This document shows positions 1 through 60,839 of a stretch of DNA of 60,839 bases, piece after piece. The number at the start of each line of letters is the position of its first letter. Position 1 is the first letter of the stretch. Position numbers and translations under genes: made by a program. Origin of the DNA: Chloroflexota bacterium (lineage in GTDB: Bacteria; Chloroflexota; Dehalococcoidia; SM23-28-2; RBG-16-64-32); contig JADFQV010000003.1 of the NCBI GenBank assembly GCA_022561635.1, forward strand, positions 1 through 60,839, read 5' to 3'. Under the pieces are notes generated by a model. The model was not told the origin of the DNA. It did not search any database and saw only the letters and a list, made by a program, of their open reading frames with translations.

Positions 1-94
1 TCTCGCAAAGGTTCGCACCTTTTCCGCCGAGGAGATCGCGCATCCCGGCGTTTCCGTCGCGGAAGCGATAAACGAACCGAGTCTTCGTCGTCAT
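1..94 (-). CDS. ppdK: pyruvate, phosphate dikinase, N-terminal 31 codons only (gene runs off the left edge)
   Basis: The reverse complement of 1..94 starts with ATG and reads MTTKTRFVYRFRDGNAGMRDLLGGKGANLCE. This is the conserved PPDK N-terminus (G...M..LLGGKGANL.E). It is absent from the ORF track because there is no stop in the window. Confidence 0.7.
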   Translation of the reverse strand, partial: MTTKTRFVYRFRDGNAGMRDLLGGKGANLCE

Positions 95-154
95 CGGCTT
101 GTACTCTCGAACGTAACGGTTCCAGTGTCAAGCTCGCTACTTGCGATTTACGTT
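70..154. repeat. direct repeat copy 1 (ppdK upstream region plus first 8 codons)
   Basis: 70..133 matches 1697..1760 at 59 of 64 positions. After a divergent 11-nt patch, GATTTACGTT (145..154) recurs at 1772..1781 with identical spacing. Confidence 0.85.
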
Positions 155-176
155 CGTTTCGCGTTCGGATGCGCGG

Positions 177-1541
177 CTACTCAGCGGCGCTCCGGGCACA
201 GCGAATCATCGCTTCGAGCGAACGTTCGACGTCTTCATCGGTGGTTGCCCAGCTCGACACGCTGATGCGCATCGCTGTGCGGCCCTGCCACTCGGTGCCG
301 CCACACCAGCAGGTGCCTTCCTCCTGGATCGCCGCGATCGTCCGATTCGTCGTCTCGGCGTCACCGAACGAGACGAGCACCTGGTTCAGCACGACTTCGT
401 TCAGCACTTCGTATCCGGCTTCGGACAGCCCTTCCGCAAAGCGTGATGCGTGTTGGCAACAATGTTCGATCATCTCCGCCACGCCGCTGCGCCCGAGCGT
501 CCTGAGCGCAGCCCAGATCTCTACGCTGCGTGCGCGCCGCGACAGCTCAAGCGAATAGTCCGACGGATCGCGCCGCTCGCTATTTTTTGAGAGATAAGCG
601 GCCGAGATTGACATCGTCGCCCGAAGTGCCTTCCGGTCGCGTACGAATGCGATCCCGCTGTCGTACGGCACGTTAAGCCATTTGTGCCCGTCCGTCGCCC
701 AGGAGTCCGCCCGCTCGTATCCTTGCAGGTGAGGCCGTAGGCGGGGTGAGGCCGCCGCCCACAGCCCGAAAGCTCCGTCCACGTGAACCCAGGAGCCTCT
801 TTCTTGCGCCCAGTCGCAGATCGCATCGAACGGGTCGCTCGACCCGCTGTTGACGTTTCCGGCCTGGGTGCAGATGATCGTGGGACCGTCCACTGCTGGT
901 AACGCGTCGGCTTGCATCCGTCCTTGAGTGTCCACTGGTATCTCGACGACCCGCGTTCTCCCAAATCCGAGTAAGCGGAGCGCCTTGGCGAGCGTTGGGT
1001 GCGCCTCCGCTCCGATCACCACTTTCACCTCGGGTGCGCCGAACAGCCCGTCCGCCTCGACGTCCCATCCCGCACGGCCAAGCAGGTCATGCCTGGCTGC
1101 CGCAAGCGACACGAACGATGCCATGGTCGCTCCCGTGACCAGAGTGCCGCCGCTACCAGGCGGGAGGCCGAGTATGTCGGCCAGCCACTGGAGGCTTGCC
1201 TCCTCCAGTGCAGCGGCGGTTGGCGACGTGTCCCAGGATGCTGCGTTCTGGTCCCACGCCGTCGCCAGCCAGTTCGCTGCCACCGTTACAGGCAGGGCCC
1301 CGCCCACGACCCAGCCGAAGAAACGCGGCCCAGCGGTGGCTAGAGTCGCCGGAGAACCAACCTCGTCCAGCAGGCGCAGGATTTCCCCGGCATCACCCGC
1401 CGCCTCGGGCAGCGGCCCCGTCAGCTCCTGCAGGCGTGAGACGTCCTCGGGGCGCGGCTCCACTGATCGCGCGCCCAGGCCGTCCAGGTATCGAGCGGCT
1501 CGTCTCGCAGCGTCCTCGTAGAGCGCCTCGCGTGTTCCCAT
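177..1541 (-). CDS. PLP-dependent group II decarboxylase (aromatic amino acid / tyrosine decarboxylase-like)
   Basis: 454-aa ORF starting at ATG 1541. It has the PLP-lysine motif SWATDGHKWLNVPYDSG and an overall group II decarboxylase layout. Confidence 0.8.
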   Translation of the reverse strand: MGTREALYEDAARRAARYLDGLGARSVEPRPEDVSRLQELTGPLPEAAGDAGEILRLLDEVGSPATLATAGPRFFGWVVGGALPVTVAANWLATAWDQNAASWDTSPTAAALEEASLQWLADILGLPPGSGGTLVTGATMASFVSLAAARHDLLGRAGWDVEADGLFGAPEVKVVIGAEAHPTLAKALRLLGFGRTRVVEIPVDTQGRMQADALPAVDGPTIICTQAGNVNSGSSDPFDAICDWAQERGSWVHVDGAFGLWAAASPRLRPHLQGYERADSWATDGHKWLNVPYDSGIAFVRDRKALRATMSISAAYLSKNSERRDPSDYSLELSRRARSVEIWAALRTLGRSGVAEMIEHCCQHASRFAEGLSEAGYEVLNEVVLNQVLVSFGDAETTNRTIAAIQEEGTCWCGGTEWQGRTAMRISVSSWATTDEDVERSLEAMIRCARSAAE

Positions 1542-1696
1542 GCAATCCTTCGTCTAGAAAGCCGAATCATTGTGCATTCGCGAATCCCTTGTCAAGTGAT
1601 TGACCGGCCGCCGATTCACCCGGCCTTCATCCCCGGCCGCCTACACTGGAGTCGAGGCGCCTCAATAAGCCATGAGAGTCCTTGTCGTCGATGATG

Positions 1697-1781
1697 AAAC
1701 GAACCGAGTCTTCGTCGTCATCGGCTCGTTCTCTCGGACGGAACCGTTCCAGTGTCAAGCAGCCCGCGCCGGATTTACGTT
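1697..1781. repeat. direct repeat copy 2 (duplicated ppdK 5' fragment upstream of the decarboxylase gene)
   Basis: See copy 1. On the minus strand it keeps ATG (1721) plus the ppdK codons MTTKTRFV, then diverges into a 19-codon ORF ending at TGA 1662..1664. Confidence 0.85.
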
Positions 1782-1802
1782 AGCTTTCCCGCAGATGCCC
1801 CG

Positions 1803-2711
1803 CTAGCCTGTGGCGGCCATCCAGTCGACGATGACGCGCGCCAGGTCTTCGCCCTTGTCCTCCTGCAGGAAGTGGCCGCCGCCGGCGATCGTCGTGTGCG
1901 GCTGCCCCTTGGCGCCGGGGATCATCGCCTGCAGGGGGCGCTCGCCGCCCTTCGTCACCGGATCGGAGTCGCTGAACGTCGTCAGGAACGGCTTCTCCCA
2001 CTTCTGCAGCGCCTCCCAGGCCTTGCGGTTGGCGTTCGCGGCCGGGTCGTCCGGCTTCGTCGGCACCAGCGTGGGAAAGATTCGCGCGCCGGCCTTGTAC
2101 GAGTCGTCTGGGAAAGGGGCGTTGTAGGCGGCCACGACCTCGTCCGGCAGCGTCGTCGCCGTTCCGCCTTGCACGATGCGCCCGATGTCGAACGCCGGCG
2201 ATTCCTGCGAGAACTTCTGCCAGCGCAGGAAAGCCTCGCCGGGCGACTGGTCGCCGGTGGGCAGGCCGCCGTTGCCGATGGCCACGCGGGCGAAGCGGTC
2301 CGGGTCCTCCGCCACGACGCGCAGGCCGATCAGCGAGCCCCAGTCCTGGGCGAACAGCGTGACGTCCGTGAGGCCAAGCTGCTGGATGAACGACTTCATC
2401 CAGTCGACGTGACGCTGGAAGGTGTAGTCATCTTTCTGGGAGGGCTTGTCGGAGCGGCCGAAGCCGATGAGGTCAGGCGCGATGGCCCGGTGACCAGCGT
2501 CGACGATGACCGGCACCATCTTGCGGTAAAGGTAGGCCCAGGAGGGCTCGCCGTGCATCAGTAGCACAGGCGCCGCGTCCGCTGGACCTTCGTCGATGTA
2601 GTGCATGCGCATCGAGCCGCCTGTACCGTCCGGGATGTCGACGTACTTCGGCTCGAACGTCCAGCCAGGCAGGTTGGCGAATCGCTCGTCGGGTGTTCGT
2701 AGGGCTTCCAT
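1803..2711 (-). CDS. haloalkane dehalogenase (DhlA-like, HLD-I) / alpha-beta hydrolase
   Basis: 302-aa ORF. VLLMHGEPSWAYLYRKMVP and the nucleophile elbow AQDWGSLIGL are as in DhlA-type haloalkane dehalogenases. Confidence 0.8.
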   Translation of the reverse strand: MEALRTPDERFANLPGWTFEPKYVDIPDGTGGSMRMHYIDEGPADAAPVLLMHGEPSWAYLYRKMVPVIVDAGHRAIAPDLIGFGRSDKPSQKDDYTFQRHVDWMKSFIQQLGLTDVTLFAQDWGSLIGLRVVAEDPDRFARVAIGNGGLPTGDQSPGEAFLRWQKFSQESPAFDIGRIVQGGTATTLPDEVVAAYNAPFPDDSYKAGARIFPTLVPTKPDDPAANANRKAWEALQKWEKPFLTTFSDSDPVTKGGERPLQAMIPGAKGQPHTTIAGGGHFLQEDKGEDLARVIVDWMAATG

Positions 2712-2748
2712 GGGTGGGCTCCTTCTCTTCTCCTGCTTTGGGCTTACC

Positions 2749-3165
2749 TTAATCGCTTCGGCGCATGCGGGTCACGCGGTTCGGCCCGAATTTCCATACC
2801 AGTACGGCGCCTTCGAGGTGGCGCGTCACAGTGATTGGGCTCTTGCCGACGCCGTTAGGATGCAGCACCAGCGCATCGCCTTCGAAGACGGCGGCGACGT
2901 GGATCGGCGACCAGTTCACGCCGCTGACATCGTTCACGCCGTTCTCCAGCGTGCCGTCCACGCGCATGTCGTGGATGACGCCGCCGGCGGTGATCACCAC
3001 CCGGTTGCCGCACTGCTCGATGCGCTCAACGTGGTCCGGCGGCTCGGGCGGCGGCGTACCGCTGATCTCGACGGCGAACGCCTTCCAGAGTCCGCGCAGG
3101 TCGGGCGCGTCCGGGGCGGCTCCGTGCAAGCATCGAGGATGGGCGGCGGCATCGCGCCTTTCCAC
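2749..3165 (-). CDS. hypothetical protein
   Basis: 138-aa ORF, co-oriented and tightly spaced with its neighbours. Its composition is protein-like, unlike the Arg/Pro-rich overlapping frames. No family recognised and the start is uncertain. Confidence 0.45.
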   Translation of the reverse strand: MERRDAAAHPRCLHGAAPDAPDLRGLWKAFAVEISGTPPPEPPDHVERIEQCGNRVVITAGGVIHDMRVDGTLENGVNDVSGVNWSPIHVAAVFEGDALVLHPNGVGKSPITVTRHLEGAVLVWKFGPNRVTRMRRSD

Positions 3166-3205
3166 CCACCTTCTGGCGTGTGCGCCGTTGGTATCGCGGC
3201 TGCCT

Positions 3206-3616
3206 TCAAGAAGGCGATTCCGCCAACGGCGCTTGCGTCATCGCGATCAGCCACTGCATCTCCAGGCCGGCCGCGCGGTGCTTGCCGATGTTTTCGGTGA
3301 CGTACGGGTCCTGGGTGATCTCGGCGAAAGCCTTACGAGAGGGGTACTCGACAAGGGCGACGACGTGAAACTCTTCGCCGCCTTCGCCGATCACCTGTGA
3401 GTCGACGCGGCCGGCCCAGATAAATCGCGCGCCCTTGGACTCCACGAACTTGCGCATCTCCGTCCCGTAGCGATTGTAGGCCTCTAGTCCAGTGTCGCCC
3501 TCGTGGGAGGCATCGGCCTGCGGCTTGAACCGCAGCAGGTTGAGCATCACGACAGGATGGTCTTGCTGGCCCTTCATCAGCTCCTGGAACTGTTCTCCTG
3601 TTGGGTAGATTGCCAT
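3206..3616 (-). CDS. DUF1330-like protein (dimeric alpha-beta barrel superfamily)
   Basis: ORF 3206..3667 trimmed to ATG 3616, which is preceded by AGGAGG. MAIYPTGEQFQELM...VVMLNLLRFK...VEYPSRKAF resembles DUF1330 proteins. Confidence 0.65.
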   Translation of the reverse strand: MAIYPTGEQFQELMKGQQDHPVVMLNLLRFKPQADASHEGDTGLEAYNRYGTEMRKFVESKGARFIWAGRVDSQVIGEGGEEFHVVALVEYPSRKAFAEITQDPYVTENIGKHRAAGLEMQWLIAMTQAPLAESPS

Positions 3617-3751
3617 GGGGGCACCTCCTGGGGCATACGGTTGCGTGTCGGCCCCTAGTATAAGCATGGCGCCGAGGGTGTCGACTCCTTGACGGCGACT
3701 CTCTGCAGGCGATAGAAAGACGGAGCGCCCGGACGCTGGAAGGAGACCAAC

Positions 3752-6013
3752 ATGAGCGGCAGCGAACCACTATTCGAAGGCAAGATCGGCCGTACGCTGG
3801 CAGACTCGGAGCCGTGGTGGCCGGCGCCGCCGCGGCCGCCGGGCGACGCGCCCAACATCGTGATGATCGTCCTCGACGATACCGGCTTCGCCCACTTCGG
3901 CTGCTTTGGATCGACGATCGAGACGCCGAACATCGACCGCCTCGCGGCGAACGGCGTGCGCTACTCCAACTTCCACACGACGGCGCTCTGCTCACCCTCA
4001 CGCGCCTGTCTTCTCACGGGGCGCAATCATCACGCCGTGGGCATGCGCGGCGTCTCCAACTTCGACACGGGCTTCCCCCACATGCGCGGCGGCATCACGC
4101 CGCGCGCGGCCACGGTGGCGGAGCTGCTGCGCACGGCCGGATACGCGACGTATTCCGTGGGCAAGTGGCACCTGGCGCCGATGATCGAGTGCAGCGCCGC
4201 CGGCCCGCACGACAACTGGCCCCTGCAGAAGGGCTTCGACCGCTTCTACGGCTTCCTCCAGGGCGAGACCGACCAGTTCTACCCGGAGCTGACGGCCGAC
4301 AACCATCACATCGTGCCTCCGGCGGGCCCCGGCGATGGCTACCACGTCTCCGAAGACATGATCGATCAGTCGATCCAGATGATCCGTGACCTTAAGTCCG
4401 TGCGTCCCGACCGGCCGTTCTTCCTCCACGTGGCGTTCGGCGCCACACACGCCCCACACCAGTCGCCGCAGGAGTATCGCGAGAAGTACCGCGGCCGCTT
4501 CGACGAGGGCTGGGACAAGACGCGAGAGGCATGGTTCGCCCGCCAGAAGGAGTTGGGCGTCGTGCCGCAAGGGACGACGCTGTCCGAACGCAACCCAGGC
4601 GTGCTCGCCTGGGACGAGCTGCCGGAGAACGAGCAGAAATTCGCCGCCCGGCTACAGGAGGCGTTCGCCGGCTTCCTGGAACACACCGACGCGCAGATCG
4701 GGCGTCTCGTCGCCTACCTTGAGTCGCAGGATCTGCTCGAGGACACGCTGTTGATGGTGCTCTCCGACAACGGTGCCAGCCAGGAGGGTGGCCCGCACGG
4801 CGTGATGGACGAGTGGAGCTTCTTCAACCTGATCAGCGAGGACATCGACGAGATCGTCGCCAACCGGCTCGACGACATCGGCGGGCCGCACTCGCACAGC
4901 AACATCCCGTGGGGCTGGTCGCAGGTCGGGAACACGCCGCTGCGCTGGTACAAGCAGAACACCTACGGCGGCGGCATCCGCGACCCGCTCGTCATCCACT
5001 GGCCGAAGCGCATCAAGCAGACCGGCGGCGTGCGCGACCAGTTCTGCCACGTCACCGACCTGACGCCGACGATCCTCGACGTCACGGGCGTCGAGCTACC
5101 GGACGAGCTCAACGGGCACAAGCAGATCCCTCTGCACGGCGAGAGCATCGCCTACACCTGGGATGAGCCCGATCAGCCGACGCGTCGGCGCGTCCAATAC
5201 TTCGAGCAGTTCGGCCATCGCGGTCTTTGGAAGGACGGCTGGAAGGCCGTGACCTACCACGGCAAGGGTACGGACTTCGATACGGAGGAGTGGTCGCTGT
5301 ACAACCTGGCGGAGGACTTCTCCGAGTGCCACGACCTGGCGAAGGAGCACCCGGAGAAGCTGAAGGAGCTGGTCGACGCCTGGTGGGTGGAGGCCGAGGC
5401 TAACGGCGTGCTGCCGCTGGACGACCGCAGTTGGGAGCTGTTTGGTGCCGCGCCGCGGCCGGGCACGCCCCACTTCGTCGACGAATACGTCTACACGCCC
5501 CCCATCTCACACATCCCGGCGGACGCCTGTCCGGCGCTGGGTGGGCGCTCGTGGTCGATCGTCTGCGAAGTCGAGGTGCCGAAAGGCGGCTGCGAGGGCG
5601 TGCTGTACGCGCGCGGCGGCCACGGCGTCGGCCACACGTTCTTCGTCAAGGACGGCAAGCTCCAGTTCGACTACAACGCCCTCGGCCGCCACCACCGTGC
5701 GGTCGGCGATGCGAAGCTGGCGCCCGGTGCGCACCGGCTCGAGGCGCGCTTCGACCGCGGCCAGCCCAGCGGCACTCTGACGATCGCGGTCGATGGCACG
5801 GACGTCGGATCGGTCGAAGTCTCACCGGTCGTGCGGATGCTCGGCTCGACCGGGATGGACCTCGGGCAGAACCCGCTGTCGCCGGTCGTCGACGATTACG
5901 AGCCGCCGTTCGCCTTCACGGGGCGGTTGGAGAAGGTGACGTTCCGGTTGCGCAGCGCGCGCCAGGCGGCGGATGTCGCCGCGAAGGCGCGCGCCGATCT
6001 GGCTACGGAGTAG
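3752..6013 (+). CDS. arylsulfatase (Cys-type, formylglycine-dependent), long form with C-terminal extension
   Basis: 753-aa ORF. It has the sulfatase signature LCSPSRACLLTGRNHH (C-x-P-x-R) and the N-terminal metal-binding block IVMIVLDDTGF. GGAGA lies upstream of the ATG. Confidence 0.9.
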   Translation: MSGSEPLFEGKIGRTLADSEPWWPAPPRPPGDAPNIVMIVLDDTGFAHFGCFGSTIETPNIDRLAANGVRYSNFHTTALCSPSRACLLTGRNHHAVGMRGVSNFDTGFPHMRGGITPRAATVAELLRTAGYATYSVGKWHLAPMIECSAAGPHDNWPLQKGFDRFYGFLQGETDQFYPELTADNHHIVPPAGPGDGYHVSEDMIDQSIQMIRDLKSVRPDRPFFLHVAFGATHAPHQSPQEYREKYRGRFDEGWDKTREAWFARQKELGVVPQGTTLSERNPGVLAWDELPENEQKFAARLQEAFAGFLEHTDAQIGRLVAYLESQDLLEDTLLMVLSDNGASQEGGPHGVMDEWSFFNLISEDIDEIVANRLDDIGGPHSHSNIPWGWSQVGNTPLRWYKQNTYGGGIRDPLVIHWPKRIKQTGGVRDQFCHVTDLTPTILDVTGVELPDELNGHKQIPLHGESIAYTWDEPDQPTRRRVQYFEQFGHRGLWKDGWKAVTYHGKGTDFDTEEWSLYNLAEDFSECHDLAKEHPEKLKELVDAWWVEAEANGVLPLDDRSWELFGAAPRPGTPHFVDEYVYTPPISHIPADACPALGGRSWSIVCEVEVPKGGCEGVLYARGGHGVGHTFFVKDGKLQFDYNALGRHHRAVGDAKLAPGAHRLEARFDRGQPSGTLTIAVDGTDVGSVEVSPVVRMLGSTGMDLGQNPLSPVVDDYEPPFAFTGRLEKVTFRLRSARQAADVAAKARADLATE

Positions 6014-6057
6014 GGAAGAGCGGCGGCTGGTTTCGATCCCAGCGGGCAGTTTGGCGA

Positions 6058-6088
6058 TTGACAGAATAGAACACTAGTTCTATTCTGT
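6058..6088 (+). promoter_or_regulatory. sigma70-like promoter (TTGACA-N17-TATTCT) overlapped by a palindromic LexA/SOS box (GAAC-N4-GTTC core)
   Basis: TTGACA at 6058..6063 and TATTCT at 6081..6086. A perfect inverted repeat, ACAGAATAGAAC-ACTA-GTTCTATTCTGT, spans 6061..6088. It lies 22 nt upstream of the imuB GTG. Confidence 0.7.
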
Positions 6089-6109
6089 ACCTCCCATGAG
6101 GTCGTTCCC

Positions 6110-7276
6110 GTGAGCATCGCCTGCGTTTACATCCCTCGCTTTATGGTCGAGGCAGAGCGCCAGCGCCGCAAGGAGATCGGCAGCCGCCTCGTCCTCATCG
6201 GCGACGCCCGCGTGCTCGGCTGTTCTCTCGGCGCCGAGGCCGTGGGCATCCGCGCCGGCATGCGCATGAGCGAGGCGATCGCGCTTGCGCACAGCGCGGT
6301 CGTGCTGCCACCGGACGGCGCGCACTACGGGCGTCGTTTCGAGGAGGTGCTTGGCCTGCTCGGCGAGTTGAGCCCGGAGGTGGAGCCGGGCGATCCCGGC
6401 CTGGCTTACCTTTCGCTTGCCGGCCTGGCCCAGGAAGCGCAGACTTTTGCGGACGACCTGATCACCACGTTGCACAGGCGGCTCGGATTCGTGGCCAGCG
6501 TAGGGGTCGCCGGCGGCAAGTTCGCTGCCCGTGTCGCCGCCGCCATTTCGCGGCCTGGCGTGGCGAAGATCGTGCCGGCTGGCGAGGAGTGTGCCCTACT
6601 GGCGCCGCTGCCCTGCACCTACCTGCCCGCCGACGAGGCGATGCTCTGGCGGCTCAAGCTGCTGGGTCTGGAGACGATCGGCGACATCGCCGCGCTGCCT
6701 CTGGGCGCGTTTCAGCAGCAGTTCGGCCCGCAGGGAAAGCGTTGCTGGGAGCTGGCGCAGGGGAACGACGACGGGCCGCTGGCCCCGCGCACGACGGAAA
6801 GCACCGTCGTCCGCCGGCTGGAGATGCCGTCGCCCGCCGTCGCCCTGGAAGCGATCCTTGCGGGGCTCGAGCGGCTGACGCAGGCGGCCTACGGCGACGA
6901 GTTGCGGCAGGGGCGCTGGGTGCGCAAGGCGGTGGCCCGCGCGAGCCTGTATGGCGGCGGCGACTGGGAGCTGCCGATCGCCTTCCGGGAAGCGCTGGCC
7001 GACCCGAAGGCGGCGTGGTTCGTGATCAAGACGGCGGTCACTCGCCACCCACCGGAACGCCCGGTGGAGGAGCTGGAGATCGAACTGGTGGGGCTGAGCG
7101 GCGAATCCGGCAAGCAGTCGGTGCTCTTCGAAAGCAAGGGCAAGCTGCGGCGGCAGGTGGAGGAGGCCGCGCGTCACCTTGGTGCAAACGGAAAGCCCGC
7201 AATCGGACGAATAGTGGAGGTGGAGCCGTGGTCACGGATACCCGAGCGGCGAGCGGCGGTCGAAGACCTGGCCTGA
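6110..7276 (+). CDS. imuB: ImuB-like Y-family DNA polymerase homologue (probably catalytically inactive)
   Basis: 388-aa ORF with a GTG start, directly upstream of dnaE2 and behind an SOS box. It has a Y-family (IMS/UmuC-like) N-terminus, but the motif is CVYIPRFMVEAE instead of D-x-D-x-FF..VE. Confidence 0.75.
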   Translation: MSIACVYIPRFMVEAERQRRKEIGSRLVLIGDARVLGCSLGAEAVGIRAGMRMSEAIALAHSAVVLPPDGAHYGRRFEEVLGLLGELSPEVEPGDPGLAYLSLAGLAQEAQTFADDLITTLHRRLGFVASVGVAGGKFAARVAAAISRPGVAKIVPAGEECALLAPLPCTYLPADEAMLWRLKLLGLETIGDIAALPLGAFQQQFGPQGKRCWELAQGNDDGPLAPRTTESTVVRRLEMPSPAVALEAILAGLERLTQAAYGDELRQGRWVRKAVARASLYGGGDWELPIAFREALADPKAAWFVIKTAVTRHPPERPVEELEIELVGLSGESGKQSVLFESKGKLRRQVEEAARHLGANGKPAIGRIVEVEPWSRIPERRAAVEDLA

Positions 7277-7542
7277 CGGCGGGCCGGCTGCGGCCGCTCA
7301 ACAGTCCCCGGCCCCTGGACGTAGAGACGGATGCGAACGGCGTGCCGGCCGGCCTCTATCTTTCGGGCCATCGCTGCGCGGTGGAGTCAGTCCTTGAGAA
7401 GTGGCGCATCGACGACGAATGGTGGCGTGAGCAGCCGGTGAGCCGGGTCTACTGGCGCCTGTTCCTCGAGAACGGTTGCGCCGTCGACGTCTATCGCGAC
7501 GTCGCCCGCGGCCGCTGGTACAAGCAGGCGTACACCGGATGA
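7228..7542 (+). CDS. small conserved-looking hypothetical protein between imuB and dnaE2
   Basis: GTG 7228 is preceded by GGAGG (7216..7220). It overlaps the imuB 3' end in another frame, and its stop TGA (7540..7542) overlaps the dnaE2 ATG (ATGA). The C-terminal half is non-random: VLEKWRIDDEWWREQPVSRVYWRLFLENGCAVDVYRDVARGRWYKQAY. The start is uncertain; the alternative is GTG 7342. Confidence 0.5.
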   Translation: MVTDTRAASGGRRPGLTAGRLRPLNSPRPLDVETDANGVPAGLYLSGHRCAVESVLEKWRIDDEWWREQPVSRVYWRLFLENGCAVDVYRDVARGRWYKQAYTG

Positions 7543-10500
7543 GCTACACAGAGCTGCACTGCCACTCCAACTTCTCGTTCCTCGACGGTGCCTCGCACAT
7601 CGAGGAGCTGGTGCTGCGGGCGGGTGAGCTGGGGCAGACGGCGCTGGCCCTGACGGACCACGACGGGCTGCACGGCGCGATGGAGTTCGCTCAGTGCGCA
7701 CGGGCCTGGGGCATCCGGCCGATCACCGGCGCCGAGATCACGCTGGCGAACCCGGACGGGGAGGCCGATCACCACCTGACGCTCCTCTGCGAAAACCAGC
7801 GTGGCTACGCCAACCTCTGCCGCCTGCTCACGCACGCGCACCTGGACCACGAACGGGGCGAGCCGCGCGTGGAGTTGAACGAGCTGACACAGCACACGGA
7901 GGGGCTGATCGCGCTCTCTGGCTGTCGCCAGGGTGAGGTGCCGTCGCTGGTGGCTCGGGGGCAACACCGGGAGGCCGAGGCGGCGGCACGGCGCTACGCG
8001 CAGGCCTTTGGCGACGGCAACTTCTTCCTCGAGCTGCAGAACAACCTCGTCTATGGCGACACGCGGCGCAACCGCGACCTCGCTGACCTCGCGGAGCACC
8101 TCGGTCTCGGTGTCGTCGCGACTGGCGATGTGCACTACCATCGGCAAGAGCGGCACCGGCTCCAGGACGTGCTCGTCGCGATCAAGAACCGCACGAGCCT
8201 CGACGCCTCGCACCGTCAGCGCCGCGAGAACTGCGAGTACCACTTGCGCCCGCCCGCTGAGATGGCCGAGCTCTTCAGCGATCAGCCGCAGGCGATCGCC
8301 AACACGGAGCGCATCGCCGAGCGCTGCCAGTTCGACCTCACGCGCGACCTCGACTACCGCTTTCCGGACTGTCCGGCGCCGGAGGGTGAGACGCCCGAGT
8401 CGTACCTGCGGCAGATCTGCCACCGCGAAGCGGTCCTGCGCTATCCGCAGTTCACCGCCGAGGTCGAGTCCCGACTCGAAGAGGAGTTGCGCCTCGTCGA
8501 GAAGCACGGCCTTTCCGGCTTCTTTCTGATCCACCGCGAGATCCTGAAGCTGGCCGAGGAGGTCGCGCACAAGCTCAAGGGCCGGCCCTATCACGGTTCG
8601 CCAGGGCGCGGCCGCGGCTCATCCGTCGGGTCGGTGATCTGCTACCTGATCGGCCTCTCGCACATCGACCCGATCGCGAACAACCTCTTCCTCGGCCGCT
8701 TCCTGAATGAGGAGATGGCTTCCGTGCCGGACATCGACCTGGACTTCCCGCGCGATATCCGGGAGCGGTTGATGCTGCGCGTCTACGAGCACTTTGGGAA
8801 CGATCACGTCGGGCTCGTCGCCACGTTCCCGACTTATCGCATCCGCAGCGCGGTGCGTGAAGTGGGCAAAGCGCTCGGCCTGCCCGCCGCCGAGCTTGAT
8901 CGCCTCGCGAAGGTGAGCGAGGGTGGCTCGGCCAAGGGTGTTCGTTCGGAGATGGAGCGGCTGGCCCACTTCCGCGAGAAGCTGGGCGCTAAGGGCGGGC
9001 GCGGCTGGCAACACCTGGCCGATCTGGTGGAGCAGATCGCGGGGTTCCCGCGCCACATCAGCCAGCACGTCGGCGGCATGGTCATCTCCTCGCGGCCGCT
9101 GATCGACCTCGTGCCGCTGGAGCAATCGGCGATGGAGGGCCGCGTGCTCATGCAGTGGGACAAGGACTCTGTGGACGACGCCCGCATGATCAAGATCGAC
9201 TTCCTCGCCCTGGGGATGCTCTCCGCCGTCGACGAATGCCTCGACCTCGTCGAGGAGACGCGGGGCAAGCGGATCGACCTTTCGCGCATCGACTTTGGCG
9301 ACGAGCGCGTCTACGACTCAATCTGCAAGGCCGATACGATGGGCGTCTTCCAGATCGAATCGCGAGCCCAGATGCAGACGCTGCCGCGTGTGCGCCCGCG
9401 CTGCCTCGACGACCTGACCGTTGAAGTGGCGCTCATCCGGCCCGGCCCGATCATCGGCGGTGCGGTCAACCCTTACATCGCCCGGCGCATGGGCCGCGAG
9501 CCGGTGACGTTCGATCATCCGTCGCTGAAGCCGGCGCTGGGGGAGACGCTGGGCGTCATCATCTACCAGGAGCAGGTGCTGCAGGTGGCGATGGCGCTGG
9601 CCGGGTTCACGGCCGGGCAGGCCGAGAGTTTGCGCCGGGCGATGAGCCGCAAACGCTCGCAGGAAGCGCTCGAGAAGCTGAAGGGCGAGTTCGTCGCGGG
9701 CGCCCTGGCGAACGGCGTGTCAGAGGAGGTGGCGGAGGCCGTCTTTCAGAAGATCATCGGCTTCGCCGCGTTCGGCTTCCCGAAGTCGCACGCGGCCGCC
9801 TTCGGGCTGCTCGCTTACCAGAGTTCGTGGCTCCGGGCGTACTACCCGGCCGAGTTCCTCTGCGCGCTGTTCAACGCTCAGCCCATGGGCTTCTACGGTC
9901 CCCACGTCTTGCTCAACGATGGCAGGCGCCACGGCGTCGACGTCCTGCCGCCGGACATCAACCAGAGCGGCGCCGATTGCAGCATCGAGGGCGCCGCCGT
10001 TCGCATCGGCCTGCGTTACACGCGTGGGCTAAGTAAGGAGGCCGCGCAGCCAGTCGAGGCCGAGCGCGAGCGCAACGGGGAGTTTCGCTCGCTGTTCAAC
10101 TTCCTGGAGCGCACCAGCCTCAAGCGCGAGTCCATCGGCAACCTGATCGCCTGCGGCGCCTTCGACTCCTTCGGCCTCGAACGACGGCAGCTCCTCTGGC
10201 AGCTCGGTTTGCTCTATCGCTCCGAAGACCGCAACCGCTCGGAGCGGCAGCTGGCGCTGGCGCTCCCGGTCGAGCAGGACATGGTTCCCCTGCGCCCGAT
10301 GACCGACTGGGACCGCATGACCGCCGACTACACGATCCTCGGCATGTCGCCCAGCCACCATCCGATGGCCTTCCTGCGGCCGGGGTTGAACGAAGCGATC
10401 GCGCCTACGCACATGCTCGGCAGCCTGGAGGACGGGACGCCGGTGCAGGTGGCGGGAATGGTTGTCTGCCGGCAGCGCCCCGGAAGCGCCAAGGGCTTCG

Positions 10501-10715
10501 TCTTCCTCCTGCTCGAAGACGAGTTCGGGCTGGCAAACATCATCGTCCGCCCGCACCTCTACGAGGCCGAGCGCTCGCTGGTGCGGGCGGAGCCGTTCGT
10601 CGTCGTCCACGGCACGCTGGAGCGCCGCGACGGCACGCTAAACGTCGCCGCCCGGCGCATCTCGGCGCTGGCCACGCCGCAGGCGATCGCGCCGGAAGCG
10701 CACAACTTCGGCTGA
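7539..10715 (+). CDS. dnaE2: error-prone DNA polymerase III alpha subunit DnaE2
   Basis: ORF 7476..10715 trimmed to ATG 7539. It has the PHP-domain N-terminus MSYTELHCHSNFSFLDGAS, a Pol III alpha core (GVFQIESRAQM) and a C-terminal OB fold. It is about 1058 aa with no tau/beta-binding tail, which is typical of DnaE2. Confidence 0.9.
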   Translation: MSYTELHCHSNFSFLDGASHIEELVLRAGELGQTALALTDHDGLHGAMEFAQCARAWGIRPITGAEITLANPDGEADHHLTLLCENQRGYANLCRLLTHAHLDHERGEPRVELNELTQHTEGLIALSGCRQGEVPSLVARGQHREAEAAARRYAQAFGDGNFFLELQNNLVYGDTRRNRDLADLAEHLGLGVVATGDVHYHRQERHRLQDVLVAIKNRTSLDASHRQRRENCEYHLRPPAEMAELFSDQPQAIANTERIAERCQFDLTRDLDYRFPDCPAPEGETPESYLRQICHREAVLRYPQFTAEVESRLEEELRLVEKHGLSGFFLIHREILKLAEEVAHKLKGRPYHGSPGRGRGSSVGSVICYLIGLSHIDPIANNLFLGRFLNEEMASVPDIDLDFPRDIRERLMLRVYEHFGNDHVGLVATFPTYRIRSAVREVGKALGLPAAELDRLAKVSEGGSAKGVRSEMERLAHFREKLGAKGGRGWQHLADLVEQIAGFPRHISQHVGGMVISSRPLIDLVPLEQSAMEGRVLMQWDKDSVDDARMIKIDFLALGMLSAVDECLDLVEETRGKRIDLSRIDFGDERVYDSICKADTMGVFQIESRAQMQTLPRVRPRCLDDLTVEVALIRPGPIIGGAVNPYIARRMGREPVTFDHPSLKPALGETLGVIIYQEQVLQVAMALAGFTAGQAESLRRAMSRKRSQEALEKLKGEFVAGALANGVSEEVAEAVFQKIIGFAAFGFPKSHAAAFGLLAYQSSWLRAYYPAEFLCALFNAQPMGFYGPHVLLNDGRRHGVDVLPPDINQSGADCSIEGAAVRIGLRYTRGLSKEAAQPVEAERERNGEFRSLFNFLERTSLKRESIGNLIACGAFDSFGLERRQLLWQLGLLYRSEDRNRSERQLALALPVEQDMVPLRPMTDWDRMTADYTILGMSPSHHPMAFLRPGLNEAIAPTHMLGSLEDGTPVQVAGMVVCRQRPGSAKGFVFLLLEDEFGLANIIVRPHLYEAERSLVRAEPFVVVHGTLERRDGTLNVAARRISALATPQAIAPEAHNFG

Positions 10716-10718
10716 GGG

Positions 10719-11639
10719 CTAACCTTCCGGCAGGGGCCCGTCGCTTAGCTGTTCGGGCACGGTGCCTGGCTCCGAGATGGTGCCGGGCGACCAGCGCGCG
10801 AAGAGCGTGTAGCGCAGGATCAGCCCGATGATGATGACGGCGCCGCCGATGGCCGTGGCCAGAGTCGGGATCTCGCCGATGATGAGGACGACCCAGATCG
10901 GGTTGAGCACCGGCTCCACCAAAGCGATAAGGCTGGCCTCGGTGCTGGCCACCGTGTGCAGGCCGTGCGCGAATAGCGTGTACGGGATGGCGAACTGGAC
11001 AGCCGCCATCAGGGCCAGCAGCGCGGCGTCGCGGCCGCTGACGTCCCAGACACCCGGCACAAAGGCGAAGATGAGGGCGACGGCGCCGCAGTGGATGAAC
11101 GTCAGGAGAACGGAATTCGCGTACTTCATGCGCCGCAGCCACATCATGTAGAGGCCGAAGAAGAGCCCGCTGCCCAGGCCCATGATCATGCCCGTCAGGT
11201 CGCCGGAGCCGGCATTGCCTGCGAACAGGATCACCACGCCCGTCAGGCAGATGACCAGGGCCGCCAGGTCGATCCCGCGCAACCGCTCGCGCAGAAGCAC
11301 GGGCGCCAAGGCGATGACGTAGAACGGCGCCGTGTACTGCAAGAAGATGGCGTTCGCCGCCGATGTCTCCTTCGTCGAGGAGACGAAGAGCCAGAGGAGC
11401 GCCGCGAAGAGGCCGACGCCAATCACGACGTCGAACGGTTTCGGCGCGTTTCGCAGCCTGACGAGCGGAACCAGGAAGATGGCGGCGAAGAAGCAGCGGA
11501 AGAACGTGATGCTGGTGGCGTCGGCGTCGATCTCTTTGATGAAGACGCCGTTCGTGCTCCACAGCACGGCCGCCAGCAGGATCGTCAGGCGACCCGTCGT
11601 CAGCGGGCTTAGAGACGGTGTGGGTAGCCTGGCAACCAT
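10719..11639 (-). CDS. EamA/DMT-family transporter
   Basis: 306-aa ORF that is hydrophobic throughout, with about 10 predicted TM segments and a two-EamA-repeat layout. Confidence 0.75.
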   Translation of the reverse strand: MVARLPTPSLSPLTTGRLTILLAAVLWSTNGVFIKEIDADATSITFFRCFFAAIFLVPLVRLRNAPKPFDVVIGVGLFAALLWLFVSSTKETSAANAIFLQYTAPFYVIALAPVLLRERLRGIDLAALVICLTGVVILFAGNAGSGDLTGMIMGLGSGLFFGLYMMWLRRMKYANSVLLTFIHCGAVALIFAFVPGVWDVSGRDAALLALMAAVQFAIPYTLFAHGLHTVASTEASLIALVEPVLNPIWVVLIIGEIPTLATAIGGAVIIIGLILRYTLFARWSPGTISEPGTVPEQLSDGPLPEG

Positions 11640-11695
11640 GCCCCACAGGATACGAGCCGCCGCCTCGACGTGCGATCAGGACCGCGGCTTAGGCG

Positions 11696-12328
11696 TCAGT
11701 CGTTGCGGGGAGTGGCGAAGCCCAGGGCGTGCGGCCGCGTGAAGATCATGGGCGGGATCGGCGGTGTCGGCATACTGAACTCGACGCGGGTCACCTCGAA
11801 TCCCGCGTCGCGTATCGAGTCGACAGTTCTCCGGTTCGGGTGGCAGCCCGCGCCGACCCAGCCCCAGAACGGTGCGATCAGCGTCTGGCTCAGCGCGCCG
11901 ATCGGGTTCTCGTAGCGGACGTGCTCGAAGAAGCGGTATTCGCCCCCCGGCTTAAGCACCCGGCGCACCTCTGCCAGCGCCTCGGCCTGGTCATCGACCG
12001 AGCACATGACGAGAGTGCCGACGACGGTGTCGAAGCTCGCGTCCTCGAAGGGCAGCTTCGCCGCCGACGCCTGCTTGAGCTCGATCCGCGCCTTAGCCTC
12101 ACCAGCCCGGTCCTCTGCCTTGCGCATCATGAACGGGTCGGGCTCTGTCGCCACGACTTCGAGGCCGTCCTGGTAGTAGGCGAAGTTGGCGCCTGTCCCG
12201 GCGCCGATCTCAAGGACGCGCCCGCTGGCGCCGCCGGCGATCTCCTTCCGCACGTGCTTCAAGAAGCCACGTTCTGCCGGCGCCGTCATGCGATCGTAGA
12301 CCGCCGCGAACCACTTGTGACCCTGCAT
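11696..12328 (-). CDS. class I SAM-dependent methyltransferase
   Basis: 210-aa ORF with SAM motif I, VLEIGAGTGANF, and a Methyltransf_11-like layout. Confidence 0.8.
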   Translation of the reverse strand: MQGHKWFAAVYDRMTAPAERGFLKHVRKEIAGGASGRVLEIGAGTGANFAYYQDGLEVVATEPDPFMMRKAEDRAGEAKARIELKQASAAKLPFEDASFDTVVGTLVMCSVDDQAEALAEVRRVLKPGGEYRFFEHVRYENPIGALSQTLIAPFWGWVGAGCHPNRRTVDSIRDAGFEVTRVEFSMPTPPIPPMIFTRPHALGFATPRND

Positions 12329-12358
12329 CAGTGTTTCCTCCGTTTGGCGGTCGCCCGG

Positions 12359-12781
12359 CTAGGCAGGCTTCATTACGACCACCGGAATCTCGCGGTCGGC
12401 GGTCTTCTGGTAGTTGGCGTAACCGGCGTACTGGTCCACGGCCTTCTGCCACAGACGCTCGCGCTCTTCGCCAGTCGCCTCCTCAGCAAGCATCTGGCGA
12501 ACGTCGCGCTTGATCTGCACGGTAGCCTCGGGGTTGGCCTTGAGGTTGAGCCACCACTGAGGGTGCACCTTGTGACCGGCGTTGGAGGCGATGAAGACGA
12601 CGTTGTCGCCATCGATGATTGGTTGCAGCGGCGTCGTGTACTTACGCCCAGACTTGCGCCCAGTCGTGGTCAAGAGCCCCACGGGCGTGCCTATCCAGCT
12701 GCCGACGAGGCCGCCAGAAACGCGATACCAGAAGGTGTGCGTTCGCGAGAAGAGCTTCATGACGGTTGGGTTCACGGGCAT
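12359..12781 (-). CDS. deazaflavin (F420)-dependent nitroreductase-family protein (Ddn-like)
   Basis: ORF 12359..12838 trimmed to ATG 12781, which is preceded by AAGGAGG. LLTTTGRKSGRKYTTPL...NAGHKVHPQWWLNLKANPEATVQ is typical of the Ddn/F420H2-dependent split-barrel family. Confidence 0.8.
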   Translation of the reverse strand: MPVNPTVMKLFSRTHTFWYRVSGGLVGSWIGTPVGLLTTTGRKSGRKYTTPLQPIIDGDNVVFIASNAGHKVHPQWWLNLKANPEATVQIKRDVRQMLAEEATGEERERLWQKAVDQYAGYANYQKTADREIPVVVMKPA

Positions 12782-12853
12782 GTTAGGCCTCCTTCGTAGG
12801 AGCACAGTATAGCTGTACGGGCGTGAGCCGCGTCGCACCGCGGTGGTAGGTTC

Positions 12854-12882
12854 TTGACGGCTGCTTCGTCCAGGCCTACGTT
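12854..12882 (+). promoter_or_regulatory. candidate promoter TTGACG-N17-TACGTT for the downstream methyltransferase
   Basis: TTGACG at 12854..12859 and TACGTT at 12877..12882. It sits in the divergent intergenic region 12782..12904. Hexamer match only. Confidence 0.35.
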
Positions 12883-12904
12883 CTTTCTCTGGAGTCAGAC
12901 GCCT

Positions 12905-13729
12905 ATGTCATTGCTAAGTAGAGTTCGCTTTCTGGTGAGGCACCCGCTGGCCACCGCCGGCTACGTCGTGACGCGCGACCGGTCGCACCTCGAGCGGGCG
13001 CGGTTGATGGACCTGAGCGCCGAGGGCGTCCCGGAGATCGACGATCTGGTCGAATACCTGCAGATCTCTCTGCCGGAGGCGGTGGCGAATCTCTCGCGAG
13101 GCGAAGAGATGGTGGCGAGCAGCTTCACGGAGGCCAATCCCGGGACGGCCGAAGAGATGCGCGAATGGCACCGCAACTGCCCGGAGTTCCTCTTCGACCT
13201 GGTGATCTGGAACATCGACCCGAAATACCGGACCCTGCTCGATATGCTGCGGGATGAGAGCGAAGGCGTGTGCCTGTCCTTCGGCGGCGGCATCGGGACG
13301 GAGGCTCTTCGGCTGGCCGAACAGGGCAACAACGTCTGGTACTGCGATGTCCCCGACTCGCCGGTCTGGCATTTCGCGCAGTGGCGGGCCGAACGGCGCG
13401 GTCTGCCCATCCGCTTCACGGCCGAGATACCGGATGACGAGACGTTCGACTGCGTCGTTGCCATCAACGTTTTCAGCAGCATGAACGAATCAGAACTGCC
13501 CGCGATCGTCGAAAGGCTGGTGGCGGCGATGCGCCCCGGCGGCCGGCTTTACTGCTCGCTGGACTTCGTCCCCAGGGCCGACCATCCCTACCTGCAAGAC
13601 CACGACCGGCTCTGGCTGGCACTCGTTGAGAGGCTACCGCTTGAGGAGATCGACGAGCTGCGAGTGCCGAGCTCGGATCCCAGGCAGTACGTCGCGGTCT
13701 ACGTGAAGCAGGCGACGGCGGCCGGCTAG
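12905..13729 (+). CDS. SAM-dependent methyltransferase-like protein
   Basis: ORF 12854..13729 trimmed to ATG 12905, with GGAG 10 nt upstream. It has a motif I-like CLSFGGGIGTEALRLAEQG and a post-I acidic residue (YCDV). Confidence 0.65.
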   Translation: MSLLSRVRFLVRHPLATAGYVVTRDRSHLERARLMDLSAEGVPEIDDLVEYLQISLPEAVANLSRGEEMVASSFTEANPGTAEEMREWHRNCPEFLFDLVIWNIDPKYRTLLDMLRDESEGVCLSFGGGIGTEALRLAEQGNNVWYCDVPDSPVWHFAQWRAERRGLPIRFTAEIPDDETFDCVVAINVFSSMNESELPAIVERLVAAMRPGGRLYCSLDFVPRADHPYLQDHDRLWLALVERLPLEEIDELRVPSSDPRQYVAVYVKQATAAG

Positions 13730-13796
13730 ATCAGCGTTCCAGGGCTGGCTTTCAAGCGGCCTTGGGGCTACGGTCGGGTGAAGGAGGTCTAACGTA

Positions 13797-15473
13797 ATGC
13801 GATCGAAGTGGTGGGGCTGGGGCCGGGAGGGTGAATCCTACCACCTGCCCGACCCTGAGCGGTTCTGGTCCTATGTGCGCGCTCGCCTGGGCAAGACTGA
13901 GCCGACGGAGCGCCTGGAGTCGCCCTCCGAGATCAAGCTGTCGCCCAGCGGACTCAGCGATGGCGTCGTCTCGGAACTCTCCGCCGCCGTCGGGGCGCAG
14001 AGCGTTTCGACCGACGCCGCCACCCGCGCCGTCTTCAGCCTCGGCAAGGGATACAAGGACCTGATCCGCATCCGCCGCGGCGAGGTGCCGAACCCCACGG
14101 ACGTCGTCGTTACTCCGGGCACGGAGGAGCACGTACTAGAGGTCCTGAAGTTGGCGCGGCGACATGGCCTTGCCGTGATCCCATTCGGCGGCGGCACGTC
14201 CGTCGTCGGTGGCGTCGAACCGGCCGCCGGCCGGACTTCGATCACCCTCGACCTGGCCGACTTGAGCAGGCCGCTCGCCATCGACCAGCACTCAGCCACC
14301 GCCACCGTGCAAGCCGGCATCATGGGCCCCGACCTGGAGCGCTTCCTCAACCCCAGCGGCTTCACTCTCGGCCACTTCCCGCAGTCTTTCGTCTATTCGA
14401 CTGTCGGCGGCTGGATCGCCACCCGCTCGGCCGGCCAGAACTCGACGCACTACGGGACCATCGCCGAGCACGTCCAGTCGCTGCACCTCGCTCACCCGGA
14501 CGGCCTGCTCACCACCCCGAGCGTACCGGCCGCGGCTGCCGGTCCGGACCTCGTGCAGGTGATCACCGGATCAGAGGGCACGCTGGGTGTCATCACGCAA
14601 GCCACGCTACGGCTCTCTCGACTGCCCGAATACGATGACTTCAGAGGGTACCTCCTGCCGTCGTTTGCGGCAGGTGTGGAGGCCGCGCGCGAGATCATGC
14701 AGGCGGGCCTCTCACCGTCAGTTCTTCGGGTTTCCGACGAGACGGAGACGGAATCGGCGCTGGCGATGAGGGCGCCGCCGACGGGATTCGCCGGCGTCCT
14801 CGAGGGTGCCGGCCGCTGGTACCTGGGGCGACGGGGCCTCAGCCTGGAGTCGGGGTCTGTGATGATCCTCGGCTTCGAAGGCACCGAGGCCGACGTCAAG
14901 CACGAGCGCGCGGCGGCAAAGAAGATTCTCAGCCGCCACGGCGCCTTCTCGATCGGCAAAGGCGCCGGCCGCGCGTGGCAACGCGGACGGTACGAAGCCC
15001 CTCTCCTCCGCGACACTCTCCTGGATCACGGTCTCATCGTCGAAACGCTGGAGACGGCCGTGCCCTGGGATCGCTACCTCGCCCTTCACGCCGCCGTGCG
15101 CGAGGCTATCTACGAGGCGCTGGGTGAGCGCAGTGTCGTCATGGCTCACCTTTCGCACTCCTACCGTGACGGAGGCTCGATCTACTACACGTTCCTGGCG
15201 CCACAGGAGAAAGGCGCGGAGTTGGAGCAGTGGGAACGCGTAAAGACGGCGGCCACTGAGGCGATCGTCCGCAACGGCGGTGCGCTCAGCCACCACCACG
15301 GCATCGGGGCGGATCATCGCCGCTGGATGCCCGCCTACCTGGGCGATCAGGGCGCTCGCTGGCTCTCTGCGATCAAGACGGCGATCGATCCCGACGACAT
15401 ACTCAACCCCGGCAAGCTCGTACCACCTTCCACAGAAGCGCGTCGATCCCCTGCGGCCGCGGACGATGGCTGA
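13797..15473 (+). CDS. FAD-linked oxidase, alkyl-dihydroxyacetonephosphate synthase (AGPS)-like
   Basis: 558-aa ORF with AAGGAGG upstream. The N-terminus MRSKWWGWG and the FAD_binding_4 block (AVIPFGGGTSVVGG) are as in bacterial AGPS-like flavoproteins. Confidence 0.85.
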   Translation: MRSKWWGWGREGESYHLPDPERFWSYVRARLGKTEPTERLESPSEIKLSPSGLSDGVVSELSAAVGAQSVSTDAATRAVFSLGKGYKDLIRIRRGEVPNPTDVVVTPGTEEHVLEVLKLARRHGLAVIPFGGGTSVVGGVEPAAGRTSITLDLADLSRPLAIDQHSATATVQAGIMGPDLERFLNPSGFTLGHFPQSFVYSTVGGWIATRSAGQNSTHYGTIAEHVQSLHLAHPDGLLTTPSVPAAAAGPDLVQVITGSEGTLGVITQATLRLSRLPEYDDFRGYLLPSFAAGVEAAREIMQAGLSPSVLRVSDETETESALAMRAPPTGFAGVLEGAGRWYLGRRGLSLESGSVMILGFEGTEADVKHERAAAKKILSRHGAFSIGKGAGRAWQRGRYEAPLLRDTLLDHGLIVETLETAVPWDRYLALHAAVREAIYEALGERSVVMAHLSHSYRDGGSIYYTFLAPQEKGAELEQWERVKTAATEAIVRNGGALSHHHGIGADHRRWMPAYLGDQGARWLSAIKTAIDPDDILNPGKLVPPSTEARRSPAAADDG

Positions 15474-17154
15474 ACCGGTCTCCCTGCCGGGTCGTCGCTC
15501 GCAGCGCGGTGACATGTTGGAGCGCCTCCGCCGCGAGACGTTCGACCTGGCGGTCGTCGGCGGCGGCATCACCGGCGCCTGGGTGGCGCGGGACGCCGCG
15601 ATGCGCGGGCTCAGTGTGGCCCTCGTCGAGAGGGGAGACTTCGCCTCCGGCACCAGCAGCCGCTCGTCACGCCTCATTCACGGCGGCCTCCGCTACCTGC
15701 GCCACGCACACATCAGCCTTGTGCGAGAAGGGCTACGGGAGCGCGGGCGGCTGTTGCGTCTCGCTCCGCACCTCGTGCGGCCGATCGCCTTTACGCTGCC
15801 CGTCTACAAAGGTGGCCGGGACAACCCCCTTCTGATGCGGATCGGTCTGACCGGATACGACCTGATGGCCGGCAAGCTGGGGATGGGCCGGCACCGGGTC
15901 CGGTCGCGCCAACAGTTGATCGAGGATGAGCCCGCCCTGCGCAGCGACGGTCTTCGCTCCGGGTTCCGGTACTTCGACGCGATCACCAACGACGCCCGCT
16001 TGACGCTGGCCCTTGTGCTGTCAGCGACCGACCACGGCGCTGCCGTCGCCAACTACGTCGAGGCCGCGTCGCTCGAGATGACGGGAGGGCGCACCAGCGG
16101 CCTGAACTGCCGCGACATCGTGAGCGGCGACGAGCTGACGGTTCGCGCCCGCTCCGTCATCGGCGCCGCCGGCCCCTGGACAGACGAGTGGCGCGGCAGG
16201 TTCGGTGAAGCCGCCGTCCTGCGTCCGACGAAGGGCATCCACGTGGTGCTGCCGCGCGAGCTACTGCACACGGACTCCGTCGTCGCCTTCTTCTGGCAGG
16301 AGCGGCCGTTGTTCGTCGTGCCGGCCGGGCGCTACAGCTACGTGGGTACGACCGACACGGACTGGTCAGGCGATCCAGGCGGAGTGGAGGCCGACGCTGC
16401 GGACGTCAGTCTGGTTCTCGACGCGATCAACGCCAACTTCAACGTCGAGGTAAGCCCGGCCGACGTGACCTCGACGTGGGCTGGTGTGCGCCCCCTGATC
16501 GCGGACGAAGGCTCGCCTTCGCCATCCGCAGTGTCCCGCGACTACGAAGTCCTCGAGGGCCCTCGGGGCGCTTACGCGATCGTCGGCGGCAAGCTGACGA
16601 ACGCCCGCGCCATGGCGGAGCGTGCCGTCGACCAGGTCGTCGAAGCTGAGGCCGGCGTCCTCTCACGGAGTCCGGCCGGCTGCCGAACGGCGCGCGCGCC
16701 CTTGCCCGGCGCGACCGCGCGCTTCGATCGCTATCGCGCACAGGCCGTCGCTGCTCTCGTCCGTGGCTGGGACATCTCCGACGAGGCAGCGGGGCATCTC
16801 GTGGACACTCACGGCACGGACCACGTGCGGGTGCTGGCTCAGGCCCGGAAGGACCCCGAACTGCTCGAACCCGTTGTGCCGGGCTCGCCGGTACTCCTCG
16901 CCGAGGCTGCGTTCGCGGCGGAGGCGGAGATGGCGGTGAGCCTTGAGGACTTCATGCGCCGCCGCAGCGATCTCATGCTCTTCAGCTCCGAAGCGAGCTG
17001 CGCAGCCTCCGAGCGAATTGCGGCTGTACTCGGTCGGACGCTCGGGTGGAATGAGCACGAAGTCGGCGAGCAGGTGGAGGCGTATCGCATGGCTGTCGGG
17101 CAGATGATGGCGTTTCGGGGCGATCAGACCGACTCGGCACGGTCCGGCCCATGA
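15466..17154 (+). CDS. glpD: FAD-dependent glycerol-3-phosphate dehydrogenase
   Basis: ORF 15280..17154 trimmed to ATG 15466, an 8-nt overlap with the upstream stop. It has the dinucleotide fold DLAVVGGGITGAWVARDAAMRGLSV, the SSRSSRLIHGGLRY block and a GlpD C-terminal domain. Confidence 0.85.
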   Translation: MAEPVSLPGRRSQRGDMLERLRRETFDLAVVGGGITGAWVARDAAMRGLSVALVERGDFASGTSSRSSRLIHGGLRYLRHAHISLVREGLRERGRLLRLAPHLVRPIAFTLPVYKGGRDNPLLMRIGLTGYDLMAGKLGMGRHRVRSRQQLIEDEPALRSDGLRSGFRYFDAITNDARLTLALVLSATDHGAAVANYVEAASLEMTGGRTSGLNCRDIVSGDELTVRARSVIGAAGPWTDEWRGRFGEAAVLRPTKGIHVVLPRELLHTDSVVAFFWQERPLFVVPAGRYSYVGTTDTDWSGDPGGVEADAADVSLVLDAINANFNVEVSPADVTSTWAGVRPLIADEGSPSPSAVSRDYEVLEGPRGAYAIVGGKLTNARAMAERAVDQVVEAEAGVLSRSPAGCRTARAPLPGATARFDRYRAQAVAALVRGWDISDEAAGHLVDTHGTDHVRVLAQARKDPELLEPVVPGSPVLLAEAAFAAEAEMAVSLEDFMRRRSDLMLFSSEASCAASERIAAVLGRTLGWNEHEVGEQVEAYRMAVGQMMAFRGDQTDSARSGP

Positions 17155-18062
17155 CGCCCCGCCTTCTGCTGATCGTCAATCCGCGCTCGGCGAACAGGTC
17201 CACGGGCCGGCACTGGCGGAAGCTGCGCAAGCGGCTAAAAGAGGTGCTGCCGCCGTTCCGGGCGATTCGTACTGCCGGGCCGGGAGACGCGGCCCGCTTC
17301 GCCGCAAAGGCGGCCGGACGGTACGAGGTGGTGGTTGCCGTCGGTGGCGACGGGACGATCGGAGAAGTCGCCGACGGACTCCTTGCGAACGGCGCCGGCG
17401 GCACGGCGCTCGGTGTGCTCCCCCGCGGCACTGGGAGTGATTTCGTGCGGACGCTGGAAATTCCGCGCGACATGGACAAAGCCGCAGCGCTGCTGGCGCG
17501 GGGAAACCGCCGCCAGATCGACGTCGGCCGCGCGACGTTTACGGACTTCGATGGCAAACGATCATCACGCTGGTTCGTCAACGCCGCGGAAGTCGGCATG
17601 GGCGCCATGGTCTGCCGCGAGGTCAATCGCGCTAAACGGAGGTTGTCAGGTCAGGCGGCGTTCTGGTGGGCGATTCTCACCACAGCGCGACGCTATCAGC
17701 CCGCCGTCGCGGCGTTCGTGACCAACGGCTCGCCGGCGCGGGAGCTGCTGCTGAACAACGCCTGGATCGCCAACGGCTGCTACTCGGGAGGTGGTATGAG
17801 GACGGCGCCCCGGGCCAGGCTGGATGACGGGCTGCTCGACGCCGTCGTCGTTGAGCAGGCTGGCGTCTGGCGGCGGCTTGCCGGGCTGCCGAAGCTGCGC
17901 AACGGCACGTTCGTCGAAATGCCGGAGGTGGAATATCGGCAGGCGGCACGCGTGGAGTTCACGGCGGAGACGCCGATCATGGTAGAGACGGACGGCGACG
18001 CCGTGGGCACCACGCCCGCGACGTTCGAATGCCTGCCCGGCCAGCTTACCGTCGTCGCCTGA
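17151..18062 (+). CDS. diacylglycerol kinase-family lipid kinase (DAGK/sphingosine-kinase catalytic fold)
   Basis: 303-aa ORF with an ATGA overlap with glpD. It carries the DAGK_cat motif VVVAVGGDGTIGEVADGL. Confidence 0.85.
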   Translation: MTPRLLLIVNPRSANRSTGRHWRKLRKRLKEVLPPFRAIRTAGPGDAARFAAKAAGRYEVVVAVGGDGTIGEVADGLLANGAGGTALGVLPRGTGSDFVRTLEIPRDMDKAAALLARGNRRQIDVGRATFTDFDGKRSSRWFVNAAEVGMGAMVCREVNRAKRRLSGQAAFWWAILTTARRYQPAVAAFVTNGSPARELLLNNAWIANGCYSGGGMRTAPRARLDDGLLDAVVVEQAGVWRRLAGLPKLRNGTFVEMPEVEYRQAARVEFTAETPIMVETDGDAVGTTPATFECLPGQLTVVA

Positions 18063-18145
18063 CAGTCCCGGGCCGACGTTCGGTCGCGCGCTAAGCAACG
18101 AGCCGATAGGCACGTCAGCGGCGGGACTTGAGGCCCTCCATTTTG

Positions 18146-18167
18146 GATTGTTACAGTTGTCACAATC
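18146..18167. promoter_or_regulatory. 22-bp imperfect palindrome (candidate operator) upstream of the cupredoxin gene
   Basis: GATTGTTACAGTTGTCACAATC has 18 of 22 positions dyad-symmetric. The core TACAGTTGTC is one mismatch from the CopY/BlaI-type box TACAnnTGTA. It lies 135 nt upstream of ATG 18302. Confidence 0.35.
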
Positions 18168-18301
18168 TATTACGATAGAACGGGAAGGGTCAAGGCGACG
18201 CTGCTGCCTGGGTTTGCGCTCGCGGTGTGGGTCGCATTTCCCGTTTGGTTCGTATAAAGCGCTAGAAGGCGATTCCTGACAAGTCAGTAGGAGGAAAAGA
18301 G

Positions 18302-18823
18302 ATGTTCAGTCTCAGCCCCGCAAAGTGGACACGAATACTAGTGCCGATCGCTGCCGGCCTGTTGCTTTTGGCGGCAGCTTGCGGTGATGACGATGATGGA
18401 GGCGGCGACGACACATCGACGCCTGCAGCGACCGCTGACGCGACCGCTGACGCGACGGCGGCTGACGGGATTCAGACGCAGCCCGATTCGCCTCAAGAAG
18501 TCGACGCCGAAGTGACGGAAGCGGTGGACGGCGTACTCCAGATCGCGCTTGAAGACAACTTCTACACGCTGAACAATCTGAGCGTGCCGCTAGGCGAGAC
18601 GACGACGATCGAGATCGTCAACGACGGTACCGACATCCACAACATGCGCATCGCGGGACCGGACGGCGAGTTTAACACCGACGACGACTCGGTCAGTGAC
18701 CCCGAGCAGATTACGGCCGGCTCGACCGCCACTGTGGACTTCACGCCGACACTGGCCGGAACATACACCTTCCAGTGCGACTTCCATCCGGCGGAGCAGG
18801 GCGGCGTCATAGTCGTCGAATAG
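18302..18823 (+). CDS. cupredoxin-domain lipoprotein (plastocyanin/azurin-like blue copper protein)
   Basis: 173-aa ORF with AGGAGG upstream and a signal peptide with lipobox LLAAAC. The C-terminal cupredoxin has DIHNM and the FQCDFH copper-ligand motifs. Confidence 0.8.
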   Translation: MFSLSPAKWTRILVPIAAGLLLLAAACGDDDDGGGDDTSTPAATADATADATAADGIQTQPDSPQEVDAEVTEAVDGVLQIALEDNFYTLNNLSVPLGETTTIEIVNDGTDIHNMRIAGPDGEFNTDDDSVSDPEQITAGSTATVDFTPTLAGTYTFQCDFHPAEQGGVIVVE

Positions 18824-19047
18824 GAACGAACGGCAGGCTCACGCAAGCGGCGGACGGTGTGCCGATCGACGGCCCGCCCGGAGCGAGTCGATGGCGATCG
18901 CTCGTGGAAGTGTCGGGGCCGTAGCTAGCCGCGGCTTACATCTCGTAGTGGCGTCGGGGTTCTGATCGGGTGCTAGGATGATCCTGCTATGAGACTCCAG
19001 CCGAGCGTGAGTACTGGCCGGCGCGCCCGGATCGGGCGGCTCAGAAG

Positions 19048-20601
19048 TTGAGCGGCGCCCGCTACATCGTCTCGCTCGACCTCGGGACTAGCGGTCTCAA
19101 GGCTGCCCTGGTGAGCGAGCGCGGCGAGGTCGTTGCTTCGGCCTATCGCCCCGTCGAAACGATCCTCGTCGAGCCCGGCGGCGCGGAGCAGGACGCCGAG
19201 GCGATCTGGGCCGCCACGAAGGACGCGATGAGGCAGGTCGTGCAGGAGGCCTCTCGCCCGGCCCAGGAGATCATCGCCGTGGCGATAGCGAGCCAGTTCT
19301 CGTCTGTCGTTCCCGTCGATCGCTCCGGTGAGCCCGTGATGAACCTCATCCTCTGGATGGACAAGCGCGGCGGCGCCTACTCGCGTGAGATATACGGCCG
19401 GCATCCGGGGGCGATCGCCACCTGGGTCGACGTCCACGGCGCTTTGCCGCTGCCTTCTGGAAACGACACACTTTCGCACATGCTCTGGGTTAAGGAGGCG
19501 CGCCCCGACGTTTACCAGCGCACCCACAAGTTCCTGGAGCCGATGGACTACCTCACAGCGCGGCTCTCGGGTGAGATCACTGCCAACGCCTGCACGGTCT
19601 TCATGATGGTGCTCACCGACAACCGCCAGCTCGACGACGTGCACTACGACGATACGCTGATCGAGATGTCGGGAATCGACCGCGAGAAGCTTCCCGACCT
19701 GGTTCCCATTCTGTCGTCCGTCGGCACGGTGCTGCCAGCCGTGGCGGCCGAGATCGGGCTCTCGCCCGAGACGCAGGTGCTCTCCGGGCTGAACGACACG
19801 CAGGCGGTGGCCGTCGGCACGGGAACCTTCCAGGCGGGCCACGGCGGCGTCAACATCGGCACCACCAGCCAGATACTCGCGCATCGCGCGGACAAGGCAT
19901 CAGACCTGGAGCACGCCATCGTCAGCAGCCCCAGCCCCATCGCTGGTCGCTACGTGGCCATCGCGGAGAACGGCATTGGGGCGAAGGCGCTGGACCATTT
20001 CCTGACCAACGTCACGTTCGCCTCCGACGCCCTCGCCGACCACACGACGGAGGACATGTTCGGCGGCGTTGACGCACTCGTTCGGGACGTGCCGGCAGGC
20101 AGCGGCAGCGTTCTGTTCTTGCCGTGGCTGACCGGGTCGCATGCGCCGTCTTCCAACGAAAACGCCCGCGGCGGCTTTCTCAACCTCTCGCTCAGCACGA
20201 CGCGCGCACACATGGTGAGGTCGATCCTCGAGGGCGTCGCCTACAACCTGCGCTGGCTGCTGCCTTCCGTCGAGCAGTTCGCCGGGAAGGAGTTCGACGA
20301 GATATACTTCTCCGGCGGCGGCGCGCTCTCGGACGAGTGGTCACAGATACTCGCCGACGTAATGGGCCGGCCACTCCTGCAGCTCGAGGATCCGCGTCAC
20401 TGCATCACTCGGACGACGGCGTTCCTGGGGTTCGAGCGTTTGGGCCACCTGGAGATGTCCGACTTCCCCCTGATCCGCCACGTCAGGCGCACCTACGAAC
20501 CGCGACCGGAACGAAGCGCGATCTACGACGAGCTGTTCGAGCAGTTCCTCGCCGCCTTCGATCGCAACAGACCGATATTCGACTCGCTCAACGCACGATG
20601 A
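19048..20601 (+). CDS. FGGY-family carbohydrate kinase (xylulokinase-like)
   Basis: 517-aa ORF with a TTG start. It has the N-terminal YIVSLDLGTSGLKAAL motif and the C-terminal FGGY block IYFSGGGALSDEWSQILADV. Confidence 0.85.
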   Translation: MSGARYIVSLDLGTSGLKAALVSERGEVVASAYRPVETILVEPGGAEQDAEAIWAATKDAMRQVVQEASRPAQEIIAVAIASQFSSVVPVDRSGEPVMNLILWMDKRGGAYSREIYGRHPGAIATWVDVHGALPLPSGNDTLSHMLWVKEARPDVYQRTHKFLEPMDYLTARLSGEITANACTVFMMVLTDNRQLDDVHYDDTLIEMSGIDREKLPDLVPILSSVGTVLPAVAAEIGLSPETQVLSGLNDTQAVAVGTGTFQAGHGGVNIGTTSQILAHRADKASDLEHAIVSSPSPIAGRYVAIAENGIGAKALDHFLTNVTFASDALADHTTEDMFGGVDALVRDVPAGSGSVLFLPWLTGSHAPSSNENARGGFLNLSLSTTRAHMVRSILEGVAYNLRWLLPSVEQFAGKEFDEIYFSGGGALSDEWSQILADVMGRPLLQLEDPRHCITRTTAFLGFERLGHLEMSDFPLIRHVRRTYEPRPERSAIYDELFEQFLAAFDRNRPIFDSLNAR

Positions 20602-20619
20602 CAGGCATGGAGGTGCCCC

Positions 20620-22017
20620 GTGGCTAAAAGAAAAGGACCTTACCCCTACGCGGAACAGTACGGCGTCAACCGGCGCCTGCCGGAGAAGGGCCGGCCGCGC
20701 GATGAGATCCTGGCGGAGCTGAAGGAGATCGCGCAGGAAGAGGACACGTTCTGGCAGACCGGCAAGTGTTCCGGGACGATGTACTGCGGCGACATGGAGC
20801 ACTACGGCTTCATGAAAGAGGCGTTCGGAATGTACTCCCACGTCAACGCGCTGCAGCGGGACATGTGCCCAAGCGAGACACGCTTCGAGGGCGAGATCAT
20901 CGCCATGACGCTGGACATGCTGCACGCCGAGGCCGTGTCCGACGGCTCCCCCTGCGGCACCGTCACCTCCGGCGGTACCGACAGCATCCTGCACGCGCTC
21001 CTTGCCTACCGCGAGAAGTTCCGCGAAGAGCGCGACATCCAGCAGCCGGAGATCATCTTGCCGGAGACGGCGCACGCTGCCTTCCACAAGGGCGCCCACC
21101 TGTTCGGCATCAAGGTCGTGCAAGCGCCGATCGATCCGGAGACGACGCTCGTTGACGTCGACTTCGTGCGAGACCACATCACGCCGAACACGATCGCCCT
21201 GATCGGTTCGGCCTGCAACTACGGCTACGGGACGATCGACCCGATCGACAAGCTCTCGGAGCTGGCGCTGAAGCATGACATCGGCCTGCACGTCGACGGT
21301 TGCCTCGGCGGGTTCATCCTGCCGTGGGGGCAGGAGCTTGGATACGATATCCCCGTGTTCGACTTCCGGATTCCTGGCGTAACGAGCATCTCTGCGGACA
21401 CTCACAAGTACGGCTACGGGGTCAAGGGCGCATCGGTCCTCGCATTCCGCGACAAGTCTCTGCGTGCGGGCCTCTACTTCATGCTGCAGGACTGGTCGGG
21501 CGGCAAGTACGTCTCGCCCGGCATCGCTGGCAGCCGGTCGGGCGGCCTGCTGGCGGCGACGTGGGCATCGATGGTCAGCCTTGGCCGCGAGGGATACCTC
21601 AAGTACGCCAAGCGCATCTTTGAGACGTCGTTCGCGATGCAGGACATCGTGCGGCGCCACCCCGAGCTGCGAATCATGGGCGAGCCGACGTTCTGCTTCT
21701 CGTTCCTCTCCAGCGAGTTCGACATTTATCACGTCAACGACTTCATGCGAGAGCGCGGCTGGCGCTTCAACGGCCAGCAACACCCCAACGCCATCCACAT
21801 GTGCGTCACGCGGCCGCAGACGCAAGAAGGCTTGGTCGAGGAGTTCGCGAAGGACCTGGCTGAGGCCGTCGAGTACGCCAAGAACCCGAAGACCGAAAAG
21901 CCTGTCACGGGCGCGATCTACGGCGGCCTGCCGAAGGGCGAACCCGCCATCCGCGAGGCGGTCAAGGCGCGAATGACGGAGATGCTCGATACTTTCCAGG
22001 GCGTTCCACCCGAATAA
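20620..22017 (+). CDS. PLP-dependent lyase/decarboxylase, sphingosine-1-phosphate lyase-like
   Basis: 465-aa ORF. GTG 20620 has GGAGG 6 nt upstream. The PLP-lysine block TSISADTHKYGYGVKGASV closely resembles the SPL signature ISADTHKYGFAPKG. Confidence 0.8.
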   Translation: MAKRKGPYPYAEQYGVNRRLPEKGRPRDEILAELKEIAQEEDTFWQTGKCSGTMYCGDMEHYGFMKEAFGMYSHVNALQRDMCPSETRFEGEIIAMTLDMLHAEAVSDGSPCGTVTSGGTDSILHALLAYREKFREERDIQQPEIILPETAHAAFHKGAHLFGIKVVQAPIDPETTLVDVDFVRDHITPNTIALIGSACNYGYGTIDPIDKLSELALKHDIGLHVDGCLGGFILPWGQELGYDIPVFDFRIPGVTSISADTHKYGYGVKGASVLAFRDKSLRAGLYFMLQDWSGGKYVSPGIAGSRSGGLLAATWASMVSLGREGYLKYAKRIFETSFAMQDIVRRHPELRIMGEPTFCFSFLSSEFDIYHVNDFMRERGWRFNGQQHPNAIHMCVTRPQTQEGLVEEFAKDLAEAVEYAKNPKTEKPVTGAIYGGLPKGEPAIREAVKARMTEMLDTFQGVPPE

Positions 22018-22028
22018 CGCGACCGGCG

Positions 22029-23300
22029 GTGAAACAGACCGAGGTCCCTCCCGAAGCGACGGACGAAACCGACTCCGTCGCGGCGATGCCGTGGTTTCAG
22101 CGGTCGTTCGTTTCGCTACAGCATCCCCCGTTCCGGCTGTTCTGGCTGAGCAACCTCGTCTTCGCCACCGGCCTGATGGTGCAATTTACGGCCCGCGGCT
22201 GGCTGACCGTGCAGCTCACGGACTCGGCGCTCGTCCTCGGCCTGGTGGAAGGCGTCTTCGGCGTCACGTTCGCGCTGGGCTCGATTCCAGCCGGCATACT
22301 CGCTGACCGCCGCAACCGGCGCAACCTCTTGATCGCCGGCGATTCGGTGGCCCTCGTCGCTGTCGTGCTCATTGGCGCCCTGGTGGCGACGGACGCCATC
22401 GAGATCTGGCATGTGCTGGTCGCCTCGGCCGTCGGTGGCATCTTGTTCGCATTGCGGATTCCCACCGGCCAGGCGATGACCGCCCGGCTCGTGCCGGCGC
22501 CACAGATGATGAACGCGATCGCTCTCAACCAGACCGCCCAAAGCCTGCCCAGCGTGGCGGGACCCGCTGTGGGCGGCGTGCTGATCGCAATCGTGGGAAT
22601 CGCCGGTGTGTACTTCCTTACCACCGGCGCATTCGTGCTTGGCCTGCTGATGATGCTGGGCGTGGCCGCGTCGTTCGGCAACATCGATCGCGCCGGCGTC
22701 AAAAGCGTCCGCGAAGACTTTCGTGAGGCGGTCGATTACGTCCTTGCTCACCGCGATCTGCTCTCGCTCACCGCCGCCATGCTGATCCCGTTCATCCTCG
22801 GCCAGTCCTACGTCCTGCTCCTTGCGCTGTTCGTCGAACAGGAACTTGGTCTTGGGCCTGCAGCGTTCGGCGCACTCAGCGCCAGCCTCGGTCTCGGCGC
22901 CGTCGTCGGCGGGATGGCGGTCGCCACCTTCGGCGAGGAGCGCCAGATTGGCCGCATCATGTTCCTCGGCATACTGGCTACGGGCGTGGCGGCGATCGTC
23001 TACGGCCTGTCGCACTCGGTACTCCTGACGGCCGGCGTTCTCTTCGTGGCGGGCGCGGGACAGAGCGCGCTGTTCGCCGCCTACGACACGCTGCTGCTGA
23101 TTCGCCTGCCGGACGAGATGCGTGGCCGCGTCATGGGCCTGATGTTTACTCTCGTGGCCCTCTTTCCTATCGGCGCAGCTGTCGCTGGTGCAGTCGCTGA
23201 CCAGGTTGGCCTGAGGGCCGTCGCCATCGCCGAAGGCGTCATCATCATCTCGATGGCCGCCGTCGCCTGGCGGGTCGTGCTGAGCCGCACATCCGCGTAA
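22029..23300 (+). CDS. MFS transporter
   Basis: 423-aa ORF with about 12 hydrophobic segments and the MFS loop motif LADRRNRRNLL. The start is uncertain (GTG 22029 or ATG 22086). Confidence 0.8.
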   Translation: MKQTEVPPEATDETDSVAAMPWFQRSFVSLQHPPFRLFWLSNLVFATGLMVQFTARGWLTVQLTDSALVLGLVEGVFGVTFALGSIPAGILADRRNRRNLLIAGDSVALVAVVLIGALVATDAIEIWHVLVASAVGGILFALRIPTGQAMTARLVPAPQMMNAIALNQTAQSLPSVAGPAVGGVLIAIVGIAGVYFLTTGAFVLGLLMMLGVAASFGNIDRAGVKSVREDFREAVDYVLAHRDLLSLTAAMLIPFILGQSYVLLLALFVEQELGLGPAAFGALSASLGLGAVVGGMAVATFGEERQIGRIMFLGILATGVAAIVYGLSHSVLLTAGVLFVAGAGQSALFAAYDTLLLIRLPDEMRGRVMGLMFTLVALFPIGAAVAGAVADQVGLRAVAIAEGVIIISMAAVAWRVVLSRTSA

Positions 23301-23402
23301 CAGACCTATGCTTTCGGCCCACGGCGTCTGTACAAGGCCTGCGATCTGCAGATATAGTGCTATAGCCTGCACTGACCGGGCTATCGACCCGAGGAGGTTG
23401 CC

Positions 23403-24653
23403 ATGAAGATGAACGTACAGCCGATACCGACGCTCAACGAGCGGATCAACGAGATCCGGTCCTCGACGGCGGAGATCGTCAACAAGGAGATCCTTCCGCA
23501 CGAGAACGAGCTCTGGGGCTGGCGCAGCAACGGAGACGTGGCTGAGGGCAGCAGAGCACAGGCACGCGACCGGAGGGAGCAGATCAAGGCCAAGGTGAGG
23601 GAGGCTGGTCTCTGGGCGCCGCACCTGCCGAAAGAGTACGGCGGCGCCGGGCTCAGCTTCCTCGAGCACGCGTACATGAACGAGGTGCTGGCCTACGCCA
23701 TAGGCGCGGCCTCGCTGTTCGGAGTCGTCGCCCCGAACTCTGGTAACCAGACGATTCTCGTCAAGTACGGCACGGAGGAGCAGAAGAAGAAGTGGCTCAT
23801 CCCCCTCATCGAAGGACGGATGGAGTCCGGCTTCTCGATGACGGAGCCGGACCAGCCGGGCTCCGATCCGCGCTCGATCAAGACGACGGCGCGCCGCGAC
23901 GGTGACGATTGGGTGATCAACGGCCACAAGTGGTTCACCTCGAACGGCAAACGGGCGGACTTCTTTATCGTCATGTGCCGCACGGAGGACCCGGACGGCC
24001 CCGCCGACCAGAACGGAAAGATGACGCAGATCATCGTGCCCAAGGACACTCCCGGCGTGAACATAGTTCGCGGTGTCCCCGTCTGGGGCCAGGAGAGCGA
24101 CCACTGCGAGATCATCTATGACGACGTGCGTGTGCCGGTCACCAACCAGCTCGGTCAGACGGGAACCGGCCACCGGGCCGCGCAGGACCGCCTGGGTGCG
24201 GGCCGCGTCTTCCACTGCATGAACTCGGTCGGGCAGATGTCGCGGGCGTTCGATCTGATGGTCGAGCGCTCAATGGTGCGCGAGGTACGTGGCGGCCTCC
24301 TCGAGACGAAGCAGTTCATCCAGGGCTTCATCGCCGACTCGTATATCGACATCCAGGCGGCGCGCCTGATGACGATCCACTGCGCCGAGAAGATGGAGAG
24401 CATGGTCGACCCGCGCACCGACATCTCGGCGATCAAGATCTTCGTACCTGCCGCCTATCACCGCGTCGTGGACCGCGCGATCCAGGTTTGGGGCGCCGCT
24501 GGCGTCTCCGGAGACCTGCCGCTCTGGGCGATGTACCAGGGGGCGAGGACGCTGCGCCTGGCCGATGGGCCGGACGAGGTCCACAGGATCCTCATCGCCA
24601 AGAACATTCTCAAGCGCTACCACTCCGGCCAGGGCTGGGACTTCGGCAACTAG
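23403..24653 (+). CDS. acyl-CoA dehydrogenase (ACAD10/11- or FadE2-like subgroup)
   Basis: 416-aa ORF with GAGGAGG upstream. It has ACAD N/M/C domains and a C-terminal LRLADGPDEVH in place of the YEGT motif, as I recall for the ACAD10/11-type subgroup. Confidence 0.85.
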   Translation: MKMNVQPIPTLNERINEIRSSTAEIVNKEILPHENELWGWRSNGDVAEGSRAQARDRREQIKAKVREAGLWAPHLPKEYGGAGLSFLEHAYMNEVLAYAIGAASLFGVVAPNSGNQTILVKYGTEEQKKKWLIPLIEGRMESGFSMTEPDQPGSDPRSIKTTARRDGDDWVINGHKWFTSNGKRADFFIVMCRTEDPDGPADQNGKMTQIIVPKDTPGVNIVRGVPVWGQESDHCEIIYDDVRVPVTNQLGQTGTGHRAAQDRLGAGRVFHCMNSVGQMSRAFDLMVERSMVREVRGGLLETKQFIQGFIADSYIDIQAARLMTIHCAEKMESMVDPRTDISAIKIFVPAAYHRVVDRAIQVWGAAGVSGDLPLWAMYQGARTLRLADGPDEVHRILIAKNILKRYHSGQGWDFGN

Positions 24654-24710
24654 GCTTATTACTGCCGTCCGCCGTCCGCGACATCGTCGCCCGAGCGCCT
24701 TAGATGCGCG

Positions 24711-26501
24711 TCAGGATGCGTTCGGGGCGTCGGCGAGCAGTTCCTCGGGCAAGTCGACCAGCTTGGCGCGCAGGTACTCACCCAGGCTCTTGGCCTGCGG
24801 ATCGGGCCGGGTCGAGGACGAAACGCCCTCGCCGAGCAGACCGACGACGACGAAGTTGAGCGCCCGCAGGTTCGGCAGCTCGTAGCGCAGCACCTCAAGC
24901 TCCCGCGCCTCGCTCACCAGCTCCTTGAAGCGCTCGACCGTCAGGAAGTCCGCTAGCCAGGCGTACGCCGCGTCGTTCCGCGCCCAGACGCCGACGTTGG
25001 CGTTGCCGCCCTTGTCTCCGGAACGAGCGCCGAAGATGGCGCCCAGCGGCTCGCGTGAGGTCGGTCCCGCAGGCACCGCGACAGAGGGCGCGGCGGCGGG
25101 TTCCACGGTCACGCTCTCCTCCGGTTTAGCGGCCGGGACGGGAATCCGCGAGCCGTCATGCGTCACGACCACTTCGTCGATGGCGTCAACGCTCACGAGC
25201 GCCGGCCAGTAGACGCCGAAGGCGTTCTCCGAGGAGAGCCCGGACGCCGTGTGGAACCCTGGGTAGTTGGCGAGCGCCATCTCCACGACTTTCGCCGAAA
25301 ACGCACGGCCGACCTTCTGAGCGTCCTTGTCCTTGACGGTAATCCGCAGGTAGGCGCCGGCTTCCTCGTTCGACTGTGGGTCGTCCTTGTCCGAGCGGGT
25401 GAGCCTGACGTCGACTTCGTCGAACTGCTCCTTGCCTCCCAGCTCAGCGAGCAGCGTCTCCTCCGCCAGCTTCGCCTTCTCCTCGATGTCGAGGCCCGTG
25501 AGGACGAACGTCATCGTGTTGCGGAAGCCGCCCAGGTAGTTGATGCAGACTTTCGTCGTATCGGGAGCCGGCTCGCCGCGCACACCGCTCACGCGAACCC
25601 GGTCGGGCCCTTCCTGCTCCAGCTCGATCGTGTCGAAGCGCGCCACGACGTCCGGGTTCAGGTAGCGCTCGCTGCCGATCTCGTAGAGCAGCTGGGCGGT
25701 GACGGTGCCGGTGGAGACGAGCCCGCCGGTGCCCTCATGCTTGGTCACGATGAACGAACCGTCGTCGTGCATCTCGGCGATCGGGAAGCCGGGATGCTCG
25801 AGCCCCGGCACCTCCTGGAAGAAGGAGTAGTTGCCGCCGGTGGCCTGAGCGCCGCACTCCAGGATGTGGCCCGCGACAACCGAAGAGGCGAGCCGGTCCC
25901 AGTCCGACCGGCCCCAGCCGAAGTGCCAGGCGGTCGGCCCGACGACGACGGACGCGTCGGTGACGCGCGGGGCAATGACGACGTCGGCGCCGCTGTTGAG
26001 CGCCTCGACGATGCCCCATGCGCCCAGGTAAGCGTTGGCCGCGATCGGCTGGATGCCCGCCGCCGCGAGCGGTTGGCCGCTGTCGAGGTGGGCCAGCTCC
26101 TCGCCGCCCGCCTGCAGATCCGGGAGCTTCGCCAGGATGTCGTCGCCTTCGATGTGCGCGATGTTCGCCTGCAGGCCGAGGCCGTCGGAAAGGGCGCGCA
26201 TCCGCGTGGCGAGCGCTGCCGGGTTGAGCCCGCCGGCGTTGGTGACGATCTTGATCCCCTTGTCGAGGCAAGTTCCGAGCACCTCTTCCATCTGCTTCAG
26301 GAACGTCCGCGCGTAGCCGCCCTCGCTGTCCTTCTGCTTCATCTTCCAGAGAATGAGCAGCGTCAGCTCTGCGAGATAGTCGCCCGTCAGGAAGTCGATC
26401 GGCCCGCCCTCGACCATCTCGCGAGCGGCCGAAAGGCGATCGCCGTAGAAGCCGGAGCAGTTGGCGATGCGCAGGACTGGCTTCGCTTCGTTAGCCATCA
26501 C
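24711..26501 (-). CDS. acyclic terpene utilisation AtuA-family protein (DUF1446)
   Basis: 596-aa ORF. The N-terminus LRIANCSGFYGDRLSAAREMVEGGPIDFLTGDYLAELTL is characteristic of AtuA/DUF1446. It is the last gene of the carboxylase operon. Confidence 0.8.
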   Translation of the reverse strand: MMANEAKPVLRIANCSGFYGDRLSAAREMVEGGPIDFLTGDYLAELTLLILWKMKQKDSEGGYARTFLKQMEEVLGTCLDKGIKIVTNAGGLNPAALATRMRALSDGLGLQANIAHIEGDDILAKLPDLQAGGEELAHLDSGQPLAAAGIQPIAANAYLGAWGIVEALNSGADVVIAPRVTDASVVVGPTAWHFGWGRSDWDRLASSVVAGHILECGAQATGGNYSFFQEVPGLEHPGFPIAEMHDDGSFIVTKHEGTGGLVSTGTVTAQLLYEIGSERYLNPDVVARFDTIELEQEGPDRVRVSGVRGEPAPDTTKVCINYLGGFRNTMTFVLTGLDIEEKAKLAEETLLAELGGKEQFDEVDVRLTRSDKDDPQSNEEAGAYLRITVKDKDAQKVGRAFSAKVVEMALANYPGFHTASGLSSENAFGVYWPALVSVDAIDEVVVTHDGSRIPVPAAKPEESVTVEPAAAPSVAVPAGPTSREPLGAIFGARSGDKGGNANVGVWARNDAAYAWLADFLTVERFKELVSEARELEVLRYELPNLRALNFVVVGLLGEGVSSSTRPDPQAKSLGEYLRAKLVDLPEELLADAPNAS

Positions 26502-27277
26502 TCACCTCCGGCCCAGCGCGGCGGCCGCTTCTGCGCGAAGGCCGTCATTCCCTCGAGCGCTTCTTCGGATCCGAAATATTCCGCCGACCACTCAGACGTC
26601 TGCGCGAACGCGTCGTCCAGCGTCATGCCGGGGACTTCGCGGACGAGCCGCTTGCAGCCCCAGAGCGCTCCGGGAGCGCCCTTCAGAACGCTTGCCACGT
26701 AGCCGTTCACCGTTTCGTCGAGCTGCTCCGCGGGCACAGCGGCGTTGAGGAGGCCGCAGCGAGCGGCCTCAGTCGCGTCGAACGTCTCGCCGGTCAGAAA
26801 GAGCTCCATCGCCTTCGTCACGCCCAGCTTGGGGATGATGACGACGGAGATGATCGCCGGAATGAGGCCGAGGCGCACCTCGCTGAAGGCAAACGTCGCC
26901 TCTTCCACCGCGACGGCCATGTCGCAGGCAGCGATCAGGCCGATGCCGCCGGCGCGGGTTGGCCCGCCGACGCGAGCGATCACCGGCTTCGGCGAGCGCC
27001 AGATGGTCTTGAGGATCGTCACCAGGCCGCCGGGGCCCGCGGGCTGTCCGGGCGGGCCGCCGCCGCGCATCTCCTTCAGATCGGCGCCCGAGCAGAAGAC
27101 GGGGCCGGTGTGCGTGAGGACGATCAGCCGCGCCGCGTCGTCGCTGAGCGCCACTTCGAGGCTTGTTTCCAGGCCGCTCATCAGGGCGCGGGAAAGCGCG
27201 TTGCGGTTTGAGGGAGAGTCGAGCGTGATCGTGGCCACGCCGCCTGCGATCTCGAGGTGAACGAGTTCCTCGCTCAT
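26498..27277 (-). CDS. enoyl-CoA hydratase/isomerase (methylglutaconyl-/isohexenylglutaconyl-CoA hydratase-like)
   Basis: ORF 26498..27358 trimmed to ATG 27277, a 4-nt overlap with the upstream stop. It has the crotonase fold (VFCSGADLKE, GGGIGLIAACD). Confidence 0.85.
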   Translation of the reverse strand: MSEELVHLEIAGGVATITLDSPSNRNALSRALMSGLETSLEVALSDDAARLIVLTHTGPVFCSGADLKEMRGGGPPGQPAGPGGLVTILKTIWRSPKPVIARVGGPTRAGGIGLIAACDMAVAVEEATFAFSEVRLGLIPAIISVVIIPKLGVTKAMELFLTGETFDATEAARCGLLNAAVPAEQLDETVNGYVASVLKGAPGALWGCKRLVREVPGMTLDDAFAQTSEWSAEYFGSEEALEGMTAFAQKRPPRWAGGE

Positions 27278-28083
27278 GCTCTCGGCTCCGCGGCGAACTG
27301 GCCGGGCCGGCGACCGGGGCCGGGAGGGCCGGCGAACGCCTGCGCGATCGCGATCCACTCCTTCGCTGCCTCACCGCGCACTTCGAGGTTCGTATCCGCC
27401 ACGTGGCGCCGCTGTGTGGCCACACGGCAGAAGTCCGTAGCCGTGCCGCGAACGACGTCGGCCGCCTCCGGATCGCCGAGCACCCACGTCTCGCCCGAAG
27501 GCGACGTTAGCTCGACGCGGATCGTGGTGTCGGGCGCCTGCTTGCCCCGGACCGAGTAGCTGTACGGCCGCGCCCGGACGCCGATGAACGCCACGTGGCG
27601 CAGGCGGTCGGTGTCCGGCCGGTCCGCCCCGACGGCGTCGACAACGTCCAGGCCGTGCGCCCACGTCTCCATCAGTCGGGCCGTGATGAACGACGCCGGA
27701 CTCATGTCCGGGCCGTACCAGGGCACACGCCCGGCCGGGTCTACGTTTTGCGCGGCGGTGATCAGACTGCTGCTTGCCGAGCGCCACCAGTCCAGGAGCT
27801 CGCCGGCTGTTCCGCCGCGGCCGCGCGCCAGAGGGATCGCTTCGAAATCGCCCGTGTTCTTCATCAGCTCCTCAATCTCCGCCTTGAAGGCGTCGCGGTC
27901 CTGCATCGCCCGCGTGGCGGCCTCATCGAAGTAGGCGAGGTGCGACACCTGGTCTCGCACCGACCAACCCTCAGCGGGCGTCTGCGTGTCCCAGGCCGCC
28001 TCTGAGAGGCGATCGAGCACCTTCCCGAGTGCCGCCTGTTCGGCCGCTAGGTCGTTTACGATCTCGTCCAGCGCGTCGCTCAT
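27274..28083 (-). CDS. DinB/MDMPI-fold metal-binding protein (TIGR03084-like, maleylpyruvate-isomerase N-terminal domain family)
   Basis: 269-aa ORF. WSVRDQVSHLAYFDE and a later H..D motif are typical of the mycothiol-dependent MDMPI_N/DinB superfamily. It is embedded by 4-nt overlaps between the carboxylase and hydratase genes. Confidence 0.65.
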   Translation of the reverse strand: MSDALDEIVNDLAAEQAALGKVLDRLSEAAWDTQTPAEGWSVRDQVSHLAYFDEAATRAMQDRDAFKAEIEELMKNTGDFEAIPLARGRGGTAGELLDWWRSASSSLITAAQNVDPAGRVPWYGPDMSPASFITARLMETWAHGLDVVDAVGADRPDTDRLRHVAFIGVRARPYSYSVRGKQAPDTTIRVELTSPSGETWVLGDPEAADVVRGTATDFCRVATQRRHVADTNLEVRGEAAKEWIAIAQAFAGPPGPGRRPGQFAAEPRA

Positions 28084-30065
28084 GATTCGTCCTTCCCCGT
28101 GTCTACGACCAGCAGCACGTGCCCGGCCTCGACCTGTTCGTCGGCCACGACGCGCACCTCCGTCACGATGCCGTCCTCCGCGCAGGTGATCACGTGCTCC
28201 ATCTTCATCGCCTCGACGATCACCAGCACCTCACCTGCCGTCACCTGCTGGCCGGCGCTGACCTTGACCGACACGATCCGCCCCGGCATCGGCGCCAGGT
28301 AGCCTCCCGCCGTCCGTTCGCGCTCTCGTTCCGGAAAGCGAGGCAGCTCGACCAGCCGAACTTCACCGGCCGGGCTCTGCACCCAATGGTCGGCGCCCTG
28401 ACTGACGACCGAGAGCCTCTGCTGCACGCCGTCGATCTCCAACTCGGTCCAGCCGTCTTCCGAGCGCAAGACACGCGCCTCGCCGCTATGGCCGGCGACT
28501 TCGTAGGTGAATGCGCCGTCGCCTTTTCTGAGGTACTGGGTGAGGACCTCTTCGTCTCGGTGCAGGTAGCGGACCTGCTGCATTGCCGAGGGGTTGTTCC
28601 GCCAGCCGGAGGGAATGGTGGCGAGAGCCCGCGCTTTCGCTCGTCGCGCCCGTTGTGAGGCGAGAGCGGCGGCGAGCGCGGCGGCCCGCAACTGCTCTTC
28701 GCTGACGTCACGCTCGCGAGCCGGGCTGTGGCGCTCGATGAAGTCTGTGGTCGTGTCGGCGGCGATGAAGGCGTCGTGGCGCAGGACGTTCACGAGGAAG
28801 TCCCGGTTCGAGACGATGCCGGGCATTTGCAGCCGCTCGAGGACGGTCGCCAGACGGGACGCCGCCTCGCTGCGGTCGCGCCCGTGCACGATCACCTTGG
28901 CAAGCATCGGGTCGAAGTAGGGCGAGACCTCAGAACCCGCCTCGACGCCTGACTCGAAGCGAGCCGGCAGCGCTGGGTCGGGCCGCCAGGCGATCAGGCG
29001 GCCGGTGGCGGGCAGGAAGTCGTTCGCCGGGTCTTCAGCGTAGATGCGCGCCTCGATCGCGTGACCGTCCATCCGCAGCTCTTCCTGGCGGAAGGAGAGC
29101 GGGGCGCCCTCGGCCACCTTGATCTGCTCGCGGACCAGGTCCAGACCCGTGATCTCTTCGGTCACCGGGTGCTCGACCTGAAGCCTAGTGTTCATTTCGA
29201 GGAAGTAGAAGCTCCCGTCCTTGTCCAGCATGAACTCCACGGTGCCGGCGTTGTCGTAGCCGACGGCCCTGGCGGCTTCGACGGCGGCCTCGCCCAGGCG
29301 GCGTCGCAGGTCGTCGTCCACCGCGGGCGAGGGCGACTCTTCGATGATCTTCTGGTGGCGGCGCTGGATCGAGCATTCCCTCTCGAAGCAATGGACGATG
29401 TTCCCGTGGCTGTCACCGAAGACCTGCACCTCGACGTGGCGCGCCCCCGCCAGGAAGCGCTCCAGGAACACAGTGTCGTCGCCGAAGGCGGCTGCAGCCT
29501 CCCGCCGCGCGCCCGAGACGGCGTCGGCCAGGCCAGCCTCGTCGCTGACGACGCGCATGCCCTTGCCACCGCCGCCGCTCGCCGCCTTGACCAGCAGCGG
29601 GTAGCCAACCTTGGCTGCGCGCTTGCGAACCTCCTTGGTCACGCTCCTGGCGACTCTGACCGACGGCAGGGTCGGGACGTTAGCCTCGGTCATCAGCTTC
29701 TTGGCGGCGAGCTTGTCACCCATCGTGGCGATCGCCTCCGCCCGCGGACCGACCCAGGTCAGGCCAGCGTCGACGACCGCGCGCGCGAAACCCGCGTTCT
29801 CGGCGAGGAAGCCGTAGCCGGGATGTACGGCGTCGGCCTCGGTGCGCCGGGCGGCGGCGATGATCTTCTCGATGTCGAGGTAGGTTTCCTGGCTCGTCGT
29901 GCCCCGCAGCGATACGGCCTGGTCCGCCTCTCGCACGAAGGGAGCGTCCGCGTCGGGCTCGGCGTAAACCGCGACCGTGGCGATGCCCATCTCGCGCGCC
30001 GTGCGCATGATGCGGCGGGCGATCTCGCCCCGTCCAGCGATCAGCAGTCTCGCAATTCGCGTCAC
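28080..30065 (-). CDS. biotin-dependent acyl-CoA carboxylase alpha subunit (biotin carboxylase + BCCP; MccA/AtuF-like)
   Basis: 661-aa ORF with a GTG start. It has an ATP-grasp biotin carboxylase domain (LLIAGRGEIARRIMRTAREMGI, KAASGGGGKGMRVV) and the C-terminal biotinyl-lysine motif EAMKMEH. Confidence 0.9.
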   Translation of the reverse strand: MTRIARLLIAGRGEIARRIMRTAREMGIATVAVYAEPDADAPFVREADQAVSLRGTTSQETYLDIEKIIAAARRTEADAVHPGYGFLAENAGFARAVVDAGLTWVGPRAEAIATMGDKLAAKKLMTEANVPTLPSVRVARSVTKEVRKRAAKVGYPLLVKAASGGGGKGMRVVSDEAGLADAVSGARREAAAAFGDDTVFLERFLAGARHVEVQVFGDSHGNIVHCFERECSIQRRHQKIIEESPSPAVDDDLRRRLGEAAVEAARAVGYDNAGTVEFMLDKDGSFYFLEMNTRLQVEHPVTEEITGLDLVREQIKVAEGAPLSFRQEELRMDGHAIEARIYAEDPANDFLPATGRLIAWRPDPALPARFESGVEAGSEVSPYFDPMLAKVIVHGRDRSEAASRLATVLERLQMPGIVSNRDFLVNVLRHDAFIAADTTTDFIERHSPARERDVSEEQLRAAALAAALASQRARRAKARALATIPSGWRNNPSAMQQVRYLHRDEEVLTQYLRKGDGAFTYEVAGHSGEARVLRSEDGWTELEIDGVQQRLSVVSQGADHWVQSPAGEVRLVELPRFPERERERTAGGYLAPMPGRIVSVKVSAGQQVTAGEVLVIVEAMKMEHVITCAEDGIVTEVRVVADEQVEAGHVLLVVDTGKDES

Positions 30066-30068
30066 CGG

Positions 30069-31700
30069 CTACATCCTGTAGACGCCGTAGCCCTGGGCGC
30101 CCTTGACTTCGTTGCTGTGACAGGCGGAAAGCGTTATCCCAAGCACCGTGCGCGTGTCGCGCGGGTCGATGATGCCGTCGTCGACGACGCGCCCGGTGGC
30201 GTACAGCGCGAGCGAAGCCTTCTCCGTGAAGTCCTCGACCCCGGCCGTGATCATCGCGTCCTCAGCCTCGTTGAACTCTTCCCCCGTTCTGGCGGCCGCA
30301 GCGCGCCTGACGATCGACATGACGCCGGCGAGCTGCTTCGGACCCATGACCGAGATCTTGGCGGTCGGCCACGTGAACACGAAGCGCGTGTCGTAGGCGC
30401 GGCCGCTCATGCCGTAGTTGCCGGCGCCGTAGCTGGCGCCGATGATGACGGTGATGTGCGGCACCTTCGAGTTCGAGACCGCGTTGATCATCTTCGAGCC
30501 CTCTTTGACGATGCCGCCCTGCTCGTAGACCTTGCCCACGATGTACCCCGTGATGTTCTGCAAGAAGATAATCGGGACGTCGATCTGGTTGCAGAGCTGG
30601 ATGAACTGGGCGGCCTTCTGCGATTCGTTCAGGAAGAGCACGCCGTTGTTGCCCAGGATGCCGACTGGGAACCCGTGAATCGAGGCCCAGCCCGTAACCA
30701 GGGTCGGCCCGTAGAGCGGCTTGAACTCCTCGAAGCGTGAGCCGTCAACGATGCGCCCGATTACCTCGCGGATGTCCATCGGCGTGCGCAGATCGACCGG
30801 TAGCAGGCCGAGGAGGTCTTCGCGGTCGTACAGGGGCTCGTCCGGCGGCATCGACGGTCCGGGGCCCAGCTTCCGCCAGTTGAGGTGCGTGATCACGCTG
30901 CGGGCCATGCGCAGGGCGTCGACTTCGTCCTCGGCAAGATAGTCGGCGAGGCCGGACTTCGTGGCGTGAACCTCCGCGCCGCCCAGCTCTTCGGCGTCCG
31001 AGTCTTCGCCGGTCGCCATCTTCACCAGGGGCGGGCCGCCCAGGAACACCTTCGACCGTCCGCGGATGAAGATGTTGTAGTCGGACATGCCGGGCTGGTA
31101 GGCGCCGCCGGCGGTTGAGCTGCCGAAGACGATCGATACCGTCGGGATGCGCATCGCCGAAAGCTCGGTGATGTCGTGGAAGAGCCGGCCGCTTTCCGCG
31201 AAGTGGCCCAGCTGGCGGCGCATGTCGTCTTCGGGCGAGCCGCCGCCGCGCGGCCGCAGATCGGCGCCGGCGGACTCCACGAACTGGATGTAGGGCAGGC
31301 GATTGAGCCGGGCGATCTCCAGCGCGCGGTCGATCTTCTTGCCGACGATCGGCGTGATTGCGCCGCTGATCACGGTCGGGTCGTTGCCGGCGATGATGCA
31401 CTCCACGTCGGCGACCACGCCGATGCCCGTCACGAACCCGCCGCCGACGGCGAAGTCGGTGCCCCAGCCCGCCAGCGGACTGAGTTCGAGGAACGGCGAG
31501 TCGCGGTCGAGGAGCAGTTCCAGCCGCTCGCGCACCATCATCTTCCCTCGCGACCGCAGCCGCTCGACGCTGCGTTCGCCGCCACCCGCCCGGGCCACTT
31601 CGAGCTGCCCGTCGATCTCTTTGAGCAGAGCGCTCATGGCCTCCCGATTCGTGCGGAAGCCCTCAGAGTTGGGGTCGATGCTCGTTTGCCAGCGTTCCAC
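30069..31700 (-). CDS. acyl-CoA carboxylase carboxyltransferase beta subunit (MccB/AtuC-like)
   Basis: 543-aa ORF with a carboxyl_trans domain in two halves (SAGADLRPRGG..., GASYGAGNYGMSGRAY). It is the first gene of the minus-strand operon. Confidence 0.9.
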   Translation of the reverse strand: MERWQTSIDPNSEGFRTNREAMSALLKEIDGQLEVARAGGGERSVERLRSRGKMMVRERLELLLDRDSPFLELSPLAGWGTDFAVGGGFVTGIGVVADVECIIAGNDPTVISGAITPIVGKKIDRALEIARLNRLPYIQFVESAGADLRPRGGGSPEDDMRRQLGHFAESGRLFHDITELSAMRIPTVSIVFGSSTAGGAYQPGMSDYNIFIRGRSKVFLGGPPLVKMATGEDSDAEELGGAEVHATKSGLADYLAEDEVDALRMARSVITHLNWRKLGPGPSMPPDEPLYDREDLLGLLPVDLRTPMDIREVIGRIVDGSRFEEFKPLYGPTLVTGWASIHGFPVGILGNNGVLFLNESQKAAQFIQLCNQIDVPIIFLQNITGYIVGKVYEQGGIVKEGSKMINAVSNSKVPHITVIIGASYGAGNYGMSGRAYDTRFVFTWPTAKISVMGPKQLAGVMSIVRRAAAARTGEEFNEAEDAMITAGVEDFTEKASLALYATGRVVDDGIIDPRDTRTVLGITLSACHSNEVKGAQGYGVYRM

Positions 31701-31868
31701 TCAGTATTCCTCGTTCGACGGGAAGTGTCGGTGCGAGGCGTATTGTAGGCGCGCCGTTCGCACGGGCGCAATTTGCGTTGACGTTCGCCACGATTGGGGG
31801 ACGGCCCCTGCCGCACCCACGCAAGGTGCTGCGAGTGACGCGCCTCGAAGTCTTCCGGCAGGTGCGTC

Positions 31869-32867
31869 TTAGGCTTGCGGGGACACCGGCACGAGTGATC
31901 CGTTGGAGCTCATCGTGTAAGGGATTGCTCCCTCGGAGATGTCGGGAGACAGCTCATCGCCCACCTGGATTACCGCCCCTTCGGGAAGATCCCAGCTTTC
32001 CCTGGCGGCTCGTCTCAGGGCTCCACGGCTCTCCAGGCCCATCGCTGCATAGGTCGGATTTAGCACCCCACGAATAACGGACCTCGCGGAGTCGATGCCG
32101 GTCGAGAGCACCGCCTCCAGGAACGCCTCAGCGTTGGGAAGCTTCAGCATCGGCATGCGATATTTTTCGTAGACGTCCCACATCGCCTGAAGGGCCTTAT
32201 CCGGCCAGAACTTGAGGTACACCTTCGTGATCTGGCGGAAGACGCCTTCGTGAAACCCCTCGTCCGTCGCCAGCGTCCGGCAAACGCCGGCGATCGCCGG
32301 ATAGACGGGCCGATTGGCCGAATCTGTCGGCGAACCATATTCCTGCCACAGGCGCTTCTGCATGTCCTTGTAGTTGCGCTTCGTCTGTCTCTCCTGCGCG
32401 ATCGCGTAAGCGGCGCCTCGCTCCGGTGTCGCCTCGTGACCGGTCTGCCTCTCGAACGTCCACGTGTCCTGACCGCATTCGTAGGTGTACTCGTCGAGTT
32501 CCCTCTGTGAGTACAGCCCGGAATCGACCAGGCAGTACCACAGGGCGTGGCTGTGGCGCGTCTCATCGAAGACCCACTGGGTGTAGATCTGCCGGGTGCT
32601 GAGGCTGTCGCCGGACGCTCGAACGGCGATTACCGCGTAGTCCTCGATGAAAGTTTCGACGCCGTAGTCTCCGAGCAGAATCTCCCGCGACTCCGGGCTC
32701 ACCGCTGCGCTGTACTCTGGCATCTCCGATCTCTGCGGCAGATGCTTGGCGATCCACCTCGGGCCTTTGGCGAAGTACTGTTCGTAGATTTCGGCAACGG
32801 CCTTCTGAATGGCGGTGTTCTTGCCTTCCTGGGTCCAGGGATTAGTGTTCGTGTAGACCAATGGCAT
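31869..32867 (-). CDS. ferritin-like di-iron carboxylate protein (soluble acyl-ACP-desaturase-like)
   Basis: ORF 31869..32891 trimmed to ATG 32867, with GAGGAAG upstream. It has two E-x-x-H motifs (DETRHSHAL and TDEGFHEGV) plus upstream Glu residues, the di-iron ligand pattern of the DesA-type family. Confidence 0.65.
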   Translation of the reverse strand: MPLVYTNTNPWTQEGKNTAIQKAVAEIYEQYFAKGPRWIAKHLPQRSEMPEYSAAVSPESREILLGDYGVETFIEDYAVIAVRASGDSLSTRQIYTQWVFDETRHSHALWYCLVDSGLYSQRELDEYTYECGQDTWTFERQTGHEATPERGAAYAIAQERQTKRNYKDMQKRLWQEYGSPTDSANRPVYPAIAGVCRTLATDEGFHEGVFRQITKVYLKFWPDKALQAMWDVYEKYRMPMLKLPNAEAFLEAVLSTGIDSARSVIRGVLNPTYAAMGLESRGALRRAARESWDLPEGAVIQVGDELSPDISEGAIPYTMSSNGSLVPVSPQA

Positions 32868-33054
32868 CTTCCTCGTTCTTCGTAGCCCCACGGCAGTGGC
32901 CGGAGCCGGTTGGAGCTTGGCGTTGCTCCCATATTCCTGACCGTAGTTCGCGGATTTCAGGCTCGGTCATTACTTAATCGATTCAATCCGTAAACAGTAT
33001 ACGTTCATTTCCCTAAGGCGCTCGTCGCCCCCTCGCGTCTGCCCACTCATTAAA

Positions 33055-34179
33055 TCACTTAGCCCCGTCAAGAAACTCCTCGAAGCCGGAGCTGGCGTGA
33101 GGCCCAATACAGATCTGTTCGAGGACGCCGATGCCCTCCAGGCCGTCCATCCGGGCGCGCATCACCTGCTGAATGTGCACGTCTTCCAGGGCCAGCGGGT
33201 TGATCTCATCAGTCTTCCAGGACTCTCCGCCGATCGCCAGTTCGCCCTTCCAGCGGCCGTGTCCCCACTCCGGGTGCAGGTAACCGATGCCCTTCATGCG
33301 GAAGCAGAGCAGGGGATCGAGTTCGATCACGTGGCGTTCGCCGGACGGCGCGACGAGGTCGAGCTGGGCCGACTGCGCTCTTCGGGTGCCCGTTTCGTAG
33401 GTGATCCGGTGCGACACGGACGCCATCCGCTGGGCGCCCGGGTCTTCTATCCCCGGAATCTCTTCGGGCGAAGCGTACGCTGGGACGATCGCACCAGCCT
33501 GATGCCAGGCGAGGCCGCGCTCGTCCTCGAGGATGCCAAAGTGCGTGCAGTGGTTCGGCCAGTGAATCGGCGCCCAGAGGAAGAAGAACTGCGGCAGCTG
33601 CGTCGCCGGCGCTCCTCCTACTTCCGGTTCGCCGATCGGGCGAACGCCCCAGGAGCGGTCTTTCGTGCCGTAGACCCGCGACGAGTCGACGGCAAGCGTC
33701 TTTCCCGCGTAGCGGATCTCGCCCTGCCAGCGGCCGAACTGGGCGAACCGGCAAACGTCAAAGACCGCGCGCGCACCCTGGCGCAGAGTCTGACGGCCCT
33801 CCTCGACACAGGCGGTGCGCGCAGTGAAGACGAGGTCGCACTCGATCCCCGTCTCGTTCGGGTTGAGCGTCACGCGCGTCTTTCGCATCGGCTCAAGGAC
33901 CTCGATGCGGAAAGGCCCCACCGTGCTGTCGCTGGGTTCGGCGGGGGCCCGGCGCGAGCCGTGGAAGGCGTGCTGCTCGCCATCGCGGACGATGCTGAAG
34001 GCGCAATCGAGGATCCCCCGGTTGGGATAGAGCCCCATGCCCACGGCGAAGTAGAATTCGCCGTCGTCGGTATAGCCGTTGAACCAGTAGCGGTCGTAGA
34101 CGTTGCGGTCGCTGGAGGCGGCGTGAGCCACCGGCTCGGGCGTTTGGTGTATCGGGTAGTCGTCGAATCGCGTCAGCAT
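33055..34179 (-). CDS. conserved hypothetical protein
   Basis: 374-aa ORF with protein-like composition. The N-terminus is MLTRFDDYPIHQTPEPVAH...DRYWFNGY. No family confidently recognised. Confidence 0.6.
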   Translation of the reverse strand: MLTRFDDYPIHQTPEPVAHAASSDRNVYDRYWFNGYTDDGEFYFAVGMGLYPNRGILDCAFSIVRDGEQHAFHGSRRAPAEPSDSTVGPFRIEVLEPMRKTRVTLNPNETGIECDLVFTARTACVEEGRQTLRQGARAVFDVCRFAQFGRWQGEIRYAGKTLAVDSSRVYGTKDRSWGVRPIGEPEVGGAPATQLPQFFFLWAPIHWPNHCTHFGILEDERGLAWHQAGAIVPAYASPEEIPGIEDPGAQRMASVSHRITYETGTRRAQSAQLDLVAPSGERHVIELDPLLCFRMKGIGYLHPEWGHGRWKGELAIGGESWKTDEINPLALEDVHIQQVMRARMDGLEGIGVLEQICIGPHASSGFEEFLDGAK

Positions 34180-34283
34180 TGGGTTCCCTTCTCTGCGGGT
34201 CGGCTCAAGCGCCGTAGCGCTCGTTTTGCCCGTACCGTTCTTCGACGCCGATCAGTTCGTTGGACCAGCGCTGGCCTCTGGCC

Positions 34284-35480
34284 CTACTTTTTGAACTTCG
34301 CCGCTTCGTCGGAGCCGCCCGTAACGTCGCCTTCGCTGTAGGCGTGTGCGCCGGCGCCGGCTAGCTTGCCACCGTCTACGATCAGGTACTCCTCGCGCAT
34401 CGGGCGGCCGTCGAAGAAGCACTCCAGGATTTCGCGGGTGCCAGCCGCGTAGCGCGCTTGGGCGGAGAGCGATGTGCCCGAGACGTGTGGCGTCATGCCG
34501 TGGTGCGGCATCGTGCGCCAGGGGTGGTCCTGTGGCGCCGGCTGCGGGAACCAGACATCGCCCGCGTAGCCCGCGAGCTGGCCGCTTTCGAGCCCGCGGG
34601 CCACGGCGTCGCGATCGCAGATCTTGCCGCGGGCCGTGTTCACGAGGAAGGCTCCGCGCTTCATCTTGGCGATGAAGGCGTCGTTGACCATGTGCTCCGT
34701 CCCGGGGTGCAGCGGGGCGTTGATGGTAACCACATCGCAAACCTGGATCAGCGATTCGGCATCCGGATGGTAGGTCACTCCCAGCTCGGCCGCTACGTCC
34801 TCCGGCAGGCGGTGCTGGTCCGTGTAGTGGAGCTTGACGTCGAACGGCTTGAGGCGCTTGAGGACGGCGGTGCCGATGCGTCCGGCGCCGATCGTGCCCA
34901 CGTCCATCCCTTCGAGGTCGTAGGAGCGGGCGACGCAGTCGGCGATGTTCCAGCCGCCATCGATCACCCACTTGTAGGACGGAATGTAGTTGCGGACGAG
35001 CGAGAGGATCGCCATCACGACGTGCTCGCTGACGCTGATGCTGTTGGAGTAGGTCACCTCGGCGACGGTCATGCCCTTCTCCATCGCTGCCTGCAGGTCG
35101 ACGTGGTCGGAGCCGATGCCGGCGGTTATCGCCAGCTTCAGCTTCGGCGCTTTGGCGATCCGCTCGGCCGTCAGATAGGCCGGCCAGAACGGCTGCGAGA
35201 TGACGACGTCGGCGTCCGGCAGTTCACGCTCGAAGACGCTGTTCGCACCGTCCTTGTCGGAGGTGACGACCAGAGTGTGCCCCTGCTTCTCCAGGAAGGC
35301 GCGCAGGCCAAGCTCTCCCGAGACCGATCCCAGAAGCTCTCCGGGCTGGAAGTCGAGTGCCTCGGGCGTCGGCAGCGTCTGCCCGTCCGGATAGCGCTGG
35401 AGCGATGGTATTCCGTCACGTGCGTACGACGTCGGGTAGCCGTCGACAGGATCATCGTAGAGCACGCACAGGATCTTCAT
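34284..35480 (-). CDS. fdh: NAD+-dependent formate dehydrogenase
   Basis: 398-aa ORF with GAGGAGG upstream. It is almost colinear with the classical Pseudomonas sp. 101-type FDH (MKILCVLYDDPVDGYP, GSVSGELGLR, TAGIGSDHVDL, GDVWFPQPAPQDHPWRTMP, GGSDEAAKFKK). Confidence 0.92.
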   Translation of the reverse strand: MKILCVLYDDPVDGYPTSYARDGIPSLQRYPDGQTLPTPEALDFQPGELLGSVSGELGLRAFLEKQGHTLVVTSDKDGANSVFERELPDADVVISQPFWPAYLTAERIAKAPKLKLAITAGIGSDHVDLQAAMEKGMTVAEVTYSNSISVSEHVVMAILSLVRNYIPSYKWVIDGGWNIADCVARSYDLEGMDVGTIGAGRIGTAVLKRLKPFDVKLHYTDQHRLPEDVAAELGVTYHPDAESLIQVCDVVTINAPLHPGTEHMVNDAFIAKMKRGAFLVNTARGKICDRDAVARGLESGQLAGYAGDVWFPQPAPQDHPWRTMPHHGMTPHVSGTSLSAQARYAAGTREILECFFDGRPMREEYLIVDGGKLAGAGAHAYSEGDVTGGSDEAAKFKK

Positions 35481-35619
35481 CTCGTTCCTCCTCAGGCAAT
35501 GGGGGGCGCTGTCGAGAGGAGAGGTTACACCATTGGCAACGCGAGGCGTCGTTGTCTTGCACGGCCGCTTCGTGCGAATCTACTGGTAACCGCCTGGAGC
35601 CGAAAGGCGAGGAGCTCCG

Positions 35620-36423
35620 ATGACCGACTCAGGAAGCGAACAGCCGCCCCTTCTCCTGGAGCAGGACGGTGCGGTGGTCACCATCACCATCAACGACCCG
35701 CCGCGAAACAGGCTTGGCCTGGCGTTGATGGACGAGCTCGAGGCACAGACCATCAGGTTGGCGAGCGATAAGTCCGTCCACGCGATCGTCCTCCGGGGCG
35801 CCGGGGAGGAACACTTCTCCGTCGGCATGGACCTCAAGCAGCTGCCGGAAGGCGTGCGCCGGATGGGGAGCATCGAGGCGGTGCTCGATCAACGACTGCG
35901 CGTGCTGGCCGCGATCGAAAGCATGGAGAAGCCCTGGGTCGCGGTCATGCGCGGCTACTGCCTGGGAGGCGGACTGGAGCTGCCACTGGCCTGCCACTTC
36001 CGGGTGGCCGCGGCCGAGGGGGCGAAGATCGGTCTTCCCGAGCTGGATCTGGGGACGGTGCCGGCGTGGGGCGGAACAGTGCGCCTGACCCGCTGCATCG
36101 GCCGGGACCAGGCTCTGGACATGATCCTCCGCGCCCGGATGATATCCGGCGTTGAGGCGCACCGGATCGGGCTCGTTCACGAGGTCTGGCCCAACGACGA
36201 GCTTCAGCAACGCGCGGACGATCTGGCCCAGAGGCTGGCGGAGGGGCCGGCGATTGCCATCGCCGGCGTTCTGCGGTCCGTCGTCGGCGCCGCAGACAAG
36301 ACGCTTGAGGAAGCTCTCGCCGAGGAGCGACGGGCCGTGCTGGAAACGATGGGGACGAAAGACCAGCGAGAGGGTATGACGGCGTTCCTCGAGAAGCGGA
36401 AGCCAAAGTTCACGGGCGAGTGA
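35620..36423 (+). CDS. enoyl-CoA hydratase/isomerase family protein
   Basis: 267-aa ORF with the crotonase fold (FSVGMDLKQ, GYCLGGGLELPLAC). Confidence 0.85.
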   Translation: MTDSGSEQPPLLLEQDGAVVTITINDPPRNRLGLALMDELEAQTIRLASDKSVHAIVLRGAGEEHFSVGMDLKQLPEGVRRMGSIEAVLDQRLRVLAAIESMEKPWVAVMRGYCLGGGLELPLACHFRVAAAEGAKIGLPELDLGTVPAWGGTVRLTRCIGRDQALDMILRARMISGVEAHRIGLVHEVWPNDELQQRADDLAQRLAEGPAIAIAGVLRSVVGAADKTLEEALAEERRAVLETMGTKDQREGMTAFLEKRKPKFTGE

Positions 36424-36442
36424 TGGAGTTGATGCCGTAGCG

Positions 36443-37402
36443 ATGGCGAAGAAGTCCAGGGTGCTCTCGATCGATGGTGGCGGGATCCGGGGTATCATCC
36501 CCGCCGTCATCCTCAAAGAGCTGGAAAAGGCGACGGGCAAGCCGATCGCCCAGTTGTTCGACCTGATAGTCGGCACTTCATCCGGAGGCGTGCTGGCCCT
36601 GGGGCTGGTGATGCCGGGAGAAGACGGCAAGCCGAAATACGCAGCCGACGACGGTGTGAGGCTGTACATGGGTCAGGGCCACCGCATCTTCACTCGCTCA
36701 ACGCTCCACAAAGTGCGCTCGATCTGGAGCGTCGAGGGAGAGAAGTACCCGTCCAGGGGGATCGAGACCGTCTTCCACGAGTACTACGGCGAGGCCCGGC
36801 TCAAGGACGCCATTACGCCGGTAGTCGTGACGAGCTATGAGATCGAGCGCCGCACGCCGTTCTTCTTCAAGAGCGAGCTGGCGAAGTCCGACGAGGCGGA
36901 GTACGACTTTCCGATGTGGCAAGTCGCGCGGGCGACGACGGCGGCGCCGACGTTCTTCGAGCCAGTCGAACTCAACGCCGCCAGCGGGTCCAGGACCTAC
37001 TCGCTGGTCGACGCGGGGATCTTCGTCAACGATCCGGCCATGAGCGCCCTGGCGGAAGCCCGTGCGATGGGTCTCGGCGACGACGTACTGATCGTCTCCC
37101 TTGGCAGCGGCGAATCGACCCACCCCATCCTCTTTGAGAGGGCCGTTGGATGGGGTCTGAGGCAATGGGCGCAGCCCCTCTTTGGCATCAGCTTCGACGG
37201 CACGAGCGCCATCGTCAACTACCAGCTGCGGCAGCTGCTTCCGGAGAATCGCTACTACCGGTTCCAGGCCAAGCTCCACGAAGCCAACGATGCGATGGAC
37301 GACACCAGCTCAACGAACCTTCGCGCGCTTGAGCTGTTGGGACAGAGCATCGTCGAAGAGAACGCCGAGGCGTTTCGGGAGATGTGCGAGCAGCTCTCAT
37401 GA
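36443..37402 (+). CDS. patatin-like phospholipase
   Basis: 319-aa ORF with an oxyanion GGGIRG, the nucleophile motif GTSSG and the catalytic Asp block VDAGIFVNDP. Confidence 0.85.
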   Translation: MAKKSRVLSIDGGGIRGIIPAVILKELEKATGKPIAQLFDLIVGTSSGGVLALGLVMPGEDGKPKYAADDGVRLYMGQGHRIFTRSTLHKVRSIWSVEGEKYPSRGIETVFHEYYGEARLKDAITPVVVTSYEIERRTPFFFKSELAKSDEAEYDFPMWQVARATTAAPTFFEPVELNAASGSRTYSLVDAGIFVNDPAMSALAEARAMGLGDDVLIVSLGSGESTHPILFERAVGWGLRQWAQPLFGISFDGTSAIVNYQLRQLLPENRYYRFQAKLHEANDAMDDTSSTNLRALELLGQSIVEENAEAFREMCEQLS

Positions 37403-37418
37403 CGCCTCCGGTGCGTCT

Positions 37419-38495
37419 ATGACCAGGATGAACGAGCTCGGGTTTTACACGCTCGCCGGGGCCCCAGATACGCCGCGCGATCTGATTGAGGAGGTTCGGC
37501 AGGGCGAGGAGCTGGATCTCGGCTCGGTGTTCATCTCGGAACGCTTCAACATCAAGGAGGCGGCGACGCTATGCGGCGCTGTGGGCGCCGTCTCTACGGA
37601 TCTCGGCATAGCCACGGCCGCGACGAACCACAACACCCGCCACCCGATGGTGACGGCCGCCTTCGCGATGACGATGCACAAGCTCACGGGCGGGCGCTTT
37701 TCGCTCGGCCTGGGCCGGGGCATCGCGCCGCTAATGAGCATCCTTGGCCTCTCTCAGGTCAAGACTGCCGAGATCGAAGACTTCGTGGGTCTCATGCGCC
37801 GCATCTGGCGGGGAGAGGTCGTGATGGGACACGACGGGCCTGCGGGCAAGTATCCGCTCCTCACGATGGGGCCGGAATACAGTGAGCACATACCGATGAC
37901 TCTGACCGCGTTCGGGCCGCGCTCGCTGGCGCTGGGCGGTCGTGCTTTCGACGCCGTCGTGCTCCATACGTACTTCACCGACGAGACGACCGAGCGCTGC
38001 GTTCGGGCGGTGAAGCAGGCTGCCGAAGAGGCCGGGCGGGATCCGGCGAAGGTCCGTGTCTGGTCTTGCTTCGCGACGATCGGCGACCACTTGCCGGCCG
38101 ACGTCCGGCTGCGCAAGACGGTCGGCCGCATGGCGACATATTTGCAGGCGTACGGTGACCTGATAGTGAAGACCAACGGTTGGAACCCCGAGCCGCTCGG
38201 GCGGTTTCGTGACGACGATCTCGTGAAAGGCTTTCGCAGCGCCCTGGACGCGAACGCCACCACGGAGCAGCTTGAGCACGTCGCCACGCTGATCCCGGAG
38301 GAATGGCTCGCCCCGGCGGCGACGGGATCCGCGGAGCAGTGCGCGGAGAAGATATCGGGCCAGTTTGATCTTGGCTGCGACGGCGTGATCTTGCACGGCG
38401 CCAGCCCGGCGGAGCTAGCGCCGATCGTTCAGGAGTACCGAAAACGACGCCCAGCGGGGCGCTTCGATCACCTCGCCGCCAATCCGGCAGGGTAG
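37419..38495 (+). CDS. LLM-class (luciferase-like) flavin/F420-dependent oxidoreductase
   Basis: ORF 37182..38495 trimmed to ATG 37419. The upstream part overlaps the patatin gene out of frame. The TIM-barrel LLM pattern is FISERFNIKEAATLCG ... FSLGLGRG. Confidence 0.8.
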   Translation: MTRMNELGFYTLAGAPDTPRDLIEEVRQGEELDLGSVFISERFNIKEAATLCGAVGAVSTDLGIATAATNHNTRHPMVTAAFAMTMHKLTGGRFSLGLGRGIAPLMSILGLSQVKTAEIEDFVGLMRRIWRGEVVMGHDGPAGKYPLLTMGPEYSEHIPMTLTAFGPRSLALGGRAFDAVVLHTYFTDETTERCVRAVKQAAEEAGRDPAKVRVWSCFATIGDHLPADVRLRKTVGRMATYLQAYGDLIVKTNGWNPEPLGRFRDDDLVKGFRSALDANATTEQLEHVATLIPEEWLAPAATGSAEQCAEKISGQFDLGCDGVILHGASPAELAPIVQEYRKRRPAGRFDHLAANPAG

Positions 38496-38507
38496 GATCA
38501 ACCGAAG

Positions 38508-39581
38508 ATGACGAAAGTGACGACGCCGGAGGGCTTCACCGCCGAGTGGCTGACCGAACGGCTGCGAGAGGCTGGCCATAGCGCCGTCGAGGTGAAGAGC
38601 TTCGACGCTACGCCGATCGGCACCGGCCAGATGGGCAAGTGCATTCGCTACGAGCTCGACCTGGCGGGCGCAGACGAGTCGACTCCGCGCAGCCTCGTGG
38701 GCAAGTTCCCGTCAGACGATCCGTTGAGCCGCCAAACGGCGGTCGCGCTGCGCAGCTACGTTAAGGAGGTGTCGTTCTACCGTGATCTGCAGCCGCGCCT
38801 GGCGATCTCGACCCCCCGCTGCTACCACGCCGAGATCGACGGCGACGGACCGAACTTCGCGCTCCTGCTTGAGGACATGGCTCCCGCTGTGCAGGGTGAT
38901 CAGTTGGCCGGTTGTTCGGTCGACGTGGCGCGAGTGGCCGTGCAAGACCTGGTGGGCCTCCACGCGCCGACCTGGTGCGACGAGGAGATTCGCGCGATCG
39001 AGTGGCTAGCTGCGGGGAACGAGGTGTCTGCCGAGCTTGTGCGTGCGCTCTACCGCGCACAGCTGCCCGGCTTCCTCGACCGCTACGGCTCGCGGCTGGC
39101 CTCCGATGAGGCGAAGATCATCGAACGCGTCGCAGACTCGAAGGGGCCTCCCTTCGATCCGCCTGGCGAGACGTTCGCGGTGGTCCACGTCGACTACCGC
39201 CTCGACAACCTTCTTATCGAGGCGGCTGCGCGTCCGCCCCGCGTCTCCGTCGTGGACTGGCAGACGGTCACGGTTGGCAGCCCTCTCAGCGACGTTTGCT
39301 ACTTCATGGGGGCCAGCCTCCTGCGGGAGGACAGACTGGCGGCAGAGGATGAGCTGGTCCGGGCCTATCACCGTGGGCTCGAGGAGGCGGGCGTCGAGGG
39401 CTATGCCTGGGATCAGTGCTGGGAAGACTACCGACGGGGGGCGTTCGCGGGCGTGGTCATGTCGGTTGTGGCCTCAATGATCGTCCAGCAGACCGAACGC
39501 GGTGACGCCATGTTTACGGCGATGGCCGTACGCCACAGCCGTCACGCCATCGACCTCGGCGCCGACGAGTTCCTCGGCTAA
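38508..39581 (+). CDS. phosphotransferase-family protein (APH / CHK-kinase-like fold)
   Basis: 357-aa ORF. The catalytic loop VVHVDYRLDNLL (H-x-D-x4-N) and the VVDWQ metal-binding motif are typical of aminoglycoside/choline-kinase-like enzymes. Confidence 0.75.
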   Translation: MTKVTTPEGFTAEWLTERLREAGHSAVEVKSFDATPIGTGQMGKCIRYELDLAGADESTPRSLVGKFPSDDPLSRQTAVALRSYVKEVSFYRDLQPRLAISTPRCYHAEIDGDGPNFALLLEDMAPAVQGDQLAGCSVDVARVAVQDLVGLHAPTWCDEEIRAIEWLAAGNEVSAELVRALYRAQLPGFLDRYGSRLASDEAKIIERVADSKGPPFDPPGETFAVVHVDYRLDNLLIEAAARPPRVSVVDWQTVTVGSPLSDVCYFMGASLLREDRLAAEDELVRAYHRGLEEAGVEGYAWDQCWEDYRRGAFAGVVMSVVASMIVQQTERGDAMFTAMAVRHSRHAIDLGADEFLG

Positions 39582-39598
39582 CGACCGGCGTCGGGCGC

Positions 39599-40909
39599 TT
39601 ACGTAGGCTTCGGTGCCTTCATTGCGTCCACCGGGTGCGGCAGCCGCGACGCGAAGTAGAAGAGCACGAAAGCGGTCGCCAGGGCAGCCGCGAGCATCGC
39701 CAGCGCGAGGTCGTACGAGCCAGTGCTGTCGAATATCAGGCCGGTCAGCGTTGGGCTCAGGACGATGCCGATCGTCTCCACAACTCCCAGCGTGCCCAGG
39801 ATCGTGGCGAAGTGCTTGAGGCCGAACGAACGCGTGATGAGCAGCGGTTCGAGCAACGGTCCGCCGCCGCTGCCGATGATCCAGAAGATGAGGAAGATCG
39901 TGATCCCGGGCGCAGTGGAGTTGATGAGCAGCACGACGAACGCCGTCGTCAGGAACGTCAACAGCCCCATCGCCGCGATCTCCACACGCTGGAACCGGTC
40001 GACGAAGAAGCCGAAGGTTAGCCGCGCGAAGATCCCTCCCGCGGCCATGATCGTGACGAGAATCGCTGCCACGCTGCGGTCCACGCCCACCGACTCGTAG
40101 AAGGGAATCTGGTGCACGAGCCAGCCGAAAACGCCAAAGAAGAACAGTGTCATCGCCCCCGCCTGGAGCCAGAACAACCGCGTCTTCAGCGCCTCGCGCG
40201 CGGTCAGTCCCTGCCGCGGACCCGCCCGCCTGCGCTCCTCCGCCTCTTCGCCTGATTCGCCGTCTACGAACGCCCCCACGTCGGACGGGTCGTTTCTCAA
40301 GACGAAGATGCTCAGAGGGAGGAAGAGGACGAGCACGGCCACCGCAGAGAAGATGAACGATCCTTCCCAGCCAACCTCGTCGATCACGAAAGCCATGATC
40401 AGGACGACGAAGCCGCCCAGCGAAAAGCCGGTGCCCAAGATCCCGAGCGCCATCCCCCGTCTGCGATCGAACCAGCGTGAGATGAGAGCCTGAAACGGGA
40501 TGAAGAACATCAGCTGCCGGAATACCGCGTTGATCGAGAGGTAGACGATCCACTGCCAGAGCGAGCTTGTCGTCGCCAACAGCACGTATGTGGCCGCCGT
40601 CATGACCGCGCCGAAGAGAATCGCGGACCGCGCACCGCGCGTGTCGACCCAGCGTCCGATCAGCGGCCCGCAGAGTCCGCTGATGGCAAGAGATATCGAG
40701 AAACCCGCGGAGACCTCCGCGCGAGACCACCCGAACTCCTGCTCCATCGGGTCGATGTACAGGCCGAACGCCCAGAACGAGATACCGCTGCCGAGCGCCA
40801 TCGCCAGCACTGATCCACCGAGGATGATCCACCCGTAGTAGAACCGCCCCGGTGTTGGTGACTTAGCTTTGTTGATTCGTTGCACGCCGTCTGTGAAGGG
40901 ACGCGCCAC
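39599..40909 (-). CDS. MFS transporter (oxalate/formate antiporter-like subfamily)
   Basis: 436-aa ORF with a GTG start (uncertain) and 12 hydrophobic segments. The N-terminus GRFYYGWIILGG is as in OFA/MCT-like MFS proteins. Confidence 0.75.
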   Translation of the reverse strand: MARPFTDGVQRINKAKSPTPGRFYYGWIILGGSVLAMALGSGISFWAFGLYIDPMEQEFGWSRAEVSAGFSISLAISGLCGPLIGRWVDTRGARSAILFGAVMTAATYVLLATTSSLWQWIVYLSINAVFRQLMFFIPFQALISRWFDRRRGMALGILGTGFSLGGFVVLIMAFVIDEVGWEGSFIFSAVAVLVLFLPLSIFVLRNDPSDVGAFVDGESGEEAEERRRAGPRQGLTAREALKTRLFWLQAGAMTLFFFGVFGWLVHQIPFYESVGVDRSVAAILVTIMAAGGIFARLTFGFFVDRFQRVEIAAMGLLTFLTTAFVVLLINSTAPGITIFLIFWIIGSGGGPLLEPLLITRSFGLKHFATILGTLGVVETIGIVLSPTLTGLIFDSTGSYDLALAMLAAALATAFVLFYFASRLPHPVDAMKAPKPT

Positions 40910-41120
40910 CGATCGCGGCAGCGCTTTTGGTGATCATACTAGGCCAGTCTCGTGGCTGCTGGTCTTTCGCTCAGTGTTGCCGATACGGTGCCGCCGGTGT
41001 CGCTCACGCGGCAAAGAAAGACATAAGACGTTCCGGGTTTCCCGTACAGAGCGCCGACCTTATACTTTTCGCTTGGTGCGCCCGGCATAGTAGGCGCGGA
41101 AGCGAGAAGGAGGGTTCCCG

Positions 41121-41609
41121 TTGCCTCACCCCTTACCCGATTCGCAAGTTGAGCGGTTCCTGCGCGGCCGGCACGTCTGCGTGCTTACGACCATAGGCGC
41201 GGACGGCATGCCGTTGCAGACGCCGGTCTGGTATCTGTATCGTGACGGGCGCCTCTACGTGCGGACGAACTCGCTGAGCGCGAAGGTGCGGAACATCTGC
41301 CGTGATCCTCGCGTGAGCTTGTGCGTGCAGGACGAGTACCCGCCCTACCGGGGTGTAACGGTGACGGGGAGGGCCGAGGTGCTGGCGGACGAGCCTGAGA
41401 TATCGGCGAAAATGTCGCGGAACTACCTGGGGGCGATCGCCGGGTTCTTGTACATGCGGCTGCGCTCACGGGCGCAGATAGAGGGTGACCCCGATACAAT
41501 CCTGGTGATTGTTCCCAACGGCAAGCGCGGATGGGACTACCGGCCGCAGACGCCGTTCGTCGGACGTGTGTGGCTGGCGATCAAGCGCGTGCTGCCGCCG
41601 TGGCTATAG
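41121..41609 (+). CDS. pyridoxamine 5'-phosphate oxidase-family / F420-dependent split-barrel protein
   Basis: 162-aa ORF. TTG 41121 is preceded by AAGGAGG. FLRGRHVCVLTTIGADGMPLQTPVWYLY is the typical PPOX-class N-terminus. Confidence 0.75.
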   Translation: MPHPLPDSQVERFLRGRHVCVLTTIGADGMPLQTPVWYLYRDGRLYVRTNSLSAKVRNICRDPRVSLCVQDEYPPYRGVTVTGRAEVLADEPEISAKMSRNYLGAIAGFLYMRLRSRAQIEGDPDTILVIVPNGKRGWDYRPQTPFVGRVWLAIKRVLPPWL

Positions 41610-41640
41610 GCGGCGGCCGTTTCCCTGGGCTCGGCGTGCG

Positions 41641-42372
41641 CTAGTCCGTTTCGGTGAGCTCGAACGACTCGAGCCGGCGGACGGCGAGGAAAACGGCGGT
41701 GGCGGCGACGCCCGCGGCGAGTAGAAAGGCCTCGGGGCCGCCGAGGGATGCCTCGAAGTCCTGGGTGCTGACTGACGCAATGGAGTCAGCAATGCCGAGG
41801 CAGTACTGGCGGATGCTGAGGTAGCGTGTGCCGGAGAAGAGCTCGGTGATCAGGCCCTCCCAGATGAAGACGTAGGCGAGGCCGATGAGGAGGGCGCGGC
41901 TGGTAGCGACGCTGAGCAGTATGAAGACTGCGGTGTAGGCGAAGACGCCGACCAGGACAGCGATCGTGAAGCCGGCGACGATGCCTTCGTTCGGCACGCC
42001 CTGGAGGCCGATGAGCCCGGAGACGACGGTGGCGGGGACGACGAACGCCGCGGCGATAAGGACAGACGCCGCAAACTTGGCGGCGATGATGGCCCGGCGG
42101 GGCACGGGCTTCGCCAGGATGTACACAGCGGTCCCGTCCTCGATCTCTGAGCCCAGGGCGGACGTGCCGATGATGAGGCAGGCGAGCGGCAGGATAGCGG
42201 TGACGATGATGTCGGCGAGGAAGTTCGCGGTCTCTTCCTGCTGGTCGAGGTGCTCACCGAGGCGGAAGATGACGGCGAGGGCTACGGGGATCAGCGCCAG
42301 GCCAACCAGGAGGAGAGAACGGCGCTGTCCGGCGAACTGTCGCAGCGTCAGCGCGAAGATGGCTTCGTTCAT
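41641..42372 (-). CDS. ABC-2 type transporter permease
   Basis: 243-aa ORF with 6 hydrophobic segments and a 4-nt overlap with the upstream ATPase gene. Confidence 0.7.
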   Translation of the reverse strand: MNEAIFALTLRQFAGQRRSLLLVGLALIPVALAVIFRLGEHLDQQEETANFLADIIVTAILPLACLIIGTSALGSEIEDGTAVYILAKPVPRRAIIAAKFAASVLIAAAFVVPATVVSGLIGLQGVPNEGIVAGFTIAVLVGVFAYTAVFILLSVATSRALLIGLAYVFIWEGLITELFSGTRYLSIRQYCLGIADSIASVSTQDFEASLGGPEAFLLAAGVAATAVFLAVRRLESFELTETD

Positions 42373-43325
42373 CGCTTCACCAGGTAAGAGAAGACGCTCT
42401 CCAACGACTCGTCTGTGGGCAGCAACTCCTGGATAGTGATGCCTTCTGCCCTCGCTATCCTGGGCGCGGCTCGGGTAAAGTCGGCGAACTGGGACGTGCG
42501 GACCGTCAGGTGCTCGTCGCCCAACTCGACGCCGAAGACAGACTCGTCGGCGACAAGGGCGACGGCCAGGCGGCGGTCGTCGCTCGATTGCACAGTGAAG
42601 GTGTGCGGGCGGTCGGTCATCAGACGGCGGATGGCCCGAAAATCGCCGGAGGCCACGAGGCGGCCGGCGACGATCACGAGGACGTTGCGGGCGAGGCGTT
42701 CGACCTCGTCCAGGATGTGCGAGGAGAAGACGATGGTGCGACCTTCGTCGGCCATGCGGCGCAGCTGATCCATCATCTGCAGGCGCTGAGCGGGGTCAGT
42801 GCCGTTGAACGGCTCGTCCAGGAGGAGTATCTGCGGGTCGTGGACGATGGCGGCAGCGATCTTCAGGCGCTGCTTCATGCCCTTTGAGTAGCCGCCGAGC
42901 CGCCGGTCCTGGGCCGCTTCCATGCTGACGGCTCGAATGGCGCGGCGCGAAGCGCCGTCGGGGTCGCTGAGGCCGTAGAGTTTCGCGTTCAGAAGGACGA
43001 ACTGATAGCCGGTGAGGAACGAATAGACGGCTTCTTTCTCTGGCACGAAGCCGACGTTGGCGTACATCTCGGGGTTTTGCCACGCCTGCTCGCCGTCGAT
43101 GCGAACCGTGCCTTCAGACGGGCGGAGGAAGCCGGCGGCCATGTGCAGGATAGTGCTTTTCCCGGCGCCGTTGGGGCCGAGCAGTCCGGTGATTCCCGGC
43201 CCGAGCGAGAACGACACGTCGTTCACGGCGACGACGTTGCCGTACCAGCGGGAGACGTTGACCGCCTCGATCGTGGCCGGCGGGGAGGCCACGCCGTTGG
43301 GCTGCGTCTCAGGGGCCATCGTCAT
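42369..43325 (-). CDS. ABC transporter ATP-binding protein
   Basis: 318-aa ORF with Walker A GPNGAGKST, signature YSKGMKQR, Walker B LLLDEP and an extra C-terminal domain. Confidence 0.9.
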   Translation of the reverse strand: MTMAPETQPNGVASPPATIEAVNVSRWYGNVVAVNDVSFSLGPGITGLLGPNGAGKSTILHMAAGFLRPSEGTVRIDGEQAWQNPEMYANVGFVPEKEAVYSFLTGYQFVLLNAKLYGLSDPDGASRRAIRAVSMEAAQDRRLGGYSKGMKQRLKIAAAIVHDPQILLLDEPFNGTDPAQRLQMMDQLRRMADEGRTIVFSSHILDEVERLARNVLVIVAGRLVASGDFRAIRRLMTDRPHTFTVQSSDDRRLAVALVADESVFGVELGDEHLTVRTSQFADFTRAAPRIARAEGITIQELLPTDESLESVFSYLVKR

Positions 43326-44230
43326 GGCGAGATCTTCTCGTAGCGGCGAAAGAGCAGGGCGAGCATGAGGAGCGTGACCAGAACCGCATCGATCGCGTAG
43401 ACGGCGCCCGGGAGATTAGCGACGGCGAGCTGTGAATCGGGATCGGGCGCCACGTCGAAGAACCAGAGAGTCAGTCCCTCGAGAACCTCGAACGGGCTGA
43501 AGAGCAGCACGAAGCGCCCGATGTTCTGATCCACCACTTCGAAGATGCTCGCCGCGATGATGGAGGTGAGAAGGAAAGCGGCGATGATGCCGACTGTGGA
43601 GTACGCGCGCCGGGGCATCTGCGCTGCGATGACGAGGCTGATACTGGAGATCAGGCAAGACAACAGGATGGCGCTGCCGAGAATGGCTGGCAGGTCCGTC
43701 CATTTGTCCTGCAGGTAGTCGAAGAAGTTGTTCGCGGCGAGGCTGTTGCCGGTGAACATCATGATTTGCGGAATCGCTGTGATCGCTAGCATACCGGTCG
43801 TCAGGGCGGCGAACTTCGCGAGGGCGTAATCCTGTCGCCTCAGCGCCCGCGAGAAGTACAACGTCAACGTCTGTGTGCGCTGATCGCGACCGACCAGTTC
43901 GGGCGCGACGACGGCGCAGAAGATCGCCAGCACGATCTCGATCATGACGTAGTAGCCCTCCGGCCGGAAAAGCCCGATTTCCTCCGGGGCGATTTCCTCC
44001 GGGACGATGGCCGAGATGCCAAGCCTCACGATGGCGGGAATAAACGCGATCACAGCGAGACCCATGGGGCCCACCTTGCTCGACAGCGAGCGGCCGATAC
44101 CGAACACGCTCCGCAAGCTGTGGATGTAGAGCGCCCAGATGGCGTGCCGCCGCCCGAGGCGGGCGCCTTCGTACCGCTGGTAGCCAATGTCGTAGATTGC
44201 GCCGGCTGGTGCGTCAGCCACGGGAGTCAT
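43322..44230 (-). CDS. ABC-2 type transporter permease
   Basis: ORF 43322..44356 trimmed to ATG 44230 (MTPVADAPAGAIYDIGYQRYEG...). It has 6 hydrophobic segments and overlaps both neighbours. Confidence 0.65.
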   Translation of the reverse strand: MTPVADAPAGAIYDIGYQRYEGARLGRRHAIWALYIHSLRSVFGIGRSLSSKVGPMGLAVIAFIPAIVRLGISAIVPEEIAPEEIGLFRPEGYYVMIEIVLAIFCAVVAPELVGRDQRTQTLTLYFSRALRRQDYALAKFAALTTGMLAITAIPQIMMFTGNSLAANNFFDYLQDKWTDLPAILGSAILLSCLISSISLVIAAQMPRRAYSTVGIIAAFLLTSIIAASIFEVVDQNIGRFVLLFSPFEVLEGLTLWFFDVAPDPDSQLAVANLPGAVYAIDAVLVTLLMLALLFRRYEKISP

Positions 44231-45233
44231 CCTCGTCTTCCAGCGTGGCCTGCGGTTGGAACAACTCCTCGAGCCGCCGCCGCCCCTGCTCCAGCCGCAC
44301 CAGCCCGAGCCCGAGGTCGACGACGCTGTCCCTGATGAGGTCGAGCAGGGCGTCATCTTCCTGCTGCAGGAGGAGGAAGCGGCCGTTGCTGCTCACCGTT
44401 ACGCCGTGCTCCCGCAGGCGATCGGCCAACTGGCCGCCGTCGCTGTCGACTTCCACAGTGAGGTCGTGGGTGGGGGCGGTGAGCACCGTCATGGGCACGG
44501 ACCGGACGAGGCGACCGTCCTCTATCTCGACGAGGTGGTCGCAGACGCGCTCGATCTCGCTGAGGAGGTGAGATGAGAGGATCACGGCGATCCCGAATTC
44601 GGAACCGATGCGGCGGATGAGGCGCAGCATCTCCTCCCTGCCTTCGGGGTCGAGCCCGTTGGTCGGCTCGTCGAGGAGCATCAGCTGGGGATCGTGGACC
44701 AGCGCCTGCGCCAGCTTGACGCGCTGCTTCATGCCGGTGGAGTAGCCGCGCATCTCGCGGTAACGTTCCTCGAACAGGCCGACGTGGCGCAGCGTCTCCG
44801 CGGTGCGCTCGCGGGCGGCGGCACGCGGCAGGCCGCTGATCTGTGCCATGTGTGCGACGAACTCGGTGGCGGAGACGTCTGTGGGCAAGCAGTCGTGCTC
44901 CGGCATATAGCCGACGAACTGGCGTAGCTCCGGCCCCTGGCTAAAGACGTCGCGCCCCATGACTTCGCCGAGGCCGCTGGTCGGCTCCACCAGGCCCAGG
45001 AGAAGCTTGATCAGGGTGCTCTTGCCGGCGCCGTTGGCCCCCACGAGGCCGATGATCCCGGACTCCAATTCGAGGTCCAGGCCGTCGAGGGCGGTGACTG
45101 TTCCGTAGCGCTTTGTCAGGCCGACTGTGCGGATTAGCGTCAAGCCGGGGGATCCGTTCTTGTCTTGCGGCTGGGCGTGCGGTCCGAATCTGGCCGCGCC
45201 CCAATTGTAGACGGGCGGCCCGTAGCTTGCCAT
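44214..45233 (-). CDS. ABC transporter ATP-binding protein
   Basis: 339-aa ORF with Walker A GANGAGKST, signature YSTGMKQR, Walker B LMLLDEP and a C-terminal accessory domain. The start is uncertain. Confidence 0.85.
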   Translation of the reverse strand: MASYGPPVYNWGAARFGPHAQPQDKNGSPGLTLIRTVGLTKRYGTVTALDGLDLELESGIIGLVGANGAGKSTLIKLLLGLVEPTSGLGEVMGRDVFSQGPELRQFVGYMPEHDCLPTDVSATEFVAHMAQISGLPRAAARERTAETLRHVGLFEERYREMRGYSTGMKQRVKLAQALVHDPQLMLLDEPTNGLDPEGREEMLRLIRRIGSEFGIAVILSSHLLSEIERVCDHLVEIEDGRLVRSVPMTVLTAPTHDLTVEVDSDGGQLADRLREHGVTVSSNGRFLLLQQEDDALLDLIRDSVVDLGLGLVRLEQGRRRLEELFQPQATLEDEDDSRG

Positions 45234-45322
45234 CGGGTCCGGTCCTACGGCAGCGCTGACGCGCTCTAATCGATCCCTAATGTTTGCCGCGTACTCTCTG
45301 GACAGATGGAGGACGGAGAGCG

Positions 45323-46909
45323 ATGACCGGACAACCGATCTCCCGCCGGCGGATGCTCAAGCTGACCGCGACGACGGGACTGGCGGTGGCGGCGACGGCG
45401 CTGGTGGGCTGCTCGGACGATGGCGTGACCGTCCCCGCGGGCGAAGGCGAATCAGTGGGTGACGCCAGTTCCACCGGTGGCGCGGCGTCCGTCGTCGAGG
45501 CAACAGCGGCCGACCCGCGGGCGTTGCCCATCCCGCCACGGCTGGAAGGCCCGGTCATCGATCTGACGATGCAAGCTGGCGAGCGCGAGTTCCTGCCGGG
45601 GGTGCGGACGCCGACCAAGGGCTACAACGGCGATTACCTCGGGCCGACGCTGGTCTTGCGGGCCGGGAGCGACGTCAACCTCAACGTGACCAACGACATC
45701 GGCGTTTCCACCACGACCCACTGGCACGGCATGCACGTGCCGGCGGTCATGGATGGCGGCCCCCATCAGAGCATCGAGCCTGGAGAGACGTGGCACGCCT
45801 CGTTCCCGGTGCTCAACCGCGCCGCCACCTACTGGTACCACCCGCACCCCCACGCCGGACAACGCCAGGGGGCGCTCTTCGATCCGATGTCGACGGGCTA
45901 CCAGGTCTATGAGGGGCTCGCGGGCATGATCATCGTCGAAGACGACCTATCGGACGCGCTTCCCTTGCCACGGTCGTACGGAGTCGACGACATTCCGCTG
46001 ATCCTCCAGGACAAGCGGTTTCATGACGACGGCTCGCTGATGCATTTTCCTGACGACTTTGACGCCGCGACGGATCCGGCGCTCCGCAAGGGCGATCACT
46101 TCCTGGCCAACGGTGTCGACGACGCGGTCCTCAATGTCGGTGCCCAGGTGATTCGCCTGCGCGTGCTGAACGCCTCGAACGCTCGCATCTATAACCTCGG
46201 CTTCAGCGACGACCGAACCTTCTATCAGGTGGCCTCAGACGGTGGGTTCCTCGCTTCTCCCGTACCCTTGTCGCGACTGGTCATGGCGACGGGCGAGCGG
46301 GCCGAGATTCTGGTCGATCTGGGCGCTGACGAAGGCCGGACGCTGGCCCTGCGCAGCTTCAACGGCGGGAATGACAGGACGTTCGTTCCGCCGCAGCTTC
46401 AGGATGCCTGGGACACCACCGATTTCGACCTGCTGGAGATTCGGATCGGCAGTCCCACAGCCGACGCTGTCCTCACCATCCCCGAGCGCCTGACCGACCT
46501 GCCCCGCGTACCTGAGTCCGACGCCGTGAACTCTGAGAGCCCAAGGCCTTTCGTGCTTGGCGTCAACCCCTTCGAAATCAACGGAGTGGGCATGGACATG
46601 GCGGTGATCAACGAGCGCATCCGTCTCGGCGACACCGAGGTCTGGGAAGTCTCGAACCCCAACCAGCAGGCCCATCCCTTCCACGTGCACGGCGACTCGT
46701 TCCAGATCGTGTCGCGAGATGGCGCTCCCCCGCCCGCCAACGAGCTCGGCTGGAAGGACGTCGTGCTGCTCCGCCCCCGCGAGACCGTGCGCCTCATCAA
46801 GAGCTTCCGCGACTACGCGGATCCCGGCACCCCGTACATGTACCATTGCCACATCCTCGAGCACGAAGACGTGGGGATGATGGGGCAATTCGTGGTGGAG
46901 GAAGTTTGA
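45323..46909 (+). CDS. multicopper oxidase (CueO/laccase-like), Tat-exported lipoprotein
   Basis: ORF 45284..46909 trimmed to ATG 45323, with GGAGGACGGAGAG upstream. It has the Tat motif SRRRML and lipobox LVGC. The four copper motifs are HWHGMH, WYHPHPH, HPFHVHG and HCHILEHEDVGMM. Confidence 0.9.
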   Translation: MTGQPISRRRMLKLTATTGLAVAATALVGCSDDGVTVPAGEGESVGDASSTGGAASVVEATAADPRALPIPPRLEGPVIDLTMQAGEREFLPGVRTPTKGYNGDYLGPTLVLRAGSDVNLNVTNDIGVSTTTHWHGMHVPAVMDGGPHQSIEPGETWHASFPVLNRAATYWYHPHPHAGQRQGALFDPMSTGYQVYEGLAGMIIVEDDLSDALPLPRSYGVDDIPLILQDKRFHDDGSLMHFPDDFDAATDPALRKGDHFLANGVDDAVLNVGAQVIRLRVLNASNARIYNLGFSDDRTFYQVASDGGFLASPVPLSRLVMATGERAEILVDLGADEGRTLALRSFNGGNDRTFVPPQLQDAWDTTDFDLLEIRIGSPTADAVLTIPERLTDLPRVPESDAVNSESPRPFVLGVNPFEINGVGMDMAVINERIRLGDTEVWEVSNPNQQAHPFHVHGDSFQIVSRDGAPPPANELGWKDVVLLRPRETVRLIKSFRDYADPGTPYMYHCHILEHEDVGMMGQFVVEEV

Positions 46910-47847
46910 TGCGCGGTCGAAGGATTCGACTACTGCTGTCTATCCCTCTGGGCAGCCTCGTCGTCGCCGTCGGGTTGGCGGCGTGTAGTACGGACGAGGC
47001 GGCCCCGGACGACACGCCAAGCACGGGCCCCACGGAAGCCCCCACCGAAACTCCTGCGCAAGCGAGTTCCCCCGTCGACGACGGCACGCCAGTTCCCGCG
47101 GCGACGGCCGCCGACAGCCATCTCACCTTCGACGGTCTCGATGACCGCGTGCTTGTGCCGTGGGATGCGTCGTTCCCCACTGAAGTCTTCACCGTCTCGG
47201 CCTGGATTCGGCTTCCGCAACCACCCGGCCAGCGGGCAGCGATCATCGCCCGCGGCGAGGACGACGACTCCTTCAATCTGAGCTGGCAGCTATACGTCGG
47301 ACCCGAGGGCGACCTGACGGCCATGCTCGAGGCGTCCAACGAGAACAACTACTGCTACCCGGCCAACGATTGCGTTCCCTTCGGCAGCTGCGAGTCGGGC
47401 GATCTCTTCGTGGCCGACGGGGCGTGGCACCACGTCGCGCTCACCCGGGACGAGAGCGGAGAACTCGTCTTCTACATCGACGGCCAGGAGCGCGCCCGCT
47501 GCCAAGGCACCGGCACTCCGTCGAGCAACAACCAGCAGTTCCTTAGTTTCGGCGCCACGCACGGTTCGGTCGGCCGGCTTCCCGCCGGCGCCAAGGAGCC
47601 TCCGGTTTGGTTCCTGCCCGGCGAGATCGACGATCCCGCCATGTGGAACAGGAGCCTGACGGCGGCGGAGATCGAGGCAGTGCAGCGGGACGGGGTCGAC
47701 CCGGCGTCGCCCGGACTGGTCGGCTTCTGGAGCCTGGACGAAGGGCAGGGGCAGGACGTACACGACCTCTCGCCGGCGCTCAACGATGGCTACCTCGGCG
47801 CGAACCCAGACGCCGACTCCGCCGATCCGGCCTGGACCCCAGCCTAG
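46909..47847 (+). CDS. LamG / concanavalin-A-like lectin-domain lipoprotein
   Basis: ORF 46846..47847 trimmed to ATG 46909, which overlaps the oxidase stop (TGATG). It has a signal peptide with lipobox LAAC. The LamG-like core is FTVSAWIRL...GAWHHVALT...LVFYIDG...EIDDPAMWNRSLTAAEI. Confidence 0.7.
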   Translation: MRGRRIRLLLSIPLGSLVVAVGLAACSTDEAAPDDTPSTGPTEAPTETPAQASSPVDDGTPVPAATAADSHLTFDGLDDRVLVPWDASFPTEVFTVSAWIRLPQPPGQRAAIIARGEDDDSFNLSWQLYVGPEGDLTAMLEASNENNYCYPANDCVPFGSCESGDLFVADGAWHHVALTRDESGELVFYIDGQERARCQGTGTPSSNNQQFLSFGATHGSVGRLPAGAKEPPVWFLPGEIDDPAMWNRSLTAAEIEAVQRDGVDPASPGLVGFWSLDEGQGQDVHDLSPALNDGYLGANPDADSADPAWTPA

Positions 47848-47980
47848 CTGTTCGCGCCGACTGCTGGTCGCTCTCAGGTCCGCCTCCGTCGGCGGGCGGC
47901 GCCAGAAAGAGTGGCTCTTCGCCCCATTTTCATGCGGGAGTACAGCCTAAGGCGGTATTATTCGGCCAGGAGGAGAGCAC

Positions 47981-48646
47981 ATGGCCACGGAACCGGAACC
48001 TCGCATGAAGTTCGACTGGCGGTCTATCACGCCAGAAGACTCGCCGAAGACGCCCATCGACACCATGAAGGATCCGGAGTTGAGAGATCTGGCGACGCCG
48101 AAGCTGAGCGTCGGCGACCCGGCCTTCGACATCGAGCTACCGGCCTACGACTTCAGCGATGGCAGCGAGCGTCTCACAGATGAAACGTTCCACCTCTCGG
48201 CGATCGCCCGCGACCAGCCGGTGGCCCTCATCTTTGGCTCCTACACCTGACCGCCGTTCCGGGCCCAGTTGGGATCCCTACACGAGCTGTGGGAACGGTA
48301 CCGGGATCGCGTGGCGTTTTGCGTCGTTTACATCCGCGAGGCCCATCCGGAGGAAGGTTGGGTGCTGAGCACCAACCGGGATATGGATATCCGGGTAAAC
48401 GATCCAACCACCGACACCGAGCGCCATGACGTCGCTGTCGCCTGCAGCCTGCGCTTGAACATCCGGATGCCGGTGGTGATTGACGCGATAGACGATAAAA
48501 TCGCTCGCGCCTATGGAGCCCTTCCCGATCGTCTCTACCTGATCGGCAAGGGTGGCCGCGTCGCGTTCCAGGGCGGGCCGGGGCCGGCCGGGTTCCGCCC
48601 GCACGAGCTTGAGCGGGCGATCGAAGAGGAGCTCTCCCTCCAATAA
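47981..48646 (+). CDS. iodothyronine-deiodinase-family thioredoxin-fold protein, predicted selenoprotein (Sec encoded by TGA 48248..48250)
   Basis: ORF-track entries 47981..48250 and 48269..48646 are in one frame, separated only by TGA. Read-through gives FGSYT-U-PPF, VYIREAHPEEGW, DMDIR, PVVIDA and YGALPDRLYLIGKGGRVAFQG, which match deiodinase blocks. AGGAGG lies 7 nt before the ATG and a hairpin follows the TGA. Confidence 0.75.
48254..48298 (+). promoter_or_regulatory. candidate bacterial SECIS-like stem-loop downstream of the in-frame UGA
   Basis: The hairpin is GGGCCC-AGUU-GGG(AU)CCC at 48261..48278, starting 10 nt after the UGA. The apical tetraloop has G at its second position. It is enclosed by helix CCGUUCC (48254..48260) / GGAACGG (48292..48298). 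Folded by eye only. Confidence 0.4.
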
Positions 48647-48762
48647 CAACCCGGATAGTCGTCAAGCGAGGCAAGACTGCACTCCGGAACAGTGGGAAGA
48701 TCTCGACGACGACCTGGCAGAAGAGCAGCAGAAGGGCCGCACTCAGGTAGAATGGGGGCTCT

Positions 48763-50106
48763 ATGGTACCGCGAATTCAGTACGTCAAGGCCAGCGACGG
48801 GGTCAGCATCGCCTACAGCCAAGCGGGCGACGGCCCGGCCTACGTCGCGCTCAACGACATTCCGTTCAGCCATATCCAGCTCGAGGAACAGTACGGGGTG
48901 GGATTTCAGCCGCTGCATGAAGCGATCGGTGGAAGGTTCGTGCGTCTCGATCCGCGCGGCATGGGGATGTCAGACCGCGAGGTGGATCGGATTACAATCG
49001 ATGCTTGGGTCTCCGATCTAGAGGCAGTCGTCGATCGGCTGGAGCTGGACCAGTTCGTCCTCGGTGGCAGCGGATTCAGCGGCGTGATCGCGATATCCTA
49101 CGCAACACGGCATCCGGAGCGCGTCTCCCGCCTCACACTGCTGAACGCGCCCGCGCGACCGGCCGACGCTTTCGCAGCACCCGCCTCTCAGTCCCTGGCT
49201 GAGATGCTCGTTCGCGATTGGGAGATGTTCTCCGAAAACGTGGGCGCACTCGCTTTCGGCTGGGGGCGAGACCAGGCCAGAGTGTTCGGAGAGTACGTAA
49301 GGGCCTGCTCAACCCAGGAGCTGGCGCGGCGAACCTACGCTGCGCTGGTGTCCATGGACGTGACTGAGCTCCTTCCCAGCCTCACGATGCCGGTTTTGGT
49401 AATAAGTCACGACGGGGTCAAGTACGCGCCGCTCGATCTGTCGAGGCACCTCGTGTCGGATATCCCGGATGCGCGGCTCGTCGTCATGGAGGGCGTGATG
49501 GACCTCGAGCCGATTTTCAAGCAGGTCGCTGAGTTCGTGATGGAGGGCCGCGAGGAGGAGCCGGAAGCCGATCACGTCGAGCCCGGCGCCTTCCGCACGA
49601 TCTTCTTCACGGACATCGAAGGGTCCACGGAGCTGACCGAGCGACTGGGTGACGCCAAGGCGCGAGACTTCCTACGTGAGCACGAGCGCATCACCCGCGA
49701 CGCCCTGGCCAAGCACGGCGGCGCCGAGATCAAGACGATGGGCGACGGCTTCATGGCCTCGTTTTCGTCCGCGACGAAGGCTCTGGAGTGTGGGATCGGG
49801 CTTCAGCGAGCCTTTGCTCAATACAACGAGTCCGCGCCCCAACCGATCAAGGTGAGAGTCGGACTGAACGCGGGCGAGCCGATCGCCGAAGACGATCCGG
49901 AGGGGCGCGGCGATCTGTTCGGATCGGCCGTGAACCTCGCAGCCAGAATCTGCTCGCGTGCCGAAGGCGGTGAAATCCTCGCCTCGGAAGGGGTTCGGCA
50001 GATCGTGGCGGGAAAAGGATTCCTTTTCTCGGACCTCGGCGAGTCAGAGATGCGGGGATTCGAAGACCCGGTGCGGGTCTATGCAGTGCGCTGGCAGGCG
50101 AGCTAA
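48763..50106 (+). CDS. alpha/beta-hydrolase domain fused to class III adenylate/guanylate cyclase
   Basis: 447-aa ORF. The N-terminal roughly 270 aa have the alpha/beta-hydrolase fold. The C-terminal cyclase domain has FRTIFFTDIEGSTELTERLGD, IKTMGDGFMASF and FGSAVNLAARI. Confidence 0.85.
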   Translation: MVPRIQYVKASDGVSIAYSQAGDGPAYVALNDIPFSHIQLEEQYGVGFQPLHEAIGGRFVRLDPRGMGMSDREVDRITIDAWVSDLEAVVDRLELDQFVLGGSGFSGVIAISYATRHPERVSRLTLLNAPARPADAFAAPASQSLAEMLVRDWEMFSENVGALAFGWGRDQARVFGEYVRACSTQELARRTYAALVSMDVTELLPSLTMPVLVISHDGVKYAPLDLSRHLVSDIPDARLVVMEGVMDLEPIFKQVAEFVMEGREEEPEADHVEPGAFRTIFFTDIEGSTELTERLGDAKARDFLREHERITRDALAKHGGAEIKTMGDGFMASFSSATKALECGIGLQRAFAQYNESAPQPIKVRVGLNAGEPIAEDDPEGRGDLFGSAVNLAARICSRAEGGEILASEGVRQIVAGKGFLFSDLGESEMRGFEDPVRVYAVRWQAS

Positions 50107-50161
50107 TGCCAAGGTCGCCAGAACGCCAGAAGATCACAACTGTGAGCATGGAGCACGATTC

Positions 50162-51280
50162 ATGAACTTTGGCCTAACGGACGAGCAGCAGATACTGAGC
50201 AACGTCGCGAGACGCTTCCTCGACGAGCGCGCCCCAATGTCGACGGTGCGCGATGTCATGGAGTCTCCAGAGGCCTTCGACGACAAGTTATGGTCGGCGA
50301 TGGCCGAACTCGGCTGGCTCGGCCTCATCATCGACGACGAGTACGGCGGCGTCGGCCTGGGATGGGTCGACCTGGCCGTCTTGCTGGAGGAGACGGGCCG
50401 CGGGCTGCTCCCCGCTCCCTTGATATCGACGTCCCTGGCGGCGGCCGCGATCTCAGACTTTGGCAGCGCCGATCAGAAGGGACGCTACCTCCCATCGCTC
50501 GCCGACGGCAGCGCGATCGGCACGCTGGCCCTGCTCGAGGACGGTGATGTGCTCGGCCCGGACGGCATCGCGCTGGCCGGCGTCAAAGAGGGCGGCGGAT
50601 ATCGCCTCAGCGGCAGCAAGCGTTTCGTCCATGACGCCGGCGTTGCAACGCTCTTCATCGTCCCCTTCCGGGCGGGCAGCGAGATCCTCTTCGCAGTCGT
50701 GCAGTCGAGCGCCGAAGGCGTCAGCTCGCAAAGCCGCCGCACGATGGACGAGACGAAGCGCATGGGCGACCTGACGCTGGATAACGTCCTCGTTGCGCCC
50801 GATGACGTGCTCGCTGGGCCCGCAGACGGTGCGGTCGCGCTGGCGCGGCTGTTCGATCTCGCCGCCGTTGCGGTCACCGCCGAGATGATTGGGGCGATGG
50901 ACCGCGCGCGGGAGATCACGACGCAGTACGCCAAGGACCGCATCCAGTTCGGCGCGCCGATCGGCAAGTACCAGGGTGTGAAGCACCCGCTGGCGGAGAT
51001 GTACGTTGACGTCGAGACGAGCAGGTCGCTGCTCTACTACGCCGCGTGGTGCGTCGGAGAGAAGCCCGATGGTCTGCCGCTGGCAACGGCGCGCGCCAAG
51101 GCCTACGCCAGCGAAGCCTTCACGCGCATCGGCACCGACGGCGTTCAGCTGCACGGAGCCATCGGCTTCACGGCTGAGTACGACATTCAGCTCTACCTGA
51201 AGCGCTCGAAGTGGGCGCTTCCGGCGTTTGGCGACGCCGAGTTCCACTACGAGCGAGTATCTAGCCTGGGAGGCTACTAA
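50162..51280 (+). CDS. acyl-CoA dehydrogenase-family protein (possible non-catalytic partner subunit)
   Basis: ORF 49958..51280 trimmed to ATG 50162 (MNFGLTDEQQIL..., a typical ACAD N-terminus). It has the ACAD C-terminal helices, but AFGD sits where YEGT is expected. Confidence 0.85.
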   Translation: MNFGLTDEQQILSNVARRFLDERAPMSTVRDVMESPEAFDDKLWSAMAELGWLGLIIDDEYGGVGLGWVDLAVLLEETGRGLLPAPLISTSLAAAAISDFGSADQKGRYLPSLADGSAIGTLALLEDGDVLGPDGIALAGVKEGGGYRLSGSKRFVHDAGVATLFIVPFRAGSEILFAVVQSSAEGVSSQSRRTMDETKRMGDLTLDNVLVAPDDVLAGPADGAVALARLFDLAAVAVTAEMIGAMDRAREITTQYAKDRIQFGAPIGKYQGVKHPLAEMYVDVETSRSLLYYAAWCVGEKPDGLPLATARAKAYASEAFTRIGTDGVQLHGAIGFTAEYDIQLYLKRSKWALPAFGDAEFHYERVSSLGGY

Positions 51281-52443
51281 TGGACTTCAAACTGACCCCC
51301 GACGAAGAAGCGTTCCGTGATGAGGTGCGAGCCTTCGCCAAGGAGAACCTCTCGCCGGAGGCGCGCAAGAGCTCGGGCTTCCTGTCGAACTGGCTCAAGG
51401 CCGTGCGTGAGAAGCGCTGGGTCGGCTTCAACTGGCCGGAGGCCTACGGTGGTGGCGGTGGCGGGATCATGAAGCAAGTGATCCTCAAGGAAGAGATGGC
51501 GAAGGCCGGCGCGCCGCCTCTCGGCCTGTGCCTGATGGGTCTCCAGTGGGTCGGCCCCGCGATCATCGAGTACGGCACCGAGGAGCAGAAGAAGAGCTTC
51601 TTGCCGGACATCCTGGACAGCAAGTACCAGTGGTGCACAGGGTATTCGGAGCCTGGCTATGGCAGCGACCTGGCGTCGCTACAGTGCAAGGCCGTTCGCG
51701 ACGGCGATGAGTACGTGATCAACGGCCAAAAGATCTGGACATCGATCGCCTCCTGGTCGAAGTGGATGATTCTCCTCACCCGCACCGACTTCAACACCGA
51801 CGACAAGCACGACGGCATCACCTGCCTCCTCGTCGAGATGGACTCCCCCGGTATCGAAGTCCGGCCGATCAAGAACATGGCTGGTGGCTCCCTCTTCTCC
51901 GAAGTGTTCTTCGACAACGTCCGCGTTCCGGTGGAGAACCTGCTGGGCGAAGAGGGCAAGGGCTGGGCCGTGACGGTCTCAGCACTGGCGCACGAGCGCT
52001 CCGGCATCTCGGAGGTCGCCGGACTGGCCAAGCAACTCGATGAAGTCATCGAGCTGGCGAAGCAGGCCACGCGTAACGGCCGCCGGGCGTCAGAGCAGCC
52101 GAGCATCCGCCGCCGCCTGGCCAAGGCCGACACCATCATCGAAGGCATGCGTCTGAACGGCCAGCGTTTCCTGACGAGGCAGCTCAAGGGGGAGCCGCTC
52201 TCCAGCGAGACGTCGATCAACAAGCTGCACCGCGCGTTCCTGGCCATTGAGCTTGGTGACCTCTCCCTTGAGATTCTCGGTAATGCCAGTCAGTACCTTG
52301 GCGGCGATGAGACTTCAGGCGTCGACCAAAACCTGTGGCCGAACGGGGTCCTCGATTGGCCGACCGTCGTCATCGGTGGCGGCACGCCCAACATCCAGCG
52401 CAACATCATCGCCGAACGCATCCTCGGTCTGCCCAAGGATTAG
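51280..52443 (+). CDS. acyl-CoA dehydrogenase
   Basis: 387-aa ORF whose ATG overlaps the upstream TAA (TAATG). It has the ACAD middle-domain motif YQWCTGYSEPGYGSDLAS and the C-terminal IGGGTPNIQRNIIAERILGLP. Confidence 0.9.
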   Translation: MDFKLTPDEEAFRDEVRAFAKENLSPEARKSSGFLSNWLKAVREKRWVGFNWPEAYGGGGGGIMKQVILKEEMAKAGAPPLGLCLMGLQWVGPAIIEYGTEEQKKSFLPDILDSKYQWCTGYSEPGYGSDLASLQCKAVRDGDEYVINGQKIWTSIASWSKWMILLTRTDFNTDDKHDGITCLLVEMDSPGIEVRPIKNMAGGSLFSEVFFDNVRVPVENLLGEEGKGWAVTVSALAHERSGISEVAGLAKQLDEVIELAKQATRNGRRASEQPSIRRRLAKADTIIEGMRLNGQRFLTRQLKGEPLSSETSINKLHRAFLAIELGDLSLEILGNASQYLGGDETSGVDQNLWPNGVLDWPTVVIGGGTPNIQRNIIAERILGLPKD

Positions 52444-52673
52444 TTGCCGCCGGTCGGCGCGCGTCCCTGCATTCGTCCAGGAACGCCGAAGCCGGGCGCC
52501 CTCTACGCCGCGCAAGTAACGACAATTCGTTACTAACCTACTTACTCTCTGCCATGCGTTTCGAGGGCGCGCATGGCGATACTAAGCAGACGAGATCGTC
52601 GGTCCCGACCTTCCCGAAACTAGATGCGAGTGAACCGTGCAGCAACCAGCCATCCGGGAGACTGAGGAGGAGA

Positions 52674-52835
52674 ATGATGCGACTCATAGTAGTTCTGATG
52701 CTAGGCATCGCTCTGGGAGCAACCATCGGACTTCTGTCCGCACAGCAGAGCGGTAGCGAGAGCCGCAACGCCATTCGAGCTCGGTACCAGGAGTGGCGAG
52801 AAAAAGGGAACGGAGAAGCCTCGGACGAACTGTAA
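52674..52835 (+). CDS. small membrane protein (YtxH-like)
   Basis: ATG 52674 is preceded by GAGGAGG. The 53 aa have one TM helix (MMRLIVVLMLGIALGATIGLL) and then a charged tail. It is the downstream part of ORF-track entry 52335..52835. Confidence 0.5.
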   Translation: MMRLIVVLMLGIALGATIGLLSAQQSGSESRNAIRARYQEWREKGNGEASDEL

Positions 52836-52964
52836 GCCGATGGCTGTGGCCGCTTACTTGTGAGCGACGCCTGAAGACGAGCGGCGAAGTCAGCGGGGCT
52901 CAAACGAGTTGAAGAGTGGCGATCCCCGCGGGACGTTGATGTTCCGGAAGGAGCAGGAAGACAT

Positions 52965-53711
52965 ATGAATAGCAGCACCGGTTGGTCCGCTTGGGCGCCC
53001 GCGATAGGCGTGCTCCTACTCGTCCCCGTTCTGCTCCTGGCGATCGCTTGCTCCACAGCAGGGTTAGCCCAAACTCCTGACGCCACCACCGCGCCGGAGG
53101 TGACGGCGGCTCCAGCAACGGATGCCCCGGCCGAAAGCGCGGCTCCGCCGGCCGATGGCGGTACCGAGAGCGGTGGGGAAGACGATTCAGATGGCGGAGT
53201 GCCCACCTGGGCCTGGGTCCTGATCGCCGGAGCGCTCGGACTGGTATTCGTCGGCTTTATCGCCTTATTGCGGCGAGGATCATCTGGCGATCCGGTCGCC
53301 AGTCAGTCGCAGTGGCACGGCTCAGCGCTGGACGCCTACGCGTCTTCGACGGCGATCCGTGACATCGTCGCGGCCAATCTCAGCGCTGACGGCCTGGGAG
53401 ACGCCGCTGAGGTCCTGGAGCGGCGCTGGGAAGGCGCCAGGCGACGCATCAACGACCGCACCTTCGAGCTTCGTGCGCTTGAGGCGCGAACAGAAGATCC
53501 AGAGGCGTTGGCCCTGGTCAGGCAACTGGTCGCCGGCTTGTCCGCGCTCCGGTCGGCGGTCGACTCACATCTGTCTCTGAGAACAGGCGACGATGCTGCG
53601 CAGCTCACGGACGAGCAGATAGCCCAGTCGGAGTCGCTGTTGAAGGAGCGCTTGGCTCAGTTCGGCGGGTCACTGGACGCCTTCAAGGCCTACGTAGACA
53701 AGAACAGATAG
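52965..53711 (+). CDS. hypothetical membrane-anchored protein
   Basis: 248-aa ORF with GGAAGGAG upstream. It has an N-terminal signal/lipobox-like LLAIAC, an Ala/Pro/Thr-rich acidic linker, a second TM helix and a helical C-terminal domain. Confidence 0.6.
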   Translation: MNSSTGWSAWAPAIGVLLLVPVLLLAIACSTAGLAQTPDATTAPEVTAAPATDAPAESAAPPADGGTESGGEDDSDGGVPTWAWVLIAGALGLVFVGFIALLRRGSSGDPVASQSQWHGSALDAYASSTAIRDIVAANLSADGLGDAAEVLERRWEGARRRINDRTFELRALEARTEDPEALALVRQLVAGLSALRSAVDSHLSLRTGDDAAQLTDEQIAQSESLLKERLAQFGGSLDAFKAYVDKNR

Positions 53712-53866
53712 TCTCGGCCGATACCGGGGCTCCTACGGCGTCGGTCGTGGCGTACAATCACCCTCGGAAGGAAAGGGCTAGGACGGGCTGAGATCGCCGG
53801 ATCGGTCCTCCTAGATCACGTGAGGTCGTCGGTCGATCGACGGCGCAAGGCCAGAGGAGGATCGCC

Positions 53867-54082
53867 ATGGCGGAGAGCGTCTACAAGGTAATCGAGCTGG
53901 TCGGCACCAGCAGCGACTCATGGGAGAAGGCGGCTGCAGCAGCCATCAAGAAGGCGTCGGCCTCCCTGCGGGATCTTCGTATCGCCGAGGTCGTCGAGCT
54001 GGACATGCAGCTTGATGACGGAAAGATAATCGCCTACCGCGCCAGGGTGAAGGTCTCGTTCAAGTACGGAGGCGGAGACTAG
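53867..54082 (+). CDS. dodecin-family flavin-binding protein
   Basis: 71-aa ORF with GAGGAGG upstream. VYKVIELVGTSSDSWEKAAAAAI...LRIAEVVELD...YRARVKVSFKY is the dodecin (DUF1458) pattern. Confidence 0.85.
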   Translation: MAESVYKVIELVGTSSDSWEKAAAAAIKKASASLRDLRIAEVVELDMQLDDGKIIAYRARVKVSFKYGGGD

Positions 54083-54501
54083 CCCCACTTAAGTGACCAC
54101 GGCCTGACAAGCGTCCGCCCCGATGTGCCCTCATAGGACCGCCTCACGAGAGGCTCGTGCCACGCTGCCGCTGTGGTCCCTACGTCAAGCCGGGTAACCT
54201 CAGGAATCTGCCTTTTTGAAGAGCACCATGGCGAGCGAGATACGACACGATCCACGCCGCGAGCGCGGCCCAGGCAGCGTCGCGTTGGTCGTACCCACTT
54301 CGTCGTATAGATAAGCTTCGAACGGCCCCAGGACCTCTAGATCGGGCTAGAGATGGATAATCGTCTCTTTGAGTTGTCGCCCACTATAGACAGGTCAGAC
54401 GGCTGGCAAGCGAAACGGTGTTTGCCAGCCGAGCGGCGCACGTGACAGTCTTTGCTTGAGGTCGGGAAGAAGGCGAGGCGGTCGTCAGTAACGATGAGGC
54501 G

Positions 54502-56007
54502 CTAGCTGAGCAGCAGGGCGCTGACGCTGTGCGGTGGCAGCTCCAGGCGGTCGAGCGAAGGAACATCGAGGTCGACGATGCGCAACCGCTGCGGGTTATC
54601 GAAGTCGTTACGGGCGAAGGGGCTGTCTGCGGCCATCTGCCGCAGCCTGGCGGACGCTGGCGGCTGCAAGCCGTCGAAGGCGAGGTTGATCGTCACCGGC
54701 TGGTCCAGGTGGCGGTTCACCACGAATACGGCGAGCCGCTTCCGGTCGTCCGACGCCGTTACCGACACGTCCACGTACGGCAGGCCGGTCAGGTCATCGC
54801 CCATCGTCGGCTGAAGGCGCTCGGGGATGTCCGCCCACAACGGGGCGTCGAACGTCTCGCCTTCGACCTGACACTTGACGGACAGGGGCAGCGTCTCTTC
54901 CGCGTAGAGCCGGCTCACCAGGTAGCCGGCGGACTCGAACAGTCTGTCGCCCTCCGTCTGGATCAGGCCCAGCATGTTGACCAGCTGGGCGATCATCGCG
55001 ATCTCCAGGCGTGGCACGCGCTCATGGATGCGATTGAAGGTGCCGGCGAACATGAGGCCCGCTCGCAGGTCGTAGTTGGTAGCGACGCAGTCCTCCCAGG
55101 AGTTCCAGAGATTCCACTCGTCGAACGCGACGCGCACCGGCGAATCCGGCCCGAGTTCTCGCTCGATGTCGGCGATCACGTCGTCCACGTTCCGGATCAT
55201 CGCCTCGGGCCCTGCTACTACCGACCAGTAGTCCGCCTCGTCGTCCCGCAGCGGGCGAATCCCGGGAAACGGTGGGTGGAACGCGTGCACCGACACGTAG
55301 TCGATCGCCTTCCCCGCCGTCCGCAGCAGGTCCGAGGTGAAGCTGCCGTAAGCGCGGGGCGCCCCCGTTGCCAGCAGCTTCACGTCGGGGTCGACGCCCC
55401 GGAGAGCCTCGGCGAATTCGAGGAAATGCCGGCCGTACTCCTCGCCGCCGCAATGGCCGGTCTCCCAAAAGCCGAATACTTCGTTGCCCACGCCGACAAC
55501 CTTCACCTGAGCGGGGCTCTCCGGGCGGCGGTTACAGTAGGCGAGCCACTCCGCAGCCTCCTCGGGAGTGCCGGTGCCGTGGTTCACGTTGAGGTACGGC
55601 TGGCTCCCCAGCTCCGCGCAGAGCGTCAGGAACTCGTCGGTGCCGAAGGCGTTGCTCTCCGGCGGCCCGACGATGGCGGCCAGGTCCTGACGGTTCACGC
55701 CGTTCAGCAGGCGAGTCCAGAACTGCTCTTCGTAGTGTGGGCGTCCCTCCCTGGGGCCGACGCCGTCTCGCCAGTGGTATTCGTCGGAGAAGCAGCCACC
55801 AGGGTAGCGAAGGATGGGAGTTCTGAGCGCCCGCATCGTCTCCAGGACATCGCGGCGGAACCCCCTCTCGTCGGCCAGTGCCGAGTCCGGCTCGTAGATG
55901 CCACCGTAGATACAGCGGCCCATGTGTTCGATGAACTGACCGTAGATGAGTGGACTAATGCGGCCCCGGACTTCATCTCCCAGAACACGAACGCTGGCTC
56001 GTCTCAT
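54502..56007 (-). CDS. alpha-L-arabinofuranosidase (GH51)
   Basis: 501-aa ORF. GQFIEHMGRCIYGGIY, YPGGCFSDEYHW and the acid/base block VGVGNEVFGFWETGH are GH51 hallmarks. Confidence 0.9.
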   Translation of the reverse strand: MRRASVRVLGDEVRGRISPLIYGQFIEHMGRCIYGGIYEPDSALADERGFRRDVLETMRALRTPILRYPGGCFSDEYHWRDGVGPREGRPHYEEQFWTRLLNGVNRQDLAAIVGPPESNAFGTDEFLTLCAELGSQPYLNVNHGTGTPEEAAEWLAYCNRRPESPAQVKVVGVGNEVFGFWETGHCGGEEYGRHFLEFAEALRGVDPDVKLLATGAPRAYGSFTSDLLRTAGKAIDYVSVHAFHPPFPGIRPLRDDEADYWSVVAGPEAMIRNVDDVIADIERELGPDSPVRVAFDEWNLWNSWEDCVATNYDLRAGLMFAGTFNRIHERVPRLEIAMIAQLVNMLGLIQTEGDRLFESAGYLVSRLYAEETLPLSVKCQVEGETFDAPLWADIPERLQPTMGDDLTGLPYVDVSVTASDDRKRLAVFVVNRHLDQPVTINLAFDGLQPPASARLRQMAADSPFARNDFDNPQRLRIVDLDVPSLDRLELPPHSVSALLLS

Positions 56008-56080
56008 GACGGCAGCATCATGCGGTCACTATCGGCTGAATCATCGCCCCATTCTAACTTGCGGGTGCCGCCGGCTGCGC

Positions 56081-57394
56081 TTACTCGACGTACACTCGGG
56101 CGATCGTCGAGAACGTAGTGGCGTAGATGTCGCGATCCCAGCCAACGCTGGGGAAGACGACGCACTGCAGCGGGCTGTTGATGGCGACGCGGCCCTTCTC
56201 CTCGCCGGTCTCGATATCGAGGACGATGACTCGCTCGGTGCCGTCCTTGTGGTCGTAGTCGTATGAGACTACCTCGCCGGTGCGCGGAAATTGGATCATG
56301 TGCCCCGCCTGGTCCTGGTCGCGGCTCCAGAGAAGCTCTGCTTCGCCGGGCTCGCCGTAGCGCCAGGCGGTGACGACTCCGTTTCCGCTGTCGTAGCCGA
56401 CGGCGATGCGGCGTTCCGTGTCGATCAGAGGTGGGTTGGCGATGATTCCTCCCGACTTGCCGCACACTTCGACATACGCTGGCTCGGGCCGATCGAGCGG
56501 GATACGGATGAGGTGTAGAGGCGAAGGCGATTCCCCCTTGCCCCGAAAGGAGGGGCCAAAGGCGGCCGTACCCTCGCCGTTGTCGAGGAACCATGCCGAG
56601 CCATCAGCCAGGACAACGTCCCAGCCGAACGTCTGACCTTCGAAGCGGATATATTCGGGCATCCAGGCGTCGTCGAGGTGCAGCTCCGATCGCTGCGCGT
56701 CCCAGCGCAGGCGCAGCGCCTGGCGGTCTCCGATCGCGTAGACGAGCGGCGTGCCGTCTTCCGCGACGTCCGCCGAGAGGCGGGCGATCGATCCTTGAGG
56801 CAACTCATATCGGGCGACTATCTCCAGCTCCTCCGGCTCGAGGACGACGAGCTCCGAGCCCCGCTCCCCGTTCGGGAGGGCGTGCAGGCCCCCGCCGCCC
56901 GCAAAGTCCTTCATGACGAGATGTCCGTCGGGCAGGATGAGGAGCGAGTTATACGCTCGGTTCCTGGGCAACTTGCGGGAGGCGACCGGCTGGCAGTCAG
57001 GGTCGAGACGGTGACAGTAACGCCCGAACGTGACGTAGAGCGAGCCGTTGGTGTGGGCGGCGACGCCGCCCGGCCAGAATGGCCCCGCCGGCAGCGCCGG
57101 CGACTTCTTGAGCGGTTCCAGCGATTCGGGATCGATGCGCTCGACCCACGATGTAGCATCGCTACCGACCCCACCGAGGTGTCCCTGGACGTATACTTCG
57201 CCGCGCTCTCGCAGGATCGTCATGCAGGCGACCATTACGTTGCGGCAGTGGGCGGCGAGCTTTTCGCCGGGCTTGAGGTCGAGCGCGAAGTCCGAGGCCG
57301 GCGCCTGGGTGCGTCTCGGGCCACCATCCTCGCACGGCCAGGGGCTCCTCCAGTACCCGGCGAGCGCCGGGTCGCGCTTCTGGGCGCTCGTCAT
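56081..57394 (-). CDS. hypothetical protein (repetitive beta-rich, possibly propeller-like)
   Basis: 437-aa ORF. Its start abuts the stop of the upstream oxidoreductase gene (57394/57395). No family recognised by eye. Confidence 0.6.
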   Translation of the reverse strand: MTSAQKRDPALAGYWRSPWPCEDGGPRRTQAPASDFALDLKPGEKLAAHCRNVMVACMTILRERGEVYVQGHLGGVGSDATSWVERIDPESLEPLKKSPALPAGPFWPGGVAAHTNGSLYVTFGRYCHRLDPDCQPVASRKLPRNRAYNSLLILPDGHLVMKDFAGGGGLHALPNGERGSELVVLEPEELEIVARYELPQGSIARLSADVAEDGTPLVYAIGDRQALRLRWDAQRSELHLDDAWMPEYIRFEGQTFGWDVVLADGSAWFLDNGEGTAAFGPSFRGKGESPSPLHLIRIPLDRPEPAYVEVCGKSGGIIANPPLIDTERRIAVGYDSGNGVVTAWRYGEPGEAELLWSRDQDQAGHMIQFPRTGEVVSYDYDHKDGTERVIVLDIETGEEKGRVAINSPLQCVVFPSVGWDRDIYATTFSTIARVYVE

Positions 57395-58294
57395 CTAGGT
57401 TGTCTGGCCGACCTGCGATAGCTGCTTCATGCGCGCTGCCACGTCCTCGGCCAGCTGTTCGCCACCCTGGAACAGCTCAGCGAATACCTGATCGACCGTC
57501 ACGATCTCGTCGATCAACGCCGCAACCTGGCCCATCTGTGTGCGCTTGCTCTTGGTGCCCAGGACCGCTTCTGCGAACTCTGGCTTCGAGATGCGTGGCC
57601 GGATGCGTCCGTCGGCCGACATCGTCGATGTGTCGTCGGCAGCCAGGATCAGCTTGTTCACGTGCTCCGGGTACGAGTTCTTCGCTTCCTGCGTGGCGAC
57701 GAGGCGAGTCCCGAGCTGAACGCCATCGGCACCGAGCGCCATCACTGCGACCATGCCAGCGCGGTCCGCGACCGTGCCCGCTGCGATAAGGGGGAGATTC
57801 GGTAACGCCCGCCGGACGGCGGGGATCAGCACCATCATGCTGATCTCGTTGACGCCGCGGTAGCCGCCGGATTCGGTCGGCTCGGCGATGATCGCGTCGA
57901 CACCGGCCTCGGCGGCCTTGTTCGCATGAGAGATGCCGGCGACGACGTGGGCCACGATGATGCCGTGTTCCTTCAGCATCCCGGTCAGGATCTTCGGGCT
58001 GCCTGCGGAAGTGATTACCACTGGCACCTTCTCCTCGATGACGATTTTCGCCCTCTCCTGTACCTGATCGGGTGAACCCATCGCCATCGGGAAGTTGATC
58101 GAGAACGGCTTGTCAGACAGCTCCCGGAACGTGCGGATCTGCTCTCGCATGGTCTCCAGGGGCGCGATGCCCTCGATACAGCCGAGGCCTCCAGCGTTGG
58201 AGACAGCTGCCCCCAGCTCCGGCTTGGGCGTGATCCCGCCCATCACAAGCGGGTACTGAATACCGAAAAGCGCGCAGACTGGGTTCTCGCTCAC
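57395..58294 (-). CDS. NAD(P)H-dependent flavin oxidoreductase / nitronate monooxygenase (FabK-like)
   Basis: 299-aa ORF with a GTG start and GAGGAG upstream. The FMN TIM-barrel motifs are GIQYPLVMGGI and ALGADGVQLGTR. Confidence 0.85.
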   Translation of the reverse strand: MSENPVCALFGIQYPLVMGGITPKPELGAAVSNAGGLGCIEGIAPLETMREQIRTFRELSDKPFSINFPMAMGSPDQVQERAKIVIEEKVPVVITSAGSPKILTGMLKEHGIIVAHVVAGISHANKAAEAGVDAIIAEPTESGGYRGVNEISMMVLIPAVRRALPNLPLIAAGTVADRAGMVAVMALGADGVQLGTRLVATQEAKNSYPEHVNKLILAADDTSTMSADGRIRPRISKPEFAEAVLGTKSKRTQMGQVAALIDEIVTVDQVFAELFQGGEQLAEDVAARMKQLSQVGQTT

Positions 58295-58466
58295 AACGTT
58301 TCTCCTCGTCTCATGTCAGGCGTACTCACCGCAGGCGCCGGCTTGGGCCGACCTTGCGGCGCCCAATCTATGCTGATGGCAACGGCCGTGTCAAATAGGT
58401 CGCTTGTCTGAGAGCAAACGTTGTCACCTACGAGGGCGCGGCGGGGAGGTGCTGTAGGATGTTGCC

Positions 58467-60077
58467 ATGCCGAACGAGCCCGTGGGTGTGCTGGTGATCG
58501 GAGCGGGTGCTTCGGGGGCGGCCTTCTCCTGGAGCATCGCTGACGCGGGCATGAGCGTCCTCTGCCTTGACCAGGGCCCGTGGATGAAGCAGCAGGACTA
58601 CCCGAGCAACGGGCTTGACTATGAAGCGCGCGGCATGGGGGACTTCTCGCCCAGCCCGAACGTGCGTGGTTTGCCCGCCGACTACCCGGTCAACGAGCAG
58701 CACTCCGACATTTCGCCGCTGATGTTTAACGCGGTAGGCGGTGGCACCATCCTCTGGGCGGCCCACTTCCCCCGGCTGACTCCCCGCGACTTCCGGATGA
58801 AGAGCGATGACGGAGTCGGTGAGGACTGGCCGATCGACTACCAGACCCTTGAGCCCTACTTCGCGATGAACGACCGGATGATGGGCGTCTCGGGGCTCTC
58901 GGGCGACCCGGCGTTCCCCTATCACGAGCCGACGCTGCCGCCTCTGCCGTTGGGCAAGATCGGGAACACGATGGCCGCCGGTTTCGAGAAGCTCGGGTGG
59001 CACTGGTGGCCATCGGATAGCGCCATCCTCTCGCGGGAGCATGAAGGGCGCCAGCCGTGCATCAACCTTGGTCCCTGCACAAGCGGCTGCGCTCAAGGAG
59101 CCAAGGCCAGCACTGACATCACCTACTGGCCGGCGGCTCAACGGAAGGGTGTGCAGGTGCGCACCGGCTGCCGCGTGCGCGAGATCACAGTGCGGTCGGA
59201 CGGGATGGCGGATGGGGTCCTCTACTACGACCCAGAGGGCGAACTACAGGAGCAGAAGGCGGAGATCGTGGTGCTGGCGTGCAACGGCATCGGCACGCCA
59301 CGGCTGCTGCTCAACTCGAAGAGCAGCCAACACCCCGACGGGCTGGCCAACAGCAGCGGCCGCGTGGGCAAGAACCTGATGTTCCATCCCTATGCCATGA
59401 TCACGGGCATCTTCGAGGAACCGCTCCAGGGCCGCCGCGGGCCCGTGGGCTGCTCGTTCTGGAGCCACGAGTTCTACCGCACCGACCGCTCGCGGGGGTT
59501 CGTGCGCGGGTACTCGTTCGAAGCGATACGGGGCTTCGGGCCGGTGCAGACCGCGCTGTGGGGAATGATCCGTGGCTTCCTCCCCTGGGGCGAGGGCCAC
59601 CATCAGAAGTTCGCCCGCCTCTACGATCACACAGCGTCGCTGATCGCCATCACGGAAGATCTGCCGGACGAAACCCATACCGTCACCCTCGACCCGGAAC
59701 TGACTGACTCACATGGGATCCCTGCGCCGAGGGTCACCTATCGGCTGAGCGACAACAGCCGCAAGATGTTGGCGCACGCGGTGGAACGGGCAAAGGAGGC
59801 GCTGACGGCTGCCGGCGCGGTCGAGACGTCGGCGGAGCCGCTGTTTCGCGAGGCTGGCTGGCACCTGATGGGGACGGCCCGCATGGGCAAGGACCCGACG
59901 ACCTCGGTCGTCAACGAGTGGGGGCAAGCGCACGACGTCAAAAACCTCTTCATCGTGGATGGCAGCGTCTTTGTGACCGCGGGCGCGGTCAATCCCACCT
60001 CGACGATCCAGGCGCTCGCGCTCTACGTGGCGGACAGCATCAAGAAGAACATCGAAACACTCTTTGATAGCGCATGA
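58467..60077 (+). CDS. GMC-family FAD oxidoreductase (gluconate 2-dehydrogenase flavoprotein-like)
   Basis: 536-aa ORF with the FAD fold VLVIGAGASGAAFS and the C-terminal GMC block NLFIVDGSVFVTAGAVNPTSTIQALAL. Confidence 0.9.
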   Translation: MPNEPVGVLVIGAGASGAAFSWSIADAGMSVLCLDQGPWMKQQDYPSNGLDYEARGMGDFSPSPNVRGLPADYPVNEQHSDISPLMFNAVGGGTILWAAHFPRLTPRDFRMKSDDGVGEDWPIDYQTLEPYFAMNDRMMGVSGLSGDPAFPYHEPTLPPLPLGKIGNTMAAGFEKLGWHWWPSDSAILSREHEGRQPCINLGPCTSGCAQGAKASTDITYWPAAQRKGVQVRTGCRVREITVRSDGMADGVLYYDPEGELQEQKAEIVVLACNGIGTPRLLLNSKSSQHPDGLANSSGRVGKNLMFHPYAMITGIFEEPLQGRRGPVGCSFWSHEFYRTDRSRGFVRGYSFEAIRGFGPVQTALWGMIRGFLPWGEGHHQKFARLYDHTASLIAITEDLPDETHTVTLDPELTDSHGIPAPRVTYRLSDNSRKMLAHAVERAKEALTAAGAVETSAEPLFREAGWHLMGTARMGKDPTTSVVNEWGQAHDVKNLFIVDGSVFVTAGAVNPTSTIQALALYVADSIKKNIETLFDSA

Positions 60078-60532
60078 GCGACGCACCCGCGGCCCTGGAC
60101 GACCAAGACTTCATGGACGCGCTTTTCGACCTCGTGATTCCTCCGAGCGCGTCCGGAGAGCTTCCGGGCGCAGGCACGCTGGGCCTCTCAGCCGCAGTGG
60201 CCACAGCGCTCCAGGCCGATCCGTTGCTCGGCCCACTGGTCGAGGCGGGGGTGCAGGCAGTGCGAGAAGCGGCGCTGACCCAGCACCCGGAGGGCCTCCC
60301 GAGTATGACTCCACAGGCCGGGACGAAGGTGATAGAGGCCCAACTCAACTCCTCCCACCCCCTGCTCATCATGGGCCTGGCGCGGTACCTCTACGCGGCG
60401 TACTATCAGCACCCGCGGATCCTGGAAGGCATCGGCGAACTGCCACGCCCCCCCTTTCCAGAGGGCTTCGACGTCGAAGAGACGGATGCCGGGCTGCTTG
60501 AGAAATTGCAGGCACGCCGCAAGACACTGTGA
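60074..60532 (+). CDS. small subunit partner of the GMC oxidoreductase (gluconate 2-dehydrogenase subunit 3-like)
   Basis: 152-aa ORF with an ATGA overlap with the flavoprotein gene. FMDALFDLVIPPSASGELPGAG resembles the subunit-3 family N-terminus. No Tat signal seen. Confidence 0.55.
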   Translation: MSDAPAALDDQDFMDALFDLVIPPSASGELPGAGTLGLSAAVATALQADPLLGPLVEAGVQAVREAALTQHPEGLPSMTPQAGTKVIEAQLNSSHPLLIMGLARYLYAAYYQHPRILEGIGELPRPPFPEGFDVEETDAGLLEKLQARRKTL

Positions 60533-60592
60533 ATCGAAGCATCGTAAAAGCGCCTCTCTTCGTCTGGCAGAGGCTGCCTCTTCCGCGTGCGT

Positions 60593-60620
60593 TTGACTCA
60601 GAGCGCAGCAGCCCTATAAT
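60593..60620 (+). promoter_or_regulatory. near-consensus sigma70-type promoter TTGACT-N16-TATAAT
   Basis: TTGACT at 60593..60598 and TATAAT at 60615..60620. AAGGAGG lies at about 60652 and the ATG at 60665. Confidence 0.55.
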
Positions 60621-60664
60621 CCACTCAGTCCGACCGTGAGCCATAGCAGACAAGGAGGCAGTTC

Positions 60665-60839
60665 ATGCCCCGACTCTTTCGAACCTTTCTGACCCTGTGC
60701 GTCGTCGCGCTCGCCGCAGCGTTCGTGTTCGCCGCTTGCAACGACGATGACGACGGTGGTGACGACAACGGAGGCGATACCTCCGGTGTTCCAGAGCTGG
60801 AGGACGGCGTCCTTAATGTCGGCTCCGCCATCGCCTACG
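60665..60839 (+). CDS. lipoprotein, N-terminal fragment (possibly an ABC solute-binding protein; runs off the right edge)
   Basis: The ATG follows AAGGAGG. The signal peptide MPRLFRTFLTLCVVALAAAFVFAAC has a lipobox, followed by a D/G-rich linker like that of the cupredoxin lipoprotein. Confidence 0.6.
   Translation, partial: MPRLFRTFLTLCVVALAAAFVFAACNDDDDGGDDNGGDTSGVPELEDGVLNVGSAIAY

Follow-up and report, generated by a model that had tools for sequence, protein, structure and literature searches.

A deiodinase-like gene of a Chloroflexota bacterium with an in-frame UGA codon and a downstream hairpin: a predicted selenoprotein

The window analysed in this work (the whole stretch of 60,839 nucleotides from a Chloroflexota bacterium, with a G+C content of 63-69%) carries on its forward strand a single reading frame that runs from ATG at 47981 to TAA at 48644-48646 and is broken only by TGA at 48248-48250. 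In the open reading frame (ORF) list this frame appears as two entries: the TGA is followed by six sense codons (PPFRAQ), and the second entry begins at the next codon, TTG at 48269. Reading through the TGA gives 222 codons, i.e., 221 residues with selenocysteine (Sec) counted. A preliminary description of this DNA had joined the two entries into one 221-residue frame split by the TGA, had placed a Shine-Dalgarno sequence ahead of the ATG, and had taken the "M" of the second entry for an internal TTG. The layout and the coordinates of the frame were confirmed directly from the sequence, as was the Shine-Dalgarno element with its short spacer; the TTG proved to be the codon of Leu97, located inside the loop of the hairpin described below. 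The same description had predicted that standard annotation would split the gene, and public gene callers do cut the homologues into pieces of 89-92 aa and about 125-130 aa. The features of the locus are collected in Table 1.

Base composition is of the coding type on both sides of the TGA (GC3 0.81 in the first half and 0.75 in the second, versus GC2 of 0.47 and 0.43), and tblastn matches in relatives cross the TGA, spanning residues 1-220 of the read-through protein. A six-frame scan of the whole window detected no other credible in-frame TGA between coding-like stretches, and a scan around the deiodinase-like gene found no promoter or terminator. TGA is an ordinary stop codon in the source genome, where 16 of the 40 window genes with Pfam support end in it; the deiodinase-like genes of the 87-locus set defined below likewise close with TGA in 45 cases. 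The 16 window genes that end in this codon speak against a reassigned code in which TGA would stand for Trp or Gly, and that reading was rejected.

Table 1. Coordinates of the gene and its predicted functional elements in the window
Feature	Position	Strand	Basis
Shine-Dalgarno sequence AGGAGG	47968..47973	+	7-nt spacer to ATG 47981; read directly from the sequence
Complete CDS of the predicted deiodinase-like selenoprotein	47981..48646	+	221 residues, Sec at position 90, stop codon TAA; translation, Pfam, PDB matches, AF2 model with Foldseek, tblastn
Active-site motif F85-G-S-Y-T-U-P-P-F93	48233..48259	+	Invariant in 87/87 loci; aligns with Dio3 FGSCT-U-PPF
UGA codon predicted to be read as selenocysteine (Sec90)	48248..48250	+	TGA in 87/87 loci; Cys in 73/77 distant homologues; aligns with Dio3 Sec170
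Putative bacterial SECIS hairpin	48261..48278	+	GGGCCC 48261-48266, loop AGUU 48267-48270, GGG 48271-48273, 2-nt bulge AU, CCC 48276-48278
TTG taken as start of the second ORF; Leu97 codon in the putative SECIS apical loop	48269..48271	+	Translation and ORF layout; TTG/TTA in 69/69 sequences with Leu here
Y117-IREAHPEEG-W127, edge of the deiodinase-specific insertion (loop-D)	48329..48361	+	4tr3 alignment; invariant in 87/87 loci
Cys155 (TGC), candidate resolving cysteine, in predicted helix 145-158	48443..48445	+	Present in 87/87 Sec-type loci; helix from the AF2 model
Arg184 of the D-R-L-Y motif	48530..48532	+	Aligned with Dio3 Arg275; invariant in 87/87 loci

For Pfam scoring of the read-through protein, Cys was substituted at the TGA. 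The match to PF00837 (T4_deiodinase), the family to which the preliminary description had assigned the gene, scored 97.9 bits (cutoff 27, E 7.5e-28) and covered profile positions 100-234 of 237. Sequence matches in the PDB included mouse Dio3 (4tr3, E 1.8e-20) and Dio2 (9h48, E 4.1e-18), and in these alignments the TGA falls on the catalytic Sec170 of mouse Dio3 and on the catalytic Sec of Dio2 (both are Cys in the crystallised mutants), which bears out the earlier statement that the UGA sits at the Sec position of the vertebrate deiodinases. The further sequence blocks that had been lined up with the vertebrate enzymes fared less evenly: YIxEAHPxxGW and ERLY..G...YxGG.GP do align, but "DMDIR" falls in the variable loop-D and is not conserved with the vertebrate DIOs. 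An AF2 model of the protein was obtained with pLDDT 82.9 and pTM 0.82, and a Foldseek comparison with the PDB placed the predicted fold closest to 9h48 Dio2 (TM 0.79) and 4tr3 Dio3 (TM 0.74), the next-ranked neighbours being thioredoxin-like, ResA/DsbE and peroxiredoxin folds. A marginal match to AhpC-TSA (PF00578) was also recorded (28.8 bits, cutoff 26); the canonical motif PxxxTxxC is absent because Thr89 immediately precedes Sec90. No N-terminal transmembrane anchor was found: residues 1-45 are hydrophilic (MATEPEPRMKFDWRSITPEDSPKTPIDTMKDPELRD...) and the AF2 model is devoid of a long N-terminal helix. Membership in NCBIfam NF038285 (deiodinase_rel, a 347-residue model) was rejected because the score of 191.4 bits falls short of the curated 250; the match is confined to model positions 181-340, so that the C-terminal 160 residues align and the long N-terminal part of that family is missing from the window protein.

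When 5.8 billion proteins were searched, mainly C-terminal fragments of 121-133 residues were returned (67-98% identity), and every homologue contig that was fetched contained an ORF of 89-92 residues immediately upstream of the C-terminal fragment and in the same frame. With GTDB species represented by one genome each, a scan yielded 308 relatives, of which the best 80 loci were examined. These best 80 of 308 belong to Chloroflexota (which include the closest relatives, 83-86% identical), Pseudomonadales/Azotimanducaceae, Myxococcota, Gaiellales and other Actinomycetota, Acidimicrobiia, Eisenbacteria, and others. In the set of 87 loci, the window gene included, the codon is TGA without exception and lies within an invariant FGSYT-TGA-PPF; the Sec form was encountered in at least 80 GTDB species, soil Actinomycetota and Chloroflexota among them. 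Protein conservation is strong in both halves, no other stops or frameshifts occur in these 87 loci, and PPFRAQ between the two ORFs is invariant or nearly so at the protein level. An exhaustive HMMER search gave 2,599 cluster representatives, 77 of the full-length ones including the Sec site, and among these more distant proteins Cys occupies the Sec column in 73. A check at the DNA level found the codon TGC in full-length relatives with Cys in the TGA column (L087 and L088) and TCA in one form with Ser at the site, and the "Trp" of two JGI gene calls turned out to be TGA. The wider family recovered by HMMER also contains fusions with AhpD/CMD-like CxxC domains and EF-hand fusions, the latter having been described for deiodinase-like proteins in a 2021 study.

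A single in-frame stop is the expected appearance of a pseudogene, and gene callers treat the locus as such; in what used to be a Cys-type gene, the TGA could then have arisen recently by nonsense mutation or reflect an error of sequencing or assembly. However, the same TGA is present in all 87 loci, which come from several phyla and were assembled independently, both flanks are strongly conserved as protein with no further stops or frameshifts, and the RNA structure downstream co-varies (see below). We consider this explanation effectively refuted by the conservation of the TGA and assign it practically no probability; the preliminary description had likewise judged a random nonsense mutation very unlikely at this residue. 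Hardly more credible is the arrangement given in the ORF list and in public gene calls, namely two genes that encode an 89-residue protein and a 125-residue protein starting from TTG 48269. The split would fall within the catalytic motif FGSYT-U-PPF of one domain, the TTG has no ribosome-binding site and is a fixed loop codon of the hairpin, the intervening PPFRAQ is conserved as protein, and Cys-type homologues are single polypeptides; the two halves were never found as independent genes, whereas the preliminary description would have been refuted by homologues with separate halves and no conserved residue at the TGA position. Together, the conservation of the TGA in homologues and its use as an ordinary stop rule out a pseudogene, two separate genes and a reassigned code.

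The hairpin that had been noted 10 nt past the UGA is located at 48261-48278 and covaries across the family. The stem at 48261-48266 pairs with 48271-48278, giving 6 bp with a bulge, and in an alternative register the loop is AGUUG with one C.A mismatch. Published criteria for bacterial SECIS elements (bSECIS) call for a loop of 3-9 nt, a stem of 4-16 bp, G in one of the first two loop positions, a distance of 16-37 nt from the UGA and an MFE of -7.5 kcal/mol or lower. The window hairpin falls within all of these ranges, with 16 nt from UGA to loop, G as the second loop base and a local MFE of -7.7 kcal/mol, the energy only just so; the MFE cutoff is passed by 82 of the 87 family members, and few family members have a weaker hairpin than the window. 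Folding of the window sequence alone gave no gain in stability over shuffles for the 63 nt (z -0.05) or the 121 nt (z +0.42) that follow the UGA, so the significance of the hairpin comes only from the comparison with its relatives.

Among 81 distinct sequences, C19, A20, G21 and T23 (numbered from the U of UGA) are invariant, and the stems are wholly exchanged between lineages (GGGUUC/GAACCC, CGCGCCC/GGGCGCG, CGCCGGC/GCCGGCG, GGAUCC/GGAUCC, and CUCCC/GGGAG). RNAalifold recovers the helix with compensatory changes at 3 of 5 pairs. In both registers, all 500 shuffles gave lower values for the covariation score and for the number of double-change cells, with the caution that the sequences are related to one another and that two registers coexist in the family (loop AGUU or AGUUG/A); some members also have bulges. 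At the protein level, the residues flanking an invariant Gln-Leu co-vary in such a way that pairing is kept (R-V-QL-E-P, R-A-QL-G-A, R-R-QL-P-A, R-S-QL-G-R). The loop Leu is encoded by TTG or TTA in all 69 sequences with Leu at this position, compared with 13.5% TTR among the other Leu codons of the same genes, and the CAGUUG loop is absent from the TGC homologues. Rfam searches of the whole window at gathering thresholds produced no match, and a permissive scan of 48150-48400 produced only two at chance level (a microRNA and a lncRNA). The hairpin resembles the E. coli fdhF-type SECIS recognised by SelB in its in-frame position directly past the UGA, in a small apical loop that has G followed by U some 20 nt away, and in the bulged stem of some members; it differs in that its sequence is unrelated, no Rfam model matches it, and the putative loop AGUU(G/A) is encoded by Gln-Leu codons.

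Genes for Sec decoding were sought in the available DNA. A tRNA search of the 60.8-kb window found none, and no tRNA-Sec was found in 60 related loci. With E. coli SelA, SelB and SelD as queries, tblastn searches of the window together with related loci totalling 1.2 Mb gave nothing beyond a single GTPase-domain match of 25% identity in L081, and a Pfam scan of about 49 window ORFs detected no selenium-metabolism gene. This outcome is one point for a rival reading in which the UGA is read through without selenium, either by a Trp or Cys tRNA acting as near-cognate or through a recoding peculiar to the lineage, and in which the hairpin would do no more than delay the ribosome or keep release factor 2 away. 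UGA followed by C, the context found here, is a leaky stop in E. coli, and some gene callers translate the Sec site as Trp. On the other hand, both the spacing and the G-containing loop of the hairpin agree with the SelB-type SECIS model, the homologues swap in Cys and never a genuine Trp codon, the vertebrate enzymes carry their catalytic Sec at this position, these genomes use TGA as a normal stop, and the literature classes the family as a selenoprotein. Chloroflexi are known from the literature to include Sec decoders. We regard read-through without selenium as quite improbable.

The locus at 47981-48646 is thus very probably one gene in which UGA 48248 is read as Sec and the hairpin at 48261-48278 is a bacterial SECIS element; its product would be a soluble, cytoplasmic protein of 221 residues in the iodothyronine-deiodinase (PF00837) branch of the thioredoxin/peroxiredoxin fold, with Sec90 as the nucleophile and Cys155 as a candidate resolving cysteine. 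By analogy with the Sec pathway established in bacteria, and given the conservation seen here, SelB.GTP.Sec-tRNA(Sec) would bind the hairpin and deliver Sec to the ribosome, and if delivery failed, translation would end after 89 residues. Sec90, at the N-terminus of the predicted helix 92-107, would serve as the catalytic nucleophile, flanked by Ser87, Thr89, Tyr117, Glu120, His122, Trp127 and Arg184, which match the relay and clamp residues of Dio. These seven residues are invariant in 87 of 87 loci, and their Dio3 counterparts in the 4tr3 alignment are Ser167, Thr169, Tyr197, Glu200, His202, Trp207 and Arg275, respectively; the proton-relay and substrate-clamp (Arg275) roles in Dio3 are themselves proposals (PMC11592359). 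The proton relay is incomplete in the window protein, since the equivalent of Dio3 His219 is Asp141.

Cys155 is a candidate resolving cysteine on the strength of its conservation. Besides its presence in all Sec-type loci, it is Cys in 59 of 77 distant full-length homologues and is displaced by 1-3 residues in several others; it is absent from some Cys-type homologues, and it is not a counterpart of the distal cysteine in Dio3, Cys239, whose aligned residue here is Met163. An oxidised selenium (Se-X or Se-OH) would probably be resolved by Cys155 to a selenenyl-sulfide, and the enzyme may then be recycled by a general thiol reductant, as no dedicated partner gene is conserved alongside. Neighbour clustering in the 87 loci revealed no partner gene conserved beyond single lineages, which argues for a stand-alone enzyme recycled in this way and means that no operon clue to function is available.

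The best guesses for the substrate would be a phenolic compound from which halogen is removed reductively, or a peroxide or disulfide. A rival that concerns the chemistry only, and not the identity of the gene, is that the selenoprotein is a peroxiredoxin-type enzyme or a thiol-disulfide oxidoreductase with no dehalogenase activity. The weak AhpC-TSA match, the many Foldseek matches to ResA, DsbE, Prx and BCP, the second conserved cysteine, the AhpD/CMD-like CxxC-domain fusions in the wider family, and the redox role favoured by the authors of the 2005 study (Zhang et al., PMC1088965) all speak in its favour. The invariant Dio-specific insertion together with Glu120, His122, Trp127 and Arg184 would be unexpected in a plain peroxidase, however, and the canonical Prx motif is missing; we give this rival somewhat less than an even chance. 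Atypical 2-Cys peroxiredoxins and BCP (PF00578) share with the window protein a thioredoxin-type fold, a nucleophile at the start of helix 1 and a second conserved cysteine as well as the marginal Pfam match, but the window protein, lacking PxxxTxxC, has the deiodinase insertion and a far higher score for PF00837. It is also conceivable, if unlikely, that the Sec-type bacterial proteins are true thiol-dependent, cobalamin-free reductive dehalogenases of iodinated or brominated phenolic metabolites, and the functional and structural ancestors of the vertebrate deiodinases. We keep this proposal open because of the invariant Glu120, His122, Trp127 and Arg184 and the spread of the family in marine and soil bacteria.

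Vertebrate DIO1-3 (4TR3, 9H48) and the window protein have in common the Sec motif FGS-x-T-U-PPF, the Tyr, Glu, His and Trp of YIxEAHPxxGW, the Arg of ERLY, the Dio insertion and the overall fold. The identity is about 28%, the N-terminal membrane anchor is missing from the window protein, and its SECIS element would lie inside the coding region and not in the 3' UTR; thyroid hormones are not an expected substrate. In comparison with Dio3, Cys168 is replaced by Tyr88, in addition to the changes at His219 and Cys239, and the insertion has 5 more residues.

In 2005, Zhang et al. (PMC1088965) described deiodinase-like selenoproteins from bacteria of the Sargasso Sea, together with their bacterial SECIS elements and Cys homologues, and 22 Sec and 21 Cys forms of the family were reported from the GOS data by Zhang and Gladyshev in 2008 (PMC2398784). 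Reviews of 2022 and 2026 (PMC9312934, PMC13188914) list the family with its function given as unknown, and neither Zhang et al. nor a review gives a demonstrated activity for any bacterial member. The published proteins are like the one described here in belonging to PF00837, in having an in-frame UGA at the catalytic position with a SECIS just downstream, and in having Cys homologues. The window gene is an ordinary member of this selenoprotein family described in 2005, and its novelty is low because such proteins have been in print since then. Two differences from the published accounts may be pointed out. The reviews tabulate a redox motif "UxxC" and the GOS table none, whereas all 87 loci examined here have U-P-P-F, with the second conserved cysteine (Cys155) located 65 residues past Sec. 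Furthermore, the published Sec sets are small and marine (4 and 22 sequences), in contrast to the GTDB species counted above.

For annotation purposes, 47981-48646 should be entered as one gene and not as two fragments or a pseudogene, and hundreds of public records carry the same error. The family is the bacterial counterpart of the thyroid-hormone deiodinases. It offers experimentalists a widespread Sec form (TGA in 87 of 87 loci), a well-defined, covarying putative SECIS and an invariant Cys155 to mutate.

Parts of the window are 82-89% identical at the DNA level to three contigs, L007 and L009 (both labelled as Chloroflexota MAGs) and L008. ABC-transporter genes directly adjoin the deiodinase-like gene in L007 and L008. 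Relative to these two contigs, the window has an extra gene on each side: a multicopper oxidase plus LamG-domain gene upstream (45284-47847) and a hydrolase-cyclase fusion downstream (48763-50106).

The motif of the deiodinase-like selenoprotein is tabulated as 'UxxC' in two reviews (PMC9312934, PMC13188914), while the table of the GOS survey (PMC2398784) gives no motif for it. In contrast to the reviews' entry, all 87 Sec-type loci read U-P-P-F at this position with no Cys at +3, and the second conserved Cys of the Sec-type sequences is located 65 residues downstream of Sec.

Two public JGI gene calls, P0025 and P0028, carry Trp at the Sec position. The P0025 codon was checked in the DNA of its locus and found to be TGA, and thus the JGI gene caller used a TGA=Trp code for that contig; the Trp of P0028, as judged from the alignment, would likewise be a TGA read as Trp. 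A Ser variant, protein P0019, was found in two soil-metagenome relatives (L090 and L091), in which the TCA at the Sec codon differs from TGA by one base. The perfect hairpin CGCCGGC-AGUU-GCCGGCG, the same as in the TGA-bearing locus L063, is still present beside the TCA, and P0019 is missing the elsewhere invariant Cys155, the candidate resolving cysteine. It is possible that P0019 represents a copy that was inactivated or repurposed recently.

The wider deiodinase family comprises 2,599 cluster representatives (E<=1e-3). Many fusions of 400-900 residues belong to it, as seen among proteins P0125-P0223. EF-hand fusions in this family have been described previously (PMC9402790). Based on that description and on reading of the sequences by eye, the fusions are putatively arranged as an N-terminal EF-hand-like region, then a Cys-type deiodinase domain (FGNFTCGPF), frequently followed by a C-terminal CMD/AhpD-like domain that contains CxxC.

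The contigs most closely related to the window, L007 (a Chloroflexota MAG) and L008 (labelled 'uncultured bacterium'), share ~87% nucleotide identity with it. In both, the deiodinase-like gene is directly adjoined by ABC-transporter genes, whereas the window carries two additional blocks, one on each side of the gene (see table). These are likely lineage-specific insertions in the window or deletions in the relatives.

Among the other window genes, the ImuB-like and DnaE2-like pair is the usual damage-inducible mutagenesis cassette, and the minus-strand set that includes AtuA is an acyclic-terpene/leucine-catabolism-like cluster. The quinone reductase, luciferase-like monooxygenase and PNPOx-like protein may form an F420-linked enzyme set; such a set would be in keeping with a physiology of the Chloroflexota or Actinomycetota-like kind. 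For the FAD-linked oxidase and the glycerol-3-phosphate-oxidase-like gene, the longest-ORF calls share ~190 nt, and the true start of the latter is probably downstream of its longest-ORF start.

Coordinates of codons at the Sec position and of window genes
Feature	Location	Remark
TGA called as Trp (P0025)	L089 1291-1293	DNA check
TCA (Ser) at Sec codon (P0019)	L090 629-631; L091 629-631	soil-metagenome relatives
ImuB-like Y-family polymerase domain protein (PF00817)	window 6110-7276	
DnaE2-like DNA polymerase III alpha subunit	window 7476-10715	after ImuB-like gene
F420H2-dependent quinone reductase	window 12359-12838	
FAD-linked oxidase	window 13797-15473	longest-ORF call
Glycerol-3-phosphate-oxidase-like gene	window 15280-17154	longest-ORF call
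AtuA, enoyl-CoA hydratase, DinB/MDMPI-like protein, biotin carboxylase (methylcrotonyl-CoA carboxylase alpha type), carboxyltransferase	window 24711-31700	minus strand
Luciferase-like monooxygenase	window 37182-38495	
PNPOx-like protein	window 41121-41609	
Multicopper oxidase and Laminin_G_3 protein	window 45284-47847	upstream extra block
Alpha/beta-hydrolase fused to adenylate/guanylate cyclase	window 48763-50106	downstream extra block
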